The notes beneath the pieces are model-generated. The model worked only from the letters and a program-made list of their open reading frames with translations. It was not told where the DNA came from and ran no database searches. Positions 1 through 64,000 of a stretch of DNA of 64,000 nt are shown here, piece after piece; position 1 is the first letter of the stretch; each line of letters begins with the position of its first letter. Both the position numbers and the translations under genes were made by a program. This DNA is from an uncultured Dehalococcoidia bacterium. GTDB taxonomy: Bacteria > Chloroflexota > Dehalococcoidia > Lucifugimonadales > UBA826. The stretch lies in the NCBI GenBank assembly GCA_964652755.1, contig CAZZBP010000001.1:10872-74871 (forward strand), written 5' to 3'.

Positions 1-401
1 CTTTGATGAGGACTATGCAGGCTGGTGCCGAAGGAATAAAGGTTATAGCTTCAGGTAGGCTTGCCGGCGCTGATATAGCTCGCACTGAGAAGGCTCATGA
101 AGGAAGAGTTCCGCTTCATACCCTGAGGGCCGATATCGATTATGGCTTGGCCGAGGCTAGGACAGAATATGGTGTTATAGGCGTAAAGGTATGGATTTGT
201 AAGGGCGAGATCATGAATCCTACGATTATAGGAGAGGTGCTGGATAGCCCGGAAATGACCGCAGCTTCAGCGGCGGAAGATGAGGAAGTTCCTGCCATCC
301 AAGTTCTTGTGACTGCTAACGACGATAATGATGAGCAAGAATCTGATCAGAATCGTAATGCAGATTTGCCAGAATCACCGGAAGAATCTGAGAATTCATA
401 A
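1..401 (+). CDS. rpsC: 30S ribosomal protein S3, C-terminal part (5' end lies outside the window) with a long acidic tail
   Basis: The ORF is open to the window edge. [38 protein letters not shown]...IGVKVWI is the conserved S3 C-terminal domain. It is followed by rplP, as in S10 operons. Confidence 0.9.
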
Positions 402-447
402 CACTTTTAAAGTTTATCAATATTAATTTAGATAGGTGTGGCTAACG

Positions 448-873
448 ATGTTGCAACCAAAGAGGGTCAAGTACAGGAACCACCACAGGGGTCGCAGAAA
501 GGGTGTGGCGACCGCTGGAAGCACCTTGAATTATGGTGATGTTGGCTTAAAGGCGACTGAAAGTGCTTGGATAACGTCGCGTCAGATTGAGGCGGCACGC
601 CGTGCCATGACCCGATATGCCAGGCGCGGGGGGCGTCTGTGGATTAGGGTATTCCCTGATAAAAGCGTAACAGCAAGAGCTGCGGAGACGCGGATGGGTA
701 AAGGAAAGGGTGCCCCGGACCACTGGGTGGCGGTGGTTAGGCCCGGTAGGGTGCTGTTTGAAATGGCTGGGATTCCTGAGGACACGGCAAAGCACGCTCT
801 GGCATTAGCAGCGTCAAAAATGCCAATGGGCACTCGCATTGTAGTCAGACAGGGTGTGAAAACAAGCATGTAG
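448..873 (+). CDS. rplP: 50S ribosomal protein L16
   Basis: [19 protein letters not shown] is the canonical L16 N-terminus. I placed the start at ATG 448; the GTG 436 in the ORF track would add 4 aa. An AGGTG lies upstream. Confidence 0.93.
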
Positions 874-909
874 TGCCGCTAGATACCTGGTCTTATAAGG
901 GAAACGATA

Positions 910-1116
910 ATGGCAGAAATAGACGACATTAGATCGATGAATGATGAAGATATCTCAGATGAATTTGAGTCAACTCAGAAAGAATTGATGAATCTTCGTT
1001 TTAGGCTAGCGACCATGCAACTTGTGAATGTAAACGAGATTAGGCTCGCGAAAAAAAAGATTGCTCGTATTAAGACAGTTGTCAGAGAAAGGGAGATCGT
1101 AAAGAGTTCCTTATGA
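910..1116 (+). CDS. rpmC: 50S ribosomal protein L29
   Basis: A 68-aa protein containing [28 protein letters not shown]. It occupies the position between rplP and rpsQ. Confidence 0.9.
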
Positions 1117-1445
1117 GTTATGAACGAAGAAAAATAAAAGTTGGGAAAGTCGTAAGCGACAAGATGCATAAGACAATCATAGTGTCTGTAGAGTGGAGAC
1201 AGCCACACAGAATTTACAAGAAGAATGTGAGGAAATGGAGTCGATTTAAGGCCCACGACGAAATGAATCTCTGCAATCTTGGTGACACAGTGCGTATAGT
1301 CGAGACGCGCCCTTTATCAAAGACCAAACGTTGGAAGGTAGCTGAAATTCTTCAAAAAGGTGACGTTGCGGATCTACAACCGGGCGAGATTAGTGTTGAA
1401 GGGGTCGATGAGGCTGGAAGAGAATCCTCAGAGACTACTGGATAG
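1113..1445 (+). CDS. rpsQ: 30S ribosomal protein S17 (acidic C-terminal extension)
   Basis: The [19 protein letters not shown]...H..Y.K motif is present. It has an ATGA overlap with rpmC and conserved order. Confidence 0.9.
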
Positions 1446-1508
1446 GAATAGTTCTGACGACAGAGGCTACGGTACAAAGCTTTTATTGAAATGAGGAAAA
1501 GTTAGACA

Positions 1509-1877
1509 ATGATTCAGCAGTATACAAGACTTAAGGTAGCGGATAATTCTGGCGCCAAAGTTATAAGCTGCATTGGAGTTCCAGGAGGATCTGGGAGAAA
1601 GTACGCCTGGCTTGGGGATGTGATTGTAGCTTCAGTTAAGGAGGCTACGCCGGCAGGTACGGTGAAGAAAGGCGAGGTCATTAAAGCGGTGATTGTTAGA
1701 ACTGCCAAGGCTCACCGAAGAAAAGACGGTTCACATATAAAGTTTGATGAGAACGCTGCAGTGATCATAGGCGACGATAGAATGCCTCGTGGGACTAGGG
1801 TGTTCGGGCCTGTAGCAAGGGAATTAAGAGATAAAGATTTCATGCGAATAGTTTCGCTTGCTCCGGAGGTTCTGTGA
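1509..1877 (+). CDS. rplN: 50S ribosomal protein L14
   Basis: The sequence [24 protein letters not shown]...VRTAK is a near-universal L14 sequence. Confidence 0.95.
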
Positions 1878-2185
1878 TGAAACTTAGGAAAAGCGATAAT
1901 GTGCTTGTAGTCAAGGGTAGAGACAGGGGAAAACAGGGTACTGTACAACAAGTTATTGCTAGCAAAAATAAGGTGCTAATTGAAGGTGTGAATGTTGTTA
2001 AAAGGCATATGAAAGCTCAAGGAATGCGAGGGGCCGAGATTATAGAAAAGGAAATGCCTGTCCCGGCTGCTAACGTGATCCTTATTTGTACTCATTGCCA
2101 AGGCCCCACAAAAATAGCATTTAGGGTGCTAGGGGATAGTACTAAGGCACGTATATGCAAGAAGTGCCAGGAAGTGATTGAATGA
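1877..2185 (+). CDS. rplX: 50S ribosomal protein L24 (with C-terminal CxxC...CxxC motif)
   Basis: [23 protein letters not shown] is a KOW motif. ATG 1877 overlaps the rplN TGA; the ORF track starts one codon earlier at GTG 1874. Confidence 0.9.
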
Positions 2186-2766
2186 CGATGAGCGAAGAAT
2201 CGACAAAGATTGGCGCCCCACGCCTCCTTGACAGACTCCGAAACGAAATAGGACCGGAACTGGCAAAAGAGTTCGGTTATTCCAGTGTAATGGAAATTCC
2301 GCGGCTGGAGAAAGTTGTATTAAATATCGGACTTGGAGAGGCTCTGCAAAATAATAAGGCTATTGAAAGCGCGACGTCTGACTTAACACAAATTACCGGC
2401 CAGAAGCCGATAACGACTAGGGCAAAGAAATCGATAGCAGGTTTCAAAATTCGAGAAGGTATGCCTATAGGTGCCAAGGTCACTTTAAGAGGTAGAAGAA
2501 TGTACGAATTTGTTGATAGGTTCCTAAACGCGGCTCTGCCTAGAATTCGTGATTTCCAAGGAATCCCAAGGAATTGCTTCGATGGTAGGGGTAACTGCTC
2601 GATCGGAATACGAGAGCAGACGATATTTCCTGAGATTGATTACAACAGCGTAGACAGGATTAGGGGGCTACAGGTCGTCTTGGTGACAACAGCGAAGAAC
2701 GATCAGGAGGGAATGCGCTTTTTGGAGTTGATGGGAACACCCTTTGTAAAAAGCACGGTTTCATAA
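2182..2766 (+). CDS. rplE: 50S ribosomal protein L5
   Basis: The sequence [17 protein letters not shown]...[25 protein letters not shown] is present. It has an ATGA overlap with rplX. Confidence 0.94.
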
Positions 2767-2785
2767 ATAAAGAGAGTAGAGAATT

Positions 2786-2971
2786 TTGCCTAAGAAATCA
2801 AAGATAGAAGCTTGGAAAAGAAGCCCTAAGTTCGATGTACGTGTTCGGAATAGGTGCAATCGATGTGGCAGACCAAGGGGATTTATAAGATATGTAGGTG
2901 TTTGCAGGATTTGCTTCAGACAACTTGCTCACATTGGTCAGCTTCCAGGGGTTAAGAAGGCGAGTTGGTAG
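2786..2971 (+). CDS. rpsN: 30S ribosomal protein S14, short zinc-binding type Z
   Basis: A 61-aa protein with [10 protein letters not shown]...CRICFR (CxxC-x12-CxxC) and a TTG start. It sits between rplE and rpsH. Confidence 0.9.
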
Positions 2972-3040
2972 TCTTTTTACTTGGTATAAATAGCAAGATT
3001 ATTTTGAATAGTTACAGAATACCCTGAGGAACGAAAAGAA

Positions 3041-3442
3041 ATGGCAATATCCGATCCCATAGCTGATATGCTCACGAGGATTCGCAACGCGATAATGGTC
3101 GGTCACGATTCTGTGAGGATACCAGCATCCAAAATGAAAATTGATATCGCGAGTATCTTAGAGCGAGAAGGATTTGTTTCTACATTTGTAGTTGAGGATG
3201 AAGGAACGAAGGATGCCACAGTGAAGATAGATCTTCATTATTGGAACAAAGGCGAACCAGGCATTACAGGTATCAAGAGAATTAGTAGGCCAGGTCTCCG
3301 CGTATACGTAGGTAAGGGTGAGGTTCCACATGTCTATGGCGGTAGAGGTGTCGCGGTCATGTCGACCAATCAGGGTCTTATGTCAGGGATTCAAGCAAGA
3401 AATAAAGGTGTAGGCGGGGAAGTTCTTTTCTGCGTTTGGTAG
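3041..3442 (+). CDS. rpsH: 30S ribosomal protein S8
   Basis: MAISDPIADMLTRIRNA is the canonical S8 N-terminus. Confidence 0.95.
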   Translation: MAISDPIADMLTRIRNAIMVGHDSVRIPASKMKIDIASILEREGFVSTFVVEDEGTKDATVKIDLHYWNKGEPGITGIKRISRPGLRVYVGKGEVPHVYGGRGVAVMSTNQGLMSGIQARNKGVGGEVLFCVW

Positions 3443-3477
3443 GAAATGTGGATTCAACCTGCAGGCGAGGCAATGAG

Positions 3478-4020
3478 ATGTCGAGAATAGGCAAACAACC
3501 AATAGTAGTCCCTTCAAATGTGGAAGTTAAAATAGACGGTTCCTTTGTTACCGTAACAGGTCCAAAGGGCGAACTATCAAATTCCTTCAATAGCGAGATG
3601 AATATTTCTGAGAGGGATGGAGAGATTTCTGTAAAGCGGCCTAGCGATGAATCTCAACATAAAGCTTTTCACGGTCTTACGAGGAGTTTAATTGCCAACA
3701 TGGTAACTGGTGTCAGCGACGGGTATGAGAAAAATCTCGAATTGGTGGGGGTCGGTTATCGGGTCCAACAAACCGGTAAAGGCATATCCCTTAGCGTAAT
3801 GTTGAGCCATACAGTTCTTATTGAACCGCCTGAAGGCGTGACCTTGGAAGTGTTAGAAGGTAACAGAATAAAGGTTTCCGGAATAAATAAGCAGGCGGTA
3901 GGCCAGATAGCCGCACAAATACGCAAAGTAAGACCTCCTAATGTATATACCGGCAAGGGAATTCGTTATGTAGGTGAATATGTACGAATTAAGCCTGGTA
4001 AAAGCGCAAGGAGGGCCTAA
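3478..4020 (+). CDS. rplF: 50S ribosomal protein L6
   Basis: MSRIGKQPIVVPSNVEV is the canonical L6 start, preceded by GAGG. The upstream ORF-track extension from 3436 overlaps rpsH and is unlikely to be real. Confidence 0.92.
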   Translation: MSRIGKQPIVVPSNVEVKIDGSFVTVTGPKGELSNSFNSEMNISERDGEISVKRPSDESQHKAFHGLTRSLIANMVTGVSDGYEKNLELVGVGYRVQQTGKGISLSVMLSHTVLIEPPEGVTLEVLEGNRIKVSGINKQAVGQIAAQIRKVRPPNVYTGKGIRYVGEYVRIKPGKSARRA

Positions 4021-4023
4021 TAT

Positions 4024-4395
4024 ATGAGTCAGAACAGTGGCAAAGCCCAACGTGTAGCTAGGCACTCCCGCGTACGCAACAAAGTTTCTGGTACGGCCGA
4101 GAGGCCACGTCTCGCGGTATTCAGGAGTCTAAAGAATATATACGTTCAGATCATAGATGATCAGTCTGGCAACACTATTGTCTCAGCCTCTAGCCTGGAA
4201 GATAAAGTGAAGGATAAGAATATTGCTGATAATTCAGGCAAAACGAATATTTCAGTAGTGGTAGGCCAAGTGGTAGCGGAGCGGGCCAAAAAGAAAGGTA
4301 TAGGCACGGTAGTCTTCGACCGTGGAGGCTACAAATTCCATGGTAGAGTCAAGGCGGTAGCGGAGGGGGCCAGAGAAGAAGGACTCATATTTTAA
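4024..4395 (+). CDS. rplR: 50S ribosomal protein L18
   Basis: The sequence [20 protein letters not shown]...[24 protein letters not shown] is present. Confidence 0.94.
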
Positions 4396-4424
4396 CCCTT
4401 TATTAGGAATCGGGGGATTATAAG

Positions 4425-4997
4425 ATGGTGAACCAGCAGCAAAGGAGAAGGCGAAATAGAGGAGAGGAAGATGATTCCTCCGGCCTCACAGAACGAACAG
4501 TGCGAATAAATAGGGTATCCAAAGTCATTAAAGGTGGAAGACATCTTAGTTTCAGTGCGATGGTAGTGGTTGGTGATGGGGAAGGCAAAGTTGGCATTGG
4601 AATGGGAAAGGCAGATGCCGTACCTGATGCGATACGCAAAGGTTCCACTTACGCTCAGAAAAGCATGATTGATGTTCCAATGAAGGGGGATACCATCCCT
4701 CATGAGATCACAGTGAAATTCGGCGGTACTGTCGTTATGCTCAAACCGGCAAGACCAGGTACCGGAGTAATTGCGGGAGAGTCAGTCAGGGCAGTTGTTG
4801 AGCTTGCTGGGATCAAAGATATTGTCTCAAAGGTTCGCAGAAGTACTAATCCGACCAACGTTGTCAAAGCAACCCTTCAGGGTTTGCAAAGAATGAAAGA
4901 TCCAGATATTGAAGTTTCAAGAAGACGAGAATTTGCACAAAGGTCAATTACAGCTTCCCAAGAAACGGAAGAAATTGCTGAACTCGTGGAAGGATAA
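4425..4997 (+). CDS. rpsE: 30S ribosomal protein S5
   Basis: The sequence [37 protein letters not shown] is present, and gene order is conserved. Confidence 0.94.
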
Positions 4998-5012
4998 ACG
5001 CAGGTAATTCAC

Positions 5013-5195
5013 ATGGCGAAGATAGTGGTCACTCTAAGAAAAAGTACTATAGGTTATTCCCACAGGCAAAGAAGGGTAATAGAAAGTCTTGGTCTCAAGC
5101 GGATCAACCACTCGGTTGAACACCAATGTAGTCCCTCTATCATGGGTATGGTAAAAAAGGTCAGCCATCTGGTTGAAGTTGAGGAATTGAGTTAG
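5013..5195 (+). CDS. rpmD: 50S ribosomal protein L30
   Basis: A 60-aa protein with VTLRKSTIGYSHRQRRVIESLGLKRINHSV. It sits after rpsE. Confidence 0.88.
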   Translation: MAKIVVTLRKSTIGYSHRQRRVIESLGLKRINHSVEHQCSPSIMGMVKKVSHLVEVEELS

Positions 5196-5233
5196 CTAAG
5201 TCAGGTCTTAAATACGGTCTAGGAATCATTTAA

Positions 5234-5686
5234 ATGGCACTAAATCAGCATACTATTCGGCCGGCCAAGGCCAAAAAAAACAAGAAGAGAGTTGGACGCG
5301 GAGATGCAAGCGGGTCAGGCAGCTATTCGGGCAAGGGGATGAAAGGCCAGAATTCCAGATCTGGAGGTGGCGTTAGGGTTGGTTTTGAAGGAGGGCAACT
5401 CCCTTTAATAAAAAGACTTCCTTCAATGAGAGGCTTTAATAACATATTCAAACGGCAATATAATGTTGTTAATCTCGATACCCTATCCCGGATTTGCCCA
5501 GATGGGGGTGCCATCACTGCTGAGGTACTCGTTGATGCCGGTGTTTTTAAGAATACAAACAAGCACCTCAAGGTTCTTGGTAGAGGAAATGTAACGGCGG
5601 CTTTTAACATTACGGCCCATAAGTTTTCAATCGCGGCCAAAGATAAGATTGAAGCTGCGGGCGGTTCCGCTAAGGTCATCGATTAG
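5234..5686 (+). CDS. rplO: 50S ribosomal protein L15
   Basis: The sequence KKRVGRG.ASG.G..SGKG.KGQNSRSGGGVR.GFEGGQLPL is present. Confidence 0.93.
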   Translation: MALNQHTIRPAKAKKNKKRVGRGDASGSGSYSGKGMKGQNSRSGGGVRVGFEGGQLPLIKRLPSMRGFNNIFKRQYNVVNLDTLSRICPDGGAITAEVLVDAGVFKNTNKHLKVLGRGNVTAAFNITAHKFSIAAKDKIEAAGGSAKVID

Positions 5687-7027
5687 ATGGTTCGACAGTC
5701 CCCATCTGCAAGGGGTGAACAGGTCTCTCGACCTCAGCTCATCCAATCCATGCTGGACGCAATGCGCGTTCCAGAGCTTAGATCTAAAATTCTCTTCACT
5801 TTTGCAATGTTGCTCATATTTCGGTTTGTGGCGCACGTTCCAGTTCCAGGAGTTGATACTCAGGCTCTCGCGCAAGCATTTCGCCAACAGGCACTTTTGG
5901 GATTTCTAGATCTTTTTAGCGGCGGTGCCTTAGCAAATCTTAGCGTGGCGGCACTGGGGGTATATCCCTACATCACCGCCTCTATAGTTATGCAGATTCT
6001 CACTCCTGTTCTTCCATCGTTGAAGGAGTTATCCCAAGAAGGGGATTACGGTAGACAAAAGATTAACCAGTACACTCATTATCTTACGGTGCCGATCGCG
6101 TTCTTACAGGGGTGGGGACAGTTAACCCTACTCAGGTCTTCTGGAGTGCTGCCAGGAGTCGACTTTGGTTTAAACTTGCATACCTTTGCGATGATGGCTT
6201 CTTTAGTTGCTGGGACAATGTTTCTCGTCTGGCTTGGCGAGTTGATAACAGAGAGAGGATTGGGCAATGGTATATCACTCATAATATTTGGCGGTATAGT
6301 TGCTAGCTTCCCTCAGATGGTTGGCAGAGGTTTTCTCGAGAGCGATTATGTGTCAGGTCTTATGATGCTCGCAATCATAGGATTTGCGATCATCTTCGTA
6401 ATCGTTTTTTTCAACGAAGCTCAACGTAGAATACCTGTTCAATACGGTCGTAGTGTTTTTAGAGGCGGAAGGATGCAGAGGCAAAGTGGATCATCTTTTC
6501 TTCCTATCAGGGTAAATACAGCGGGAATGATTCCCCTAATATTCGCCTTCTCCATCATAATACTTCCTGGCACTATAGCGAGTTACTTTCGGAATCCTCT
6601 CGATGATGGCTTCGTTAGTACTGTTGCACAGTTTTTTACAGATACGTTGGATCCAACCAATCTGCCATATTGGATTGCAGTTTTCTTTTTGGTTGTAATA
6701 TTCACTTTCTTCTACACATTAGTTATATTTCAGCAGCAGAATCTAGCAGAGAATCTTCAAAAAAACGGGGGATTCATACCCGGAATAAGGCCTGGCTTAC
6801 CTACGCAAGATTACCTGAATCGGGTGATACTCAGAATAACTTGGGGGGGTGCGTTATTTCTAGGAGCTATCGCTATAATCCCCTACTTTGTAACCGAATT
6901 GACTGGGGTCAGAGCACTAACATTGAGCAGCACTAGTTTACTCATTATGGTCGGAGTAGCACTCGACACTATGAGGCAACTTGAAGCACAGCTCTTAATG
7001 AGGAACTACGAAGGGTTTATAAGGTAA
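5687..7027 (+). CDS. secY: preprotein translocase subunit SecY
   Basis: A polytopic membrane protein with PELRSKILFTFAMLLIFRFVAHVPVPGVD and GISLIIFGGIV. It sits after rplO. The start is uncertain (ATG 5687 or the internal Met at 5750). Confidence 0.93.
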   Translation: MVRQSPSARGEQVSRPQLIQSMLDAMRVPELRSKILFTFAMLLIFRFVAHVPVPGVDTQALAQAFRQQALLGFLDLFSGGALANLSVAALGVYPYITASIVMQILTPVLPSLKELSQEGDYGRQKINQYTHYLTVPIAFLQGWGQLTLLRSSGVLPGVDFGLNLHTFAMMASLVAGTMFLVWLGELITERGLGNGISLIIFGGIVASFPQMVGRGFLESDYVSGLMMLAIIGFAIIFVIVFFNEAQRRIPVQYGRSVFRGGRMQRQSGSSFLPIRVNTAGMIPLIFAFSIIILPGTIASYFRNPLDDGFVSTVAQFFTDTLDPTNLPYWIAVFFLVVIFTFFYTLVIFQQQNLAENLQKNGGFIPGIRPGLPTQDYLNRVILRITWGGALFLGAIAIIPYFVTELTGVRALTLSSTSLLIMVGVALDTMRQLEAQLLMRNYEGFIR

Positions 7028-7059
7028 AAGTTGAAAAGCGAATTGGGAGAAAGATCCTT

Positions 7060-7698
7060 TTGAAGATTATTCTTGTGGGGCCCCCGGGATCCGGCAAAGG
7101 TACCCAGGCAGGTCACATAGCATCTATGTTTGGCGTTACCAGTGTTTCTTCGGGAGATCTTTTTAGGGATAATTTGACGAAAAATACTGAACTGGGTAAA
7201 CTTGCAAAGGGTTTTATGGATAAAGGTGAATATGTTCCCGATGAAGTGACCATTGACATGGTTATGGGATGGATTGAGACTCCGACTCACTCCAGAGGTT
7301 TCGTGCTAGATGGCTTCCCTCGCACACTTGCTCAGGCTGAGGCTTTAGAAAGTAGGTTGCTGGGCAGTGGAGGGATAGACAGGGTCTTATTTTTTATTGT
7401 GGATGAGGATGTACTTGTAGATCGGCTGTCTGGTCGACTGATTTGCCAAGGGTGCCATATGCCATACCATAAAATATTTGCCCCTCCCTTGATAGCTGAC
7501 AAGTGCAACTCTTGCGGTGGGGAGCTTTATCAACGAGATGACGACAAAGTCGATGTAATTAGGAATCGTCTTGAGGTTTATATGCAAGAAACTGAGCCCC
7601 TTGTGAATCATTTTCGCGAGTCAGGCAATCTTCGGGAAATTGACGGGTCTTTGGGAATCAACGATGTAAAACGTGCGATCGAAAAGGCTGTGAGGTGA
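7060..7698 (+). CDS. adk: adenylate kinase with 4-Cys zinc lid
   Basis: It has the P-loop GPPGSGKGTQ and the lid CQGC...CNSCGG. It uses a TTG start. Confidence 0.93.
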   Translation: MKIILVGPPGSGKGTQAGHIASMFGVTSVSSGDLFRDNLTKNTELGKLAKGFMDKGEYVPDEVTIDMVMGWIETPTHSRGFVLDGFPRTLAQAEALESRLLGSGGIDRVLFFIVDEDVLVDRLSGRLICQGCHMPYHKIFAPPLIADKCNSCGGELYQRDDDKVDVIRNRLEVYMQETEPLVNHFRESGNLREIDGSLGINDVKRAIEKAVR

Positions 7699-7762
7699 TG
7701 CGAGAAGCGGTTCATTGTATAATATGGCTTCGCCTCTCTCAGACATTAATGAGGGTTGATTC

Positions 7763-8545
7763 ATGAATACAATTACTAGAGGAGCAGATGGAATAACAAT
7801 AAAGTCCCCAAGGGAACTGAATCTTATGAGAGAGGCGGGTAAGGTCGTTGCAGAGGCCAAAGTTGCTGTCAGGAATGCGGTTCAGCCAGGTGCTACTAGC
7901 AGAGATATGGACGCTTTAGCTGAGGAAGTAATTCGGGGAAAGGGAGCTATCCCATCCTTTAAAGGATATAAACCTACTTCGAGTAAACCTTTTCCAGCGA
8001 CGATATGTTTTTCGTTTAATGAGGAGATAGTTCATGGTATTCCCGGAGATAGAAAAATGAGAGAAGGGGATATCGTCAGCATTGACTTTGGGGCTATTGT
8101 GGATGGATTTCATGGTGACAGTGCATTCACAATGGGGGTGGGAGAAATATCGGAGAAAGCAAACCTGCTCATTAAAGCGACAAAGGAATCGCTTGATGAG
8201 GGCATAAAAAAAGCGATTCCTGGTACAAGGCTTACTAATATCTCTCATGCTGTACAAAAGTATGCTGAGGGTAAGGGGTTTTCTGTGGTTCGTGAATATG
8301 TGGGTCATGGAATTGGCAGGGCGCTTCATGAGGAACCACAGGTGCCTAACTACGGTAAACCTGGACTTGGCCCGCGACTGCGACCCGGAATGGCGTTGGC
8401 TATTGAACCAATGCTTAATATAGGTACTTGGCGTACCAAAGGCCTCGGAGATGGATGGACAATTGTGACCGCGGACGGGGAGCTATCGGCTCACTTTGAA
8501 CACACAATTGCAATAACAGAGAATGGTCCTGAAATTCTTACTTGA
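7763..8545 (+). CDS. map: type I methionine aminopeptidase
   Basis: Metal-site motifs are present: EEIVHGIP, DFGAIVDGFHGD, VREYVGHGIG, ALAIEPM, HFEHT. Confidence 0.93.
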   Translation: MNTITRGADGITIKSPRELNLMREAGKVVAEAKVAVRNAVQPGATSRDMDALAEEVIRGKGAIPSFKGYKPTSSKPFPATICFSFNEEIVHGIPGDRKMREGDIVSIDFGAIVDGFHGDSAFTMGVGEISEKANLLIKATKESLDEGIKKAIPGTRLTNISHAVQKYAEGKGFSVVREYVGHGIGRALHEEPQVPNYGKPGLGPRLRPGMALAIEPMLNIGTWRTKGLGDGWTIVTADGELSAHFEHTIAITENGPEILT

Positions 8546-8596
8546 ACATGTGTGTCAAAGAATTTTGGAATGGGCTCGCCTTTGCTAAGGAGTTAT

Positions 8597-8818
8597 ATGC
8601 CGAAAGAGAACGAATCAATAGAAGTGGAAGGGACAGTTAAAGTAGCCCTCCCAAACGCTTCATTTAAGGTAGAGTTGGCCAATGGCCACGAAGTATTAGC
8701 CTATATTTCTGGAAAACTACGGGTTAATTACATTCGGGTGCTTCCCGGTGACAGAGTTTTGGTGGACCTATCTCCATACGACCTTTCCAGGGGTAGGATT
8801 ACTTACAGGTTCCGATAA
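8597..8818 (+). CDS. infA: translation initiation factor IF-1
   Basis: The sequence IEVEGTV...[32 protein letters not shown] is present. An AAGGAG RBS lies before ATG 8597. The ORF-track start at 8552 adds 15 non-conserved residues. Confidence 0.92.
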
Positions 8819-8866
8819 GGTTTGGCCTCATTGCGGCAACAGAGATTTGGGAATAGGAGAAACTAG

Positions 8867-8980
8867 ATGAAAGTAAGCGCATCAATAAAGGTCAGATGTG
8901 CCAAATGTAGGGTCATACGACGAAAGGGCCGTGCAATGATCATTTGTGAAAACCCAAAACACAAACAACGGCAAGGTTAA
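8867..8980 (+). CDS. rpmJ: 50S ribosomal protein L36 (zinc-ribbon type)
   Basis: This ORF is not in the ORF track (37 aa). My own translation gives [45 protein letters not shown] is present. It sits between infA and rpsM. Confidence 0.9.
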
Positions 8981-9002
8981 TAAGGGAAGACGGGAGTTTG
9001 AA

Positions 9003-9380
9003 ATGGCTATAGTTTCTGGCGTAAACATACCTGACAATAAGAGGGTCGAGACTGCGCTCACAAGCATCTACGGCATAGGTCCGTCACAGTCGAAGGACGT
9101 ACTAGATAAGGCTGGGTTATTCGATAACCCCAGAGTTAGAGATCTTTCAGACGAAGACCTTAATCGTATAAGGGAAATTATTGATAAAGATAAGGTTGTA
9201 GAAGGAGATCTCCGTCGTGATGTGAATCAGAATATAAGGCGGCTTATAGATATTGGGTGCTACAGAGGCAGCAGACATCGTAGAGCTCTGCCCGTGCGAG
9301 GCCAAAGGACGAAAACCAACGCCCGATCCAAGAGGGGTCGAAGGATAGCAGTCGCTCGCCGACACACAACAACCAAATAA
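9003..9380 (+). CDS. rpsM: 30S ribosomal protein S13
   Basis: MAIVSGVNIPDNKRVETALTSIYGIG is the canonical N-terminus. GGGAG lies before ATG 9003. The ORF-track start at 8946 overlaps rpmJ. Confidence 0.93.
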   Translation: MAIVSGVNIPDNKRVETALTSIYGIGPSQSKDVLDKAGLFDNPRVRDLSDEDLNRIREIIDKDKVVEGDLRRDVNQNIRRLIDIGCYRGSRHRRALPVRGQRTKTNARSKRGRRIAVARRHTTTK

Positions 9381-9456
9381 TTGATTAATAGTAATGACGA
9401 TTTTCGTTTAAGCGAAAATAGAGCTAGCATGCAAAGAGTCTGGAGAAGTAAAATTT

Positions 9457-9843
9457 ATGGCTAGAAGACCACGGGCAAGGCGACGGGATAGAGGACCAGT
9501 ACCCATTGGTAAAGTGTATATCCAATCCACTTTCAACAACACGATCGTTACTTTAACCGATCCGACTGGTAATGCTGTCGCGTGGGGTAGTTCAGGTACG
9601 GCCGGATTCAGAGGTTCTCGTAAGTCAACAGCATTCGCTGCCCAGAGGGCCGGTGAAGATGCTGCGAAAAAAGCTATCGAACGGGGAATGAGACAGGTGG
9701 ACGCATTCGTTAGAGGTCCGGGCGCAGGCCGAGAGGCGGCGATTAGGGCGATCCAAAGTGCTGGTATATCGGTCTCGAGTATTAGAGACGTAACACCAAT
9801 CCCACATAACGGTTGTAGGCCTCCAAAAAGGAGAAGGGTCTAG
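9457..9843 (+). CDS. rpsK: 30S ribosomal protein S11
   Basis: The sequence [17 protein letters not shown]...W.S.G..GF.GSRKST.FAAQ is present. Confidence 0.94.
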
Positions 9844-9893
9844 TCGATTTGTTGAGAATGCCCACAATAGCCCCGTAAGCGGAATTCTAAGAA

Positions 9894-10694
9894 ATGCAGG
9901 AACGAAGTCTGGGAGATATACTTAACGAGGCCTTTGCGATTTTTGGCAAGGGTGGACGGAGTTTTGCCATTATAGCTTTAGTGGTATTTGCTCCGGCAAA
10001 TCTAATCACCTTCCTAGGCCCAAGAACAGAACTGCAGCATTATCTGACGGTAGGTGCAATTCCAGGGTCGGTGTTATTTTTCTACGTATTAGTTGCCGTA
10101 GTCACTTTAGTTGCAACGACTGCTGTGTGGTCAGCTGCCTCCGCCGCTGTTGGGCAACTATAGGTTACGGTAACTATAGATGTGAAAGAGTGTTTTAAAA
10201 GGGTTTCTTGGCGAATATATTCGCTTTTGTTATTATCGTTTACTCTCACAATTGGGTTAGCAGTTTGCGTTGGGGGAATAATCATCGTGATCCCTGCTAT
10301 AGTGGCTGCGGTTTTCCTGTTATTTGGTTCGCTAGCAATTCCAGCAGCGCTCTATGAAGGTCGTAAATATGTTTCTGCATTAAGAAGAAGTTTCCAGCTC
10401 GTCAGATCCATGTGGCCCAGAATATTGGGTGGAATGATTTTGATTACGCTAGTCATGTTGGGGACTGGACTTGTGATTTCAGTTCCTTCGTTGTTGCTTC
10501 TGTCACTAGATTCAGGGAGCCTATCATTGGCTTCCATGGGGATACAATATTTAGTTAGCCTTATAGCAAATTCGGCAGCCGTAACGATTTCTGCGGTTGC
10601 GGTTACACTGCTCTATTTTGACACAAGGATACGAATAGAAGGATTTGGGTTGGAAAAGCTTTCTTACGAAATAAACTACTCGGATAAAAGCTAG
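9894..10694 (+). pseudogene. polytopic membrane protein gene interrupted by a single in-frame TAG (10161-10163); candidate pseudogene or recoding or sequence error
   Basis: ORFs 9894-10163 and 10182-10694 are in the same frame, separated by TAG plus 6 sense codons. The second ORF has no RBS. The merged product would be about 266 aa with several TM segments and the C-terminal motif LLYFDTRIRIEGFGLE. From memory, that motif is typical of the GlpQ-membrane-domain-like (DUF) family. Confidence 0.6.
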
Positions 10695-10779
10695 TAGAGC
10701 TAATGATTATTAAGACACAAAATACTTTGAAACTAATATATGGAGAGGATTCCCGGTGATCAGGTCGGGTTAAGAGATT

Positions 10780-11385
10780 ATGGCTAGATATACAGGACCA
10801 ATACAGAAAAAGCTCAGAACGCTCGGCCTCGAGTCCTACGGTGTTTATGGCACCCGAAAGGAGAAACGTGTAAATCAGGGCTTCGTTCGTAGGCGAAGAG
10901 TCTCTGCCTACGGCCTTCAGCTGAAAGAGAAGCAGAAAGCAAAGTTTCTTTACGGGGTGCTCGAGAAGCAATTCAAAAATTACTATGATAAAGCGCTAAT
11001 CCAGGAAGGGGTGACCGGCGATAATCTCGTGGTTTTGCTCGAAAGACGTCTGGATAATGTCTTATATAGGTCAGGCATGTTTCTCTCGAGAAAGCAATCC
11101 CGCCAGGCAGTAAATCACGGGCATTTCAATGTGAATGGAAGAAAAGTGGATATACCGTCTTTCCAAGTTAATCAGGGGGACAAGGTGGAGTGGACTCAAA
11201 GAGGGAAAAAGACAACGCTTTTTGAAATCGCCCAGAATAATTGCAAGTCCATACCTACGCCCCATTGGATCGAGCTGGAACAAGGCGAAATGCAGGCAAT
11301 AGTAGTCACAGAACCAACCGCTGAAGATGGCGAGCCTGAGGTCGACACTACTCAGATTGTTGAACTCTACTCTGGAAATCATTAG
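10780..11385 (+). CDS. rpsD: 30S ribosomal protein S4 (no N-terminal Cys cluster)
   Basis: The sequence MARYTGP...YGLQLKEKQK.KF.YGV.EKQF..Y is present, with an S4 RNA-binding domain. Confidence 0.93.
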   Translation: MARYTGPIQKKLRTLGLESYGVYGTRKEKRVNQGFVRRRRVSAYGLQLKEKQKAKFLYGVLEKQFKNYYDKALIQEGVTGDNLVVLLERRLDNVLYRSGMFLSRKQSRQAVNHGHFNVNGRKVDIPSFQVNQGDKVEWTQRGKKTTLFEIAQNNCKSIPTPHWIELEQGEMQAIVVTEPTAEDGEPEVDTTQIVELYSGNH

Positions 11386-11412
11386 AAGTTAGACCCTAGG
11401 AGACAAACCCAA

Positions 11413-12480
11413 ATGACTATGGCAATGGATTATTCTGATATTTCGATTCTCGACGAACCCGTTGAGGAAGAAATAATACCTAACCCAACTATATCTGTCT
11501 CGGAAGCCTCAGATACATACGGCAAATTCGTCGTAGGACCTCTTGAACCCGGGTATGGGGTTACCTTAGGAAATCCTATGAGAAGAGTACTTTACAATTC
11601 ACTTCCGGGGGCAGCTATAACATGGGTCAAAATTGAAAATATCCTCCATGAATACATGACCGTGGAGAATGTTAAAGAAGAGGTCTCTGAAATTCTTCTT
11701 AATATCAAAAACATAAGGATTCGTTCTGAAACAGAATCTGAGACGCCGGCAAAGTTAAGGCTAGAAGCCAAAGGTCGTGACAATGGGCCCGTTCGTGTCA
11801 CTGCGGGAAATATTATGCCTTCCGCTGATTATAATGTAGTTAATCCTGAGCAACACATAGCGACTCTTGATTCCCCTGATGCTGAGCTAGTAGTCGAACT
11901 TAATATAGGACATGGTAAGGGCTACAAAATAGCTGACAGTAGTGACGGTTTAGCTATTGGTACTATACCGATTGACTCCGTGTTTACCCCTGTTCGTAAA
12001 GTTAACTACACGATAGAACAAACCCGTGTCGGCCACAGGACAGACTTTGAAGAACTGATTTTAGAAGTCTGGACAGATGGCTCAACTCTTCCTATCGAGG
12101 CGGTGGCAGAGGCTTCCAACATGTTAGTTAATCAGTTTTTCCTCTTCGCTAATGTCGAAAAGGCAGCCGCTGAAGGTTCTGAGGGAATATCGTTAGAGAT
12201 TCCAGCGGAAAACTACAACATGATAGTGGAGGAACTTGAACTTTCATCGAGAACGTTAAACTGTCTTAAAAGAGCAGGTCTTAATAAGGTGGGTGAGGTA
12301 ATGGAGAAATCTAGAGAAGAACTTTTAGAGATTCGAAACTTCGGTGAGAAATCGTATACAGAACTCTACGATAAGTTCAGAGAATTAGATATTCTCCCAG
12401 ATCATATGGATCCAGAAAAAATTGGATCTGTCGAAGCGAATGAAGAGAACAATGATGATCTCGTTATCAATGGGGCGTAG
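11413..12480 (+). CDS. rpoA: DNA-directed RNA polymerase subunit alpha
   Basis: The sequence YGKFVV.PLEPGYG.TLGN.MRRVL is present. The C-terminal domain carries LELS.RT.NCLKRAG...VGE. It sits after rpsD. Confidence 0.94.
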   Translation: MTMAMDYSDISILDEPVEEEIIPNPTISVSEASDTYGKFVVGPLEPGYGVTLGNPMRRVLYNSLPGAAITWVKIENILHEYMTVENVKEEVSEILLNIKNIRIRSETESETPAKLRLEAKGRDNGPVRVTAGNIMPSADYNVVNPEQHIATLDSPDAELVVELNIGHGKGYKIADSSDGLAIGTIPIDSVFTPVRKVNYTIEQTRVGHRTDFEELILEVWTDGSTLPIEAVAEASNMLVNQFFLFANVEKAAAEGSEGISLEIPAENYNMIVEELELSSRTLNCLKRAGLNKVGEVMEKSREELLEIRNFGEKSYTELYDKFRELDILPDHMDPEKIGSVEANEENNDDLVINGA

Positions 12481-12492
12481 GAGAGGTTCAAG

Positions 12493-12846
12493 GTGAGACA
12501 CCAAATCGCAGGAAGAAAGCTAGGAAGGCCAACAGCGCACAGAATTCTGATGCTTAGAAGCATGGTGACAGACTTTATACGTCATGAAACGGTCCGTACG
12601 ACGGATAGCAAAGCCAAAGAGGTTAGGCGGATGGCTGAGAAAGTGATCACGTTGGGTAAAAAAGGCAACTTACATCATAGGAGACAAGCCTCGGCTCTGC
12701 TAACAGACGAGTCGGTAGTAAAGAAAGTGTTTGACGTACTCGGGCCACGTTTTGAGGATCGAGACGGGGGATACACAAGATTGACGAAGTTAGGACCGAG
12801 AAAGGGAGACGCTTCTGAAATGGCGATCCTAGAACTAGTTGACTAG
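12493..12846 (+). CDS. rplQ: 50S ribosomal protein L17
   Basis: The sequence MRHQIAGRKLGRPTAHR..MLR.M...I.HE...TT..KAKE is present. It uses a GTG start. Confidence 0.93.
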   Translation: MRHQIAGRKLGRPTAHRILMLRSMVTDFIRHETVRTTDSKAKEVRRMAEKVITLGKKGNLHHRRQASALLTDESVVKKVFDVLGPRFEDRDGGYTRLTKLGPRKGDASEMAILELVD

Positions 12847-12864
12847 TTTTTTGAAGAGCATAAA

Positions 12865-13650
12865 TTGTTTGTCCGAAAGGTAGCTAGGGAGACAACCATT
12901 AGGTTGGCATTGACCATAGAATACGAAGGTACTCGCTACCACGGATTTCAGTATCAGGATAACGCAAGTAACATACAGGAGGAACTTGAAAACTCAATAT
13001 ATAAGTTCTCAGGTGAGGTTGTTCGTGTGAAAGCGGCGGGTAGAACTGACTCCGGAGTCCATGCCATCGGGCAGGTGATTAGTTTCGATACTGTCACAAG
13101 ACATAGCCCGGAAACGTTTGTTAGTGGACTGAATCACTATTTGCCAGAAGACATTGCGGTGAGAGAAGCTTTTAAGGTTCCGGAGTCATTTGATCCCAGG
13201 AGGGATGCTGTATCCAGAGTGTATAAATACACGATCCGTAACTCAAAGGTTCCCTCCCCCCTTCAAAGAAGAATTGCTACGGTGATTACTGCTGATTTAG
13301 ACATTTTGAAAATGAAAAAGGGCGCTTTGCTGTATTTAGGAACTCACGATTTTAGGAAATTCTCCGGTCCCATGAAAGGCGAGAGTTTTTCCAGCGTTCG
13401 AAAGATTCTTAGATCAGATCTTATGAAAAAAAACGACATTTTAGAGTACACAATAGAAGGGAATGCATTTCTGTCTCACCAAGTGCGTAGGATGGTTGGA
13501 GCCCTAGTTGATGTTGGACGTGGCGCGTTAACTTTAGATGATTTGAAACAGCTGATACGTGGGGCTGGTGATTCGGTTGCACATTCTCTTCCGGCGCAAG
13601 GACTTTGTTTGAGGGAAGTTCGATATGAAAGGTTTCCTCCCCTGATCTAA
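12865..13650 (+). CDS. truA: tRNA pseudouridine(38-40) synthase
   Basis: The sequence IEYEGTRYHGFQ.Q...IQ.ELE is present, with GRTDSGVHA containing the catalytic Asp. The TTG start is uncertain. Confidence 0.88.
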   Translation: MFVRKVARETTIRLALTIEYEGTRYHGFQYQDNASNIQEELENSIYKFSGEVVRVKAAGRTDSGVHAIGQVISFDTVTRHSPETFVSGLNHYLPEDIAVREAFKVPESFDPRRDAVSRVYKYTIRNSKVPSPLQRRIATVITADLDILKMKKGALLYLGTHDFRKFSGPMKGESFSSVRKILRSDLMKKNDILEYTIEGNAFLSHQVRRMVGALVDVGRGALTLDDLKQLIRGAGDSVAHSLPAQGLCLREVRYERFPPLI

Positions 13651-13739
13651 AAGAGTCGTAACATGATACTTAGACTAAGATATATACCGACAAAATTTGA
13701 TTTTTAAAAATAAATACAAAAAAATAGAGGAAATCAGAT

Positions 13740-14204
13740 ATGGCCATTAGACCGAGAATGCACCAACCTAAGGCCTCTGAACTCAAACCAGAATGGCACG
13801 TTATTGATGCAGAGGGTCAGACTTTGGGCCGAATTAGCAGCGATATAGCAAGGTTGTTACAGGGAAAGCATCGTTCAAGTTATGTGCCTTACTTGAATAC
13901 GGGAGATTTCGTCGTTGTTATAAACGCTGAGAAAGTTGAAGTGACTGGTAACAAGAGGGAACAGAAGATATATTACAGTCACAGTGGCTATCACGGAGGC
14001 CTTAAGGAGATCAATCTTCAACAATTGCTCGACAGTCATCCAGATCGGGTAATTAAACAATCAGTAAAGGGAATGCTGCCCAAGAATATACCTGGCAGAA
14101 AAATGCTTTCTCGTCTCAAAGTTTATGCTGGGGAAACTCATCCCCACAAGGCACAGGTCAACTGGACAGAGAAATCCAAGGAACTTGAACAGGAAAGTAA
14201 TTAG
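13740..14204 (+). CDS. rplM: 50S ribosomal protein L13
   Basis: The sequence WHVIDAEGQTLGR..S.IA..L.GKH...Y.P...TGD.VVVINAEK is present. Confidence 0.94.
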   Translation: MAIRPRMHQPKASELKPEWHVIDAEGQTLGRISSDIARLLQGKHRSSYVPYLNTGDFVVVINAEKVEVTGNKREQKIYYSHSGYHGGLKEINLQQLLDSHPDRVIKQSVKGMLPKNIPGRKMLSRLKVYAGETHPHKAQVNWTEKSKELEQESN

Positions 14205-14215
14205 GAGGAAGACCA

Positions 14216-14614
14216 TTGGTTGAGCAGGCTTATACCTACGCAATAGGTAGGAGAAAGACAGCAGTTGCACAAGTGAGACTTTATTCTGATGCTGGCCCGG
14301 TAGTAGTGGATGATAAACTTATGGAAGAAGCTTTTCCCTACAGTATCTGGCAGCAAATAATCAATGAACCATTTACGGTGACCAGTACTCAAGGCAGGTT
14401 CCGAGTTGTAGCTAAATTGTCGGGAGGTGGTGTCAACGGTAGGGCAGGGGCTCTCCGGCATGGGATCGCCCGTGCGTTGGCTGAAGTAGAGAACGGAAAG
14501 TTCAGGGGAGACCTAAAGAAGGCAGGCCTTTTAACAAGAGACGCCAGAGTAAAGGAACGTAAAAAGCCCGGATTAAAGAGGGCACGCAAAGCGAAGCAGT
14601 ATACCAAGAGGTAA
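14216..14614 (+). CDS. rpsI: 30S ribosomal protein S9
   Basis: The sequence GRRKTAVAQVRL is present, with C-terminal GLLTRDAR.KERKK.GLK.ARKA.QY.KR. An AGGAGGAA RBS lies 5 nt before the TTG at 14216. Confidence 0.93.
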   Translation: MVEQAYTYAIGRRKTAVAQVRLYSDAGPVVVDDKLMEEAFPYSIWQQIINEPFTVTSTQGRFRVVAKLSGGGVNGRAGALRHGIARALAEVENGKFRGDLKKAGLLTRDARVKERKKPGLKRARKAKQYTKR

Positions 14615-14724
14615 TACTGTTGTAAGGCTTCAGGTGAAATATCAAAGTTAGGAAACCGGCAGTCGTTTTTACAATATGAGCCACCATAAGGCTTGTTTTT
14701 GGGAATTTGATAGGATCTTAAAAA

Positions 14725-15468
14725 GTGGCAGTCTCAAGGTCATCCGGAAGCTCCGGATCTTCTAGGAAAATCGGAGAAGAACACAGGCTTTCCATGGCAA
14801 TGGAGAACTACCTGCTTTCCATACTCAGGCTCGAAGAGCAAAAAGTCCGAGTAACACCGGCTCAACTTTCAGAACATTTTAAGAGTTTGCCAATGGCTGA
14901 AGGCCTCGGCACATCACTTCCTTCCGTCAGTGCCATGATTAGGCGGATGTCACGTGAGAAGCTTGTATCCACGACTTCCAATAAGGAAGTAATTCTTACC
15001 TTGACGGGGAGAAAATCTGCAGAAAGTGTTGTGAGGAGACATAGATTGGCGGAAAGATTGGCTGTGGATGTACTCCAAGTAGATCTTAAGCACGCTCATG
15101 AGGAAGCACATAGATTGGAACATGCTATATCCCCTTATCTGGAATCCCGAGTTGTGGATATATTGAATGGTCCCACTACTTGCCCTTTCGGTCATCCTAT
15201 TCCCGGTAGTGGATACTCTCCGAATCAAGGGGTAATAAATCTCAGCAAAGCGAAAATTGGTGTCAACTATCTTGTTGATCGTGTACCTGAGGATGACTCG
15301 GATCTACTGGCATATTTTGTGGATAATAATTTCTTGCCTGACTCTCCATTGATGGTTTTAGATTCGTCAAGGGCAAGAGGAGTGATAACACTTCGTGTAA
15401 GTAATGGTGAATTGGTGTTCGGTATGGATATTTCCAAACTTATATGGGTGAGACCGGATAAAGTGTAA
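14725..15468 (+). CDS. DtxR/MntR-family metal-dependent transcriptional regulator with C-terminal SH3/FeoA-like domain
   Basis: The sequence MENYL..I..LEE.......QL is present, along with RRHRLAERL, HEEAHRLEH and CPFGHPIPG. The start is uncertain (GTG 14725 or ATG 14794). Confidence 0.8.
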   Translation: MAVSRSSGSSGSSRKIGEEHRLSMAMENYLLSILRLEEQKVRVTPAQLSEHFKSLPMAEGLGTSLPSVSAMIRRMSREKLVSTTSNKEVILTLTGRKSAESVVRRHRLAERLAVDVLQVDLKHAHEEAHRLEHAISPYLESRVVDILNGPTTCPFGHPIPGSGYSPNQGVINLSKAKIGVNYLVDRVPEDDSDLLAYFVDNNFLPDSPLMVLDSSRARGVITLRVSNGELVFGMDISKLIWVRPDKV

Positions 15469-15537
15469 TTTGGTTGGGATTTCGAAATTTCATGGTTTAG
15501 GTCCTTCCAGATGAAATCTCATTGATGGGTTAGAAAA

Positions 15538-17100
15538 ATGAAGATTTTGACGTCTTCCGAAATGATTGATATTGAGGAACGGTCTGCCGATTTGGGGGTT
15601 TCTATAAACGCCCTGATGGATAACGCTGGCCAGCTGGTTGCCTCTGAGATCGAGACCCATTTTGGACCAATATTTGGGGCTAATATCCTGGCATTAATTG
15701 GTCCTGGTAACAATGGTTCCGATGGATTGGTTGTTTGCACTAGGCTTGCGGAGCAAGGGGCAAAGGTAACTGCAGCAATCTTAGCAAAACGTCCGGAGCC
15801 GGATAACTGTTTGCTGCAGGTGATCTCCTCAGATGTAGATGTTCTAGAAGCATCAGAATCATTAGAGGGTGCTGCAGCTCTTGGCGAGATCGCCGCATCT
15901 TCACACGTTGTTATCGATGCTGTATTGGGAACAGGAGCATCGCGTCCTCTATCGAACCCCATTTCAATGTATTTGAAAACCGTAGAGGAGTCGGTAAAAG
16001 AGAGTACCTTTATAGTTGCGGTTGATATTCCAAGCGGAGTCGATGCTAATACTGGCTCTGTAGACCCATCAGTATTAGTCCCTCAATTGACCGTTGTTTT
16101 AGGATACCTAAAAATTGGTCATTTGACACAACCTGGGGCAGCCGTATGCGGTGTTCTTCGAATAGTGGATATCGGTGTCCCCGAAGGACTGGATAGCCAT
16201 ATAAACGTTAATATGATTACCTCTGGCTATGCGGCGTCACTTGTACCCAAACGGTTGGTTGATTCGAACAAGGGCACATTTGGCAAAACGATGGTGGTAG
16301 GAGGATCAGCAAACTACGTGGGGGCGCCGTCGTTTGCTGGAGCTGCCTCAGCCAGATCTGGAGCTGGGTTAGTCACATTAGCAGTTCCACAAGCTATTGC
16401 ATACGTGACAAATGGGTTGGTCCCAGAAGCGACATTGTTACCTCTCGATGATAAAGATGGTGAAATTTTGGATGGATGGTCGTCTGCAAGGTCGATACAC
16501 AAAGCTCTTTTTAAGTATTCGGCTTTATTAGTAGGATGCGGTCTAGGTATGTCACGTCAGGCACGAATTCTTATAGATTGTCTGATTATGTCGGCCGTAG
16601 ATGTGCCACCTCTTGTAGTCGATGCTGATGGGCTAAATATAATAAGCAAGTTCTACAAATGGTGGGATCGGATACCCGAACAATCAATTCTGACACCACA
16701 TGTAGGAGAAATGTCACAACTCACGGGGTTGTCAGTAGAGCAAATACAAGCTGATAGATTGGGCGTAGTTCAGGATTATGCAAGAAAGTGGCGAAAAGTG
16801 GTTGTCCTTAAGGGTGCCAATACCCTGGTAGGAGAGCCGAACGGTACTGTATGGATTAGTGGGGTCGCCAATCCCGCTCTTGCTTCGGCAGGAACTGGAG
16901 ATGTACTTTCTGGAATAATTTTGGGTTTTACTTCACAGGGATTGAGCTTGGCGGACTCAGCCGTTCTTGGAGTCTATGTACACGGCGCCGCGGGGGGTGT
17001 TATATCGGAACGCACGGGTCAATCCGGCTTACTGGCTTCCGACTTAGTATTAGAACTACCTAACGTAGTATCGTTTCTTAGAAAAAATTGCAGCGATTAA
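15538..17100 (+). CDS. nnr: bifunctional NAD(P)H-hydrate repair enzyme (epimerase / ADP-dependent dehydratase)
   Basis: A 520-aa protein. It has an N-terminal YjeF_N region (GPGNNGSDG) and a C-terminal carbohydrate-kinase region (KGTFGK..VVGGS..Y.GAP, GTGDVLSG). Confidence 0.88.
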   Translation: MKILTSSEMIDIEERSADLGVSINALMDNAGQLVASEIETHFGPIFGANILALIGPGNNGSDGLVVCTRLAEQGAKVTAAILAKRPEPDNCLLQVISSDVDVLEASESLEGAAALGEIAASSHVVIDAVLGTGASRPLSNPISMYLKTVEESVKESTFIVAVDIPSGVDANTGSVDPSVLVPQLTVVLGYLKIGHLTQPGAAVCGVLRIVDIGVPEGLDSHINVNMITSGYAASLVPKRLVDSNKGTFGKTMVVGGSANYVGAPSFAGAASARSGAGLVTLAVPQAIAYVTNGLVPEATLLPLDDKDGEILDGWSSARSIHKALFKYSALLVGCGLGMSRQARILIDCLIMSAVDVPPLVVDADGLNIISKFYKWWDRIPEQSILTPHVGEMSQLTGLSVEQIQADRLGVVQDYARKWRKVVVLKGANTLVGEPNGTVWISGVANPALASAGTGDVLSGIILGFTSQGLSLADSAVLGVYVHGAAGGVISERTGQSGLLASDLVLELPNVVSFLRKNCSD

Positions 17101-17103
17101 CCA

Positions 17104-17823
17104 TTGACTTGCTCTACTGATAAAGAGCGAGCAAGACGCGTTTCTGAAATGTTTGGGCGTATCTCGGGTCGATATGATCTTCTCAACACGATTATGACCT
17201 TTGGGAGACACCGATCGTGGAGAAAACAGGCGGTTGGGATCATATCAATAGAAACGGAGGGAGTTGCCTTGGATATTGCCTCGGGAACAGGTGATTTCGC
17301 GTTTGATCTTTTGGAGAACCCTTTAATCACACAAGTAGTAGGGTTAGATTTCAGTTTCGATATGTTAAGAGTCGGGGTATTGAAAGCAGTTAAGAGAAAT
17401 CTGTCAGACGAATTCATGCCTGTAATTGGGGATTCACATCGCTTGCCGTATAGGAATGATTTTTTCACATGTGCCACTGTTGGATTTGGAATACGTAACT
17501 TCACAAATATTGGACGTGCAATGGCAGAAATGTTGAGAGTGATAAGACCTGGAGGAACAGTAGTAGTGTTGGAACTCGTTACACCGCTAGGGTTTGTGAT
17601 GGCAAGGATTTTCCCAACGTGCTTTCGCATATTTACGCCCATTCTGGGCAGTATTTTTGCGGGTGAACGGGATGCCTATGATTATCTCCCCCAATCTGTG
17701 CAAGAATTTATGACGGCTTCTGAACTGGCAATCGCCATGAAAAATGGGGGCCTTGTAAACGTAAATGTTGACCTAAAGGCCCTTGGTTCTGTAGCGATCG
17801 TGTCTGGTCGTAAACCGATCTAA
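17104..17823 (+). CDS. menG: demethylmenaquinone/ubiquinone C-methyltransferase (UbiE/MenG family)
   Basis: The sequence V..MF.RI...YDLLN...TFG.HR.WR is present. It carries the SAM motif LDIASGTGD and RVIRPGG..VVLE. It uses a TTG start. Confidence 0.85.
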   Translation: MTCSTDKERARRVSEMFGRISGRYDLLNTIMTFGRHRSWRKQAVGIISIETEGVALDIASGTGDFAFDLLENPLITQVVGLDFSFDMLRVGVLKAVKRNLSDEFMPVIGDSHRLPYRNDFFTCATVGFGIRNFTNIGRAMAEMLRVIRPGGTVVVLELVTPLGFVMARIFPTCFRIFTPILGSIFAGERDAYDYLPQSVQEFMTASELAIAMKNGGLVNVNVDLKALGSVAIVSGRKPI

Positions 17824-18932
17824 AATGAGGGCCGCTCTACTAGAACCACACGGGTCACTTTAGGAGATCTATCTGATACAAACGTAACCTCGATCTCTTC
17901 ACCAACTTTGTATTGCCATAAAAGGCTTAGAAACTGCGCCATATCATCAGTTTTGGTTCCGTTTAGGGCCGTTATGACATCCATTATTTTGAGCCCTCCC
18001 TGATTTGCCGGACCATCATTTTGGACATGAGTTATCAAAATCCCTTCAGCAATTCCAAGGTTGTATCTAGAAGCTAAAGCAGGAGTAACATTTATTCCGT
18101 TCAATCCTATAAGAGGTCTTACGACCTTACCGGTATTTATAAGGCTTTTAATTATGGGTAGGGCCACCTTGGCAGAAACTGCAAATCCTATTCCCTGGGC
18201 TCCGCCGTAGACGGCGGTGTTGATTCCGATCACTTTACCGCTTAAATCAACAAGAGGACCTCCACTATTTCCTCGGTTGATAGCGGCATCAGTTTGGATC
18301 ATGTCATATAGATCACCTCTTTCCGTTTGTATTGTACGACCGAGACCGCTAACAATACCAAGAGTGACTGTTGGACCACCCTTTAGGGCAAGAGCATTGC
18401 CGATGGTAACAGCCCAGTCACCGGCTCTCAGGTTGTCCGAGTCTCCAAAGGAAACGGTAGGTAGATCTTCGGCACCAATTTTTATGACAGCAAGGTCTGT
18501 TAGTTTATCCAGCCCTATTATCTCTGCGGAAAAATTTCTACCGTCACTCATACTAACTTCTATTTCCTTAGCATCTTGAACGACGTGAAAGTTAGTCAAT
18601 ATATATCCATTTGGGCGTATGATCATTCCAGTACCTGAGCCCTCATCCGTGAAGTTATAAAACATTCCACGAGAGACAATATCTACCGATATTGAGACTA
18701 CGGAAGGTTCTACCTCTTCAACAAGGTTCGCAAGAGTGGGTGGGGGCTGGAGCTCTGCAGCTCCCAGCGACATTTTAGGTGATGGCGCAAGTTTATCGCC
18801 GGTGATTTTCCCTTCTTGGGTTTCATTCAATACGCCATTGGGTTCACATCCAAACGTAAACACGACGGCTATCACCAAGGCCATGGATGCTAGGAGTTTG
18901 AGGTAACTAATCTCTGAGTGAAATTCGAACAA
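17820..18932 (-). CDS. htrA: HtrA/DegP-family serine protease with one PDZ domain
   Basis: The catalytic triad context is present: TNFHVV, DLAVIK, GNSGGPL. It has an N-terminal hydrophobic anchor and a C-terminal PDZ domain. The start may be the internal Met at 18884. Confidence 0.88.
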   Translation of the reverse strand: MFEFHSEISYLKLLASMALVIAVVFTFGCEPNGVLNETQEGKITGDKLAPSPKMSLGAAELQPPPTLANLVEEVEPSVVSISVDIVSRGMFYNFTDEGSGTGMIIRPNGYILTNFHVVQDAKEIEVSMSDGRNFSAEIIGLDKLTDLAVIKIGAEDLPTVSFGDSDNLRAGDWAVTIGNALALKGGPTVTLGIVSGLGRTIQTERGDLYDMIQTDAAINRGNSGGPLVDLSGKVIGINTAVYGGAQGIGFAVSAKVALPIIKSLINTGKVVRPLIGLNGINVTPALASRYNLGIAEGILITHVQNDGPANQGGLKIMDVITALNGTKTDDMAQFLSLLWQYKVGEEIEVTFVSDRSPKVTRVVLVERPSF

Positions 18933-19821
18933 TTCTTATCCTTACACGCCCGAATCCGGACCAAAAACCTTTGAATCCCCGTTCTCTACCTGGACGCATG
19001 CCGTATTCATGAAACATTGAAGTGACCTGCGCTCCGAATAGGATTATAAGAGCCGAGAAATAAACCCATGCCAGTAGTGCCATCAGAGCCCCTACTGATC
19101 CGTAGACGATGTTGTAAAGGGGAAACGTGCTTACATACCAGATGAATAATAGCTGCGCACCAATAAAACATACGGAAGAGATAAAAGCCCCCGGTATCAC
19201 ATATAAAATCTTGACTCTTGTATTCGGCATCCACCTGTATAGGGTCAATATAGAGACGAAGGCAAGCACTGGAGAGACTAGTCTACTAATTAAACCCCAC
19301 AGAAGATCTCCTGGTATTTCACCTTCGGGCGCATAAAGTTCCACGAGCTCCCTTACTACACCGATGATCGGTGCGGTAAACAATATGATCAATACCAATA
19401 ATCCCGCTCCAAAAACCAAACCTATATCGATGAGACGCTCACGTAGAAAATTCCGAGGAACCGTAATTCCCCAAGCTGTGTTAATTCCTTTGCGGACAGC
19501 CGAAAATGCCGCCGATGAGGCCCAAACTAGTCCTAGGAAACTGGCTATACCTGTGATGGCCCTAGCACTAACTATACCTTCCATTGTGGTACCAACTAAT
19601 TCACTGGAAACAGGGAGAACGTCAGCTATTTCCTTCGCTAAGTCTGACCGTTCTGCTCCTGGATCCACTAAGAAACCTATTGCAGATATAACAGCAAGGC
19701 CTAAGGGGAACATAGAGAAGAGAGCGTAGAATGATATCGCTGCCGAAAGATATTGACAGTTCTTATGTAGGAAATCTCTAATCGCTTCATTGAAGAAAAG
19801 AATCAGTCTAACAAGGACCAT
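18907..19821 (-). CDS. YihY/BrkB-family membrane protein
   Basis: The motif YLSAAISFYALFSMFPL is present. The protein has a polytopic hydrophobic profile and a typical length of about 300 aa. Confidence 0.8.
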   Translation of the reverse strand: MVLVRLILFFNEAIRDFLHKNCQYLSAAISFYALFSMFPLGLAVISAIGFLVDPGAERSDLAKEIADVLPVSSELVGTTMEGIVSARAITGIASFLGLVWASSAAFSAVRKGINTAWGITVPRNFLRERLIDIGLVFGAGLLVLIILFTAPIIGVVRELVELYAPEGEIPGDLLWGLISRLVSPVLAFVSILTLYRWMPNTRVKILYVIPGAFISSVCFIGAQLLFIWYVSTFPLYNIVYGSVGALMALLAWVYFSALIILFGAQVTSMFHEYGMRPGRERGFKGFWSGFGRVRIRIVRISLRD

Positions 19822-20038
19822 GTTGGCAATCTCATATTCGCCTCTTAGGTAATCGTTGATATAACTATCAACCGTAAATGTGAAAATGGTTTCTTAGAGT
19901 TTAATTCCTATTTACAAAGGTGCAACGAACATTTTACCAATCGCTGACAGGATGCGTGAGAGGTCTTGGATTCATTTAGAATTAATGATATTTGGAACAA
20001 CCATTCAGAATTTTAAAGAGATTTGGTGATTAGAAGGT

Positions 20039-21067
20039 TTGAAAACTAGCGACTTCGATTACTTTCTACCGAAAGACTTAATTGCCCAAACTCCGATAGA
20101 GCCGAGAGATCATTCTAGACTTCTAATTGTGAATAGGGAATCTGGAGGTATTTTAGACCGATACTTCTATGATCTTCCTAATCACATAAGAAAAGGAGAT
20201 GTTCTTGTATTCAATGATAGTCGTGTTATTCCAGCTCGGCTTTACGGCAAGTTAAAAGACTCAGGAAATGGTATTGAACTGCTCTTGCTGTCTCGGTTGA
20301 AAAGAGGACGTTGGCGTGCTCTGGTAAAGCCTGGGCGGAGAATGAGAACTGGAGCCAAATTCGTAGTAGGAGAGGATCGTCGAAAAATCGTACATGGCGA
20401 AGTTTTAGGAGAGGAGAAATCCGGAGCACGGATTGTAAATCTGGAGGGTGAGGAAAACATAAATCATGTCGGGATATTGCCATTACCCCCATATATACGA
20501 GAGAGAGTTCCCGACACAGAGAGATATCAGACTATATATTCCAAGGAAGAAGGTAGTATTGCGGCGCCTACAGCAGGGTTGCATTTCACTGAAAGATTGA
20601 TGAAACGGTTAAAAGAAAAAGGGGCTGAAATCGTATTTGTGACATTGCACGTGGGCTGGGATTCTTTTCGGCCACTTACTTCTGATAACCCTCTTGAACA
20701 CCAGATGCATTCTGAGTACTGGTATTTGCCGGAAAAGCCAGCACAGGTTATTAACTTAGCCAAACGAGAAGGGCGAAGGGTTATTTCTATCGGGACGACA
20801 GCCGCCAGACTCCTTGAAAATGTAGCCTTAGATCAAGCTGGGCCGCCGATTTTCGGTGGTGATGGATGGGCGGATATATTTATCACACCGGGGCACAACT
20901 TTCGTATCCTGGATGGCTTGATAACTAATTTCCACCTGCCTAGGTCCACCCTGCTAATGCTTACCAGCGCGATTACGGGTAAAGAACTCCTTCGGCAGGC
21001 ATATGGGCACGCGGTAAGAACCCAGTATCGTTTCTACAGCTTTGGAGACGCGATGTTTATTAGTTGA
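20039..21067 (+). CDS. queA: S-adenosylmethionine:tRNA ribosyltransferase-isomerase
   Basis: The sequence FDY.LP..LIAQ.P...RD.SRLL is present, along with GS.AAPTAGLHFT and IGTT..R.LE. It uses a TTG start. Confidence 0.92.
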   Translation: MKTSDFDYFLPKDLIAQTPIEPRDHSRLLIVNRESGGILDRYFYDLPNHIRKGDVLVFNDSRVIPARLYGKLKDSGNGIELLLLSRLKRGRWRALVKPGRRMRTGAKFVVGEDRRKIVHGEVLGEEKSGARIVNLEGEENINHVGILPLPPYIRERVPDTERYQTIYSKEEGSIAAPTAGLHFTERLMKRLKEKGAEIVFVTLHVGWDSFRPLTSDNPLEHQMHSEYWYLPEKPAQVINLAKREGRRVISIGTTAARLLENVALDQAGPPIFGGDGWADIFITPGHNFRILDGLITNFHLPRSTLLMLTSAITGKELLRQAYGHAVRTQYRFYSFGDAMFIS

Positions 21068-21151
21068 ATCACAAGAACCTAAAAGTTGTCATAGGTTTCC
21101 CCGTGTATAATCCGCTTCAATGTCACAGTCAATTGCATAATACGGAGGTAC

Positions 21152-22288
21152 ATGATGGACTTGCCGGCCCCAGCTGAAGAAATCTTCAATTCCATAGGTG
21201 TAAAATCTGTCATTTCTGCTACCGGTACTGTGACCGCATATGGGGGAAGTAGGCTTCGGCCAGAAGTAATGGATGCAATGAACAGGGCATCTAACACTAT
21301 GGTGAATATAGACGAGTTGAACGTTGCGGCAGGCAAAATCATTGCTAAATATACTGGGGCAGAGGCGGGGCTGGTCACGAGCGGGGCGGCAGGAGGACTA
21401 GTTCTTCAGGCGGCAGCTGTGATCGCTGGAAGCGATCCTACAAAAATGAAAAGCCTGCCTAACGCTGAAGGCATGAATAATGAGATCATTATCCATCGAA
21501 GTCATCGATTTCCTTATGATCAATGTTACTTATCTGCAGGTGCCGAATTCGTAGAAATAGGAGATGGTAGGAGGTGCCAATCATGGGAACTTGAGGGCGC
21601 CTTTTCAGACAAAACTGCAGCTGTGGCCTATCTTTTTTCGCCGTTTCTCACTAGAAGAGCGATACCTTTTGGCGAAGTATGCGAGACAGCTCATAGTAGA
21701 GGCGTTCCAGTTATCGTAGACGCGGCTTCATATGTGCCCCCTCGGGCGAACTTGAAGCGGTTTATTTCGGAAGGCGCCGATATGGTTATTTACAGCGGCG
21801 GTAAAGGGGTACGAGGCCCTCAAGGATCAGGCATTCTTTGCGGAAGGTCGGATCTTATAGAAGCAGCATATGCAAACGCGAGTCCCCACCAGTTCATAGG
21901 AAGAGGGCTTAAAGTCTCGAAGGAAGAAATTATTGGGCTAGTGAACTCTTTAGCTCTCTTTGTTGAAGAAGACGAGCAGGCAGAAAACGAGCGATATCGG
22001 AAGATGTGTGACAAGGTAGTTGATGCCTTTGTGGAACTGCCGGGATTGGAAGTCAGAACTGTTCATGACGAACATGATTTTCTAATACCCATGGCTCTTC
22101 TTACGTTTACAAGAGGCTGGAAAGGTCCATCAAGGGAAGAAGTATGGAATTCTCTTGCTAACGGAACTCCCGCTATTTATACCGGGAACATAGGTGCGCC
22201 AGACGATTTAGCGGTGGATCCATTTAATTTGACTGATACTGAGCTTGAAACCGTCATCGGAAGGCTTCACGAGATACTTATTGGGTGA
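21152..22288 (+). CDS. SelA-like PLP-dependent enzyme (L-seryl-tRNA selenium transferase-related / DgaE-like family)
   Basis: The sequence INATGT-like SATGTVTAYGGSRL is present, along with TSGAAGGL and the PLP-lysine context SGGKGVRGPQGSGIL. Confidence 0.7.
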   Translation: MMDLPAPAEEIFNSIGVKSVISATGTVTAYGGSRLRPEVMDAMNRASNTMVNIDELNVAAGKIIAKYTGAEAGLVTSGAAGGLVLQAAAVIAGSDPTKMKSLPNAEGMNNEIIIHRSHRFPYDQCYLSAGAEFVEIGDGRRCQSWELEGAFSDKTAAVAYLFSPFLTRRAIPFGEVCETAHSRGVPVIVDAASYVPPRANLKRFISEGADMVIYSGGKGVRGPQGSGILCGRSDLIEAAYANASPHQFIGRGLKVSKEEIIGLVNSLALFVEEDEQAENERYRKMCDKVVDAFVELPGLEVRTVHDEHDFLIPMALLTFTRGWKGPSREEVWNSLANGTPAIYTGNIGAPDDLAVDPFNLTDTELETVIGRLHEILIG

Positions 22289-22335
22289 CAGCGAGTTCAG
22301 GTAGAGATAAGGGAAACATAAAGGAAACGTAAGAG

Positions 22336-23427
22336 ATGCTTGATAGGTTTAAGGTGCCCAATGAGGACATTGTCAAGGTGGGTCATGAGTCTCTTCATGA
22401 GACTGTTGCGGAGATATTTATCAAGATGGGAGTTGCTCTGGAAGATGCCGAAGAGGGGGCGAACGTATTGGTCTCGACGGATCTTAGGGGAGTCGAGACA
22501 CACGGTGTCTCCAATATGCTTAGGAATTACGTTTCCGGCTATAACGAAGGGAGGCTTAATCCTAGGCCTGATTGGAAGATTGAACGGGAAAGTCCAGGCA
22601 CAGCAACGATAGATGCGGATAAAGGTCTTGCTGTTATTTTAGGTCCTAAAGCAATGAGAATGGCAATTGAAAAGGCAAGGACCGTCGGAGTAGGCGTAGT
22701 TACCATGAACAATGCTGGGCACTCAGGTGCTATAGGGCATCACGCTATGATGGCTGCGAAAGAAGATATGGTTGGGATGACCGCAACGGCTGGTGGAATG
22801 AGCGTGCTTCCTACCTTTGGCGCCGAGCCGAGGCTTGGAACAAACCCGCTGGCTATAGCTGCCCCAGCCGGGAATAATCCGCCATTCCTTTTTGATGCAG
22901 CCACTTCGGCAATAGCCGGGAACAAACTTGGCCTTGCAGCTCGAGTAGGAGCTGACCTTTTGCCCAACTGGATATCTGATTTAGAGGGGAACCCTGTGTC
23001 AGATGAAGTACCCATGCCAAACAGGGGAGACTTTTACCAGCTGCCTCTTGGAGGCACTAGGGATCAAGGCTCACATAAAGGCTACGGGTTTTCAATGATG
23101 TCAGAAGTGCTTGCGACTTTGTTAAGCGGTACATTATCTACAATGGTGTTGGGAACAGGTGGGTCTGGGTGTCATTATTTCTGTGCTTACAACATTTCAT
23201 CATTCACCGACGTGGATTCTTTTAAAGACAACATGGATAGGATGTTGCAGACTCTGAAAGATACCCCCCCTGCTCCTGGCCATGAACGAGTCATGTATCC
23301 AGGATTATCAGAATATGAAGAGGAGGAAGATCGACGAAAGAATGGTATTCCGCTACATTCTGAGGTAATAGAATGGTTTACGGACATAACAAGCGAATTG
23401 TCGATACCTATGGTGAAGATTGTATAG
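22336..23427 (+). CDS. Ldh2-family (malate/L-lactate/sulfolactate-type) NAD(P)-dependent oxidoreductase
   Basis: The sequence HGVSNMLRNYV is present, along with NNAGHSGAIGHH, GTNPLAIAAP and FDAATSAIAGNK. Confidence 0.78.
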   Translation: MLDRFKVPNEDIVKVGHESLHETVAEIFIKMGVALEDAEEGANVLVSTDLRGVETHGVSNMLRNYVSGYNEGRLNPRPDWKIERESPGTATIDADKGLAVILGPKAMRMAIEKARTVGVGVVTMNNAGHSGAIGHHAMMAAKEDMVGMTATAGGMSVLPTFGAEPRLGTNPLAIAAPAGNNPPFLFDAATSAIAGNKLGLAARVGADLLPNWISDLEGNPVSDEVPMPNRGDFYQLPLGGTRDQGSHKGYGFSMMSEVLATLLSGTLSTMVLGTGGSGCHYFCAYNISSFTDVDSFKDNMDRMLQTLKDTPPAPGHERVMYPGLSEYEEEEDRRKNGIPLHSEVIEWFTDITSELSIPMVKIV

Positions 23428-23504
23428 ACTTAATGGGTGACTCGTACCGATTTTGTATCATTCAACTTTCAGGATTGATAGTCATTTCCCGATCAAATCG
23501 ACAA

Positions 23505-24097
23505 CTACATCACAGTTACCCCACCATCGATGACCAGTTCACTGCCTGTCATATAGGACGCTTCATCTGAATCAAGGAACAATACTTCGTAAGCGACCTC
23601 TACAGGATCAGACAGTCGTCCTCACGGTACGGTATTTCCTGTTCTCCCCTCGTTCTCCTTACCACTTATGCGATCGTGGATCATATCAGTGTCGATGGGA
23701 CCAGGATGAACTGAATTCACTCTAATTCCATCGGAAGCGCATTGTATCGCTATAGACTTGGTAAAAATCCGGACGGCACCTTTGGACGTATTGTAGACAG
23801 GTCGAATTCCTGCCTGACCAACTATTCCAAATATAGATGAAATGTCGACTGTAGTTCCACCACCTGCTTTTTTCATTTTGGGATCACACTTTGGGTACGG
23901 AGGAACACCCTGTTAGTAGTGATGTCCATTACCCGGTCCCATTCTTCGTCGTTGGTGTCCCAGATTGCAACCCCCGCGTTATTTACTAGGATGTCTAATT
24001 TTCCGAACATTGACCCCCTCGTGCGCGAATGAACGAGCTACGACTGCCCCTTGTACCCTTCACCCGTTATAAGGGCAACCTTGCCTTTAAGTCCCAC
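23505..24097 (-). pseudogene. decayed short-chain dehydrogenase/reductase (SDR) gene
   Basis: A single minus-strand frame reads LKGKVALITG...S*...FGKLDILVNNAG...YNTSKGAV...VNSVHPGPIDTDM...[37 protein letters not shown]. In-frame stops are TAG at 24038-24040 and TGA at 23622-23624. There is a local frameshift and about 40 residues are missing after the glycine motif. Confidence 0.85.
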
Positions 24098-24241
24098 TGT
24101 GTTACCTACTATGTCACGCCAAATGTTCTACGCTATTAGGTTGACCATCGTAACTTATGGTGAATACTTAGTGCACCTAGCCTCTATATAGGTGTTAAAT
24201 ATTAAAAGTAAAAAAGGGGAAAATATTTTCAGGAGTGACCC

Positions 24242-24946
24242 GTGACAGGAGAAAAGATTCTTGTTGTAGAGGATGAAAAAAATATTCTCGAAGCCATAAA
24301 ATACAGTATGAATACTGAGGGATTCGAGGTGTATGGAGCAGAAGATGGTGAAACAGGTCTTGAAATGGCCCGCGAGATTTTGCCAGAGCTTGTGATTCTT
24401 GACGTAATGCTGCCCAAACTTGATGGATTTGAAGTGTGCCGGATATTGCGACGGGAAATGGACATACCAGTTTTTATGTTAACTGCTAAGGTGGAAGAAA
24501 TAGATAGAGTGGTAGGCCTCGAGATTGGAGCTGATGATTACATAACTAAACCATTTAGCATGCGAGAACTTATAGCAAGAGCACGGAACGTTTTACGTAG
24601 GTCATCTAAATCAGGGCTCGGAAGAGATAATTTATCCTCGGGGAAGGATGTCATACAGGTTGGAAATCTCAAAATAGATCTCACTGGCCATATTGCTCGC
24701 ATATGTGAAAAGTTAATAGATTTGAAGCCTCGTGAGTTTGATCTTTTGGTGATGCTTGCGTCTAGCAGAGGCAGAGTATTTACACGGGAGCAGATATTGG
24801 AGAGGCTATGGGGGCATGATTACATTGGCGATAGGCGAACTGTCGATGTACATATCAGATGGATTCGGGAGAAGATTGAAGAAGATCCCTCAACGCCTAA
24901 GAAAATCGTGACGATCAGGGGAGTTGGATACAGGTTCGATGACTAA
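24242..24946 (+). CDS. phoB: OmpR-family response regulator, PhoB/PhoP-like
   Basis: It has a canonical receiver (ILVVEDE, VILDVMLPKLDG, LTAK, KPF) and a winged helix (VDVHIRWIREKIE, RGVGYRF). It lies next to the PhoR-like kinase and the pst operon. It uses a GTG start. Confidence 0.8.
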   Translation: MTGEKILVVEDEKNILEAIKYSMNTEGFEVYGAEDGETGLEMAREILPELVILDVMLPKLDGFEVCRILRREMDIPVFMLTAKVEEIDRVVGLEIGADDYITKPFSMRELIARARNVLRRSSKSGLGRDNLSSGKDVIQVGNLKIDLTGHIARICEKLIDLKPREFDLLVMLASSRGRVFTREQILERLWGHDYIGDRRTVDVHIRWIREKIEEDPSTPKKIVTIRGVGYRFDD

Positions 24947-24989
24947 TGCAATAGGGAGAAAGAAACAAGGTTGTGGTTAGGACTTTGTA

Positions 24990-26741
24990 ATGTTTCATTC
25001 CCTCCAATGGCGTATCGCTTTTTTTTACACACTGCTTATATTTTCTACCATGGGCATTGTTAGTCTTTTTTTGTTTAATTACATTCAAAGGTCGTATCTG
25101 ACGCAGGTTTATGACCACCTTGCACGTGAATCTATTCTAATTAGCGAGGCTGCCGCTGTTAACGGGTTCGGAACCAGCCTTAATTCTTTAATTTCGGGAA
25201 TTTCAAATGCGGCTGCCAGTGCAAATCATGGTCAGGAATATAGGATCGCGATTTTCGACAGTTTAGGAAACATAATCACGGACACAGAATCTTCAATCGG
25301 TAATCATTGGGGAACGGAGCACGCAGTCCGGCACGTATCCACAGGCGAAAAGTATTGGGGCAAAGTGAATTTAACTAACGGCGAGCAGCTCTTTGCTATT
25401 GAAACTATTCGAATGGGTGGTCGATCAGTCGGCGCTGTTGTTGTTTCCGTTCCTTCCGAGAAGGTTGAAGGCTATGTAAATCTTATCGTTGCTATTGTTG
25501 TTATATCAGGGGTGATCGTTGGGGGACTTTCGATTACTCTGAGTATTTACATTGCTCGTCGGACGAGTTTATCTATAGCGGCATTAACAATGGGCGCTGC
25601 GCGGATACAGGGGGGAGATCTTAGTTACAGGGTGCGTTCCCATGTTAATGATGAGACTTCAGATCTTGCGGATGCCTTTAATAAAATGGCGAATACGATA
25701 GCCTGGACAGTAGATAATCTTTCTACTGAACGAGATACTTTGTCGGCCGTACTAGATACTATGGCTGATGGTGTCATATCTGTGGACAGAGAAGGATTAG
25801 TTACCGTATTTAATCAGACGGCTGGAGAATTACTAAACGCATCTCCACGGGATGCTATAGGAATCAGGTTAGCTGAGGCCATTAGAGACTTTGAGATTCT
25901 TCAGTTAGCCTCGCAATGCGAAAACTCCGGAGTGCTGCTTCAATCAGAGGTTGAGGTCCCCGAGGTCAGGAGATTCCTCAGCGTCACAGCAACTCCTTTG
26001 GGCTTGGATGCTGAAAGGGGGGTACTTATAACAATTCATGACCTGACCCACATTAGGCAGACAGAAACATCTCGAAAAGAATTTGTAAGCAATGTTTCTC
26101 ACGAGCTCAGAAGTCCTATCGCCTCAATAAGAGCCATGGCAGAAACCTTGGAAGATGGAGCTATTGGTAACAAGAATGTTGCAGAAGATTTTATTGGCAG
26201 GATTTTGCGGGACATTCAAAGAATGACAGTTATGGTCGATGATCTCCTTGAATTGTCTCGGATAGAGAGTGGCCAAGAAGTGATTAATATACATCCGGTG
26301 AATTTGTTTCGAATATCTAATGAATCAGTCTCTTATGTTAGAGGTCAAATCAATGATGGTATGCCAGAGATCAACTTGGATGTAAATGAAGAGATTATGG
26401 TCATGGGGCAGGAAGAGAAGATATCTCAGGTATTTGTCAATTTGATACAGAATGCTTCAAGATTTACTGGGCAGAACGGTCTTATTACCGTCACGGCTAG
26501 GCAAGATGTTAATAACATAGTGGAGATTTCTGTTTCAGACACCGGAACGGGGATAGCCCCAGAACACCTTGCTCACGTGTTTGAGCGCTTTTACAAAGTT
26601 GACAGGTCCCGAAGGGACGGCGGAACTGGTCTGGGACTATCTATCGTAAAACACCTTGTGCAGGCTCAAGGTGGTGAAGTGTTTGTGGATAGTGTGGAGG
26701 GTGAAGGAAGTACGTTCAAATTTACTTTGCCCGTTGCCTAA
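24990..26741 (+). CDS. phoR: PhoR-like sensor histidine kinase (2 TM, HAMP, PAS, HisKA, HATPase)
   Basis: It has the H-box FVSNVSHELRSPI, the N-box QNASRFT and G-boxes DTGTGI / GGTGLGLSIV. Confidence 0.8.
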   Translation: MFHSLQWRIAFFYTLLIFSTMGIVSLFLFNYIQRSYLTQVYDHLARESILISEAAAVNGFGTSLNSLISGISNAAASANHGQEYRIAIFDSLGNIITDTESSIGNHWGTEHAVRHVSTGEKYWGKVNLTNGEQLFAIETIRMGGRSVGAVVVSVPSEKVEGYVNLIVAIVVISGVIVGGLSITLSIYIARRTSLSIAALTMGAARIQGGDLSYRVRSHVNDETSDLADAFNKMANTIAWTVDNLSTERDTLSAVLDTMADGVISVDREGLVTVFNQTAGELLNASPRDAIGIRLAEAIRDFEILQLASQCENSGVLLQSEVEVPEVRRFLSVTATPLGLDAERGVLITIHDLTHIRQTETSRKEFVSNVSHELRSPIASIRAMAETLEDGAIGNKNVAEDFIGRILRDIQRMTVMVDDLLELSRIESGQEVINIHPVNLFRISNESVSYVRGQINDGMPEINLDVNEEIMVMGQEEKISQVFVNLIQNASRFTGQNGLITVTARQDVNNIVEISVSDTGTGIAPEHLAHVFERFYKVDRSRRDGGTGLGLSIVKHLVQAQGGEVFVDSVEGEGSTFKFTLPVA

Positions 26742-26781
26742 CAGTAAGAAAAAATTTCCTTATAACCAGTTCAGATGGCTT

Positions 26782-26816
26782 AGGGATTCCTTTATAAACA
26801 GCGATCCCTGTGTTTT
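26782..26816 (+). terminator. weak candidate intrinsic terminator after phoR
   Basis: The inverted repeat AGGGAT (26782-87) / ATCCCT (26804-09) has a 16-nt loop and is followed by GTGTTTTG. The stem is short and the loop long. Confidence 0.25.
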
Positions 26817-27232
26817 GATCTGGATTCCGATATTTTAGCCATCTATGGGTCAATTGCAATGATGTCGAAAGTCAATAGATGTGATAGGCATTCTATATAG
26901 GGATCTTCGGGCTGGAAATTAGATCAGTTCGTCTGATATAGCCTGAAGTTCCTCAGAGACGTCGGAGAACAATCCCCAAACCTTCCTCTCAACGGTCACT
27001 GGAATTTAATGAAAGAAGAGGGAATATGCGTCAATTTCAGATAAACATTTACTTGAGGTCGTGCTCAGTCTTGATTCCATCGTTTCACCTGCTCTAGAAA
27101 AGGGACGCTACTTCGATTCGGAATATATGTTAGTTCTAATGTTCTTCAAATATCCGGTAAGTCATCAAACTTTTGCTTATGACAAGGATTTCTATCACCA
27201 AGAATCATCAACCATCTATTTTTCTCTGCTTC

Positions 27233-27275
27233 TTAAAGAAACGTTAAAGCTAAGTTAATAACTTGACCGTAGTAT
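27233..27275 (+). promoter_or_regulatory. candidate Pho boxes: three 11-bp-phased direct repeats, plus a -10-like hexamer, upstream of pstS
   Basis: TTAAAG lies at 27233 and at 27244, and TTAATA at 27255, an exact 11-bp period. TAGTAT at 27270-75 lies 9 bp after the last repeat core. The pstS ATG is at 27316. Confidence 0.45.
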
Positions 27276-27315
27276 TTAGTCTCGAAGTTTATAGCTGGGG
27301 GGTTGGTACCAACAC

Positions 27316-28296
27316 ATGTTTTACTCGATTGGAAGCATCAGGGCAGGCATTCTGTTTTTTGGCTCCTTTGTACTGTTGCTACTCTTTCTAACAGCCTGTG
27401 GGACCGGGAATTCCGATTCCGAAGCTTCAGAATATGCTTTAAACCGAAATGATTCTGGCATGAGTGGTGAAATTGAGATTGACGGGTCAAGCACAGTCTA
27501 CCCAATTTCGGAAGCTGTAGCCGAAGAGTTTAACAAGCTCTATCCAAACGTTCGAGTCAATGTAGGTGTTTCTGGTACTGGAGGCGGGTTTAAGAGGTTC
27601 ACAGCTGGCGAAACAGATATTTCAGATGCGTCGCGCCCTATGAAAAACCCAGGAGAAACAAGTAAAGCTGTAGAGAATGGCATCAGGTATGCTGAACTCA
27701 GATTGGGTACTGATGGCATTTCGGTCGTGGTAAATCTGGAGAATACTTTTGTGGATTGTTTGACAACAGAAGAGTTAAGGAAGATCTGGGAACCTGGGTC
27801 ATCGATTGATAATTGGAGCCAAGTTAGAGCCGGTTTCCCTGACCAGAAAATGCGTTTGTATGGTCCTGACACAGACTCCGGCACTTTCGACTACTTTACT
27901 GAGGAAATAATGGGAGAGGCTCAATTGTCTCGTCCCGATTACACTGCTTCTGCAGACGACAACGTTCTCATTCAGGGTATTGCAGGTGACAAAGGGGCTC
28001 TCGGTTACTTTGGGTACGCTTACTACAGGGAAAGCAGAGACAAGCTAAAGTTAGTTGCTGTAGATAACGACTCAGGGTGTGTTCTTCCGAGCCTGACAAC
28101 TATTCCCTCAGGTGAATACAACCCATTATCAAGGCCATTATTTTTATATATAAATCTTGATAGTCTGGATAGGCCCGAGGTCAAAGCATTGGTGGATTTC
28201 TATATGGAGCAAGGTCCGGCGTTGACTAACGAAGTTGGATATGTCGCTGCTAGCACAGAGGTATATCAAAACAATATGGAGATGCTCAATAAATAA
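27316..28296 (+). CDS. pstS: phosphate ABC transporter substrate-binding lipoprotein
   Basis: It has the lipobox LTAC, GSSTVYPISEAVAEEF, and the SGTGGGFKRF and SDASR motifs. Confidence 0.92.
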   Translation: MFYSIGSIRAGILFFGSFVLLLLFLTACGTGNSDSEASEYALNRNDSGMSGEIEIDGSSTVYPISEAVAEEFNKLYPNVRVNVGVSGTGGGFKRFTAGETDISDASRPMKNPGETSKAVENGIRYAELRLGTDGISVVVNLENTFVDCLTTEELRKIWEPGSSIDNWSQVRAGFPDQKMRLYGPDTDSGTFDYFTEEIMGEAQLSRPDYTASADDNVLIQGIAGDKGALGYFGYAYYRESRDKLKLVAVDNDSGCVLPSLTTIPSGEYNPLSRPLFLYINLDSLDRPEVKALVDFYMEQGPALTNEVGYVAASTEVYQNNMEMLNK

Positions 28297-28404
28297 AAAG
28301 CTTCATAGTAGTGATATTCATTACGAAATTTGGCGGAAGGTTCTCTATTAGCGGTTGGTTTGAATAATAGGCGGTGAAGATATGGAATTCTCAGAAATAT
28401 ACCA

Positions 28405-29337
28405 ATGAGAACTCAGGAATCTGAAAACCTCGCTGACCAAATTATCTCGCGTCGTCGTGGAGCCGTGCGAATAGAAGGATTTGTTGTGAAGTGGGTATTT
28501 TTCGCCTGCGCTACGGTTTCAATTCTTACTACTGTTGGGATCCTTTTTACTCTAATTTACCAGGCAACTAGTTTCTTCAATGAGGTATCAGTTTGGGAAT
28601 TTCTCACTGGTACGAGATGGACTCCGATACTGAGGCCACGATCTTATGGGGTATTACCGCTAGTTTCTGGAACACTTCTTGTTACTTTAATTGCTGCACT
28701 TGTAGCACTTCCAACAGGCCTTATGACTGCTATATTTCTGTCAGAATATGCCCCAGATAAGTTGCGTAGAGTAATTAAACCCGTTCTTGAAGTATTAGCC
28801 GGGATTCCGACCGTTGTGTATGGATACTTTGCCCTTACTTTCGTCACCCCACTATTGCAGACAATTTTTGAAGGCTTAATTGTCTTCAATGCGCTCAGCG
28901 CGGGGTTAGTGATGGGTGTCATGATTATCCCTATGGTGTCTTCACTTAGCGAAGACGCGATGGTGGCTGTACCGAGAAACCTTCGGGAGGGGGCCTATGC
29001 ATTAGGTGCTACCCGCTACGAAGTTAGTACGAAAATAGTAGTTCCGGCTGCCTTGTCAGGAATCATAGCCGCTTTTATTTTGGCTATATCAAGGGCCATC
29101 GGAGAAACAATGCTTGTAACCATTGCCGCGGGAGCTACACCGAGTCTGAGTTTCAATCCAATGGAGAGCGTGCAAACCATGACTGCGTATATTGTCCAAC
29201 TCAGCTTAGGAGAGTCTCCTGTAGGATCTCTTGAGTACAATACTATATTCGCCGTGGGACTACTTCTCTTTGCAATGACATTTGTTATGAATCTCTTGGG
29301 ATTTTGGATTGTTCGCCGGTTCAGGGAATCTTATTAG
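28405..29337 (+). CDS. pstC: phosphate ABC transporter permease PstC
   Basis: A polytopic permease with the EAA-like [11 protein letters not shown]. It sits after pstS. Confidence 0.9.
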
Positions 29338-29338
29338 C

Positions 29339-30232
29339 ATGGCCAGTGAACTGAAACCAATCTCTGACCAACTTGGGCGTAAAAGGACCTACCGTAGGGT
29401 TTTGGGAGGGATATTCTACGGGTTGTTTCTCGCATCTGTTTGTGTAGGAATTATCGGTCTCGTTGTATTACTTTATGAAGTACTTTCAAATGGTCTTCCA
29501 TGGATGAATTGGCAGTTTATTACAGATTATCCTTCTCGCCATCCGGAAGAGGCAGGGTTATTCTCGGCTCTTATGGGAACAGTGTGGCTGATGGCAATGA
29601 CCGCGTTATTTACGGTCCCGGTAGGAGTCGGGGCCGCAATATATTTGGAAGAATATGCCCCTCGTAATATTCTCACACGTGTCATAGAGATCAATGTCGC
29701 AAATCTGGCTGGTGTACCGTCGATCGTTTACGGGTTGCTCGGATTAGCACTTTTCGTAACATGGTTTCAACTTGGTAGAAGCATTCTCGCCGGTTCTATG
29801 ACACTATCTCTGCTTGTGCTTCCTATCGTGATTCTTTCATCGAGGGAGGCTATCAGAGCAGTCCCAGATTCATACCGGCAAGCGGCTTATGCGATGGGAG
29901 CAGATCAGTGGCAGGTAATAAAAGAAGTTATTCTGCCTTCTGCAGCACCGGGGATACTAACCGGTACAATCTTGGCTATGTCGAGGGCGATTGGGGAAGC
30001 GGCTCCAGTAATTGCGATAAGTGCTCTTGTTTACCTCACTTTTGTACCCGCACATCCCATGGATAGATTTACGGTCCTTCCCATTCAGATATATAACTGG
30101 ATCGCTAGACCTCAAGACGAATTCAGAGGTTTGGCAGCTGCCGGCATAATAGTTTTGATGTTGATTCTTCTAACTATGAACTCGATCGCCGTCTTTCTTC
30201 GCAATAGATATCAGGTACGGTCGGAGGAGTAA
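29339..30232 (+). CDS. pstA: phosphate ABC transporter permease PstA
   Basis: A permease with [14 protein letters not shown] 29339 lies immediately after the pstC stop. The ORF-track start at 29309 would overlap pstC. Confidence 0.9.
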
Positions 30233-30241
30233 TATAGGAAA

Positions 30242-31036
30242 GTGGTTTTAGAAAAAGAGCGTATGAAGAATGTGGACGCCGCCCTTACGGCCAAAAATCT
30301 GAATGTATATTATGGGGACTTTCTTGCAATCAAAGATGTGAACATGGCAATGAAAAAGAATTCTGTGACAGCACTCATCGGCCCTTCTGGTTGTGGGAAA
30401 AGCACTTTTCTTCGCTGCCTAAATAGAATGAACGACTTGATTGCGAATGCTTCTGTGAAAGGAGAAATACTATTTAAGAATCTCAACATATATTCCGATA
30501 ACGTTGATGCGACCGAGATACGTTCGAGAATCGGAATGGTCTTTCAGAAACCTAACCCCTTTCCCAAATCGATTTATCAGAACATATCCTTCGGTCTCAA
30601 AGTGAATGGAGTCTCTGGTGACCTTGATGAGGCCGTGGAACTCTCTCTTCGTCAAGCTGCTCTATGGGAAGAGGTGAAAGACAGGTTAAATGATAGCGCT
30701 TTCACGTTGTCTGGGGGACAACAACAAAGGCTATGCATAGCCCGTGCGTTGGCCGTTGAACCTGAAGTGATCCTTATGGATGAACCTGCATCTGCTCTCG
30801 ATCCGATAGCAACATTGGCTATAGAGGACCTGGTTCACGAACTGAAATCACGTTACACGATCATCATAGTGACACACAATATGCAACAGGCCGCTCGCGT
30901 GTCTGATGAAACCGCGTTCTTTATGGTTGGTGAGAATCGATCAGGATATCTCGTCGAGCATGACGATACCCAGAGGATTTTTACAAATCCAAGTAATGAA
31001 AAAACTGAAGAGTATATAACGGGTAGGTTCAGCTAA
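30242..31036 (+). CDS. pstB: phosphate ABC transporter ATP-binding protein
   Basis: It has Walker [10 protein letters not shown], the signature LSGGQQQR and Walker B ILMDEP. The start is GTG 30242 or ATG 30263. Confidence 0.93.
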
Positions 31037-31053
31037 GTAGGGGGAAGTGCTTT

Positions 31054-31704
31054 ATGCCTAGAGAGGATTTCGAGAGAAACTTGAAATTGGTTCAAGACGA
31101 AGTAGTCCAACTTTCGAGCATGGTAGAGAAGGCTATATTCAAGTCTATCGACTCGTTAAAGACACGAGATTTAGGAGCATCTCAACAAGTGATTGATGAA
31201 GATGACATTATTGATGCCAAGCAGGAAGCGATAGAACATAGATGTATTGATTTGATTGCCCTTGAGTCACCTATGGCTGTTGATCTCAGGATCATCATTG
31301 CGGCAATGATGGTGGCCAATGAGCTTGAACGAATGGGTGACTATGCTGAAGGAATCGCCAAAATCAGTTTGGCGATGGGGGAGTTACCTCCCCTCAAACC
31401 ACTTATTGATATCCCAAGAATGGCGGATAAGGCGGTCGATATGTTGCGCCGCAGCATAGAATCTTATGTTAACCGCGATATTGTCAGTGCTAAAGAGGTT
31501 TTCCATGATGACGACGAAGTTGACGGAATGTATGAGCAGGTATACCGAGAACTTTTGACCTACATGATGGGTGATCCGACCACTATAGAGAGAGCTACTT
31601 ATCTATTATGGGTGTCACACGACTTGGAAAGAGTCGCCGATCGTACCACCAATATAGCGGAACGAGTGATGTTTCTAGTCACCGGCAAAACGGAAATGGA
31701 TTGA
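31054..31704 (+). CDS. phoU: phosphate signalling complex protein PhoU
   Basis: It has the duplicated PhoU repeat with E..GD motifs (ELERMGDYAE, DLERVADRTTNIAE). Confidence 0.9.
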   Translation: MPREDFERNLKLVQDEVVQLSSMVEKAIFKSIDSLKTRDLGASQQVIDEDDIIDAKQEAIEHRCIDLIALESPMAVDLRIIIAAMMVANELERMGDYAEGIAKISLAMGELPPLKPLIDIPRMADKAVDMLRRSIESYVNRDIVSAKEVFHDDDEVDGMYEQVYRELLTYMMGDPTTIERATYLLWVSHDLERVADRTTNIAERVMFLVTGKTEMD

Positions 31705-31715
31705 TAGAATCTAGA

Positions 31716-32381
31716 TTACCGATTCTGACTTTCATTCCAGAGCAATTTGGTTCCGAATATGTGTGAGAGACTATTGGCCGTCGAGCAGATCACTTCTTCC
31801 ATCGAGACTGACTGTTTCGTTTGTGCTGATATGGACGTAGCAATAGTGTCTGGCATTCCACAGGCAATAATGTGTTCAAAATATGATAGGTCGGTGGTGA
31901 CATTTAGGGCGAATCCGTGAGAACTTGTTCCGTTACTGATTCTTACTCCAATGGATGCTATCTTTTTGCTGTTTACCCAAACTCCGGTTGGCCGTCCCTC
32001 AGTTTCTGAACTAATACCATAATTTGAAAGCATATTAGAGATTGTCTCTTGAAGCTTATTCACGTAAGTTAGGGGGCCCATATTCCCCGCGCGCCGTAAG
32101 TTGATTATTGGGTATCCTACTAACTGACCTGGACCATGGTAAGTTACCTCTCCGCCCCTGTCAGAACGATGTATTCTTATGCCATAATTGGCGAGATTTT
32201 CTTGATCAATCAACACGTCCTGATCTTTAGCCCGTCTCCCCATCGTGAAAACGTGAGGGTGCTGCAATAGAATCAGTTGGTCTGGGCCCCCTTCGCTAAC
32301 AGATTTGTGAAGTTCCTTTTGGATAGTGATGGCCGAGTCATAAGGCACTAGTCCGTGATATCTGGCAATTAAGTCAGTCAT
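31716..32381 (-). CDS. lipB: lipoyl(octanoyl) transferase
   Basis: The motifs LLQHPHVFTMGR and RGGEVTYHGPGQLVGYP are present, along with KIASIGV containing the catalytic Lys. Confidence 0.9.
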   Translation of the reverse strand: MTDLIARYHGLVPYDSAITIQKELHKSVSEGGPDQLILLQHPHVFTMGRRAKDQDVLIDQENLANYGIRIHRSDRGGEVTYHGPGQLVGYPIINLRRAGNMGPLTYVNKLQETISNMLSNYGISSETEGRPTGVWVNSKKIASIGVRISNGTSSHGFALNVTTDLSYFEHIIACGMPDTIATSISAQTKQSVSMEEVICSTANSLSHIFGTKLLWNESQNR

Positions 32382-32413
32382 TGCAAACTTTTAGGGATCA
32401 TTCTTCAGGCTGG

Positions 32414-33745
32414 CTAGTAGACTGGAGTGTTGCCGTCCACAACTTCTAGGCGGCGTTTTACAGCTGTGGCAAATTCGCCCACTTCTTGACCATCCATAAT
32501 TCGATGGTCAAAAGAGAGGCAAATGTTCATCATGGAACGTATTGCTATGGCGTCTGCAACTATCACAGGTCGTTTCACAATAGCCTCGGTTGTCATGATT
32601 GCTGCCTGAGGATAATTGACCAAAGGCTGCGAAGCTACTGAACCTAGGACACCGGTATTGTTAACTGTAAAGGTACCACCTCTTACATCATCTACCGTAA
32701 GGGTTCCTTCACGAGAACGAGTGGAGACGTTTTCGACACTACGTGCAAGCCCAGCGATGCTCAGCGTATCCGCGTCATGAATCACGGGTACGACAAGGCC
32801 TGCATTTGTGGCTATCGCGATTCCTATGTTTATTCGGCTTTTCATTATGATCGAATCTTCACCCCAAGATGAATTGAGGAGCGGATTCTCTTTCAAAGAC
32901 TCCGCGACAGCCTTGATCACAAAAGGTAGATATGTGATGTTTATCCCCTCTCGTTGTTTGAATTCCTCCCTAATCGCTCGTCGCCTAGAAACCATGCCGG
33001 ACACATCGACTTCAACAAGGCTCCAGGCTTGAGGGATAAGACTCGCACTTTTAACCATGTTACTGGCTATCATCTTGCGGATCGGAGTCAATTTTACTCT
33101 CTGATCACCATTAAGTTCACTTGGATAGATCGAGATCGGCTGAGTTGCCTCTGGTATTGATTCGACCGCAGAATTTTCCTGTGATGATGATATGGAACCG
33201 GAATCAATGAACGATTGTACGTCTTTTCGGGTAATTCTATTGTTTCTGCCTGTGGCGGTTATCAACGACAGATCTATATCATGTTCTTGAGCTAGCCTGA
33301 GGACGGCCGGAGAAAATCTTGCGGAGTTTTTAATTTGACTCTTTTCAGGGAATTCTTCGGCAGTTGATCCGCCCGTGTTAGTCTGACCACCGGAACCTGT
33401 TGGGCCCACCGGAGCCGTATCCTTGAGAAGTACCCCTGTAGTTCCCAAATCATTAATATTGGGGACACCAGAATCTTCAGTCGAGGCTGCCTTTTTGGAA
33501 TCTTGCTCGTTCGTCTCTATATCGGCTAATATGGCCCCCATAGGAACCGTCTCTCCTTCGAAGGCGACGATTTCCTTGAGAATGCCGGTAACTGGTGACG
33601 GTAGTTCCATGGCCACTTTGTCCGTCACTACTTCTACGAGCGGATCAAATTTTTCAACCTTACTTCCTACTTCCTTTAACCATTTGCCGATAATTCCTTC
33701 AGTAACAGACTCTCCTACCTGTGGAAGTTGAATTTTCATGATCAA
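32414..33745 (-). CDS. 2-oxoacid dehydrogenase E2 (dihydrolipoamide acyltransferase), probably branched-chain
   Basis: It has a lipoyl domain (VVTDKVAMELPSP), an E3-binding domain (SPAVLRLAQEH.IDL) and the catalytic motif SFDHRIMDG. Confidence 0.9.
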   Translation of the reverse strand: MIMKIQLPQVGESVTEGIIGKWLKEVGSKVEKFDPLVEVVTDKVAMELPSPVTGILKEIVAFEGETVPMGAILADIETNEQDSKKAASTEDSGVPNINDLGTTGVLLKDTAPVGPTGSGGQTNTGGSTAEEFPEKSQIKNSARFSPAVLRLAQEHDIDLSLITATGRNNRITRKDVQSFIDSGSISSSQENSAVESIPEATQPISIYPSELNGDQRVKLTPIRKMIASNMVKSASLIPQAWSLVEVDVSGMVSRRRAIREEFKQREGINITYLPFVIKAVAESLKENPLLNSSWGEDSIIMKSRINIGIAIATNAGLVVPVIHDADTLSIAGLARSVENVSTRSREGTLTVDDVRGGTFTVNNTGVLGSVASQPLVNYPQAAIMTTEAIVKRPVIVADAIAIRSMMNICLSFDHRIMDGQEVGEFATAVKRRLEVVDGNTPVY

Positions 33746-34725
33746 TATGCCGCCAGTTTTCTAATAGCCGTGGCTATTTTGGCTGAGTCGATCATGTACA
33801 TTGCTTCCATGGGTGGACTGAAAGGCATTGCGGGCACTTCCGGACCTGCAAGCCTGGTTACGGGACCATCCAAATACTCGAAGGCATGTTCTGAAACAAT
33901 GGCCGACACTTCTGCGCCAACCCCGAGTGCCTTGCTATCTTCATGCACTATGATCACTTTACCGGTTTTCATAGCTGTCTGCACAATGGCCTTATCGTCA
34001 ATTGGTCTTACCGTGCGAAGATCAAGTACCTCTACTTCAATTCCTTCAGCCGCAACGGCCTGAGCGGCTTCAAGACAATAATGAACCATAAGCCCATAAG
34101 TGATAACGCTAATGTCATTACCTTTCCGCTTGATATCAGCGCTGCCTATAGGAAGAGTGTATTCTTCGTCAGGCACTTCTCCCTTTACTAATCGATAAGT
34201 ACGTTTATGCTCTAAAAATACCACTGGATCATCGTCCCTAATAGCGGACTTCAATAAACCCTTTGCATCATAGGGTGTTGATGGAGTGATTACTTTCAAA
34301 CCAGGGGTATGAGCGAACAAAGCCTCCACGCTCTGCGAGTGATAAAGTGCACCGCGAACTCCGCCTCCATGAGGGGCACGTAATACCATAGGGGCGTGCA
34401 ATTTGCCCTCAGTGCCATACCGCACCCTCGCTGCCTCTCCTACTACTTGGTTGATTGTAGGCCATATAAAATCACCGAATTCTATCTCCGCTATGGGTCT
34501 CATTCCGTGCATTGCTGAACCCAGTGCGATTCCCGCTATGGAGGATTCTGCCAAGGGGGTGTCTATTACACGATCTTCTCCGAATTCGTCCAGAAAACCT
34601 TCAGTCGCGAGAAATACACCACCTCTTGCTCCAATATCTTCACCCATAATGAATACCCGATTATCCCTGCGCATTTCCTCCTGCATCGCATCTCGAACTG
34701 CCTCGAGAACGGTTTTGATTGTCAT
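33742..34725 (-). CDS. 2-oxoacid dehydrogenase E1 component beta subunit
   Basis: The sequence V...GEDIG..GGVF..T.G....FG..RV.DTPLAE..I.G is present. It shares 4-nt overlaps with both neighbouring genes. Confidence 0.92.
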   Translation of the reverse strand: MTIKTVLEAVRDAMQEEMRRDNRVFIMGEDIGARGGVFLATEGFLDEFGEDRVIDTPLAESSIAGIALGSAMHGMRPIAEIEFGDFIWPTINQVVGEAARVRYGTEGKLHAPMVLRAPHGGGVRGALYHSQSVEALFAHTPGLKVITPSTPYDAKGLLKSAIRDDDPVVFLEHKRTYRLVKGEVPDEEYTLPIGSADIKRKGNDISVITYGLMVHYCLEAAQAVAAEGIEVEVLDLRTVRPIDDKAIVQTAMKTGKVIIVHEDSKALGVGAEVSAIVSEHAFEYLDGPVTRLAGPEVPAMPFSPPMEAMYMIDSAKIATAIRKLAAY

Positions 34726-36095
34726 CGGTATTCACCAGGTTCCAACCCGGAATCCGATACGACATGTTGATAGAAATCGCTAGTTTCCGGGTACGGTGCT
34801 GCCTCAGCTTCTTCGGTAGCCTCATTTACAAGACGTCGGGCTTCATCTTGTATAATCTGGTCCTCATTATCGTCAAGCTGTCCAATATCCCGGAGGTTTG
34901 TTCTGAGTAACTTCAGTGGATCACGAGTCTTAGCTTCTTCAATTTCTTGCGCTGAACGATAGATGGAATCGTCGTCGTCACTCGTGTGAGGTAAATATCT
35001 TTCTACTTGGGCCTCGATTAAGGTGGGGCCTTCCCCTGCTCTTGCTCGTTTGGCCGCTTCCGCTGTCACCTCATAGACTGCAACGATATCGCAACCGTCC
35101 ACTTCAAAACCTGGCATGCCGTAGCCTTCTGAGCGTGAAGCAACGCTTTCAACCGCCATTTGTTTTCTTAATGGGACTGAAATTGCATATTTATTGTTCT
35201 CGCAGAAGAAGATAACAGGAAGCTTATGTATTGATGCAAAGTTCATTGCTTCATGTGTATCACCAGCACTCGAAGCTCCATCCCCAAAGTAAACAATTAC
35301 CACCCTATCTTCATTGTTCATCTTCGCTGCCAGTGCAGCCCCGACTGCTTGCGGCACATGGGTTGCAACAACATTAGATAAATTCACGATACCGTATTCT
35401 GGGTGAGCTCCATGTGTAGGGAACTGACGGGCACCGCTGAGGGGTTCACCTTGTTTGGCGAGGAAACCTTTGATAATTTGTGTCGGAGTTAGACCCAAGT
35501 CAAGTAATACTGCGAGATCTCGGTAGTAAATGTAGAAGAGATCATATTTCTTTTGCAGAGCTGCTACAGAACCTATTTGACCAGCCTCATGGCCTTGCGA
35601 AGAAGCCATGATAGCTGCCTTACCCTGCCGGTTTAACATCCATATTCGTTCATCAAGTGTGCGGCATAGAACCATACGTCGGTACATGTGAAGGAGATCT
35701 TCATTTTTTAAAGACTTGTTTAGAATGACATCTTGCGCTGGATTTTTTGTATCAACACGTTTGGCGATATCTTGTGACAGATCTGCCTTCGCGTCATCTA
35801 CGGTTAAGATGTGACCATCAAATTGCTCGGGCAATGATTCTTCTGCAATACTATTAGCACCTGCCTCACGAACGGCCCTTTCAAATGCCCCATCTTGAAG
35901 ATTAAGCTGCGCGTCGCTAGTGTCTTCCGCAGAGTCATCTCGAGATATTTCTTGTTGGTCTTTGTCGTCAGCCATTCCGATCCATTTGCCCTTTGGGTTG
36001 CCAAGATCGATTTTCTTTGAGGTTGTCCTCGCATTTCTGGAATCTTTCTGGGTGTTCCAGAGATGATTTTCTCTTATTGAGTCTTCCTCAGCCAT
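34722..36095 (-). CDS. 2-oxoacid dehydrogenase E1 component alpha subunit with about 110-aa acidic N-terminal extension
   Basis: It has the TPP-binding core (YRDLAVLL, GDGASSAGD.HEA.NFA, FFCENNKYAIS). The conserved region starts near residue 130. Confidence 0.88.
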   Translation of the reverse strand: MAEEDSIRENHLWNTQKDSRNARTTSKKIDLGNPKGKWIGMADDKDQQEISRDDSAEDTSDAQLNLQDGAFERAVREAGANSIAEESLPEQFDGHILTVDDAKADLSQDIAKRVDTKNPAQDVILNKSLKNEDLLHMYRRMVLCRTLDERIWMLNRQGKAAIMASSQGHEAGQIGSVAALQKKYDLFYIYYRDLAVLLDLGLTPTQIIKGFLAKQGEPLSGARQFPTHGAHPEYGIVNLSNVVATHVPQAVGAALAAKMNNEDRVVIVYFGDGASSAGDTHEAMNFASIHKLPVIFFCENNKYAISVPLRKQMAVESVASRSEGYGMPGFEVDGCDIVAVYEVTAEAAKRARAGEGPTLIEAQVERYLPHTSDDDDSIYRSAQEIEEAKTRDPLKLLRTNLRDIGQLDDNEDQIIQDEARRLVNEATEEAEAAPYPETSDFYQHVVSDSGLEPGEYR

Positions 36096-36202
36096 TTTAC
36101 TTACGGTCTCTTTGCTTGGTCAAAAGATAAAGATATGGCCGTCGATATTAGCAAAGAGACATCACCTATGTCACAGTTTGAACGTGAAGGGCACTATTTT
36201 GG

Positions 36203-37102
36203 TTATAGTCTGGACAGATATTGACCAGCTATGTCTATTCCGACCAAACCACTGTATGCATTTAGTAATCTACGTGTGATTGGACCAGGTATAGATCCTT
36301 CGCCGATGACAGATCCGTTGACACTAATAACAGGGCAAATGCAAAAACTTGTTGAAGTAACGAAAGCTTCGTCAGCTGTGTATGCGTCGTATAGATCAAT
36401 GTTTGCCTCCGTCGTTTCTATACCTAGTTCGGCGGCTAATTCTAGGGTAGTAGATCTGCTGATACCTGCTAAGACATATTGTTCTCTGGGGGTTACCACT
36501 GCTCCATCTCTGACGATGAAGAAATTGCTACCAGGCCCTTCACAAAGGTTACCATTCATATCGAGAAGGATTGGCCAGCTTTCTGGATTCCGCTCTTTAG
36601 CCTCGAACTCAGCTTGAACCAAGTTAGCGTAATTCTGAATCTTCGCTCGGGGACTTAGAGATTCAGGGGGTGTCCGCCTGACTGAGGGCACCACTACAGG
36701 CATTCCCTCACTGTAATATTTAGCTCTGGCCGAGAAAGGGAGTGGAACAGATTCAACTATAACGGTTGGATTATCTCCTTCAGGAGTTGAAATCCCTCTC
36801 GAAACTCGTTGAGTCACCCAATAGTCATCATCGTCTGATAATAGAGGCAGATTTGTTTCAACTACTTCCATGGTAATACGGGAGAGCTCAGATTTATCAA
36901 TGAGAGGATCTAATCGGGCATACTTTAGCGACCTGAAAAACCTGTCGAGATGTTCGTCTAGTTTGAAAATACGATGTCCGAAAGTTCTCGTAGTATCGAA
37001 TACTGAGTATCCTTGTAAAAATCCTCTGTCGTGGATGGATATCTTCGCGTCACTCTCCGGAATAATCTCTCCATTAACGTACGCAATTCTTTCAGTAATC
37101 AT
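36203..37102 (-). CDS. class IV (branched-chain/D-amino-acid) aminotransferase
   Basis: The sequence YVNGEI.PE..AKISI.DRGF..G..VFDT.R is present. I placed the start at ATG 37102, which has a GGAGA RBS. The ORF-track start at 37168 overlaps the upstream regulator. Confidence 0.82.
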   Translation of the reverse strand: MITERIAYVNGEIIPESDAKISIHDRGFLQGYSVFDTTRTFGHRIFKLDEHLDRFFRSLKYARLDPLIDKSELSRITMEVVETNLPLLSDDDDYWVTQRVSRGISTPEGDNPTVIVESVPLPFSARAKYYSEGMPVVVPSVRRTPPESLSPRAKIQNYANLVQAEFEAKERNPESWPILLDMNGNLCEGPGSNFFIVRDGAVVTPREQYVLAGISRSTTLELAAELGIETTEANIDLYDAYTADEAFVTSTSFCICPVISVNGSVIGEGSIPGPITRRLLNAYSGLVGIDIAGQYLSRL

Positions 37103-37131
37103 TCGATTCTCCGACACTGTAATTTCTTTTA

Positions 37132-37827
37132 TCAATCCATGGTTCGGAAACGGTAACCAACATTCCATATCGTTTCTATGAAGGGATTATCCGAATCATT
37201 CTCGATTTTGCTTCTAAGCCGCCGTATGTGCACATCGACTGTTCGAGTGCCTCCGAAGTAGTCGTATCCCCAAATCTGGCTTAATAGAGTTGCCCGATCG
37301 TATACACGGCCAGGGTTTGAGGCCAAAAGTAGAAGAAGCTCATATTCTTTAAATCTAAGATTAACTCTTTTATTGTTGACAGTTACGTCGTAGTTTGTAG
37401 GGTTGATAAACAGGTTATCCCTGGCTATAACACCCTCGTCGAACGCATTGGTTACATTTGCTACGGCCCGCTTGGCCCTTAAGATGAATTCTGGTTCTTT
37501 CACGGGCGAACTTATGAGGTCGGTGATATTGAGTGTAGGGTCTATGATACTCAGGTCGGCCTCCTCAATTATGGCTAAAGTGGCGATATCCAAAGAGGAG
37601 CATACCTCAGTCAACTTACGAAGATGGAGGACTGAGAGAGGCACTAGATGTAAAAGGACAAGACTGAAGTTCTTGTCCTTTTCAGCTGAGGTTAAAAGAG
37701 TGAGCAGTTCGGATGCTTCTCTTTCTGTCGTCACCTGTAGGTGTTCAATTCCTTCAGATTTAAGGCAGGCCTCCATATCTTTCCTGGACATATCTTCGGA
37801 CGGTTCGGGTAGTTTATGTCTGAGCAT
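37132..37827 (-). CDS. OmpR-family winged-helix regulator with degenerate (pseudo-)receiver domain
   Basis: The C-terminal wHTH is intact (LRFKEYELLLLLASNPGRVY.R..L...IWGYDYFGGTRTVDVHIRRLRSKIE, VGYRF). The N-terminal domain is receiver-length but lacks the acidic pocket, and the phospho-acceptor position reads VLLHL. Confidence 0.75.
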   Translation of the reverse strand: MLRHKLPEPSEDMSRKDMEACLKSEGIEHLQVTTEREASELLTLLTSAEKDKNFSLVLLHLVPLSVLHLRKLTEVCSSLDIATLAIIEEADLSIIDPTLNITDLISSPVKEPEFILRAKRAVANVTNAFDEGVIARDNLFINPTNYDVTVNNKRVNLRFKEYELLLLLASNPGRVYDRATLLSQIWGYDYFGGTRTVDVHIRRLRSKIENDSDNPFIETIWNVGYRFRTMD

Positions 37828-38002
37828 ATCCTTTAACCAAAGACCATTGACCGGTTAGTGCTTTTCTTCTTAAAAAATGAACCCAAGTATAGCAAAGCTA
37901 CGTAATTCATTTGATAGCATTCTAGTCTAGTCGTACAAATAATAAGGTATCTCAAAGGATCGTAAGGAGCCCTTTACGTTGTGAAAGGAATCGTGTGAAG
38001 TT

Positions 38003-38030
38003 TTGCCCGATTATTGATTGGTACTATAAT
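38003..38030 (+). promoter_or_regulatory. candidate sigma70-type promoter for ftsH
   Basis: TTGCCC lies at 38003-08, followed by a 16-bp spacer and TATAAT at 38025-30. This is about 88 nt upstream of the ftsH ATG. Confidence 0.35.
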
Positions 38031-38117
38031 ATTAAAAGCTAACGCTCACATAACTTACACGTTCGGTAAGGAAATGAATTCCAGCAATACTGGAAACCAG
38101 AAAACGGAGAGCATGCC

Positions 38118-39944
38118 ATGAACCCGCGCTCCATGAGGAGCATGTTTATATATTTGTTGATTATAGTTGCCCTTGTGGCGATATTTTTTACTGTGTTCAG
38201 TGAGCCATTTGCAGGTTCTTCCGAAGTTCCAATCAGTAAAGTTATATCAATGGCTACCGAGGGAAGATTGAAAAGTGTCGAGGTTCAAGGCGATACTCTT
38301 GAAGCTGTAACTCTCGATGGTCAACACCTTACATCGAGAAAAGAAATGGGTTCATCGATAGTGGAACAGCTGGAATCAGCTGGGGTAAATAAGGGGACGG
38401 GATACGTAGATATTACAGTTAAAGGTAGTGGCGGGTTTGGCAATGTATTAGGAATACTCCTTAATTTCCTTCCAATCATTTTCTTTGGTGCTGTCCTGCT
38501 TTTCATGATGAGGCAAGCCCAAGGTAGCAGTAGTCAGACTTTCAGCTTCGGTAAGTCGAAAGCGAGAAGGTTTGACAGCGATAACCCTGAGGTAAGTTTT
38601 GCTGATGTGCAAGGCGTGGATGAAGCTAAGGAAGAGCTCGAAGAAGTAGTAGAGTTTTTGAAAACTCCAGAAAGATTTTTGGCTCTTGGAGCTAAGATTC
38701 CGAGGGGCGTCTTATTGATGGGACCTCCAGGCGTAGGGAAGACACTTCTTGCTAGGGCCGTTGCTGGAGAGGCAGAAGTCCCGTTCTTTTCTATAAGCGG
38801 TTCTGAATTTGTGGAGATGTTTGTTGGCGTAGGAGCGTCACGTGTGAGGGATCTTTTCGATCAGGCAAAACGTAATGCTCCATGTATTGTATTTGTCGAT
38901 GAGATAGACGCGGTGGGCCGACATCGAGGTGCTGGATTAGGTGGTGGCCATGATGAGAGAGAGCAAACATTGAATCAAATCCTTGTTGAGATGGATGGAT
39001 TTGATACCGGTACGAATGTCATTGTCCTCGCTTCAACAAACAGGCCTGATATATTGGACCCGGCCTTGCTCCGTCCGGGAAGGTTTGATAGGCGGGTAAC
39101 CCTAGATAGCCCGGACGTTAAAGGCAGAGAGGAAATCCTTAGCGTCCACGCTAAAGGTAAGCCATTTGGGAAAGATGTGAATCTTGAAGCGATTGCAAAG
39201 CAAACGGTGGGGTTCAGTGGCGCTGATCTTATGAATCTTATCAACGAAGCGGCGATTTTGGCGGCCCGCAGAAATAAAAATGAAATTTCCTATGATGAGC
39301 TTGCCGAATCTATAGACAGAGTTATTGCAGGTCCTGAAAAAAAGAACAAAGTGATTAGCGACCGTGAGAAGGAGATGGTTGCGTATCATGAGGCGGGGCA
39401 TGCTCTTGTAGCACATCTCCTTCCCCATGCTGATCCGCCATACAAAGTCACAATTGTTGCAAGAGGTCAAACCGGTGGTCACACACGGTTCGTACCTGAA
39501 GTAGAGACCTCATTGGTTACGCAGAATCAGCTTGAAGCGAGAATGGCAGCGGCCATGGGGGGGCGTGTCGCTGAAGAGGTCATGTTCTATGAGGTAACTA
39601 CGGGAGCTGGAAATGATCTTGAACAGGCAACTAACATAGCCCGTGCGATGATTACACGGCTTGGTATGAGCAAAAAGCTTGGACCTAGGACTTTTGGTAA
39701 AAGGGAAGAGTTAGTCTTTTTGGGAAGAGAAATCTCTGAGCAGGCTGATTATAGCGATAGTATTGCTGAGTCCATCGATGAAGAGGTTCACGGTCTCTTG
39801 GATGTTGCCTACTTGACAGCAACTAGATTGATAAAGAATAACTCAGGTAAATTATCAGCCCTAGCTAAGCATCTCATTGAACACGAGACTATTGAAGGCG
39901 ATGACCTTCGAAATCTTCTTGATAGCTCTCCTGCCGCTGCTTGA
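38118..39944 (+). CDS. ftsH: ATP-dependent zinc metalloprotease FtsH
   Basis: It has two N-terminal TM segments, Walker A GPPGVGKT, Walker B VFVDEID, the SRH region and the zinc motif HEAGHAL. Confidence 0.95.
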
Positions 39945-39951
39945 GACCGGT

Positions 39952-39972
39952 GAGGTTCTGGAAGCAAACCTC
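39952..39972. terminator. candidate hairpin between convergent ftsH and the aminotransferase gene
   Basis: GAGGTT (39952-57) pairs with AACCTC (39967-72) around a 9-nt loop. No clear U-tract follows. Confidence 0.25.
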
Positions 39973-39992
39973 CTATTAAAGTGTATTTGGAT

Positions 39993-41087
39993 TTACCCCT
40001 TAAATTCGGTGCTTGCTAACACCACTTTCAGTGCGTCTACCGTGTTTTGAATGTCCTCATGTGATGTAAGTCCCATGTGACCAATTCTGAATATCTTGCC
40101 AGCTAGATTTGCCTGTCCTCCGGCTAACACGACGTTGTGTTCTACTCGCAACTTCTCTACTAAACTACTGCCGTCGATCCCTTCTGGGATTGAGACAGCT
40201 GTACAGGTGTCGGAAGCAATGGATTCAGTGACGGGAAAAATGTCGAGGCCGAGACTTCTTATGCTGTCCCGAGTAAATTGTCCTATTGTGGCATGCCTTT
40301 CGTACAAAGCTCCAAGGCCCTCTTTGTCGATGCGGTTTAGGGCAAGATCCAAGGCAAACATACAAGAAACGGATGGGGTAAACGGCGGTTGCCCGAGCTC
40401 AAAATACCTCTTGTATTCGGCCATGTCCAAGTAAAACCGTGGCATGGTTGACTCTGCGTGAGCTTCCCAGGCTCTTTGACTGAAACTGATAAATGCGAGC
40501 CCTGGCGGTAACATCCATCCCTTCTGCGAAGCCGTCGCGACCACGTCCAATCCCCATGCATCGGTTTCCACAGGCAGTGAGCATACACTGCTAATCCCGT
40601 CGACTATAACTAGCTTATCAAATTCACCTTTAATCACTTCCGCTATTGCTCTGAGATCGTTGGTCACTCCAGTTGATGTTTCGTTGTGAGTGACCATCAC
40701 TGCTTTTACATCCGGATTCTGAATCAGAGCGTCTCTTAATCTATCGAGGTCCACTGCTGTACCGAATGGAAAGTCTACTGTTTCAACATCGATGCCGTAA
40801 CGGTTACTAATAACTCCGAACCGGTTTCCAAAAACACCGACGGTGGCGTTTATAGCTTTATCTCCTGGGGATAAAGTGTTAACTACTGCGGCCTCCATTG
40901 CAGAGGTCCCTGAGCCCGTAATGATATAGACATCGTTTTCAGTGGCGAAAACGTTCTTCAGACCCTTGGTAGTCCTAAACAGAAGATCCTTGTACTCTGG
41001 GCCCCTATGGTTGATCATCGGGGTGCCCATGGTTTCGAGGATCTCCTCGTCAACAGGAATTGGTCCTGGTATTCTCAGGTTAACCAA
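39993..41087 (-). CDS. class V aminotransferase (alanine-glyoxylate / serine-pyruvate aminotransferase family)
   Basis: The sequence PGP.PV.EEIL..M....I.HRGPE is present, along with GSGTSAMEAAV and the PLP lysine context ASQKG. Confidence 0.82.
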   Translation of the reverse strand: MVNLRIPGPIPVDEEILETMGTPMINHRGPEYKDLLFRTTKGLKNVFATENDVYIITGSGTSAMEAAVVNTLSPGDKAINATVGVFGNRFGVISNRYGIDVETVDFPFGTAVDLDRLRDALIQNPDVKAVMVTHNETSTGVTNDLRAIAEVIKGEFDKLVIVDGISSVCSLPVETDAWGLDVVATASQKGWMLPPGLAFISFSQRAWEAHAESTMPRFYLDMAEYKRYFELGQPPFTPSVSCMFALDLALNRIDKEGLGALYERHATIGQFTRDSIRSLGLDIFPVTESIASDTCTAVSIPEGIDGSSLVEKLRVEHNVVLAGGQANLAGKIFRIGHMGLTSHEDIQNTVDALKVVLASTEFKG

Positions 41088-41275
41088 ACTTATAGCCTCC
41101 GAAAAGAAATCATTTTTGTGGTCATGGTTGAATAATTTTCACGAGTCAGAATTGTCCCCACAATCTGTTCTATTAGTTAGTTCCCACTGACAGGAAGTAT
41201 GATCGATTTTTGGCCATCAGAGATCCTAACACAGTGTTATTGTCGTAGGGTTTCTAACCTCTTCTTGTGATTGGG

Positions 41276-42472
41276 TCAAATGAGGCGGAGATATCTTCTC
41301 CTTCCTACTCTCAATACTCCTGCTTGCAAAGTTGAGGCCTCCATATTTGATCGTACAGGTTCCTCGTCGATACGAACGGCGCCTTGGTCTATAAGGCGTC
41401 GTGCCTCTCCTGCACTGGTTGCTAGGCCAGCATCGAATATGATGTGACTTAGTCTTACGCCTGTAGAGTCGGGTCCCCGTGGGATTGGGTATGTTTGGAT
41501 GTCATCAGGTAACTCTCGCCCCTGGATAGTTCGTTCAAAAAAGGATCGGGCCAAAGCGGCGGATTCAGGATCGTGAAAATCCGCAACTAGTATTCCTGCT
41601 ACCCTTTTTTTTAATTCCATTGGATTTTCAGATCCATTTGATAGTGCAGACTTAATTTCCGCGATTTCAAGGGACGGAACGTCTGTGAGCCATTCATAGT
41701 AAGGAATTATCAGGGTATCTGGAATAGACATTACCTTGCCGTAAATTTCATTAGGAGGTTCATCGATGCCTATGTAATTACCTAGACTTTTACTCATTTT
41801 TTGTATTCCATCAGTGCCTGGAAGAAGAGGCATGATAAAGCACTGTTGAGGCGGCATTCCTTCACTTTGTTGCAATTCCCTTCCAACTAGCAGGTTGAAT
41901 CGTTGGTCTGATCCACCAAACTCAACATCCGAGCTAATAGCTACCGAATCATAGGCTTGCAGAAGGGGATAAAGTAGTTCTGTAATAGCAATAGGTTGGC
42001 TTTCTTTGAATCTTTTGGCGAAATCATCGCGAGCAAGAATTTGAGCGACTGTGAATTTTCTGGTTAATTCAATTACGTTTGTGAGATTGAATGGACCAAA
42101 CCATTCGCTTTGGAGTCGTATCTCTGTTCGGTCTCTGTCAACTATATTAAAGAATTGGTCAAGATATGTTTGAGCGTTAGCATTGACCTCGTCTGCACCG
42201 AGCATTGTTCTGGTTTGGGAGCGTCCACTAGGGTCTCCTATTTGGGCAGTCCAATCACCAACAATAAGAACTACTTTGTGACCAAGTTCTTGAAGCTGAC
42301 GAAGTTTTCGAAGCCCTACAGCATGTCCTATATGGATATCCGGTGCACTTGGATCGAAACCCATCTTGAGTCGCATGGGACTGCCTGAATCCAGTCTTTC
42401 GATGAATTCTCGCTCTACGATTATCTCTTCCACCCCTCTTCTGAGCACATCTTCTCTGTCCAGTAGTGTCAT
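41276..42472 (-). CDS. tyrS: tyrosine--tRNA ligase
   Basis: It has the HIGH-type motif PDIHIGHAV, KMSKS, and a C-terminal S4 domain (EARRLIDQGAVRI). Confidence 0.9.
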   Translation of the reverse strand: MTLLDREDVLRRGVEEIIVEREFIERLDSGSPMRLKMGFDPSAPDIHIGHAVGLRKLRQLQELGHKVVLIVGDWTAQIGDPSGRSQTRTMLGADEVNANAQTYLDQFFNIVDRDRTEIRLQSEWFGPFNLTNVIELTRKFTVAQILARDDFAKRFKESQPIAITELLYPLLQAYDSVAISSDVEFGGSDQRFNLLVGRELQQSEGMPPQQCFIMPLLPGTDGIQKMSKSLGNYIGIDEPPNEIYGKVMSIPDTLIIPYYEWLTDVPSLEIAEIKSALSNGSENPMELKKRVAGILVADFHDPESAALARSFFERTIQGRELPDDIQTYPIPRGPDSTGVRLSHIIFDAGLATSAGEARRLIDQGAVRIDEEPVRSNMEASTLQAGVLRVGRRRYLRLI

Positions 42473-42519
42473 TTCCTATTATTCCTGTGGGCCCTGTTAG
42501 GGATGGTGAAGAATATGAT

Positions 42520-43461
42520 TCACTCACCCATTCTGTCTATCAAGGGTTTTAAGGAAACCCTTACCACATCCACGTCTTGCCTAATTTGATTAATAAGTTC
42601 CTTAACCGTATCGTAAGTGATTTCGTCTCTAATATGTTCTATGAATTCCAATCTCATAGATTGTCCGTAAATATCCTCGTCGAAATCTAGGATATATGTT
42701 TCAACCACTCTTTCACCGTCATCAAAAGTTGGTCTCGTACCTATGCTTGTGGCGGACATGAATTGTCTATCACCTAGGTAGGCTATGGTGGAGTAAATCC
42801 CATTCTTAGGTATGACCATTCCATCTATGGTTTTAATGTTTGCCGTTGGGAACCCTAACTCACGACCCCTTCTGAAACCAGCTACGATCTTCCCAGAGAA
42901 CGAAAAAGGTCGTCCTAACATCAGTGAAACCGTGTTGACGTCACCTCGGGTGAGAAGTTCTCTTAATGTGGTACTCCTCACTGATATTCCGTTACTTTCC
43001 TGTACGGAAACTACTTGAAGGCTGAAACCCATTTCCTGCCCTAGAGACCGTAAGCTTGAGACGTCCGTCTTTCGGTTTCTGCCCATGCAAAAATCTGGAC
43101 CTACGACGAGGCCTTTCATTCCAATCCCATCTTGGAGAAGCTGGATGAAATCTTCGGCGCTAAGGGAGGCTATATATTCATCGAAAGTTACGGCCGCTAT
43201 GAAATCCACGCCGCTACTTTGAAGAAGTTGAATACGTTCGTCAATGCTCGTCAGGAAATTAGGTCTAAAGTCAGGATTCACGATAGTTGCCGGATGGTTC
43301 TTAAATGTGACAACTCCGGCGGAATTTCCGGATTCTCGAGCTGTCTCGATCAATTTATGCAATAGGTGTCTGTGTCCGAGGTGAACACCATCGAAAACAC
43401 CGATAGTTATTATGGAATCGCCGACCGTTGAGACTTGGTCCAGTTCTTCAGTTATTAACAT
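42520..43461 (-). CDS. ribF: bifunctional riboflavin kinase / FAD synthetase
   Basis: The motifs GVFDGVHLGHRHLL and GRELGFPTANI are present, along with E.YILDFDEDIYG. Confidence 0.9.
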   Translation of the reverse strand: MLITEELDQVSTVGDSIITIGVFDGVHLGHRHLLHKLIETARESGNSAGVVTFKNHPATIVNPDFRPNFLTSIDERIQLLQSSGVDFIAAVTFDEYIASLSAEDFIQLLQDGIGMKGLVVGPDFCMGRNRKTDVSSLRSLGQEMGFSLQVVSVQESNGISVRSTTLRELLTRGDVNTVSLMLGRPFSFSGKIVAGFRRGRELGFPTANIKTIDGMVIPKNGIYSTIAYLGDRQFMSATSIGTRPTFDDGERVVETYILDFDEDIYGQSMRLEFIEHIRDEITYDTVKELINQIRQDVDVVRVSLKPLIDRMGE

Positions 43462-43618
43462 TAAACGATCTTTTGTAGGTTTAGGCGCTAATAGTTCTCT
43501 GTTACTTTGCTCATCCCGACAATCATCTGGAAATGCTTGTTAACAATTCATATCGTTACGGAAGAAATTAGCATGCGCCAAATGGTCGGTCAAGGATAAA
43601 AGACATTCTTTGGATACT

Positions 43619-44809
43619 TTAACTTGCAGTTAAATATCTCCTAAGAGCGAGACTCGCGGGAAGTATCGTCGCTGTAACTACCCCCATTATTATTACCGAC
43701 CGGTTAAGACCTACCATGTCAGCAATCAATCCATAGCCGAGGGGAGCTCCTACAGTACCTATCTCGTTAGTGGTATAAAAGAGGCCATAGTACCTTGCTC
43801 TCTTGTTTGGTGGTATGAATTTGGCTACAGTGGCGTAGAGAACACTTGATGTTCCGTTGAGCCCTACTCCAAGAACTATCGCGAGTGGCCATAGGATATG
43901 TGAAGGCACGAAAATCGCGCTTATTATCAACGTTGTCGTCATCCCTTTCGTCGCCCATATCAGTGGCAAAGTGCCTGTACGATCGTCCAGCCAACCGCAA
44001 ATATATTTTCCAGCTGCCCCACCGGCGAACAACAGAAATAACGCTATGCCTACTTCAGATTCTCCCATTCCTCTCTCTACGAAAATGAATGGAAAAAATA
44101 CCAGTGTGGAGCTTCTGGTGGCACTGTCAAGAATACCGATTCCACTTAATACGATGAACCCGACAATTGTGGAAGTTTCACTAGAATTTTCCCTAGCCCA
44201 TTCTTCTGGAGAATGTTCGACTAGCGGTTTTCCCATGTCAAAGTGTCGTCGGGTGAATACAGACATGCACATGAAAGCAGATCCTACTGCACCTACAATC
44301 CACATCGTTGCGCGCCAGCCCCCCAACATTACAAGCAATCCTGCCACTATTGGTGCCATCATCTTGCCGATATCACCCGAAAAGTTAACGGTGCCTACCG
44401 CTGCAGATCTTCCAGCTGAATTGTATGCTCTGGATACCATGCTTGATGCTAGAGGATGTTGTGTACCTCCCCCAAGTCCACCTAGTGCTGTTGCTCCGAT
44501 AAGAGGCAAGAAGCCAGGGAGAACTGCCATTACTATTAGTCCCAATCCCACCCAAAGATTTCCACCTAAAAGCATCCAAAATTCGCCGGTTGACTCGGCA
44601 ACTAATCCCGCAGGAATCTGGAGTATCGCAGAGGAACCGTTATAGACAGATCTTAAGAGTCCGATTGAGGTATAACTAAGATTTAGCTCTTCTTTTATGT
44701 GTGGAAGCAATGGCACAAGGAGTGCAAAAAACAAATCGCTCCATACATGCATGGCGGATCCAAATATAAGAACTTTTTGCGGAGAAGGGGTATTAGTTCT
44801 TGAGTTCAT
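43619..44809 (-). CDS. MFS transporter
   Basis: A 396-aa protein with about 12 hydrophobic segments and a central loop. The substrate is unknown. Confidence 0.75.
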   Translation of the reverse strand: MNSRTNTPSPQKVLIFGSAMHVWSDLFFALLVPLLPHIKEELNLSYTSIGLLRSVYNGSSAILQIPAGLVAESTGEFWMLLGGNLWVGLGLIVMAVLPGFLPLIGATALGGLGGGTQHPLASSMVSRAYNSAGRSAAVGTVNFSGDIGKMMAPIVAGLLVMLGGWRATMWIVGAVGSAFMCMSVFTRRHFDMGKPLVEHSPEEWARENSSETSTIVGFIVLSGIGILDSATRSSTLVFFPFIFVERGMGESEVGIALFLLFAGGAAGKYICGWLDDRTGTLPLIWATKGMTTTLIISAIFVPSHILWPLAIVLGVGLNGTSSVLYATVAKFIPPNKRARYYGLFYTTNEIGTVGAPLGYGLIADMVGLNRSVIIMGVVTATILPASLALRRYLTAS

Positions 44810-44826
44810 TCTCTCTGACCACTGGT

Positions 44827-45978
44827 TTATGGACCTTCATCACGAGATTGTCTTATATCTCTTGGAGGGAACTCCTGATATGGATATTTGGCCAGGGAAC
44901 TTTCATCTATTTCGATACCTAATCCCGGAGTTTCAGGCAGTTCTATGTATCCGTCATTGACCTCAAAAGGGTTGACAGCTATTTCTTTACCGAAGTTTTC
45001 TAAGTTAAGAAAGTATTCTGTGATTAGGAAATTTGGCATAGTAGCTGAAACTTGTATTGTGGCAGCTAGACCTAGCGTCGTGCTGTTGTAGTTGTGGGGC
45101 GACACAGCTACAAAATAAGGCTCTGCCATTGCGCCAATTTCTTTTAGCTCAAGGATCCCGCCTACGTTGCAAACATCGGGATTTATTATGTCTGCTGCTT
45201 GCTTTTCAAAAACCTCTCTGAACTCAAATTTCGTGTAGAGTTCCTCTCCCGTTACAACTGGGATTCTTATCTCCCTTTTTGCAGCTGCCAGGGCGTCTAT
45301 GTTTTCAGCTAGGACTGGTTCCTCATACCAGAATGGCTCATATTCCTCAATCTGGCGAGCTATCCTTATGGCGTGCATAGGCGCTAATCGTCTGTGCATT
45401 TCTACTAATATGTCTACATCATGGCCGACAGCTTGCCTAACAGCCCTTACATTTTTAACGGTCTGGTTTTCTACCTTCTTATCAACAAATGTTCGCCACG
45501 GACCGGGTATCGGATCAAACTTAAGGGCTGTGAAGCCTTGTTCGACCACTTCAGATGCTCTTTCAGCGATGATCCCTGAATCCCATCCGCCGCCGCCCCA
45601 TCCGTTCGCGTAAACTTTTATCCTTTCCCTAACTGGGCCACCAAGTAGTTTGTGAGTGGGGACTCCGCAAACTTTTCCTGTTATGTCCCACATCGCTTGT
45701 TCCAATCCGCTTACAGCGCACCAGAGGTCCATAGCACCCCTTCGGCCTGCAAAGTCATCGTAAACTATCTGCATGAAGTGTTTGATATTCGTAGGATCTC
45801 TTCCTACTAAATACCGTTTAAGCTTGTCTATATGAGCGGTTACCTGTATATCCCTGTCAGCCTGCGTGTAGCACTCTCCCCATCCGTGTATTTCTTCATC
45901 AGTATCGATTCTCACGAAGCAGAGGTTTTTTCCTTTTCCGGGATTAACTAAGTGGTAACGTATATCGGATATCTTCAT
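44827..45978 (-). CDS. enolase-superfamily enzyme (mandelate racemase/muconate lactonising family; acid-sugar dehydratase-like)
   Basis: It has the N-terminal capping domain (VRIDTDEEIHGWGE). The barrel carries FKALKFD-like ALKFDP and the metal ligand contexts D..VE.H, WYEEP and GEE. Confidence 0.82.
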   Translation of the reverse strand: MKISDIRYHLVNPGKGKNLCFVRIDTDEEIHGWGECYTQADRDIQVTAHIDKLKRYLVGRDPTNIKHFMQIVYDDFAGRRGAMDLWCAVSGLEQAMWDITGKVCGVPTHKLLGGPVRERIKVYANGWGGGGWDSGIIAERASEVVEQGFTALKFDPIPGPWRTFVDKKVENQTVKNVRAVRQAVGHDVDILVEMHRRLAPMHAIRIARQIEEYEPFWYEEPVLAENIDALAAAKREIRIPVVTGEELYTKFEFREVFEKQAADIINPDVCNVGGILELKEIGAMAEPYFVAVSPHNYNSTTLGLAATIQVSATMPNFLITEYFLNLENFGKEIAVNPFEVNDGYIELPETPGLGIEIDESSLAKYPYQEFPPRDIRQSRDEGP

Positions 45979-46044
45979 GAGTTTTCCCTAATTTCCAATT
46001 TAGCTGTTCTTGATGGTTCCAAAATCACAATCCTTGGCTGAGAT

Positions 46045-46800
46045 TTATTGAGCCGTCCATCCGCCGTCCACTACCACTTCGCTGCCCGTTACAAAACCGG
46101 ATTCGTTTGAAGCCAGATATAGGACTGCATATGCGACTTCTTCAGGTTTTCCATACCGACCCATTGGAATACGGCGAACCATATCGGCCAACCTCTTCTC
46201 ATCGGCCCGGACATCTGCCGTCATATCGGTCTCTATTGGTGCCGGATGTACCGAATTGCAGCGTATTCCCTCAGAGGCGTATTGAATTGCTACGGATTTT
46301 GTCAGGAGCCTTACCGCTCCCTTAGAAGCCTGGTATTGAGGACTACTAAAGTCGCCTCCAACCAATCCCATTTGAGATGAAATATTGACTATGGAGCCAC
46401 CTCCTGATCTTTTCATGGCAGGTATAACCGCCTTAATACCAAGAAATGACCCTTTGGCATTGATATCAAGCACGCGGTCCCAATCCTCTTCAGGGGTATC
46501 TAGCAAGTTCATTCTTGAGGTAACCCCCGCATTATTTACAAGTACATTGAGTCTTCCAAAGGCGCTCGTGGCCTTTGTTACTGCCAATTCCCATTGCGAG
46601 GCTTTTCGAACATCCAATGGAGTGAAGATGCAACTTGTCCCCCCTGCAGATATCTCCGAGGCTAGTTTTTCCCCTTCATCTTCCAGGACATCACCCAACA
46701 CCAATGAGGCGCCTTCTTTAGCGAACATACAAGCTTCAACAGCTCCCATCCCCTTTGCAGCGCCACTAATCAAAGCTACCTTCCCTTTAAGTCTTCCCAT
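46045..46800 (-). CDS. short-chain dehydrogenase/reductase (classical SDR)
   Basis: It has the motifs GKVALISGAAKGMG, NNAG, S...YQASKGAV and the C-terminal VVDGG. Confidence 0.88.
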   Translation of the reverse strand: MGRLKGKVALISGAAKGMGAVEACMFAKEGASLVLGDVLEDEGEKLASEISAGGTSCIFTPLDVRKASQWELAVTKATSAFGRLNVLVNNAGVTSRMNLLDTPEEDWDRVLDINAKGSFLGIKAVIPAMKRSGGGSIVNISSQMGLVGGDFSSPQYQASKGAVRLLTKSVAIQYASEGIRCNSVHPAPIETDMTADVRADEKRLADMVRRIPMGRYGKPEEVAYAVLYLASNESGFVTGSEVVVDGGWTAQ

Positions 46801-47067
46801 AACTCAACCTCAAAATACTTGCCTGAATTTTTCACTATATATACTTTAGTGTAATTAAATCGCATGCTGACATCAGAATCCTCAACCCGGAAATCCAATG
46901 TTATAGACTTATCGATTTGGGGATTTTATGGCAGGTTGGCAGTAGTGACAAACCAGTCATTCTCGAAGAGGTTTTTCGGCTTACCTCAGCCGTATAGGTT
47001 AAGGAAAGCCTCTTAGGTCATATCCAACTAGGCTTATTGGAATATTGCAAATCCTGTTCCATTTAGC

Positions 47068-47096
47068 TTGACACCCCAAAAGGTGAATGTGATACT
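47068..47096 (+). promoter_or_regulatory. candidate sigma70-type promoter for the ACIII locus
   Basis: TTGACA lies at 47068-73, followed by a 17-bp spacer ending in TGT and GATACT at 47091-96. This is about 75 nt upstream of the first ORF of the cluster. Confidence 0.4.
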
Positions 47097-47168
47097 TTTC
47101 GCGCGGTTGAGGATAAACCCGCGTTAGGTCTCCTTAGCCGTAATTTTTTGTCAGGGGTTTAGGCGAAA

Positions 47169-47471
47169 TTGTTAGAGATGGACCCACGGTTTATAGGTCC
47201 GGAAGCATGGGCAGAGATTAGTGTATTTGTCACGAATATCTGGCTGTTTGTATTTTCTATAATCATTTTTGCTTCCAACATGTTGATCGGCCATAACGCA
47301 ATACCGTCGTTGGTCACTTCACGTCATCTTTCATCGTCCTGGCAAAAGATAAGGCCTCCTATCTACGGGGTTGCTATTATCGCATTTGTCGCGGCTTTAT
47401 ATTTTGTTTTTACTGCCTTGCAAGGCGGTCGAAGCGCAATAAAACTTATATATCCCGATTTCTGGATATAA
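47169..47471 (+). CDS. hypothetical small membrane protein (2 predicted TM segments) immediately upstream of actA
   Basis: It has two long hydrophobic stretches (ISVFVTNIWLFVFSIIIFASNMLIG and IYGVAIIAFVAALYFVFTAL). It is on the same strand as actA and ends 34 nt before it. The start is uncertain (TTG 47169 or ATG 47178) and the RBS is weak. Confidence 0.45.
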   Translation: MLEMDPRFIGPEAWAEISVFVTNIWLFVFSIIIFASNMLIGHNAIPSLVTSRHLSSSWQKIRPPIYGVAIIAFVAALYFVFTALQGGRSAIKLIYPDFWI

Positions 47472-47505
47472 GTTGGTTTACGGTTAATCAAGGGAAGTAA
47501 GCAGT

Positions 47506-48120
47506 TTGATACCAGGGGATTTTCAGCCCAAGAGGCCCACAACTGGACAACTTGTAAAATTAGGTATTTTAGGAACGTTTGGACTAGGAATCTTTGTTGC
47601 AATAGTTCTATTCCTCACTTTCGTATTATCCGCTTGGTTGGATAGGCCGTTGATATTTGGTGATAGCGGATTTAGATCGGGACCAGATCAACCGATAGCT
47701 TTTCCGCACACGACTCATGTACAGGAACTGGGCATGGATTGCACGTTCTGCCATCGGAACGTACAGAAGGAGGCAGCGGCTTCTGTCCCAGCTATGGGCC
47801 TTTGTATGACCTGTCATAGTGCTGTTGGCGACGGTCTTGGTGAGATCGAGAAAATGAGATCTCTATACGAGGATGGGAGATCGATCCAGTGGGTTCGGGT
47901 CCACAGGGTTCCAGATCATGTTCACTTCGTACACGAGGCTCACATAAGGTATTTTTCAGAATCTGAAGGCATACAACCAAGTCAAGTGTGTCAAAAATGC
48001 CACGGTGAAGTAGGGGAAATGGAGAAGGTCAGGCAAGTAGAGACATTGAAAATGGGGGATTGTGTTAGTTGCCACAAAGAAAACGCAGCTCCTACAGACT
48101 GCACAACCTGTCATTATTAG
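47506..48120 (+). CDS. actA: alternative complex III subunit ActA, membrane-anchored pentahaem cytochrome c
   Basis: It has five CxxCH motifs (CTFCH, CMTCH, CQKCH, CVSCH, CTTCH), an N-terminal TM helix, and a TTG start with AAGGGAAG upstream. Confidence 0.85.
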   Translation: MIPGDFQPKRPTTGQLVKLGILGTFGLGIFVAIVLFLTFVLSAWLDRPLIFGDSGFRSGPDQPIAFPHTTHVQELGMDCTFCHRNVQKEAAASVPAMGLCMTCHSAVGDGLGEIEKMRSLYEDGRSIQWVRVHRVPDHVHFVHEAHIRYFSESEGIQPSQVCQKCHGEVGEMEKVRQVETLKMGDCVSCHKENAAPTDCTTCHY

Positions 48121-48130
48121 GGGCTCGTAA

Positions 48131-50395
48131 ATGGCGCTGACTAGAAGACAGTTTTTAACACTTATGGGAGGTTCCGCTGGAGCAGCGGTATTTTTCCAGG
48201 CGTGTGGGGTTCCTGAAAAGGAGTTGCTCATAGATTCGCCTGTGGAAATGCCTGAAGATCTAGTCTCAGGAACTGATAACTGGTATGCGACGGTGTGCCG
48301 GCAATGCGACACATCAGAAGGGATAGTCGTTAGGGTTATGGAGGGGCGTGCGAAAAAAATAGAAGGAAACGTCGATTATCCGGTCAATTTGGGAAAACAT
48401 GGCCCCCGTTGCGAAGCTGGGCTGCAGAGTCTTTACCACCCAGATCGAATCAGTGCTCCTCTTGTTAGAACAGGGGATCGAGGATCTGGTGAATACAGAG
48501 AGATAAGCTGGGAAGACGCCATCACTCGTCTTACCTCACAGTTGAATGAACTATCTGATTCCGGTGAATCAGATAGGGCTGTACTGGTTACTAACCCCGT
48601 TGGAGGTCATTTAGGCCTAGTAATTCAGAGCTTTACAGAATCGATTGGAATGCGACGATTCGTGCATGAGCCTCTAGAAACCTCAGTGTTACGTAAAGCC
48701 ATTAGTGAGGTCTTTGGTCAAGAATCGATTCCTGATTTTGATATAGATAATTCTGATTATTTACTGTCGTTCGGGGCCGACTTTCTGAGCACTTGGATCT
48801 CGCCCACGAGATATTCCCGTGGATACGGTGAGTTTCGTCAAGGACATGAACGAAAACGGGGCAGACTTGTACATGTGGATTCACGATTTTCCGTTACGGC
48901 TGCAAATGCTGACGAATGGGTCAGGGTAGAGCCCGGCACAGAAGGTATGCTGGCCCTTTCGATAATTCAAGTAATCTCTTCAGAGGGGGATGTTGATAGC
49001 GCAGTGGTTGACAGGCTCACAGGCGAAGACATTTCCTGGCTCAACTCGTACGCTCCTGAAAATGTATCTGCGGAAACAGGGGTAACTGCAGAAACGATCA
49101 GACGGATTTCTATGGAGTTTTCGCACAGCTTGCATCCTCTCGCAATAGGCGGGGGGTCGGCTTCTGCCCACTCCAACGGGCTTGCTGCATTGAAGGCTGT
49201 TTACTCGTTGAATCATATAGCTGGAAATATTGGAGCGAAGGGTGGTGTATTACTCAACCCAGACTCGCCTCTGAAAGGGATTTCTACCGCAGCACCTGGT
49301 AATTCGTTTAATGAGTTCCAGAGGCTTACAGAAGACATGGATTCAGGCAGAGTAAAGATGCTGCTGGTTAGAGGTGCGGATCCTTACTATGGACTTCCAG
49401 AAGTAGCGGCCTTTAAAAGCAGGTCGTCTAATGTTCCACTTATTGTCAGTTTCTCTGGGATGATGGATGACACTACATCGATGGCGGATCTAATCCTTCC
49501 TGAGAATAACTACTTGGAAGACTGGGGCACTGATGTTCCTCTTGCGGGCGTCGGTTACCAGACGATCGGGTTTCAACAGCCCGTAGTGAGGCCATTCTTC
49601 GAGAACAGGGGCGTTAACTTAGGCACAAGAAATTTTGCTGATGTACTCCTTACCGCTGCTCAGGTGATGGAAAAAGATATTGGTCTATCAGGAGACACTT
49701 ACAAAGAAATAATCGTAAATGGAGCCAAGCAATTGTATGACCTCGGTGGAGGATCTGTGATCGCATCTTCGTTTGAGGCTTTCTGGAATGGGATTCTCCA
49801 ACGTGGCGGGTGGTGGGACACTAAGGTCAAGGGGCCGGTTTCTGTTACTCCTGCGCGTCTTGACGGCGTGCCGGCACCTGTGATCAGCGGGAACGGGGAG
49901 TTTTTCCTTCAGCCTTTCGCTTCTGCATCCCTGCTAGACGGCAGGAGTGCATCGCTTCCCTGGATGCAGGCCATGCCAGACCCGATATCTACAGCAACAT
50001 GGCAAACCTGGGTAGAGATTAACCATAGAGTAGCGGAAGAACGGGGAATTAAAGAGGGTGACGTGATTGAAATCAGCTCGGCTAGAGGCACTATCACTGC
50101 CCTGGCCATGCCCAATCCCGCGACTCCTCCTGATACGGTATCAATTCCATTTGGGCAGGGCCATAGAGATGGCGGAAGATACGCTTCAGGCAGGGGTTCA
50201 AATGTGTTGGCGATTCTCGATGCAGTACATGATGAAGGAACTGGATCCCTTGCATGGTCGGCGAACAAGGTGAGTATTAGAGCGACGGGTGACTGGGTCA
50301 GAGTTCCTAAGTTTGAAAACACGGTTTCAGAGTTCCCGAGAGATGAACACAACCACATTATTGAGTTGACGACTGAAATAGAAGACGACCATTGA
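48131..50395 (+). CDS. actB: ACIII subunit ActB1-like, molybdopterin-oxidoreductase-fold protein with Tat signal
   Basis: It has the twin-arginine signal MALTRRQFLTLMGG. The fold is MopB-like and 754 aa long. The N-terminal Cys motif is degenerate (CRQCDTSE...C). Confidence 0.8.
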   Translation: MALTRRQFLTLMGGSAGAAVFFQACGVPEKELLIDSPVEMPEDLVSGTDNWYATVCRQCDTSEGIVVRVMEGRAKKIEGNVDYPVNLGKHGPRCEAGLQSLYHPDRISAPLVRTGDRGSGEYREISWEDAITRLTSQLNELSDSGESDRAVLVTNPVGGHLGLVIQSFTESIGMRRFVHEPLETSVLRKAISEVFGQESIPDFDIDNSDYLLSFGADFLSTWISPTRYSRGYGEFRQGHERKRGRLVHVDSRFSVTAANADEWVRVEPGTEGMLALSIIQVISSEGDVDSAVVDRLTGEDISWLNSYAPENVSAETGVTAETIRRISMEFSHSLHPLAIGGGSASAHSNGLAALKAVYSLNHIAGNIGAKGGVLLNPDSPLKGISTAAPGNSFNEFQRLTEDMDSGRVKMLLVRGADPYYGLPEVAAFKSRSSNVPLIVSFSGMMDDTTSMADLILPENNYLEDWGTDVPLAGVGYQTIGFQQPVVRPFFENRGVNLGTRNFADVLLTAAQVMEKDIGLSGDTYKEIIVNGAKQLYDLGGGSVIASSFEAFWNGILQRGGWWDTKVKGPVSVTPARLDGVPAPVISGNGEFFLQPFASASLLDGRSASLPWMQAMPDPISTATWQTWVEINHRVAEERGIKEGDVIEISSARGTITALAMPNPATPPDTVSIPFGQGHRDGGRYASGRGSNVLAILDAVHDEGTGSLAWSANKVSIRATGDWVRVPKFENTVSEFPRDEHNHIIELTTEIEDDH

Positions 50396-50423
50396 TGTCC
50401 TAATGGTCGGTAGGAGTAAGTAA

Positions 50424-51179
50424 ATGGCTGAGAACGGCCAAGAAAATAGCAAATGGGGAATGGTAGTGGACGTAGACCGATGCACTGGCTGCAACGGATG
50501 CGTGGTGGCATGTCAGTCCGAAAATAACATCCCCATAAATTTGGAAGAACATTTTAACCAACGAAGAGCTATCCAATGGATCAGGGTAGAACGCTATTGG
50601 GAGGGTGAGTATCCTGATGTTAAGGCCAGGTTTATCCCGATAATGTGCCAACATTGTGGCAATGCTCCATGCGAACCCGTATGTCCTGTTTACGCCACGT
50701 ACCACAATGAGGAAGGACTGAATGTCCAGGTATATAACCGTTGTATTGGCACTAGATTCTGTGCCAACGGTTGTCCCTACCATGTCAGATTTTTTAACTT
50801 CTGGGAGCCTCAATGGCCCGATAGTTTAAAGAATCAACTTAATCCCGATGTCACTGTGCGTAGTAGGGGAATTATGGAGAAGTGTAGTTTCTGCATTCAG
50901 AGAATACGTAGGTCAACGAGGGAATCAGAGCGCGACGGTATCGAACTGGAAGACGGTGACAGGGGATTGAACCCTGCATGTGTAAATTCCTGCCCAACGA
51001 GCGCTCTTACATTCGGTGATTTTAATGATGAGGACAGCCAGGTTTCCCACATGAAGTCAGACGCTATGTCAGGTGAACATGGGAGAGGTTACCGCCTCAT
51101 GGATAACCTCGGGACTGAGACTAACGTGATTTATCTTAAGAAAGTTGATGATTCTGTAGGAGCCGTGCATGGCCACTGA
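50424..51179 (+). CDS. actB: ACIII subunit ActB2-like, 4Fe-4S ferredoxin-type iron-sulfur protein (PsrB/NrfC-like)
   Basis: The cluster motifs are CTGCNGCVVAC, CQHCGNAPCEPVCP, CIGTRFCANGCP and CSFC...CVNSCP. Confidence 0.85.
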   Translation: MAENGQENSKWGMVVDVDRCTGCNGCVVACQSENNIPINLEEHFNQRRAIQWIRVERYWEGEYPDVKARFIPIMCQHCGNAPCEPVCPVYATYHNEEGLNVQVYNRCIGTRFCANGCPYHVRFFNFWEPQWPDSLKNQLNPDVTVRSRGIMEKCSFCIQRIRRSTRESERDGIELEDGDRGLNPACVNSCPTSALTFGDFNDEDSQVSHMKSDAMSGEHGRGYRLMDNLGTETNVIYLKKVDDSVGAVHGH

Positions 51180-52641
51180 TGCGGCTAAAGCTGATCAATA
51201 CGAGGTAGTGGAGCAGCCCTACGCGGAAACCGATAATTCAGTCGAGACAAGAAAGGCTGCCTCTGACAAATTACTCGGCATTCATAAAATCACCTCAAAT
51301 CGGTTCTGGCAGTTCGCCGTACTAACTGGGATCATGTTTGTGTTTGGGATAGTTGGCCTTGCGATGAGGCTAAACTCGGGATTTGATGATAGGGGTGCGT
51401 GGGGATATTACGTAGCGATCTTTTCTTTTCTCATGACGACGACGGCCGCCGCTCCCATGGTAGCAATTGCACCACGAATTGCGAATGCCCACTGGCGAAG
51501 ACCAATATCAAGGGCAGCGGAGATATGGACTCTCGCCGGGTGCCTTAATCTAATTCTGTACATTCCTCTTATATGGCTTCTGCCTAGTTTGGAGAATGGT
51601 AGGCGCAGCCTCTGGTTTTATGGGCAACAGGGAAGCAAAGGAGATTTTTGGACTGGCTTCGAGTCGGTGCCGGCATACTCGCCACATATTTGGGCGACAT
51701 TGGCCATCGTTGCCTTGATTTTATTGGGCTTAGCCCTTGTTTGGTTGTCTTGCCTGCCAGACTTCGCTGTCTTAAGGGAACAAGGTGAAGGCTGGAGGAA
51801 AAAATGGGGTAGGAAGTTGTCTCTAGGTTGGGTAGGGTCAACAGCTCAATGGAACTGGCAATATCACAGAATGGGCATAGTAGGTGCTTTATATTTTATG
51901 ATGCTGGTGTTTGTACATTTTCTAATAAGCGTGGAATTCCTTATGGTTCATGTGCCTGGATGGATAGATTCTCTTTACCCGATAACCCATGCCCATAATG
52001 CACTTCAGGCCGGAGTGGCTACTGTAATGCTCACCATATTCTGTCTGAGACAGTTTGGGGGATATAAAGATTATATTGGTCTCGATCAGATGTGGGGACT
52101 CGGCAAGTTGATGCTGGCTTTGTCTCTTCTTTGGTTCTGGTTCTGGTTCTCCAGCTTCAACATTTACTGGTATGGGAAAAAACCCTCCGAATTATCAGTT
52201 TTAGAGCTGTTAGTTAAAGGGCCGTACAGGGAAATTTTTATAGCAGAATTCTTATTAGTATTCATTATCCCCTGGTTCACCTTGATCTGGAATCCCATAA
52301 GGCGCAGTGTTTGGGGTCCCACGATAATTGCTGTCTCAATACTATGTGGAACACTTTTGGATAGGATTCGCTTGTATGTTGGGGCTTGGGATGTCGCGGG
52401 AAGAGATTTCGCGAGTATGCTTCAAATGGAACTAAGCGAGGTTCCAGAAAAGATACCAACTCCGGACATTGCCGATATGTTTTTGATTGTCGGTTTTATC
52501 GGGGGTTCCATATTTTTATTCATGATGGCTACAAGGTTATTGCCAGCAATTAATATATGGGAGCAGAAAGAACTCCTTTTGTACAAAGCAGAAATTCAAT
52601 ACCACAGAACAAAGGTCACGGTGTTGGGGAAGTCTAGATAA
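51169..52641 (+). CDS. NrfD/PsrC-like polytopic membrane subunit, ActF-like paralogue of ActC
   Basis: A 490-aa polytopic protein. It shares WG.Y/F....F.F and WRRP[IV][ST]RAAE with the next gene but is more divergent. It overlaps the end of actB2 by 11 nt. Confidence 0.7.
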   Translation: MATDAAKADQYEVVEQPYAETDNSVETRKAASDKLLGIHKITSNRFWQFAVLTGIMFVFGIVGLAMRLNSGFDDRGAWGYYVAIFSFLMTTTAAAPMVAIAPRIANAHWRRPISRAAEIWTLAGCLNLILYIPLIWLLPSLENGRRSLWFYGQQGSKGDFWTGFESVPAYSPHIWATLAIVALILLGLALVWLSCLPDFAVLREQGEGWRKKWGRKLSLGWVGSTAQWNWQYHRMGIVGALYFMMLVFVHFLISVEFLMVHVPGWIDSLYPITHAHNALQAGVATVMLTIFCLRQFGGYKDYIGLDQMWGLGKLMLALSLLWFWFWFSSFNIYWYGKKPSELSVLELLVKGPYREIFIAEFLLVFIIPWFTLIWNPIRRSVWGPTIIAVSILCGTLLDRIRLYVGAWDVAGRDFASMLQMELSEVPEKIPTPDIADMFLIVGFIGGSIFLFMMATRLLPAINIWEQKELLLYKAEIQYHRTKVTVLGKSR

Positions 52642-52709
52642 TCAGAACTGTTAGAGAAACGAATAACCGCCAGTTCAAATACTGTGCAAAGAAGAATAAG
52701 AATATATAG

Positions 52710-54119
52710 ATGCAAGAACACGAACAACTTAGCCAGAAACAGATCAATGACGATCTGCTAAGGGACGTCCTAACCGTACCGAAATGGTGGCTGCCCGCAG
52801 TTACTTTCCTCGCAATAATAGTTGCTACAGGACTTGGGGCATTCAGTTTCATGGTTTATCACGGTGTCGGGGTAACCGGTCTCAACAGGCCGGTTATGTG
52901 GGGATTTTTTATCGCCAACTTTGTTTTCTGGATTGGTATTAGCCACGCGGGTATTATGATCTCAGCCATTCTTCGCCTAACTCAGGCTGAATGGAGGCGC
53001 CCGGTTACCCGTGCGGCGGAGGTGATGACGGTTTTTTCTCTGGTAGCCGCTCTTCACACACCTTTATTTCACGTCGGCAGGCCATGGAGAGTTCTTTATT
53101 GGATCTTTCCCTATGATTTTGACAGAGGGATTTGGCCCAATATTAGATCTCCATTTGTGTGGGATCCGAGCGCTGTTGGGACTTATCTTATTGCAAGTAC
53201 CCTGTTTGTTTTAGTATGTCTTTTGCCGGATGTAGCCATTCTCAGAGACCGATCGAAGAACGCTATCATGAAGAAAATATATGCTTTCTGGTGTTTGGGA
53301 TTTAGAGGGACACCTCGTCAGTGGAAGCTACAAACGGTGGCGGGTATCCTCCTGTCTGCTTTAGTACTTCCAGTATTTGTGTCGGTGCATTCCATAGTTT
53401 CCTGGGACTTTGCGGTACTTATCGGTGTAGAAGGATGGCACTCAACCATATTTGCACCCTATTTCATTATAGGAGCCATCCACTCCGGAGTTTCAGCCGT
53501 GGCGATGCTGATGGCTCTTGCGGTCTGGCTGTATAAATTAGATAAGTACATCAAACCAGATCATTTCGATGCGATAGCGAGACTATTAATTGTCGTGGCG
53601 ACCACGTGGTTCTTTTTCTTCTTTTTGGAATGGGTATATGCCTTGTACACACTCGAGGCTCCTGAGATTGCGCTTAGAGAGCTGCAGGTATTCCAGCAAC
53701 CTTACGGACCATTGTTCGCACTATTCATAATTCTTTCTTTCGTGATTCCAGTGCCTATATGGCTTTTCAAGAGGTTCCGGAGAAGTGCTGTGATCATGTT
53801 CTGGACAACTATCTTGGTAAACATAGGTATGTGGTTGGAAAGATTTCTCATAGTCATACCTGGTCTGGCAAGAAGGAGCCACATGACATTTGATTGGGGA
53901 ACATACCATCCCTCTATTATTGAGATACTCATCGTTGTAGAGACGTTTGCATTTGTTGCATTAGGGATGCTGCTTTTTGCAAAGGTGTTTCCTCTGATAC
54001 CACTGTTTGATATCAAGGAAGGTATGGTTTTCCGACATGTGGTAAAGGTTGGGCGAAAGACGATACCTGCATCGATCAGGGAAGGTCTTCCACATCACTA
54101 TTATGAAAAGAATCAATAA
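52710..54119 (+). CDS. actC: ACIII subunit ActC (NrfD-like quinol-interacting membrane subunit)
   Basis: GLNRPVMWGFFIANFVFWIGISHAGIMISAILRL....WRRPVTRAAEVMTVF...H.GRPW matches my recollection of the ActC signature. It directly precedes actD. Confidence 0.78.
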   Translation: MQEHEQLSQKQINDDLLRDVLTVPKWWLPAVTFLAIIVATGLGAFSFMVYHGVGVTGLNRPVMWGFFIANFVFWIGISHAGIMISAILRLTQAEWRRPVTRAAEVMTVFSLVAALHTPLFHVGRPWRVLYWIFPYDFDRGIWPNIRSPFVWDPSAVGTYLIASTLFVLVCLLPDVAILRDRSKNAIMKKIYAFWCLGFRGTPRQWKLQTVAGILLSALVLPVFVSVHSIVSWDFAVLIGVEGWHSTIFAPYFIIGAIHSGVSAVAMLMALAVWLYKLDKYIKPDHFDAIARLLIVVATTWFFFFFLEWVYALYTLEAPEIALRELQVFQQPYGPLFALFIILSFVIPVPIWLFKRFRRSAVIMFWTTILVNIGMWLERFLIVIPGLARRSHMTFDWGTYHPSIIEILIVVETFAFVALGMLLFAKVFPLIPLFDIKEGMVFRHVVKVGRKTIPASIREGLPHHYYEKNQ

Positions 54120-54140
54120 AAGAGCAGCTTAAAAGGATCT

Positions 54141-54659
54141 GTGATGGCAAAGAGAAGTGTATTGGGACTCTATACTGAGGAAGACTCAGCGGCTGACGCA
54201 CTAGACAATTTGAGAGAGGCTGGTTTCGACGAAGGAGAATATGAAATCCTTACAGGAACACCTTACCCTGAAGGTACTTTTGGGGAGGCAGAACCTCAGC
54301 ATCACCTGTATCGCTGGCCATTAATTGGTGCGGCTTGCGGGTTTACAGGTGGTTTGATAATAACTGCAGGTACTCAGTTGGCTTATCCGTTAATCACAGG
54401 AGGGAAGCCCATACTGTCCATTCCACCAATGGCTATCATCATGTATGAAGGCACCATGCTTGGAGCCATAATATTTACCATAATAGGTATCATTTTTGAG
54501 TCCAGATTGCCCAGAATATTTATGGGTGCCTACAGCGAAAAGATCACTGAAGGTCATATTGGTGTCACTGTTACAACAGAGGAAGGTCGTACGGGAGATG
54601 CTGAGGAGGCTCTTAAGAAAGCCGGTGCTGAAGATGACATTATCAGAGGATGGGAATAA
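54141..54659 (+). CDS. actD: ACIII subunit ActD (DUF3341-type membrane protein)
   Basis: It has an N-terminal soluble domain (GLYTEEDSAADALDNLREAGF) followed by 2 TM segments. The size and position are typical. Confidence 0.75.
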   Translation: MMAKRSVLGLYTEEDSAADALDNLREAGFDEGEYEILTGTPYPEGTFGEAEPQHHLYRWPLIGAACGFTGGLIITAGTQLAYPLITGGKPILSIPPMAIIMYEGTMLGAIIFTIIGIIFESRLPRIFMGAYSEKITEGHIGVTVTTEEGRTGDAEEALKKAGAEDDIIRGWE

Positions 54660-54696
54660 GAAAAGAGTATTTCTGAATGAGTTTTAGGCGATTTTT

Positions 54697-55362
54697 ATGA
54701 AGGTTAATAAATTCACGGTATGTATCTTTGGGGCGCTGGTGATGGCAGCGGTTTCAACTGGTTGTTACAACTCCAGAACCGGTGAGGTTAATTTTGGGGG
54801 CGCTATCCACTTTGAATTACCTGCGTTTCCTCAGACAGGTTCCCATGCGGTTCAGGTCTTTTCAGAGATGCATTTCTCGCCTGCCTATCGCTCACAAGAG
54901 GTGCCACGTCTCCTTCCTCCCGATGGCTCGGTACCTGTGACAGGCGCTGAAATTAAGCGATTGGATGTCGAACAATTTAAGGAGCTAAGCTTAACGCAAG
55001 ATGCTCTGTCAGCATACGACGATGGGCGTGCGACCCGCCTGTACCAAGTCAATTGCCAGGTTTGCCATGGTAGCAATCTAGATGGTGCAGGCCCGATTAC
55101 GACGCTTAAGAGTTCAAGAAATGATGGGTCTAACGCTTTGAATAAAGGCTCAATGCCTGTTGACCTCAATTCAGAGAGAGTTAGGACTCTCAGTGACGGT
55201 GAGATATTTGGATACATCACATGGGGTGGTAGAGCCGGTTTATCTGCCGCTTCTCGCGATAAGAGGTCACCGGCGATCATGCCTCAATTTAGTAAGTTAT
55301 TATCGGAAGAGGAACGGTGGGAACTTGTTTGGTTTCTACGACAGAGAATAGGTGCTGAGTGA
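54697..55362 (+). CDS. actE: ACIII subunit ActE, monohaem cytochrome c lipoprotein
   Basis: The signal peptide ends in the lipobox-like STGC. It has a single CQVCHG haem motif and a distal Met in MPQF. Confidence 0.78.
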   Translation: MKVNKFTVCIFGALVMAAVSTGCYNSRTGEVNFGGAIHFELPAFPQTGSHAVQVFSEMHFSPAYRSQEVPRLLPPDGSVPVTGAEIKRLDVEQFKELSLTQDALSAYDDGRATRLYQVNCQVCHGSNLDGAGPITTLKSSRNDGSNALNKGSMPVDLNSERVRTLSDGEIFGYITWGGRAGLSAASRDKRSPAIMPQFSKLLSEEERWELVWFLRQRIGAE

Positions 55363-55449
55363 GTGACTACAAGGAAATAGTCACCAACCGCCGAATACTT
55401 CTGAAATTGAGCCACGGCGTTGAACCCTTTTGAATCGTACTAGAATCCC

Positions 55450-56376
55450 TTAGATGCGCCCGACGAGATGCTTGAGGAGGGCTCTGCTTCTAGCTACGGA
55501 AGCCACTGGATCTAAACCTACAGGATAAATTTGGGCTGCAATTTCTGTAGCACCTGCTGCCGCAAAACCCCTGAGTTTCTCCTCAACCTCAGCTTCGTCA
55601 CCGATAATGGCCATTTCGGCGGGACTTTCTACACCCTCAATGTGCAACATTGCTCTGTAGCTGGGGAGGTCACCGTATCTCTCGAAATGCTCCGATGCCT
55701 TCTTGAAAGCAGCAGGTTTGTCATCTGAGACTGCTAACGGTACGGCCACTACGATACGAGGGCTATCCTTACCAGCTTCTGTTGCTGCCTTCTGAATCTT
55801 GGGAACGATATGAGTTCTAACGGTTTCTGGTCCGGCCATCCAGGTTATGGTACCGTCGGCAATTCGCCCTGCTGTTCGGAGCATTCGAGGCCCGAGCGCT
55901 GCGATTAATATAGGGAGATGGTGCTGATCACTTCCGGTGAATTTTGTGGTTGCGCTAAAGATTTCCCCTTCATAATCGACGGAACCTTTGGCGGTGAGGG
56001 CCCGGACTATTTCTAAGTACTCTTGCATGTGAAGAGCAGGTCTGTGGAATTTCATACCAAATCGATTTTCAACGACAGGTTTGTGTGAGACCCCCATACC
56101 TAAATTAAACCGACCGCGAGTTGCTGACGAAGTAGTTATTGCCTGCTGTGCCATGGCAATAGGATGCCTTAGAAACGTGGGGGTTACAGCTGTTCCCATT
56201 TGTATTTTAGTGGTAATTTTCCCGGCCAAGCTAAATATGGTCATTATGTCCGCGTCCATAATGTGAGCGGCCCAAAAACTATCGAATCCATCCTGTTCCG
56301 CTTCTAACACCTGTTGAACTTGGCCCGACACGGTGCCCGCTGACCCAATAGAACCTATGAATAAACCTATTTTCAC
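55450..56376 (-). CDS. luciferase-like monooxygenase (LLM) family oxidoreductase, probably F420- or flavin-dependent
   Basis: A TIM-barrel LLM sequence (GFDSFW, GTAVTPTFLRHP, RF.LG.GVSH). The cofactor cannot be assigned from the sequence alone. Confidence 0.75.
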   Translation of the reverse strand: MKIGLFIGSIGSAGTVSGQVQQVLEAEQDGFDSFWAAHIMDADIMTIFSLAGKITTKIQMGTAVTPTFLRHPIAMAQQAITTSSATRGRFNLGMGVSHKPVVENRFGMKFHRPALHMQEYLEIVRALTAKGSVDYEGEIFSATTKFTGSDQHHLPILIAALGPRMLRTAGRIADGTITWMAGPETVRTHIVPKIQKAATEAGKDSPRIVVAVPLAVSDDKPAAFKKASEHFERYGDLPSYRAMLHIEGVESPAEMAIIGDEAEVEEKLRGFAAAGATEIAAQIYPVGLDPVASVARSRALLKHLVGRI

Positions 56377-56407
56377 AGTAGACTTCCTGTATATCTTATT
56401 CTGGACT

Positions 56408-56833
56408 TCATTTCTTGATGCGAGTTAGTCTTGGTAGAAGGTTTCCTTTCTCGCTTTCTCCGATAACAGACGCTACTGCAAAATTCTTAGAATGAGAGAG
56501 AGACAATGCAAGGTGATCGAGACCTATCTGCTCTGCTCGGAGACGTGCCCTTCCGTGAAGTTCTATGTACGGTGCCTGTCCTCTTTGACGTCTGATTTCT
56601 ATGTCCTTCCAGCCGACACCTCTGATTCCTGTACCAAGGGCCTTCATAACTGCTTCTTTAGCGGCGAACCGACTAGCCAATTGAGGGTGTCTACCTCGGC
56701 AATACTGCCGCTCCTCCTTTGTGTAGATACGCTCCAAAAAACGGGGACCGTAAGTTATCGCAACCCTTCCGATTCTTTCAATCTCGATTATATCCACACC
56801 GGTTATTAGCATTGGTAGTACTCTCCAATTCAA
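56408..56833 (-). CDS. acpS: holo-[acyl-carrier-protein] synthase
   Basis: The motifs GVDIIEIERI and FAAKEAVMKALG are present, along with SLSHSKNFAVA. The start is possibly the internal Met at 56812. Confidence 0.88.
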   Translation of the reverse strand: MNWRVLPMLITGVDIIEIERIGRVAITYGPRFLERIYTKEERQYCRGRHPQLASRFAAKEAVMKALGTGIRGVGWKDIEIRRQRGQAPYIELHGRARLRAEQIGLDHLALSLSHSKNFAVASVIGESEKGNLLPRLTRIKK

Positions 56834-56978
56834 TCTCGATTATACCTGTCGTATAAAGTGGGATGGCAGTAAGCCTTTGATATATTTACTGGGTATAATG
56901 ACAGTTCCGACGGTATACCGTTCAGCGTAATTATGTCAGAGGAAGTCGCAAACATACTTTTACTGGAGGATTTGAGGG

Positions 56979-57866
56979 ATGTCATACCAGCTCATTGATG
57001 GCAAGAATTTATCCACGCAAATTCTTAATGAAATAGCTGTAAATGTTGGAGAATTAAAAAAACGATCCGAAATTACACCTGGTCTTTCAGTAGTTCTGGT
57101 TGGTGACGATCCAGCTTCAGATATATATGTTCGGAGCAAAGAACGAGCTGCATTGAAGGCAGGTATGGTTGTGAAGTTAATACGAATGCCGGGGCAGTCT
57201 TCTGAAGATAAGGTCATTGAGATAGTCCGATCTTTAAACAATGATATCAATTATCATGGAATTCTCGTGCAGTTACCCTTGCCTGATCATGTCGATCAGA
57301 ATCGTGTAATAACTAGCATAAATCCCCTTAAAGACGTCGACGGTCTGCATCCGTTCAACGCTGGGCTTTTAGCTGCGGGAGAACCTAGATTCATCCCTGC
57401 AACTCCAGGTGGGATAAGGGAAATACTCTTACGCACAAACAACGATCCTTCCGGCAAACATGTGGTTGTAATCGGTAGAAGCAACATTGTTGGGAGACCT
57501 GTTTCAAACCTTCTCTCTCTTAAAGGGAGAGGAGGGGATGCAACCGTTACAATTTGCCACAGCCGCACTAGAGATTTGACGGATATATGCCGTTCAGCCG
57601 ACGTTATCATAGCAGCGATAGGCATACCTAATTTCGTAAAAGGAGATATGGTGTCCGAGGGAGTTGTTGCAATTGATGTCGGGATCAATAGAGTGAATGC
57701 TCCTGAAAAAAAGAAAGGCTATATGCTGGTTGGGGATATAGAGTTTGAGTCCGTCTCTAGAAAGGCCGCCGCGATTACACCGGTTCCGGGTGGTGTCGGC
57801 CCAATGACTATAGCTATGTTGCTCTCAAATACCTTGTACGCAGTCGACATAGCTCGCCAAGGGTAA
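56979..57866 (+). CDS. folD: bifunctional methylenetetrahydrofolate dehydrogenase / methenyl-THF cyclohydrolase
   Basis: The motifs GDDPAS..YVRSK, HGILVQLPLP, VVVIGRSNIVGRP and TPVPGGVGPMT are present. Confidence 0.94.
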   Translation: MSYQLIDGKNLSTQILNEIAVNVGELKKRSEITPGLSVVLVGDDPASDIYVRSKERAALKAGMVVKLIRMPGQSSEDKVIEIVRSLNNDINYHGILVQLPLPDHVDQNRVITSINPLKDVDGLHPFNAGLLAAGEPRFIPATPGGIREILLRTNNDPSGKHVVVIGRSNIVGRPVSNLLSLKGRGGDATVTICHSRTRDLTDICRSADVIIAAIGIPNFVKGDMVSEGVVAIDVGINRVNAPEKKKGYMLVGDIEFESVSRKAAAITPVPGGVGPMTIAMLLSNTLYAVDIARQG

Positions 57867-57986
57867 ACAACAATCGGGAAAATAAGTCATGATGATTAAG
57901 TATATTCCCAACACAGGAGCTCGCTGAGCTATAATTCGTAGTGTTTTCTGAACTAGGTAACTTTCAATTTATTCAGACTTAGAGCC

Positions 57987-59120
57987 ATGACCACACAAAA
58001 AAGAGACTATTACGAAGTACTTGGTGTGCCCAAGAATGTAGACGAGAATGATCTGAAGAAGGCTTTTAGGCGCCTTGCTTTTAAGTATCATCCCGATCGT
58101 AATAAAGACAGCGCTGCTGAAGAAAAATTTAAAGAGATTAACGAAGCGTACCAGGTCCTTTCTGATCAGGAGAAACGTGCGCGCTATGACCAGTTCGGAC
58201 ATGCTGGTGTTAATGGCACATCGGGATCAGGATTTGGTGGATTTGGAGATGCGAGCGGATTCGGCGATATTTTTGACTCCTTCTTTGGAGGCAGTGGATT
58301 TGGGAGATCGGGTAACCGTAGAAATGCAGCCGCGAAAGGATCTGATCTCCAATACACTATGGATATAGTATTCGAGGAGGCTGTATTCGGAACCGAGAAA
58401 GAATTTGATATTAATCGTGTTGAATCCTGCGGTAAATGCAGAGGTTCGAGAAGCGAGCCGGGCACTGATGTTGAAACTTGTCCAAACTGCAATGGAACAG
58501 GTCAGGTGAAACGGGCTCAACAAAGTGTTTTCGGGCAATTTGTTCAAGTTGCAGACTGTAATTCCTGTAGAGGTCAGGGAAAAACCATTAAGAATCCTTG
58601 CACCAATTGTCGTGGACAGGGCAGAGAGCGAAAAGATAGAAAGATGGCTGTCACCATTCCGCCGGGGATAGAAGAAGATACTCAGATCCGATTAACGGGT
58701 GAGGGTGAACACGGCATAAATGGTGGTCCTCCTGGTGACTTGTATGTGGCGTTCCGTATAGAAGACCATGCATATTTTGTTCGGGATGGTATAAATATCA
58801 GATGTCGTTTGCCGATCAACATAACTCAGGCGGCGCTGGGAGCTACTCTTTCTGTTCCAACTTTGGGTGGAAACGAGGATATAGATATACCTGCAGGCAC
58901 CCAAAGTGGACAGATATTCAGGCTCAGAGGAAAGGGAGTCGCACAATTGAGAGGCAGCAGGCGTGGTGACCAGCTTGTAACAATAGACGTTAGGATACCT
59001 GGCAAACTCTCGTCAGAGCAGAAAGACCTTTTAGAGCAACTAAGTCAGGTTCTGCCGGATGTGGAACAAGAAGAAGGGGAAGGCATTTTCAGTAAATTCA
59101 AAAATGCTTTCGGCGCGTAG
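57987..59120 (+). CDS. dnaJ: molecular chaperone DnaJ
   Basis: It has a J-domain (YHPDRN), a G/F region and four CxxCxG(x)G repeats ([32 protein letters not shown]). Confidence 0.94.
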
Positions 59121-59134
59121 AGATTTCTTTCAAA

Positions 59135-60037
59135 ATGAAATGGCTGGAACTTAGTGTGGAGGCTCCCCCGGAATTCGTGGAACCCCTTTCCCATATCTTC
59201 TATCGGTATGGTCATGGTGGAGTTTCCGTTGAATCTCCAGCTGGATTTAACCCTGATGAAGGAGAGTTTCCGCCTGTTTCTCCAACCCTTACGATTCGTA
59301 CATATATTCCGATGGATGGGGCTGCTCGCGAGCGCAAAGGGAATATAGAGGTGGGCGTCAAACTGGTGAGTCATTTGCACCCGTTAAAGCCCCTTGTTGA
59401 ACGAGAGATAGAAGAGGAAGATTGGGAGGCCAGCTGGAAGGAATTCTTTCATCCTTTGAGAATCGGTAAAAGAATAGTTGTTTGCCCTACCTGGCGTAAA
59501 TTTAGTTCTGGAATCGATGATGTACTGGTAAAATTAGATCCTGGAATGGCATTTGGAACCGGGCATCATCCCACTACTAGAATGTGTCTAGAATTGATCG
59601 AAAGTATAGTTGAGGGTGGAGAAAGTGTGATAGATGTTGGTTGCGGTTCGGGATTACTTACAATCACCGCCATTAAAATGGGAGCCAGGCATGCACTGGC
59701 TCTTGAAATTGATCCTAAAGCTGCAAAGATTGCCACTGAGAACTGTGAGGTAAATGGTGTTTCGAAAGAAATCACCATCCATACAGGCACTTTACCCTAT
59801 TCAGATACGATTATAGGTCAATTTGATATTGCTCTTGCGAACATATCGTCGAAGGTCATAACCGACTTATCCAATCCGTTGACTCGAGCTGTTCGTAGCG
59901 GTGGAAAACTCATTATGTCTGGAATACTTAAAGATGGTTTGCAAGATGTGCAGAACGCTTTGTTCCTTAACAATGTCACGTTCAATCAAGTACTCACCGA
60001 TGGAGACTGGACCGCTGTGTTGGCGACAAAGTCCTGA
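59135..60037 (+). CDS. prmA: ribosomal protein L11 methyltransferase
   Basis: The sequence MKWLELSV is present, along with DPGMAFGTGHHPTT and the SAM motif DVGCGSGLL. It follows dnaJ, as in many genomes. Confidence 0.9.
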   Translation: MKWLELSVEAPPEFVEPLSHIFYRYGHGGVSVESPAGFNPDEGEFPPVSPTLTIRTYIPMDGAARERKGNIEVGVKLVSHLHPLKPLVEREIEEEDWEASWKEFFHPLRIGKRIVVCPTWRKFSSGIDDVLVKLDPGMAFGTGHHPTTRMCLELIESIVEGGESVIDVGCGSGLLTITAIKMGARHALALEIDPKAAKIATENCEVNGVSKEITIHTGTLPYSDTIIGQFDIALANISSKVITDLSNPLTRAVRSGGKLIMSGILKDGLQDVQNALFLNNVTFNQVLTDGDWTAVLATKS

Positions 60038-60067
60038 TGAAGACGTTCAGGGAAAGGGTTTGATTAC

Positions 60068-60814
60068 TTGCACCGATTCTTCGTTTCTTCAGAATCCTTG
60101 ACTAGAGATAAGGTCCATCTTCCCCCTAATGTTTCTGAACAGTTGTCAAGAGTACTCAGGGCTAAAAATGGAGATGAAGTGATTCTCCTTGATAATAGTG
60201 GTCTCGAAAGATTTGTCCGACTAGACTCTGTTGAAAAGCATTCATGTGTTGGAACCGTTGTAAAAACTGCTGAGGGACAAGGTGAGCCTACAGTCTCAGT
60301 TTCCCTTTATCAGGCGTTGATCAAATCTGACAGATTTGAGTACGCACTGCAAAAGGGTGTAGAAGTCGGAGTATCTCGCTTTATTCCATTTATATCCGAG
60401 CGCACTGAAGTTGAGTCACCAAGTAACTCAAGATTGACTCGATGGCGCCGTATTATCAGGGAGGCGGCGGAGCAATCGGGTAGAAGTATCCTTCCCGAGT
60501 TAGAGATTTCCGGTTCCCTCAATTTTTTTTTGAAATCAGTTTCTAGTGCAGCGATCATTCCCTGGGAGCAGAAAAATGTTACCGGAATACGTCAAGTTTT
60601 GTCTGAGCTTTATAAAAATGAAGAGCCTCGATGTAGTGAAGTGTCAGTTTTTATCGGGCCTGTAGGAGGGTTTACACACGACGAAATCCATCTGGCCGAG
60701 CAATCGGGAGTGATTCCAGTTTCCCTTGGGTCTAGGATTCTCAGAGCAGAAACAGCGGGGGTTGCAGCTGCATTGGCTATATTTTATGAGGCCGGGGAAA
60801 TGGGTCTACCTTAA
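60068..60814 (+). CDS. rsmE: 16S rRNA (uracil1498-N3)-methyltransferase
   Basis: The sequence RFFV......V.L....H...VLR is present, along with AAEQSGR..LPE and the SPOUT C-terminus LG.RILRAETA. It uses a TTG start. Confidence 0.88.
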   Translation: MHRFFVSSESLTRDKVHLPPNVSEQLSRVLRAKNGDEVILLDNSGLERFVRLDSVEKHSCVGTVVKTAEGQGEPTVSVSLYQALIKSDRFEYALQKGVEVGVSRFIPFISERTEVESPSNSRLTRWRRIIREAAEQSGRSILPELEISGSLNFFLKSVSSAAIIPWEQKNVTGIRQVLSELYKNEEPRCSEVSVFIGPVGGFTHDEIHLAEQSGVIPVSLGSRILRAETAGVAAALAIFYEAGEMGLP

Positions 60815-60945
60815 TTCCGTGATTGTTCCCAGTTTCCCAACAGGCATCTCTTGGATGCCCCCAAGACATGGAATACAAACTAATTTGATTTCTCTGACAG
60901 AGTTCGCAGTGTTATTACAAGTTGCGAATTTGAAAAGGATTGTAT

Positions 60946-61827
60946 CTATGCATACCATTCCTTCATCTCTTGCTCTAAGCCGTACAAATTAGGGTAAGAG
61001 TGTTCGACTTCTTCAATAGAATGTGAAACCTCACTCGCGGTTGGGATCAGTTCTTCTACCGCCATATTAAATGTATAAACCGATCGCCTACGTGTTGAAA
61101 GGGTTATGTTTAAACGGGCGACTTCATACCTGCGATGTTTGAGCACTTGTAAGTAAACAGACTCGTAGATTTTTGGGTCGTAGTTCTCATCACTACCCTT
61201 AGGAGGGGTTGGAATATTAAGAGCCGTTGCTGCCCGTATGAGTTCTCTCCAGAGCGTTTTCAATACTTCTGGGGCAGCATCATTGAGTTCTCGGATATCA
61301 CGCGGATTCCTGATACTTGTTTGCCGCGCCGTTTCCATGATATTTCTTATTTTTCGAGACGGGATAGGCAATACGAAACGTGTCGATTCTTCGAGGAGAA
61401 TACTCTCAGCGGCATCATCCCGTGGCAAAACCAATTCGAGAAGACGATTGCCAATAAGGGGAGCCTCTCCAATCAGTAAGCTTTTTTCTCCAAGATGCTC
61501 TTGATGCCATTGTGCTACGGCCTGCCTTACCCAGAGTCCCGCGGCCCTTCGGATAACGCTATGAGTAATCCCATCTACGTCTGGGAAAAGAGATGCGATT
61601 CGATCCGTCATGAAGGCATTGCGAAGAATATCCCATTGGAGAAGATAGATATGATGGCCTGAGAAATGAGCTAGATGCGCTAGCTGGTTAATCAGCAGGC
61701 TTTTACCGACTCCTGGAAGGCCTGTGAGGAATACAATCCGCTGATTATCTACCAGACGGTTAAGCATCATATACACCTGAGAAGCGGGGGGAATTATGAT
61801 ATTGGGTACAGAGGATCGGTTCATCAT
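60946..61827 (-). CDS. uncharacterised P-loop NTPase
   Basis: It has Walker A FLTGLPGVGKS and a possible Walker-B-like SLLIGE. I did not recognise the remaining about 200 aa as any family. Confidence 0.6.
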   Translation of the reverse strand: MMNRSSVPNIIIPPASQVYMMLNRLVDNQRIVFLTGLPGVGKSLLINQLAHLAHFSGHHIYLLQWDILRNAFMTDRIASLFPDVDGITHSVIRRAAGLWVRQAVAQWHQEHLGEKSLLIGEAPLIGNRLLELVLPRDDAAESILLEESTRFVLPIPSRKIRNIMETARQTSIRNPRDIRELNDAAPEVLKTLWRELIRAATALNIPTPPKGSDENYDPKIYESVYLQVLKHRRYEVARLNITLSTRRRSVYTFNMAVEELIPTASEVSHSIEEVEHSYPNLYGLEQEMKEWYA

Positions 61828-62173
61828 TGACGCCTATCTTTATGGCAAATGGGAATCTCACAATACCACGATCGCTGCTCGATTGCCTTGGTACAACCCT
61901 TTTAACTAGGTCTCAACCTGATGCTGATATCGTTCGATTGAAGCATCAGGAAATCAGACGATGCCGACTTTGTTACAGTAATTGATTTCACTAATCTGAA
62001 AGATAACACTGGGCATTGCGTAGGGGCAGCTTGGATATTCTTCCTGGATTTGCTAAATGTGATTAGGTCAGTAATTCGGTTAGTAGAGTCAATGTCGCCA
62101 CATAACTCTGGGTAATTCTACGATCAAAGAGGTGGGAGAAATGACCGGAATGGTAGATTTTTTAGCCCCAAGA

Positions 62174-63175
62174 TTATTTCTCTGACGTGGGTGCGCGATC
62201 CATAAGGGCTGCAACTGCAGTCTTTGGGCTCATACCGTCAAATAATACTTTATGAACGGACTGTGCGAGAGGCATATGAATTCCCGACCTTTCAGCCATC
62301 GATATAACTGCCCTGGTCGTTCCGATTCCTTCCGCTATGTTATCCATAGATTTTTCAATATCAGCCAGAGTTTTTCCCTCAGCTAGCATTCTGCCTACCC
62401 TGTTGTTTCTGCTCAAACTGCTCGAACATGTGGCTATAAGATCTCCCATACCCGCAAGTCCTGAAAAAGTCACTTTATCTGCCCCGAGGGATGATCCTAA
62501 CCGTGATATTTCAGCCAGACCGCGTGTTATTAGTGAGGCCTTCGCATTATCTCCGTATCCCAGCCCATCTGAAATACCAACTGCAATTGCAGTTACATTT
62601 TTTAGGGCTCCTGCTATCTCAACTCCGATTAGATCGGAATTAGTGTAAACACGGAGACGACCGGAGTTGAGAGCTATCTGCGATTTCTTGCAAGATTGGT
62701 CACTTACAGATGCAACTACAGTTGAGGAAGGTTTTCCTTGCACAATCTCACCTGCGAGGTTCGGACCAGACAGGGCACAAATGCGGGTCGCTCCGACCCC
62801 GGCTAATTCCTCTGACAACACTTGGGTCATTCGCTTTCCTGTACCCGTCTCAAGTCCTTTGACAGCGCTTATAACCACGGATCGAGAATTTATACTACGA
62901 GCGACTTGCCGAGCGTTATCGCGTAGTGTAGAAGAGGGTACCGCAAAAATTACAACATCAGCGTCGGAAAGAGCTCGATCGGGAGACTCAGTGACAGAAA
63001 CCCCCTCCGGGAAACTTATACCGGGAACAAATCGACGATTCTCGCCGTCTTCAATAAGTAGATGAGCCTCCTTGCTCGATCTCGCTAGTAGAGTTGATCT
63101 TCGCCCTTCGCGTGCACTGATTATTGCTAGGGTGGTCCCCCAAGTAGTTGTGCCGATGATTCCAAGTTTAATCAT
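62174..63175 (-). CDS. gpsA: NAD(P)H-dependent glycerol-3-phosphate dehydrogenase
   Basis: The motifs IGTTTWGTTLA, GPN.A.E, KNV.AIA.GI.DGLG.G.N and GE.R..G are present. Confidence 0.92.
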   Translation of the reverse strand: MIKLGIIGTTTWGTTLAIISAREGRRSTLLARSSKEAHLLIEDGENRRFVPGISFPEGVSVTESPDRALSDADVVIFAVPSSTLRDNARQVARSINSRSVVISAVKGLETGTGKRMTQVLSEELAGVGATRICALSGPNLAGEIVQGKPSSTVVASVSDQSCKKSQIALNSGRLRVYTNSDLIGVEIAGALKNVTAIAVGISDGLGYGDNAKASLITRGLAEISRLGSSLGADKVTFSGLAGMGDLIATCSSSLSRNNRVGRMLAEGKTLADIEKSMDNIAEGIGTTRAVISMAERSGIHMPLAQSVHKVLFDGMSPKTAVAALMDRAPTSEK

Positions 63176-63828
63176 GACGTCTCTTGATTGTGGGAATGGC
63201 TTTCAGTTTTATCGCCCAACTTACTTTCTTCACCTCTGATTAACCTTCCTATATTGTCCCGATGTAGAACGATAGTCACAACTGCTCCCACTGTACCGAA
63301 GATCGCGTAGATTGTTGGACAATAGCCTAGGAATGCCAGGACAGCTATGGCGCCTCCACCCACGCCAGAACCGACTATGGACCCAAGAGAGACATATCTG
63401 GTGACAGCTATGATAGGTCCGGCGGAAATAGTAGCCGCCAGTCCAGCCCAAGGTGAAAGAACAATGAGAGCAGCCCACCCTGATGCTACTCCCTTGCCGC
63501 CTTTAAAACTTGTAAATATGGGATACACATGACCCAAGATTGTCGCTATACCCATGAAAGGGTGGCTCCACTCCGGTGCACCTATAATGTAGATTGCCAA
63601 AGAAAGTGGCATCGCCGCTTTTCCCATATCCAACACCAGAACTAGTAACCCCCACAGAGTGCCACACGTCCTGGCAACGTTGGTAGCTCCTGTACTGCCG
63701 CTTCCATATTCCCTTATGTCTATGCCTTTAATTAGCTTACCGGTGAGCAGTCCGAAAGGGATAGAGCCGACAGCGTAACTGCCAATTACGAAAGTGGTCG
63801 AGACTAGCGTTTCATTCAACCCTTCCAC
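63172..63828 (-). CDS. plsY: glycerol-3-phosphate acyltransferase PlsY
   Basis: The sequence GSIPFGLL....GIDIREYGSGSTGATNV is present, along with KGGKGVA. It uses a GTG start and overlaps gpsA by 4 nt. Confidence 0.92.
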   Translation of the reverse strand: MEGLNETLVSTTFVIGSYAVGSIPFGLLTGKLIKGIDIREYGSGSTGATNVARTCGTLWGLLVLVLDMGKAAMPLSLAIYIIGAPEWSHPFMGIATILGHVYPIFTSFKGGKGVASGWAALIVLSPWAGLAATISAGPIIAVTRYVSLGSIVGSGVGGGAIAVLAFLGYCPTIYAIFGTVGAVVTIVLHRDNIGRLIRGEESKLGDKTESHSHNQETS

Positions 63829-64000
63829 CCTTTAAACCTCATTCGAAGTGGGCTGCCCTCGAACGTGTACTCATCTCTCAACCTATTTTCAAGATAACGC
63901 CTGTAAGAGAAGTGAATCATGTCTGAATGATTTACGAAAAACGTGAAACTTGGAGGCATCGTACTGTCTTGCATAGCGCTATAAATCTTTAGTTCCCTTC
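63816..64000 (-). CDS. der: GTPase Der (EngA), C-terminal fragment (5' part outside the window)
   Basis: My own translation gives ...KIYSAMQDSTMPPSFTFFVNHSDMIHFSYRRYLENRLRDEYTFEGSPLRMRFKGWKG*, the conserved Der KH-like C-terminus. It overlaps the plsY start by 13 nt. Confidence 0.85.
   Translation of the reverse strand, partial: RELKIYSAMQDSTMPPSFTFFVNHSDMIHFSYRRYLENRLRDEYTFEGSPLRMRFKGWKG

Follow-up and report, generated by a model that had tools for sequence, protein, structure and literature searches.

A conserved membrane-protein gene in the alpha operon of SAR202-type Chloroflexota, interrupted by an amber codon within a repeat-associated cluster of substitutions

The closest named precedent for the sequence change described here is found in quasi-palindrome mutations, for which there are the Ripley model, the thyA hotspot and lacZ QP reporters of Escherichia coli, and the short-range switching seen in yeast and apes. 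Template switching is an established mechanism, in E. coli as in other organisms (PMC7202029; PMC8604942); quasi-palindrome mutations increase with AZT or fluoroquinolones (PMC7202029), and multinucleotide mutations produced by homogenisation of the arms of inverted repeats have also been described (PMC8604942). As for the surroundings of the change, the reference is the canonical alpha operon, with the gene order rpsM-rpsK-rpsD-rpoA-rplQ, and for the protein concerned it is GPDPase_memb/DUF7847, a membrane domain carried by some glycerophosphodiester phosphodiesterases.

The window analysed here is a stretch of 64,000 nucleotides from an uncultured Dehalococcoidia bacterium, in which the genes of the canonical alpha operon are present in the same order and on the same strand. 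Their flanks are likewise canonical, with secY-adk-map-infA-rpmJ upstream and truA-rplM-rpsI downstream. Between rpsK and rpsD lies a gap of ~0.9 kb, and the order thus reads secY-adk-map-infA-rpmJ-rpsM-rpsK, gap, rpsD-rpoA-rplQ-truA-rplM. The gap and its two borders hold the following features, given with the evidence for each:

9457..9843, plus strand: rpsK (ribosomal protein S11), ending in TAG; from the ORF list, Pfam Ribosomal_S11 on orthologues (loci L002, L019 and others) and tblastn synteny.
9894..10694, plus strand: the whole disrupted gene, encoding a 266-aa six-helix membrane protein (GPDPase_memb/DUF7847-like) that is normally one ORF; from the translation, single-protein homologues, the intact L019 orthologue, hydropathy and an AlphaFold model.
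9894..10163, plus strand: N-terminal fragment ORF of 89 aa with helices 1-2, ending at the amber codon; from the ORF list and translation.
10161..10163, plus strand: in-frame TAG, ancestral codon TTG (Leu90); from DNA comparison with L001, L005 and L012-L019.
10182..10694, plus strand: C-terminal fragment ORF of 170 aa, starting at GTG, with helices 3-6 and the conserved YFDxRxRxEGF tail; from the ORF list and a weak match to Pfam PF10110.
10780..11385, plus strand: rpsD (ribosomal protein S4), ending in TAG; from the ORF list and Pfam Ribosomal_S4 on orthologues.

Both fragment ORFs share one reading frame, parted by the TAG at 10161-10163 and six sense codons (GTT ACG GTA ACT ATA GAT), as the initial annotation had pointed out. 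Inspection also confirmed its remark that the downstream ORF lacks a Shine-Dalgarno sequence, with no GGAGG-like or Shine-Dalgarno motif in the 20 nt upstream of GTG 10182; at the gene's own ATG this motif is also weak. The GTG is the ordinary codon of Val97, which reads GTA in L001 and L005. From these features a single polytopic protein of about 266 aa had been proposed, with conserved motifs at its N- and C-termini, and homologues bore out both proposals, 97-100% of the merged translation being covered by matches to single proteins of 260-282 aa. The best of them (E=1e-146) is 93% identical and further matches run from 61% down to 25% identity, while a 90%-identity cluster around the best match has 108 members, the full-length ones listed being all of 266 aa. 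Because the merged translation matches single full-length proteins, what this sequence shows is a genuinely split gene, not two ORFs that happen to lie side by side. The source gene calls do list an 89-aa and a 170-aa product, as would be expected for two genuine separate genes with independent starts, a reading that is hardly credible given that every homologue covers both halves in one ORF and that the halves form one predicted helical bundle in the AlphaFold model; the single-ORF homologues and the intact gene of L019 refute it.

In the intact protein, hydropathy places six hydrophobic segments at about 24-42, 57-83, 108-128, 129-153, 177-200 and 220-240, and the AlphaFold model is all-helical (pLDDT 75.5, pTM 0.76). 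The lesion falls in this model at the end of the helix 58-92 and in the turn 93-96, ahead of the helix 97-127, in a loop crowded with family-invariant residues (G87, Q88, G93, C100, R103, W106 and R107). Against Pfam PF10110 (GPDPase_memb), the L019 protein and the fragments of the window reach 16.7-19.7 bits, below the gathering threshold of 29.6. A homologue, P0007, clears that threshold with 31.3 vs 29.6 bits and matches the window protein with E=2.8e-36 over 97% of its length; precomputed PF10110/PF25231 (DUF7847) matches are listed for P0007 and for several other relatives. Foldseek searches of the PDB, for which the model of a homologue with 93% identity to the window protein (P0001) was used, gave as best matches yeast PNS1 (9f63, E 0.02, TMq 0.58), human choline-transporter-like protein 1 (9qu3, 7wwb) and the sulfate permease CysZ (6d9z, 3tx3). 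The matches to choline-transporter-like proteins (PNS1, CTL1) and CysZ are weak, with TMq 0.39-0.58 and E >= 0.02; they consistently point to transporter-like helical bundles, which may serve as a lead only.

The relatives of this locus come from marine SAR202/Dehalococcoidia (Chloroflexota) genome bins, one single-cell genome and ocean metagenomes. The order rpsM-rpsK-X-rpsD-rpoA, where X is the membrane-protein gene, is present in all loci of sufficient length (L001, L002, L004-L009, L011, L015-L019, L021 and L022), and it is conserved in 7 genome loci and many metagenome contigs. Both the rpsK-X-rpsD placement and the single ORF hold down to 34-37% protein identity, and a more distant homologue, P0016 (locus L023), lies outside the operon next to an ECF sigma factor gene. 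The 0.8 kb between rpsK and rpsD, which had been described as an insert, is thus not peculiar to this genome: SAR202-type Chloroflexota as a group keep the gene there and differ by it, an extra membrane-protein gene between rpsK and rpsD, from the canonical operon. Since the order rpsK-X-rpsD is kept across SAR202 loci, the gene is a long-standing resident of the clade's operon, intact everywhere but here; it is presumably co-transcribed with the ribosomal protein genes. A second split lineage seemed to be given by P0006 (locus L003), whose orthologue is called as 95 + 175 aa, and was rejected, the break being only a scaffold gap of ten N at L003 2081-2090. This run of N splits the orthologue at almost the same place as the window stop, a coincidence that could mislead.

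The origin of the stop was traced by comparison with L019, a metagenome scaffold (SAMN05991682) recovered by exact match to the window RpoA. Over window positions 8413-14889 both sequences are 99.80% identical, the 6,477 nt aligning without gaps and differing at 13 positions. L019 carries an intact 266-aa gene, whose protein is identical to that of the window except at residues 89, 90 and 93. Within the gene the differences, written from L019 to the window, are these:

10159: A>T, CAA>CTA, Q89L.
10162: T>A, TTG>TAG, L90amber.
10171: G>T, GGA>GTA, G93V, at the invariant Gly.
10193: C>T, synonymous.

The only non-synonymous differences from L019 in the gene are hence those at 10159, 10162 and 10171, all of them within 13 nt (10159..10171). 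Every other relative read as DNA (L001, L005 and L012-L018) has CAATTG...GG(G/A)(A/T)C at the site, and because all of these carry CAATTG the window state is derived and the ancestral codon was Leu TTG. In this regard, the initial expectation of a conserved aromatic residue at the stop, one substitution away from a Tyr codon, held only in part: Tyr does occupy this column in distant homologues (31-37% identity, motif GQHY) and only there, whereas close homologues have Leu, Val or Met, with Leu TTG in the nearest, and the ancestral codon was not TAT/TAC.

As for the other 10 differences from L019, 7 are scattered single-base changes, mostly transitions, and fit genuine strain divergence in a clean assembly, as expected. 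A second three-base cluster against L019 was observed at window 11282-11285, in rpsD codons 168-169, where the window reads ACAAGGCGAA, L019 ACGAATCGAA and the 92-93% identical relatives ACAAACCCAA, giving S4 residues QG, RI and QT, respectively. Both lineages being derived there, this position looks like a hypervariable spot; altogether, 6 of the 13 differences between the window and L019 fall in two multi-nucleotide clusters.

The amber allele is private to one contig, since among about 15 billion proteins its two products (89 and 170 aa) occur on one NCBI contig only, and a degenerate-pattern scan of JGI metagenome contigs for ancestral, derived and intermediate alleles returned two ancestral ones and no amber allele. 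The two haplotypes at the site can be written CAACTATAGGTTACGGTAAC and CAACAATTGGTTACGGGAAC.

The clustering of the lesion is not random. Were 13 differences scattered at random over 6,477 nt, three of them would come to lie within 13 nt with a probability of 0.0028. The significance comes only from the comparison with L019, because similar clusters occur against L001/L005: relative to these 92%-identical sequences the density of the cluster is unremarkable, with other clusters of 4 changes in 11 nt, and it was discarded as an argument. A close-up view of the site showed that the changes are placed within two overlapping repeats:

10158..10179, no strand assigned: inverted repeat CTATA[G]GTTAC-G-GTAAC-TATAG, with 10/10 pairs.
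10153..10163 and 10169-10179, plus strand: direct repeat, with left copy GGCAACTATAG and right copy GGTAACTATAG; from a repeat search.

The counterpart of the inverted repeat in L019, CAATT[G]GTTAC-G-GGAAC-TATAG, has 7/10 pairs and one bulge; L014 also has 7/10, and L001/L005 have 6/10. All three substitutions raise the pairing, from 7/10 to 10/10, and each new base complements the base of the opposite arm. In simulations, three random substitutions in a 13-nt span of the ancestral context gave a repeat of at least 10 pairs with P=3.7e-4. Inverted repeats of equal quality number nine in the 64-kb window, and one of them (10 pairs, one bulge) is found at about 13695-13716, in the truA-rplM intergenic region upstream of rplM. 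Folded as DNA, the hairpin at the stop has a 1-nt centre and a weak energy of -3.2 kcal/mol in the window vs -0.8 in the ancestor. The copies of the 11-nt direct repeat match at 8/11 positions in the ancestor and 10/11 in the window, and because CTATAG is self-complementary, direct-repeat homogenisation accounts equally well for the two changes on the left. By brute-force search, no single copied block or in-place inversion explains all three changes; two blocks are needed, 10158-10163 from 10174-10179 (6 nt) and 10170-10174 from 10164-10168 (5 nt), with the bulged G10163 left uncorrected. No other copy of the new 25-mer was present in the window at up to 3 mismatches, and no ectopic donor was found there.

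Scans of the region for promoters and terminators gave only consensus matches at chance level. The best promoter-like match, TTCACA-18-TATAGT (10/12), lies on the minus strand at 10157-10186 and overlaps the new CTATAG; with six promoter-like matches vs 4.5 expected, the overlap is probably due to chance.

We hold, with somewhat better than even confidence, that a very recent repeat-templated multi-nucleotide mutation knocked out the gene of a conserved SAR202 inner-membrane protein. In one complex episode of mutation, the three substitutions (10159, 10162 and 10171) would have been copied from neighbouring repeat arms, in the manner of quasi-palindrome (template-switch) mutagenesis, which brings an imperfect inverted repeat closer to perfection. 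The block 10158-10163 would thereby have come to match 10174-10179, as its reverse complement and just as well as its direct copy, and the block 10170-10174 would have become the reverse complement of 10164-10168. The change of Leu90 from TTG to TAG, of Gln89 to Leu and of the invariant Gly93 to Val would be by-products of this episode, and its outcome a fresh pseudogene in which translation would stop after helix 2 and the distal 170 codons would be left without a ribosome-binding site of their own. We infer that the event took place in vivo, not in vitro, and that the gene has lost its function. It speaks for a real mutation that pseudogenes of recent origin are common among bacteria.

Regarding the age of the lesion, comparison with L005 (92% nucleotide identity, dS about 0.27) gave a dN/dS of 0.105 over the full gene; the ratio was 0.20 in codons 1-89 and 0.05 in codons 97-266. 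The low ratio in each half indicates that both have been under purifying selection for essentially all of the divergence from L005, until very recently. Either the lesion postdates the separation of the window and L019 (0.2% divergence), or it never existed in a cell. It counts against a real mutation that null alleles are expected to be rare in nature when the gene is under strong purifying selection.

This leads to the main competing explanation, an in-vitro or assembly artefact in an organism that keeps the intact TTG/GGA, which we regard as a serious possibility though clearly short of an even chance. A polymerase might have copied the quasi-palindrome fold-back in the course of library preparation, end repair or whole-genome amplification, or the change might stem from consensus calling or polishing, after which it became fixed in the deposited contig. 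Such an origin would fit an allele that is unique to one contig, that destroys a gene under strong purifying selection and that replaces an invariant Gly, and an artefact leaves the same sequence signature as a template switch in vivo. Library preparation is indeed described to yield chimeric artefact reads with mismatched bases at inverted-repeat or palindromic sequences, yet these artefacts are reported as reads of low allele fraction and not as consensus calls (PMC10908179). Moreover, the differences in the rest of the overlap with L019 and L020 (SRR2981523) look like ordinary SNPs with no other palindrome-perfecting cluster, the contig is long (130,769 bp), and the 64 kb of the window contain no gap. 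Of the three options offered at the outset for the stop, a recent nonsense mutation and a sequencing or assembly error thus both stay viable, while the third, programmed read-through, went unsupported.

Under this third option the TAG would be decoded on purpose, as pyrrolysine, by a suppressor tRNA or with the new hairpin as read-through signal, in a gene that shares its transcript with highly expressed ribosomal genes, and we judge it very improbable. Its only support is the in-frame stop itself together with a small hairpin that includes it, a weak one that was absent in the ancestor. TAG 10161-10163 is the window's only in-frame TAG joining two long open stretches of one protein. No stop is present at this column in the intact relatives read (over twenty distinct sequences, from the 108-member cluster and from more distant matches), including the 99.8%-identical L019 with its TTG; a survey of related genomes, which had been suggested as a check, found a sense codon in all of these intact relatives and a single gene between rpsK and rpsD. 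TAG is, moreover, the ordinary stop of rpsK, X, rpsD, rpoA and rplQ and of the gene before secY, at normal C-termini, so that it terminates the neighbouring ribosomal genes. The stop arrived in the company of two other damaging substitutions, among them the Gly>Val at an invariant position. Neither a tRNA of any kind in the 64-kb window nor an Rfam match in 5000-15000 was found.

It is likewise highly unlikely that the allele is real and still functional, either by re-initiation at GTG 10182 with association of the fragments in the membrane or by low-level near-cognate read-through of TAG-G. The GTG lies in frame 18 nt after the stop, and in the model the lesion sits in the turn between the helices 58-92 and 97-127, a loop that would probably be the most break-tolerant position for a split polytopic protein. 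On the other hand, the GTG is preceded by no Shine-Dalgarno motif and is replaced in L001/L005 by GTA, which is not a start, the internal start being thus not conserved; G93V strikes an invariant residue in a loop rich in invariant positions; and no relative is split, the one apparent case (L003) being the 10-N scaffold gap. A broader proposal, that the amber allele is tolerated with a working protein, as fragments or by read-through, and that placement in the alpha operon may reflect an undescribed membrane function linked to translation or the ribosome, is a long shot.

Whether knocked out by a recent repeat-templated mutation, as we favour, or misread, the locus is best annotated as one disrupted membrane-protein gene (a pseudogene or suspected error), and not as two hypothetical proteins or a candidate for recoding. 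The main value of the case is in quality control. It may also illustrate cleanly, in nature and in an uncultured marine bacterium, how a nonsense codon arises from a repeat-templated multi-nucleotide change, and substitutions clustered in this way should not count as independent events. The conserved position of the membrane-protein gene in the alpha operon is a mildly interesting curiosity, and an uncharacterised six-helix protein, presumably co-expressed with ribosomal proteins, makes a reasonable target for study in the abundant deep-ocean SAR202 clade.

Set beside the known systems, the window protein shares with GPDPase_memb/DUF7847 the polytopic helices, a conserved E-G after helix 4 and the C-terminal YxDxRxRxEG[FY] tail. 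It differs in standing alone, without a phosphodiesterase domain, in staying below threshold in Pfam and in having a fixed place between rpsK and rpsD. With programmed amber read-through and pyrrolysine decoding the locus shares one feature, an in-frame UAG within a conserved ORF, whereas the window stop is not conserved, no decoding machinery is seen in the 64-kb window and TAG is an ordinary stop nearby. With quasi-palindrome template switching it has in common a prior imperfect repeat that becomes more perfect, a cluster of changes in one lineage, new bases that complement the opposite arm and coding damage as a by-product (PMC7202029, PMC8604942). Compared with that precedent, the window site is set apart by changes in both arms, by two short patches with the bulged G kept, and by a 1-nt centre, a weak stem and a self-complementary left patch (CTATAG).

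Follow-up and report, generated by a model that had tools for sequence, protein, structure and literature searches.

Alternative complex III (ACIII) has been solved structurally from Rhodothermus marinus (6F0K), Flavobacterium johnsoniae (6BTM), Roseiflexus castenholzii (6LOD) and Chloroflexus aurantiacus (8K9E), with the composition ActABCDEF(G/H), and its ActD subunit has been described as exclusive to ACIII (PMC5928083). Loci with a split ActB and a single NrfD-like subunit, 'ActABCD(E)', are found in Acidobacteriota and Anaerolineae and are here called class II; RBG-9 Chloroflexi have been described as ActABCDE (PMC3971608). Our study revealed one tight eight-gene operon of ACIII type at positions 47169–55362 (+) of a 64-kb stretch of DNA (the window) from a marine SAR202/Dehalococcoidia organism, in the order sTM-ActA-ActB1-ActB2-Fl-ActC-ActD-ActE, where Fl is a second NrfD-like subunit and sTM a small membrane protein. 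The locus is very probably a SAR202-type ACIII, that is, a membrane quinol:periplasmic-acceptor oxidoreductase replacing cytochrome bc1. A preliminary description had read the locus as carrying the ACIII signature, which stands for the family but not for the textbook actABCDEF, from which there are three departures: ActB is split, an ActC-like NrfD protein outside the ActF clade is encoded before ActC, and a small membrane protein has been added.

The operon, its flanks and its relatives

All seven genes named in the preliminary description were recovered on the + strand with unchanged coordinates, while the eighth gene of the operon, sTM (47169–47471, +), had gone unnamed. It encodes a protein of ~97–100 aa with two TM helices, and its true start is probably the ATG at 47178 (MDPRF...). 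A homologous ORF was detected by phmmer in 13/13 other full-length loci of the same architecture (class I), upstream of actA in 12 of these and downstream of actE in L014; two further loci, L087 and L088, have an unannotated gene of 96–99 aa where sTM would sit, matched by position and size only. W14, H42, P46, S47 and R62 are invariant, and the motifs GHxxIPS and, at the C-terminus, WPDYWI were seen. There was no match to sTM in Pfam or the PDB and no sequence match to any solved ACIII chain. We regard it as peculiar to the clade and as either an additional subunit or an assembly factor, its physical membership of the complex being putative.

The architecture of the window was found in 16/16 Chloroflexota/SAR202 loci that span the whole operon, down to 30 % identity, with the same gene order in L001, L003–L014 (sTM following actE in L014), L087 and L088; four shorter loci (L002 and L084–L086) displayed part of it. 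No oxidase was found near the operon among the Chloroflexota/SAR202 loci with this architecture. The locus is a lineage-specific ACIII variant common to the Chloroflexota/SAR202 relatives sampled.

The flanks were as first reported, with SDR (46045–46800), enolase-superfamily (44827–45978) and MFS (43619–44809) genes to the left and an LLM gene (55450–56376) and acpS (56408–56833) to the right. Of the ~55 non-overlapping ORFs of 140 aa or more in the 64-kb window, only 8946–9380, in the ribosomal cluster, was not covered by the Pfam annotation. Across this whole window, Pfam revealed no haem-copper oxidase, bd oxidase or Rieske/cytochrome b, no extra cytochrome c or cupredoxin, and no TorD/NarJ-type molybdenum chaperone gene. 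The reported absence of a linked terminal oxidase or acceptor gene was therefore upheld over the full 64 kb, and the absence of a cofactor-insertion chaperone gene from the window favours ACIII. The guess that the organism was a Dehalococcoidia-related marine member of the Chloroflexota also proved right, as the closest database matches ('Dehalococcoidia bacterium', 93 %, and 'SAR202 cluster bacterium') agree with long-range synteny between the window and a SAR202 MAG. Homologues in public databases mostly carry the generic label 'molybdopterin-dependent oxidoreductase'.

A promoter-like site precedes the first gene by ~80 nt (47068–47096, +; TTGACA, a 17 nt spacer and a TG-extended GATACT), with 10/12 matches in a consensus scan; it is a consensus match only, and such sites are fewer in the region as a whole than in shuffled sequence. 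The start of 47068 chosen for the locus in the preliminary description coincides with this site.

Membrane subunits

ActC (52710–54119, +) is by homology the quinol-binding NrfD-like subunit. It matched the solved chains 6lod_C (2.4e-84), 8k9e_C (1.7e-81), 6f0k_C (2.1e-80) and 6btm_C (2.1e-72), and its H121, S147, D152 and D233 align with H139, S164, D169 and D253 of R. marinus ActC, for which the list of quinol-site residues was taken from PMC8076601. This H/S/D/D tetrad is invariant or near-invariant in 41 aligned ActC sequences, the serine being replaced by threonine in one class I sequence. ActD (54141–54659, +) is strongly conserved across class I and matched PF11821 (formerly DUF3341) at 2.1e-27 and 96 bits, against a cutoff of 25.7, over residues 6–164 of 172 aa.

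Fl (51169–52641, +) is a protein of 490 aa with ~10 TMH, and the window protein had no Pfam or NCBIfam match. If the locus were an ordinary ACIII with reshuffled genes, which is possible but on balance unlikely, Fl would be a true ActF orthologue, relocated to a position before actC and slower in its evolution than the remaining ActF proteins; ActB would simply be split, the small ORF would be either a neighbour without relation to the complex or an accessory protein of the ActG type, and no distinct mechanism would be involved. Four independent measures speak against this, each of them placing Fl nearer to ActC. In phmmer searches of the PDB it matched ActC at 1.9e-18 and ActF at 7.9e-9, and hhalign gave 370–438 for ActC versus 268 for ActF. 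In Foldseek, its AF2 model (pLDDT 87, ACIII-type 10-TMH NrfD fold) gave TMq values of 0.72–0.74 to ActC, 0.56–0.61 to ActF and 0.30 to PsrC. The Fl family profile likewise covered ActC at full length (150–170 bits), but ActF over the second half only (TMH5–8, 55–77 bits), and did not match PsrC. By eye, the Fl motifs 'WRRPISRAAE', 'LPDFAVLRE' and 'DRIR' look like ActC proton-path motifs.

With NrfD, HybB and DmsC of E. coli as the outgroup, Fl and ActC grouped in 86/100 NJ bootstraps and ActF with Fl in just 3/100, although this is a distance tree with saturated distances, in which ActF may join the outgroups by long-branch artefact and the Fl–ActC grouping could itself reflect such attraction. 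Without the outgroup, ActC, ActF and Fl formed three separate clades and Fl was not nested within ActC, which favours reshuffling. The quinol-site positions of Fl are not conserved in the alignment, which is a likeness to ActF, and a split ActB is also present in 10 non-Chloroflexota loci. The small ORF, however, is kept in sequence and position across full-length class I loci, which counts against the reshuffling view. Furthermore, no second NrfD gene is present in 9/10 loci of class II, the closest relatives from outside the Chloroflexota when ranked by ActC identity (42–45 %), yet a clade of class I with class II was recovered in 0/100. On these sequence and model comparisons, we propose that Fl would be an ActC-like paralogue taking the role of ActF, rather than a protein of the ActF clade.

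Cytochromes, ferredoxin and MopB-fold subunit

ActA (47506–48120, +) is a cytochrome c of pentahaem type, anchored by a TM helix at its N-terminus. Each of its five CxxCH motifs is kept in class I, and conservation of the N-terminus MIPGDFQ confirms the TTG start; its Pfam match was Cytochrome_C7 (3.6e-11). ActE (54697–55362, +) is a monohaem cytochrome c lipoprotein with one CxxCH (CQVCH), a distal MPQF motif and a lipobox, VSTGC, whose Cys is conserved throughout class I; it matched Cytochrome_CBB3 (8.5e-7) and Cytochrom_C (2.1e-6). ActB2 (50424–51179, +) is a four-cluster ferredoxin without a signal peptide, with 15 Cys arranged 4+4+3+4. In its third motif, C107-I-G-T-R-F-C113-x3-C117-P, the second Cys is replaced by Thr, and this three-Cys signature (CIGTRFCxxxCP) was found in 72/76 ACIII-family loci. 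ActB2 would thus hold three [4Fe-4S] clusters and one [3Fe-4S], the content that these motifs imply and that is present in the R. marinus structure (PMC5928083). The best NCBIfam matches of the locus were Qrc equivalogs, all sub-cutoff, and there was no ACIII-specific NCBIfam model among the hits.

It is improbable that the locus encodes a Qrc-like complex running in reverse, with electrons passing from periplasmic donors (for example sulfite, thiosulfate or formate oxidation) through cytochromes c to menaquinone. QrcA, QrcB and QrcC are the top NCBIfam matches for ActA, ActB1 and ActB2, and B1 and B2 are encoded separately, as in Qrc; the scores, however, fall short of their cutoffs (QrcA 83/180, QrcB 308/440, QrcC 243/400 and, against ActC, QrcD 29/570). 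ActA of the window has five haems, whereas QrcA has six. SAR202 genomes have been reported as rich in sulfur-compound oxidation genes (PMC5864207), which would suit such donors, but QrcABCD has no counterparts of ActD, ActE and the second NrfD, the subunits by which ACIII is defined (PMC8076601 Table 1). ActC is also 36–39 % identical to solved ActC, with a His-type quinol site where QrcD has Asp120 (PMC8076601).

ActB1 (48131–50395, +; 754 aa) has a Tat motif (RRQFL), a lipobox with an invariant Cys25 in FQACG, and a MopB fold, with Pfam matches to Molybdopterin (85.9 bits), Molydop_binding (47.7 bits) and Molybdop_Fe4S4 (23.6 bits). Its FS0 site reads C56xxC59xxxE63, so that the third Cys has become Glu, and the fourth is displaced by three residues, now C94. 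Glu also occupies the position of the ArrA Mo-ligand Cys, where Cys was found in 0 of ~65 ACIII-family B1 domains. Both the lack of an intact FS0 site and the lack of an Arr/Psr-type ligand favour ACIII, as do the NCBIfam molybdoenzyme equivalogs, all far under cutoff (PhsA 185/694, ArrA 164/1600, TtrA 67/1750); for ActB2, TtrB reached 117 versus 416. ActB1 has the motif (D/E)xRxSxT(A/G)xxAD in common with canonical cofactor-less ActB1 domains. FS0 varies across the clade: L011 and L012 have the intact site, the window's group has part of it, and L009, L010 and L013 have lost it altogether, which indicates that it is dispensable. The AF2 model (pLDDT 79.5 overall, but a low 47–64 across the FS0 segment) was closest in fold to ArrA (TMq 0.77) and PsrA (0.73), ahead of ActB (0.65–0.69), and in sequence ArrA (134 bits) likewise scored above the solved ActB chains (99–110 bits). 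C56, C59 and C94 are conserved in the window's subclade and may form a residual metal site; overall, ActB1 is predicted to hold no cofactor and to be a scaffold and export carrier.

An active periplasmic Mo/W-bisPGD reductase (Psr/Phs/Ttr/Arr type) with extra cytochromes is scarcely credible, although it would fit SAR202 'tetrathionate reductase' reports, the ArrA/PhsA profiles and ArrA/PsrA folds that best match B1, its three Pfam domains, the annotation of its homologues and the full FS0 motif of two deep clade members (L011 and L012). Against it, the window protein lacks part of the FS0 ligand set, and several of its close relatives have none of it while keeping the whole operon; neither Cys nor Sec is at the Mo-ligand position, equivalog scores are 4–25 times under cutoffs, the ferredoxin has the 15-Cys [3Fe-4S] ACIII signature and not 16 Cys, the window has no chaperone gene but does have the ACIII-only ActD, and the MopB motifs of B1 are also those of canonical ACIII, in whose structures B1 is cofactor-free (PMC5928083).

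Taken together, the incomplete FS0, the Glu at the Mo-ligand position, CIGTRFC and the ActC tetrad identify the locus as ACIII and not as Psr/Ttr/Arr or Qrc. With PF11821 in ActD as a further marker, the ACIII identity put forward in the preliminary description is supported, and all of the refutation tests proposed there were run and favour it.

Proposed mechanism and comparison with known systems

Whereas gene content, motifs, predicted folds and the conservation of the architecture and its genomic setting were observed, the mechanism is inferred from homologous ACIII structures that have been solved, as are the cofactors carried, the direction in which electrons flow, proton pumping and the acceptor. 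(Mena)quinol would be oxidised at the outer-face ActC site (H121, S147, D152 and D233), and electrons would pass to the [3Fe-4S] cluster of ActB2, its three [4Fe-4S] clusters, the five haems of membrane-anchored ActA and the single haem of the lipoprotein ActE. As the exit haem, ActE would deliver them to an acceptor encoded outside the locus, most likely a cytochrome-c-dependent (c)aa3-type oxidase; in some SAR202 lineages cytochrome-c-dependent N-oxide reductases may take this part. SAR202 genomes carry expressed genes for cytochrome c oxidases (PMC5596340). The locus may also be a key determinant of aerobic respiration, as put forward in the preliminary description. ActB1 would be a catalytically dead MopB relic whose Tat signal and lipid anchor serve to carry the signal-less ActB2 across the membrane by co-export. 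ActC and Fl would form a pseudo-symmetric membrane pair that, with ActD, would couple quinol oxidation to proton translocation.

PsrABC, PhsABC, TtrABC and ArrAB(C) share Tat export and MopB, four-cluster and NrfD modules with the window, in which B1 has a predicted fold most like those of ArrA and PsrA. The window differs in its incomplete FS0, missing Mo-ligand Cys and 15-Cys rather than 16-Cys ferredoxin, in its added cytochromes, ActD and second NrfD, and in having 10-TMH rather than 8-TMH membrane subunits. QrcABCD, the menaquinone reductase of sulfate reducers, resembles the window in having a multihaem cytochrome, a MopB-like subunit devoid of cofactor, a four-cluster ferredoxin as a separate subunit and an NrfD-like protein, but has no ActD, ActE or second NrfD, and its expected electron flow is opposite.

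In common with solved ACIII, the window encodes a TM-anchored pentahaem ActA, a PF11821 ActD, a monohaem lipoprotein ActE, a MopB-fold B1 without Mo ligand, a B2 with one 3-Cys [3Fe-4S] and three 4-Cys motifs, an ActC with the H/S/D/D quinol site (36–39 % identity to solved chains) and a second 10-TMH NrfD-like subunit whose quinol site is not conserved. In contrast to solved ACIII, ActB is encoded by two genes rather than as one polypeptide of ~1000 aa, the gene for the second NrfD follows actB2 and precedes actC instead of standing after actE, and the operon opens with the gene for a conserved 2-TM protein, in which one His is invariant. Canonical ACIII has coxB (CuA) 1.5–4 kb downstream in at least 15 of ~58 loci sampled (about a quarter), whereas the window's operon has no downstream oxidase operon.

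Class II loci lack a second NrfD-like gene (9/10 loci) and the small upstream membrane gene, and their B1 has the full four-Cys FS0 in 9/10, unlike that of the window. They nevertheless share with it separate B1 and B2 genes, the same B2 signature, a Tat-signal B1 (~720–830 aa in full-length loci) and the absence of a linked oxidase, and they hold the closest non-Chloroflexota relatives of ActC found, at 42–45 % identity.

Operon layout, genomic setting and host

Domain and motif matches confirmed the alternative complex III locus (ACIII, a substitute for the bc1 complex) reported in the preliminary description, as eight forward-strand ORFs at 47169-55362 with gaps of -11 to +68 nt between neighbours. 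A promoter-like, TTGACA/TG-extended site lies ahead of them on the same strand (47068-47096), and its first nucleotide is the start that had been given for the locus. The first gene (47169-47471) encodes a small protein of about 100 aa with two TM helices, here called sTM, for which the ATG at 47178 is suggested as the true start from its conserved N-terminus (MDP...). It is followed by ActA (47506-48120), a 204 aa protein with five CxxCH motifs and an N-terminal TM helix, and by ActB, which is split into ActB1 (48131-50395) and ActB2 (50424-51179). ActB1 has 754 aa, a twin-arginine TRRQFL motif and Pfam matches to Molybdopterin (86 bits), Molydop_binding (48 bits) and, weakly, Molybdop_Fe4S4 (24 bits), and ActB2 is a 251 aa multi-cluster ferredoxin. 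The second NrfD-like subunit, here called Fl (51169-52641), is a polytopic protein of 490 aa that has no Pfam or NCBIfam match. It precedes ActC (52710-54119), of 469 aa and the NrfD family, ActD (54141-54659), of 172 aa (PF11821 ActD, 2e-27, 96 bits against a cutoff of 25.7), and ActE (54697-55362), a 221 aa monohaem cytochrome c with a lipobox.

The surroundings of the operon were surveyed by a Pfam scan that covered all but one (8946-9380, in the ribosomal cluster) of about 55 non-overlapping window ORFs of at least 140 aa. The first 14 kb of the window form a ribosomal-protein/secY/adk/map/rpoA cluster, and the remainder encodes housekeeping and transport functions, among them YjeF, UbiE/MenG, HtrA, QueA, a two-component system, pstSCAB-phoU, a 2-oxoacid dehydrogenase, FtsH, TyrRS, RibF, FolD, DnaJ, PrmA, GpsA and PlsY. 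No oxidase, Rieske/cytochrome b, further cytochrome c, cupredoxin or TorD/NarJ-type chaperone was found among the scanned ORFs. The flanking genes were as first described, with an SDR/enolase/MFS cluster on one side and an LLM (luciferase-like monooxygenase) gene and acpS on the other, and the claim that no oxidase or acceptor gene is linked to the locus was borne out across the scanned window.

Several other features of the window were recorded. The ORF at 17104-17823 belongs to the UbiE/MenG family of C-methyltransferases (Pfam Ubie_methyltran, 1.5e-48), in keeping with a host that makes (mena)quinone. Positions 24242-31704 encode a response regulator, a PAS/HAMP histidine kinase and then a phosphate uptake system (pstS-pstC-pstA-pstB-phoU). 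The reverse strand at 31716-36095 encodes a lipoate-protein ligase and, after it, 2-oxoacid dehydrogenase E2, E1-beta and E1-alpha. Within the ribosomal-protein/rpoA cluster, an ORF of 170 aa with a GTG start (10182-10694) had no Pfam match at 1e-5 and is possibly not a gene but a mis-framed or overlapping ORF.

The nearest protein to Fl (93 % identity) is named 'hypothetical protein [Dehalococcoidia bacterium]', and homologues that share 57-65 % identity with ActB1, the MopB-fold subunit, go under the name 'molybdopterin-dependent oxidoreductase [SAR202 cluster bacterium]'; one of them, at 59 % identity, is from SAR202 Casp-Chloro-G4. Furthermore, window positions 34700-63200 are syntenic with a 150-kb contig (locus L088) of the SAR202 MAG GCA_001757045.1. 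The shared order runs through 2-oxoacid dehydrogenase, FtsH, TyrRS, RibF, enolase, SDR, the eight-gene operon, acpS, folD, dnaJ, prmA and gpsA, and the only insertions in the window relative to that contig are the MFS gene (43619-44809) and the LLM gene (55450-56376), which flank the act operon. The operon occupies a conserved housekeeping neighbourhood. Protein names and synteny together indicate that the host is a SAR202-type marine Dehalococcoidia, in line with the marine Chloroflexota origin that gene content had hinted at.

Quinol and cofactor sites of the conserved subunits

In each of the four solved ACIII structures, the ActC chain was matched by the window ActC, at 2e-72 to 2e-84. Its residues H121, S147, D152 and D233 align to the quinol-site residues of R. 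marinus ActC, His139, Ser164, Asp169 and Asp253 (PMC8076601), and this tetrad is invariant or near-invariant across 41 aligned ActC sequences, Thr replacing Ser in one sequence from the loci of the window type (class I). ActD is a subunit exclusive to ACIII (PMC5928083), and its assignment in the window is unambiguous. The five CxxCH motifs and the hydrophobic N-terminal helix of ActA are kept in all 14 class I loci. ActE carries one CxxCH and the lipobox VSTGC, of which the Cys is conserved clade-wide together with an MPxF motif. ActB1 bears both a Tat motif and the lipobox FQAC25G (48131-48210). A lipid anchor is thus predicted for ActB1 and ActE, two of the three subunits on the outer face, which agrees with a monoderm Chloroflexota envelope.

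ActB2 has 15 Cys residues arranged as 4+4+3+4, the third motif being C-I-G-T-R-F-C-x3-C-P with Thr110 at a position where four-cluster proteins have Cys. The CIGTRFCxxxCP signature was found in 72 of 76 collected ACIII-family loci. This pattern fits the one [3Fe-4S] and three [4Fe-4S] clusters of the R. marinus ACIII structure (PMC5928083). Two class I loci carry extra genes between actB1 and actB2 that are absent from the window (L001, 8524-9207; L005, 6148-6882 and 6944-7651); their products of 227-244 aa were considered as chaperones and rejected, being signal-anchored, without a Pfam match in L001 and unlike TorD.

The preliminary description had named an intact Mo-bisPGD ligand with an intact FS0 (the Fe-S cluster site of MopB-fold molybdoenzymes), or a cofactor-insertion chaperone gene, as marks of a different reductase. 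The FS0 motif of ActB1 reads C56-x2-C59-x3-E63, with Glu for the third Cys, Gly at the canonical fourth Cys and C94 three residues further on. Where ArrA has its Mo-ligand Cys (HSSVCAEA), the window protein has Glu, and Cys is missing from this position in all of about 65 ACIII-family B1 domains. No gene of the TorD/NarJ/DmsD family was detected by Pfam in the scanned window ORFs; such a gene is often, not always, linked to molybdoenzyme operons, so its absence argues only weakly. ActB1 thus has neither a complete FS0 nor the Mo-ligand Cys and is predicted to carry no cofactor, and neither mark of a different reductase was found in the scanned window. The solved canonical B1 domains contain no cofactor (PMC5928083).

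Across the ACIII family, the full CxxCxxxC...C FS0 motif was found in 30 of 67 ActB or B1 sequences scanned (L004-L083), comprising 9/10 in the split-ActB loci of class II, 19/43 in canonical loci and 2/14 in class I. Within class I the site is intact in the deep members L011 and L012, partial in the subgroup of the window and wholly lost in L009, L010 and L013; because all three states occur in the same operon clade, FS0 is dispensable. The well-conserved VDSRFSxTAANAD motif of ActB1 resembles the DPRxT of true enzymes, and canonical ACIII B1 domains keep it to the same degree. The 'molybdoenzyme-like' character of ActB1 was rejected as a sign of activity and does not discriminate, as other ACIII B1 domains give similar Pfam scores, 30 of 67 have the full FS0 motif and none has the ligand Cys.

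The AF2 model of ActB1 (pLDDT 79.5, low across the FS0 segment) gave TMq values of 0.77 to ArrA, 0.73 to PsrA and 0.65-0.69 to the solved ActB chains. The model shows only a generic, comparatively undegraded MopB fold, and fold searching was discarded as a test since it does not separate ActB1 from true enzymes. Cys25, in a lipobox directly after the Tat signal, is invariant in class I B1 and ActB2 has no signal peptide; ActB1 is therefore likely to act as export carrier, lipid anchor and scaffold for ActB2.

Second NrfD-like protein, sTM and related operons

Fl was compared with ActC and with ActF, the second NrfD protein of canonical ACIII, by several methods. As a single sequence it matched ActC in the PDB at 1.9e-18 and ActF at 7.9e-9, and a 68-sequence Fl profile aligned to ActC over its full length at 150-170 bits, to ActF at 55-77 bits over TMH5-8 only and not at all to PsrC. 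Values from hhalign were 370-438 for Fl against the ActC classes and 268 for Fl against ActF, compared to 244-342 for ActC against ActF. An AF2 model of Fl (pLDDT 87, about ten TM helices) gave TMq values of 0.72-0.74 to ActC, 0.56-0.61 to ActF and 0.30 to PsrC, and the Fl motifs WRRPISRAAE, LPDFAVLRE and DRIR match proton-path motifs of ActC by eye. Among 1.84 billion representative sequences, 79 match Fl at E <=1e-30.

An unrooted NJ tree resolved ActC, ActF and Fl as three clades, each with 100/100 support. Rooting with E. coli NrfD, HybB and DmsC placed Fl with ActC in 86 of 100 bootstraps and with ActF in 3, at distances near saturation and with a real risk of attraction between ActF and the outgroups. 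With modest confidence, we consider that Fl is probably not an orthologue of ActF. A recent tandem duplication of the adjacent actC was rejected as its origin, Fl being nested within ActC in 0/100 replicates of the unrooted tree. The equivalents of His139, Ser164 and Asp169 vary in Fl, as they do in ActF. A second quinol site in Fl had been suggested by pairwise HMMER alignment, in which Glu, Ser and Glu fell on three quinol-site positions out of four; it was rejected once multiple alignment and clade counts showed no conservation. We read Fl as a protein that would take the role of ActF, that of a second, quinone-less NrfD module; the data support this functional analogy but not orthology.

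A survey of one genome per species, scanned with an ActC alignment and with operons laid out by phmmer, distinguished three classes of locus. Class I consists of the window, L001, L003-L014, L087 and L088 and, in part, L002 and L084-L086; its order is sTM-A-B1-B2-Fl-C-D-E, with sTM after actE in L014. The named class I loci all belong to Chloroflexota/Dehalococcoidia/SAR202, L084-L086 being without taxon assignment, and the gene order persists even where the identity of Fl to that of the window falls to 30-32 %. Class II comprises 10 loci, mostly of Acidobacteriota with one Anaerolinea, with the order A-B1-B2-C-D(-E); ActB is split in these as in the window, and splitting is treated here as a variable feature of ACIII that is not disqualifying. 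The second NrfD is absent in 9 of the 10. Class III, with about 58 loci from many phyla, has the canonical order A-B-C-D-E-F with a fused ActB of about 1000 aa. The loci L016-L021, L025, L027 and L029 (Acidobacteriota, Anaerolinea) have split ActB, ActC and ActD with no second NrfD-like gene, and this ActABCD(E) form may be a distinct functional type.

With phmmer, each of the other 13 full-length class I loci was found to have an ORF homologous to sTM, which precedes actA in 12 of them and follows actE in L014; none was found in a class II or III operon. In L087 and L088 an unannotated gene of 96-99 aa occupies the same place. The protein has two TM helices, invariant W14, H42, P46, S47 and R62, a GHxxIPS motif and a WPDYWI C-terminus. 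Searches of PDB and Pfam with its profile returned nothing that would make it ActG, ActH or another known protein. Based on its conserved linkage, sTM is proposed to be a clade-specific subunit or assembly factor.

A CuA (CoxB) motif was found 1.5-4 kb downstream of at least 15 class III loci and of no class I or II locus; CuA counts alone were used, as the GHPEVY motif proved too strict for CoxA. Motif scanning to a distance of 10 kb from the operon in 14 class I loci gave nothing consistent for haem-copper oxidase, CuA, bd oxidase, Rieske, extra CxxCH or cupredoxin. As the same is seen in the class I loci, the missing oxidase linkage is a property of the clade and not of one genome. An oxidase-unlinked ACIII is not in itself remarkable.

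Electron acceptor, SAR202 annotation and known systems

By homology to the solved complexes, quinol would be oxidised at ActC and its electrons would pass to the clusters of ActB2, from there to the haems of ActA and the haem of ActE, and finally to an external acceptor, with the ActC/Fl/ActD module coupling this path to proton transfer. Neither the scanned window nor the 10 kb around 13 related full-length operons yielded an acceptor gene. Reconstructions of SAR202 genomes report expressed cytochrome c oxidases, with napAB and nosZ in subclade I (PMC5596340). The acceptor of ActE electrons would most likely be a cytochrome-c-dependent oxidase encoded elsewhere in the genome.

SAR202 bacteria, presumed oxidisers of recalcitrant organic matter, are among the most abundant bacteria of the deep, dark ocean. 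To our knowledge, the coupling of their quinol pool to terminal oxidases has barely been discussed, and the operon is the obvious candidate for this link. In the literature searched, two papers only bring up both SAR202 and ACIII, neither of them in connection with such an operon, and neither the sTM-A-B1-B2-Fl-C-D-E arrangement nor an ActC-like replacement of ActF was found to be described. A review table lists complex III as 'neither' for Dehalococcoidetes (PMC5826079). Public names of the subunits are 'molybdopterin-dependent oxidoreductase', 'anaerobic selenocysteine-containing dehydrogenase' and 'hypothetical'. For at least 15 SAR202 MAGs, Mehrshad et al. reported 'tetrathionate reductases', from which they inferred facultative anaerobic respiration (PMC5864207); one of their MAGs, Casp-Chloro-G4, carries the present type of ACIII operon (L087, 7621-15854). 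It is possible, and offered as a lead, that these 'tetrathionate reductases' are mis-annotated MopB, FeS and NrfD genes of the operon.

A wider reading would make the SAR202/Chloroflexota operon an independent two-pump ACIII, with a second NrfD drawn from the ActC line and a new His-bearing two-TM subunit, serving as the sole complex III of SAR202 and mis-annotated as its 'tetrathionate reductases'. Taken as a whole, this is speculative and we think it rather unlikely. If such an independent lineage were real, a complex of the aerobic chain would lie behind the reported evidence of anaerobic respiration in SAR202 (PMC5864207). Recognition of ACIII affects metabolic reconstructions, such as the choice between aerobic respiration and anaerobic respiration of sulfur compounds. 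Class I also offers a natural experiment, in that a single clade unites a split ActB, graded decay of FS0 and a second NrfD that looks like ActC but lacks the quinol site. ACIII is well known, and the findings, useful for SAR202 physiology and for the origin of the two-NrfD design, will in kind not surprise a bioenergetics specialist.

Compared to known systems, QrcABCD gave the best NCBIfam matches, all below cutoff (QrcA 83/180, QrcB 308/440, QrcC 243/400, QrcD 29/570); it has four subunits with a single NrfD-like protein and neither ActD nor ActE, whereas the window operon has both and a second NrfD-like gene. The molybdoenzymes Psr, Phs, Ttr and Arr are expected to have an intact FS0 CxxCxxxC...C and a Cys, Sec, Ser or Asp ligand, both absent from the window ActB1, and a 16-Cys protein with 4x[4Fe-4S], whereas ActB2 has 15 Cys; their NCBIfam scores fell far short of the cutoffs (PhsA 185/694, ArrA 164/1600, TtrA 67/1750, ArrB 133/450, TtrB 117/416). 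The original assignment to ACIII is upheld by the ActC match and quinol tetrad, by ActD, by the ActB2 signature and by Phs, Ttr, Arr and Qrc profile scores that all lie below cutoff. In canonical ACIII, ActB is fused and ActF, of its own clade, is encoded after actE, whereas in the window ActB is split and Fl, nearer to ActC, is encoded before actC. The locus belongs to the ACIII family and has a distinct variant architecture that is shared across its clade.
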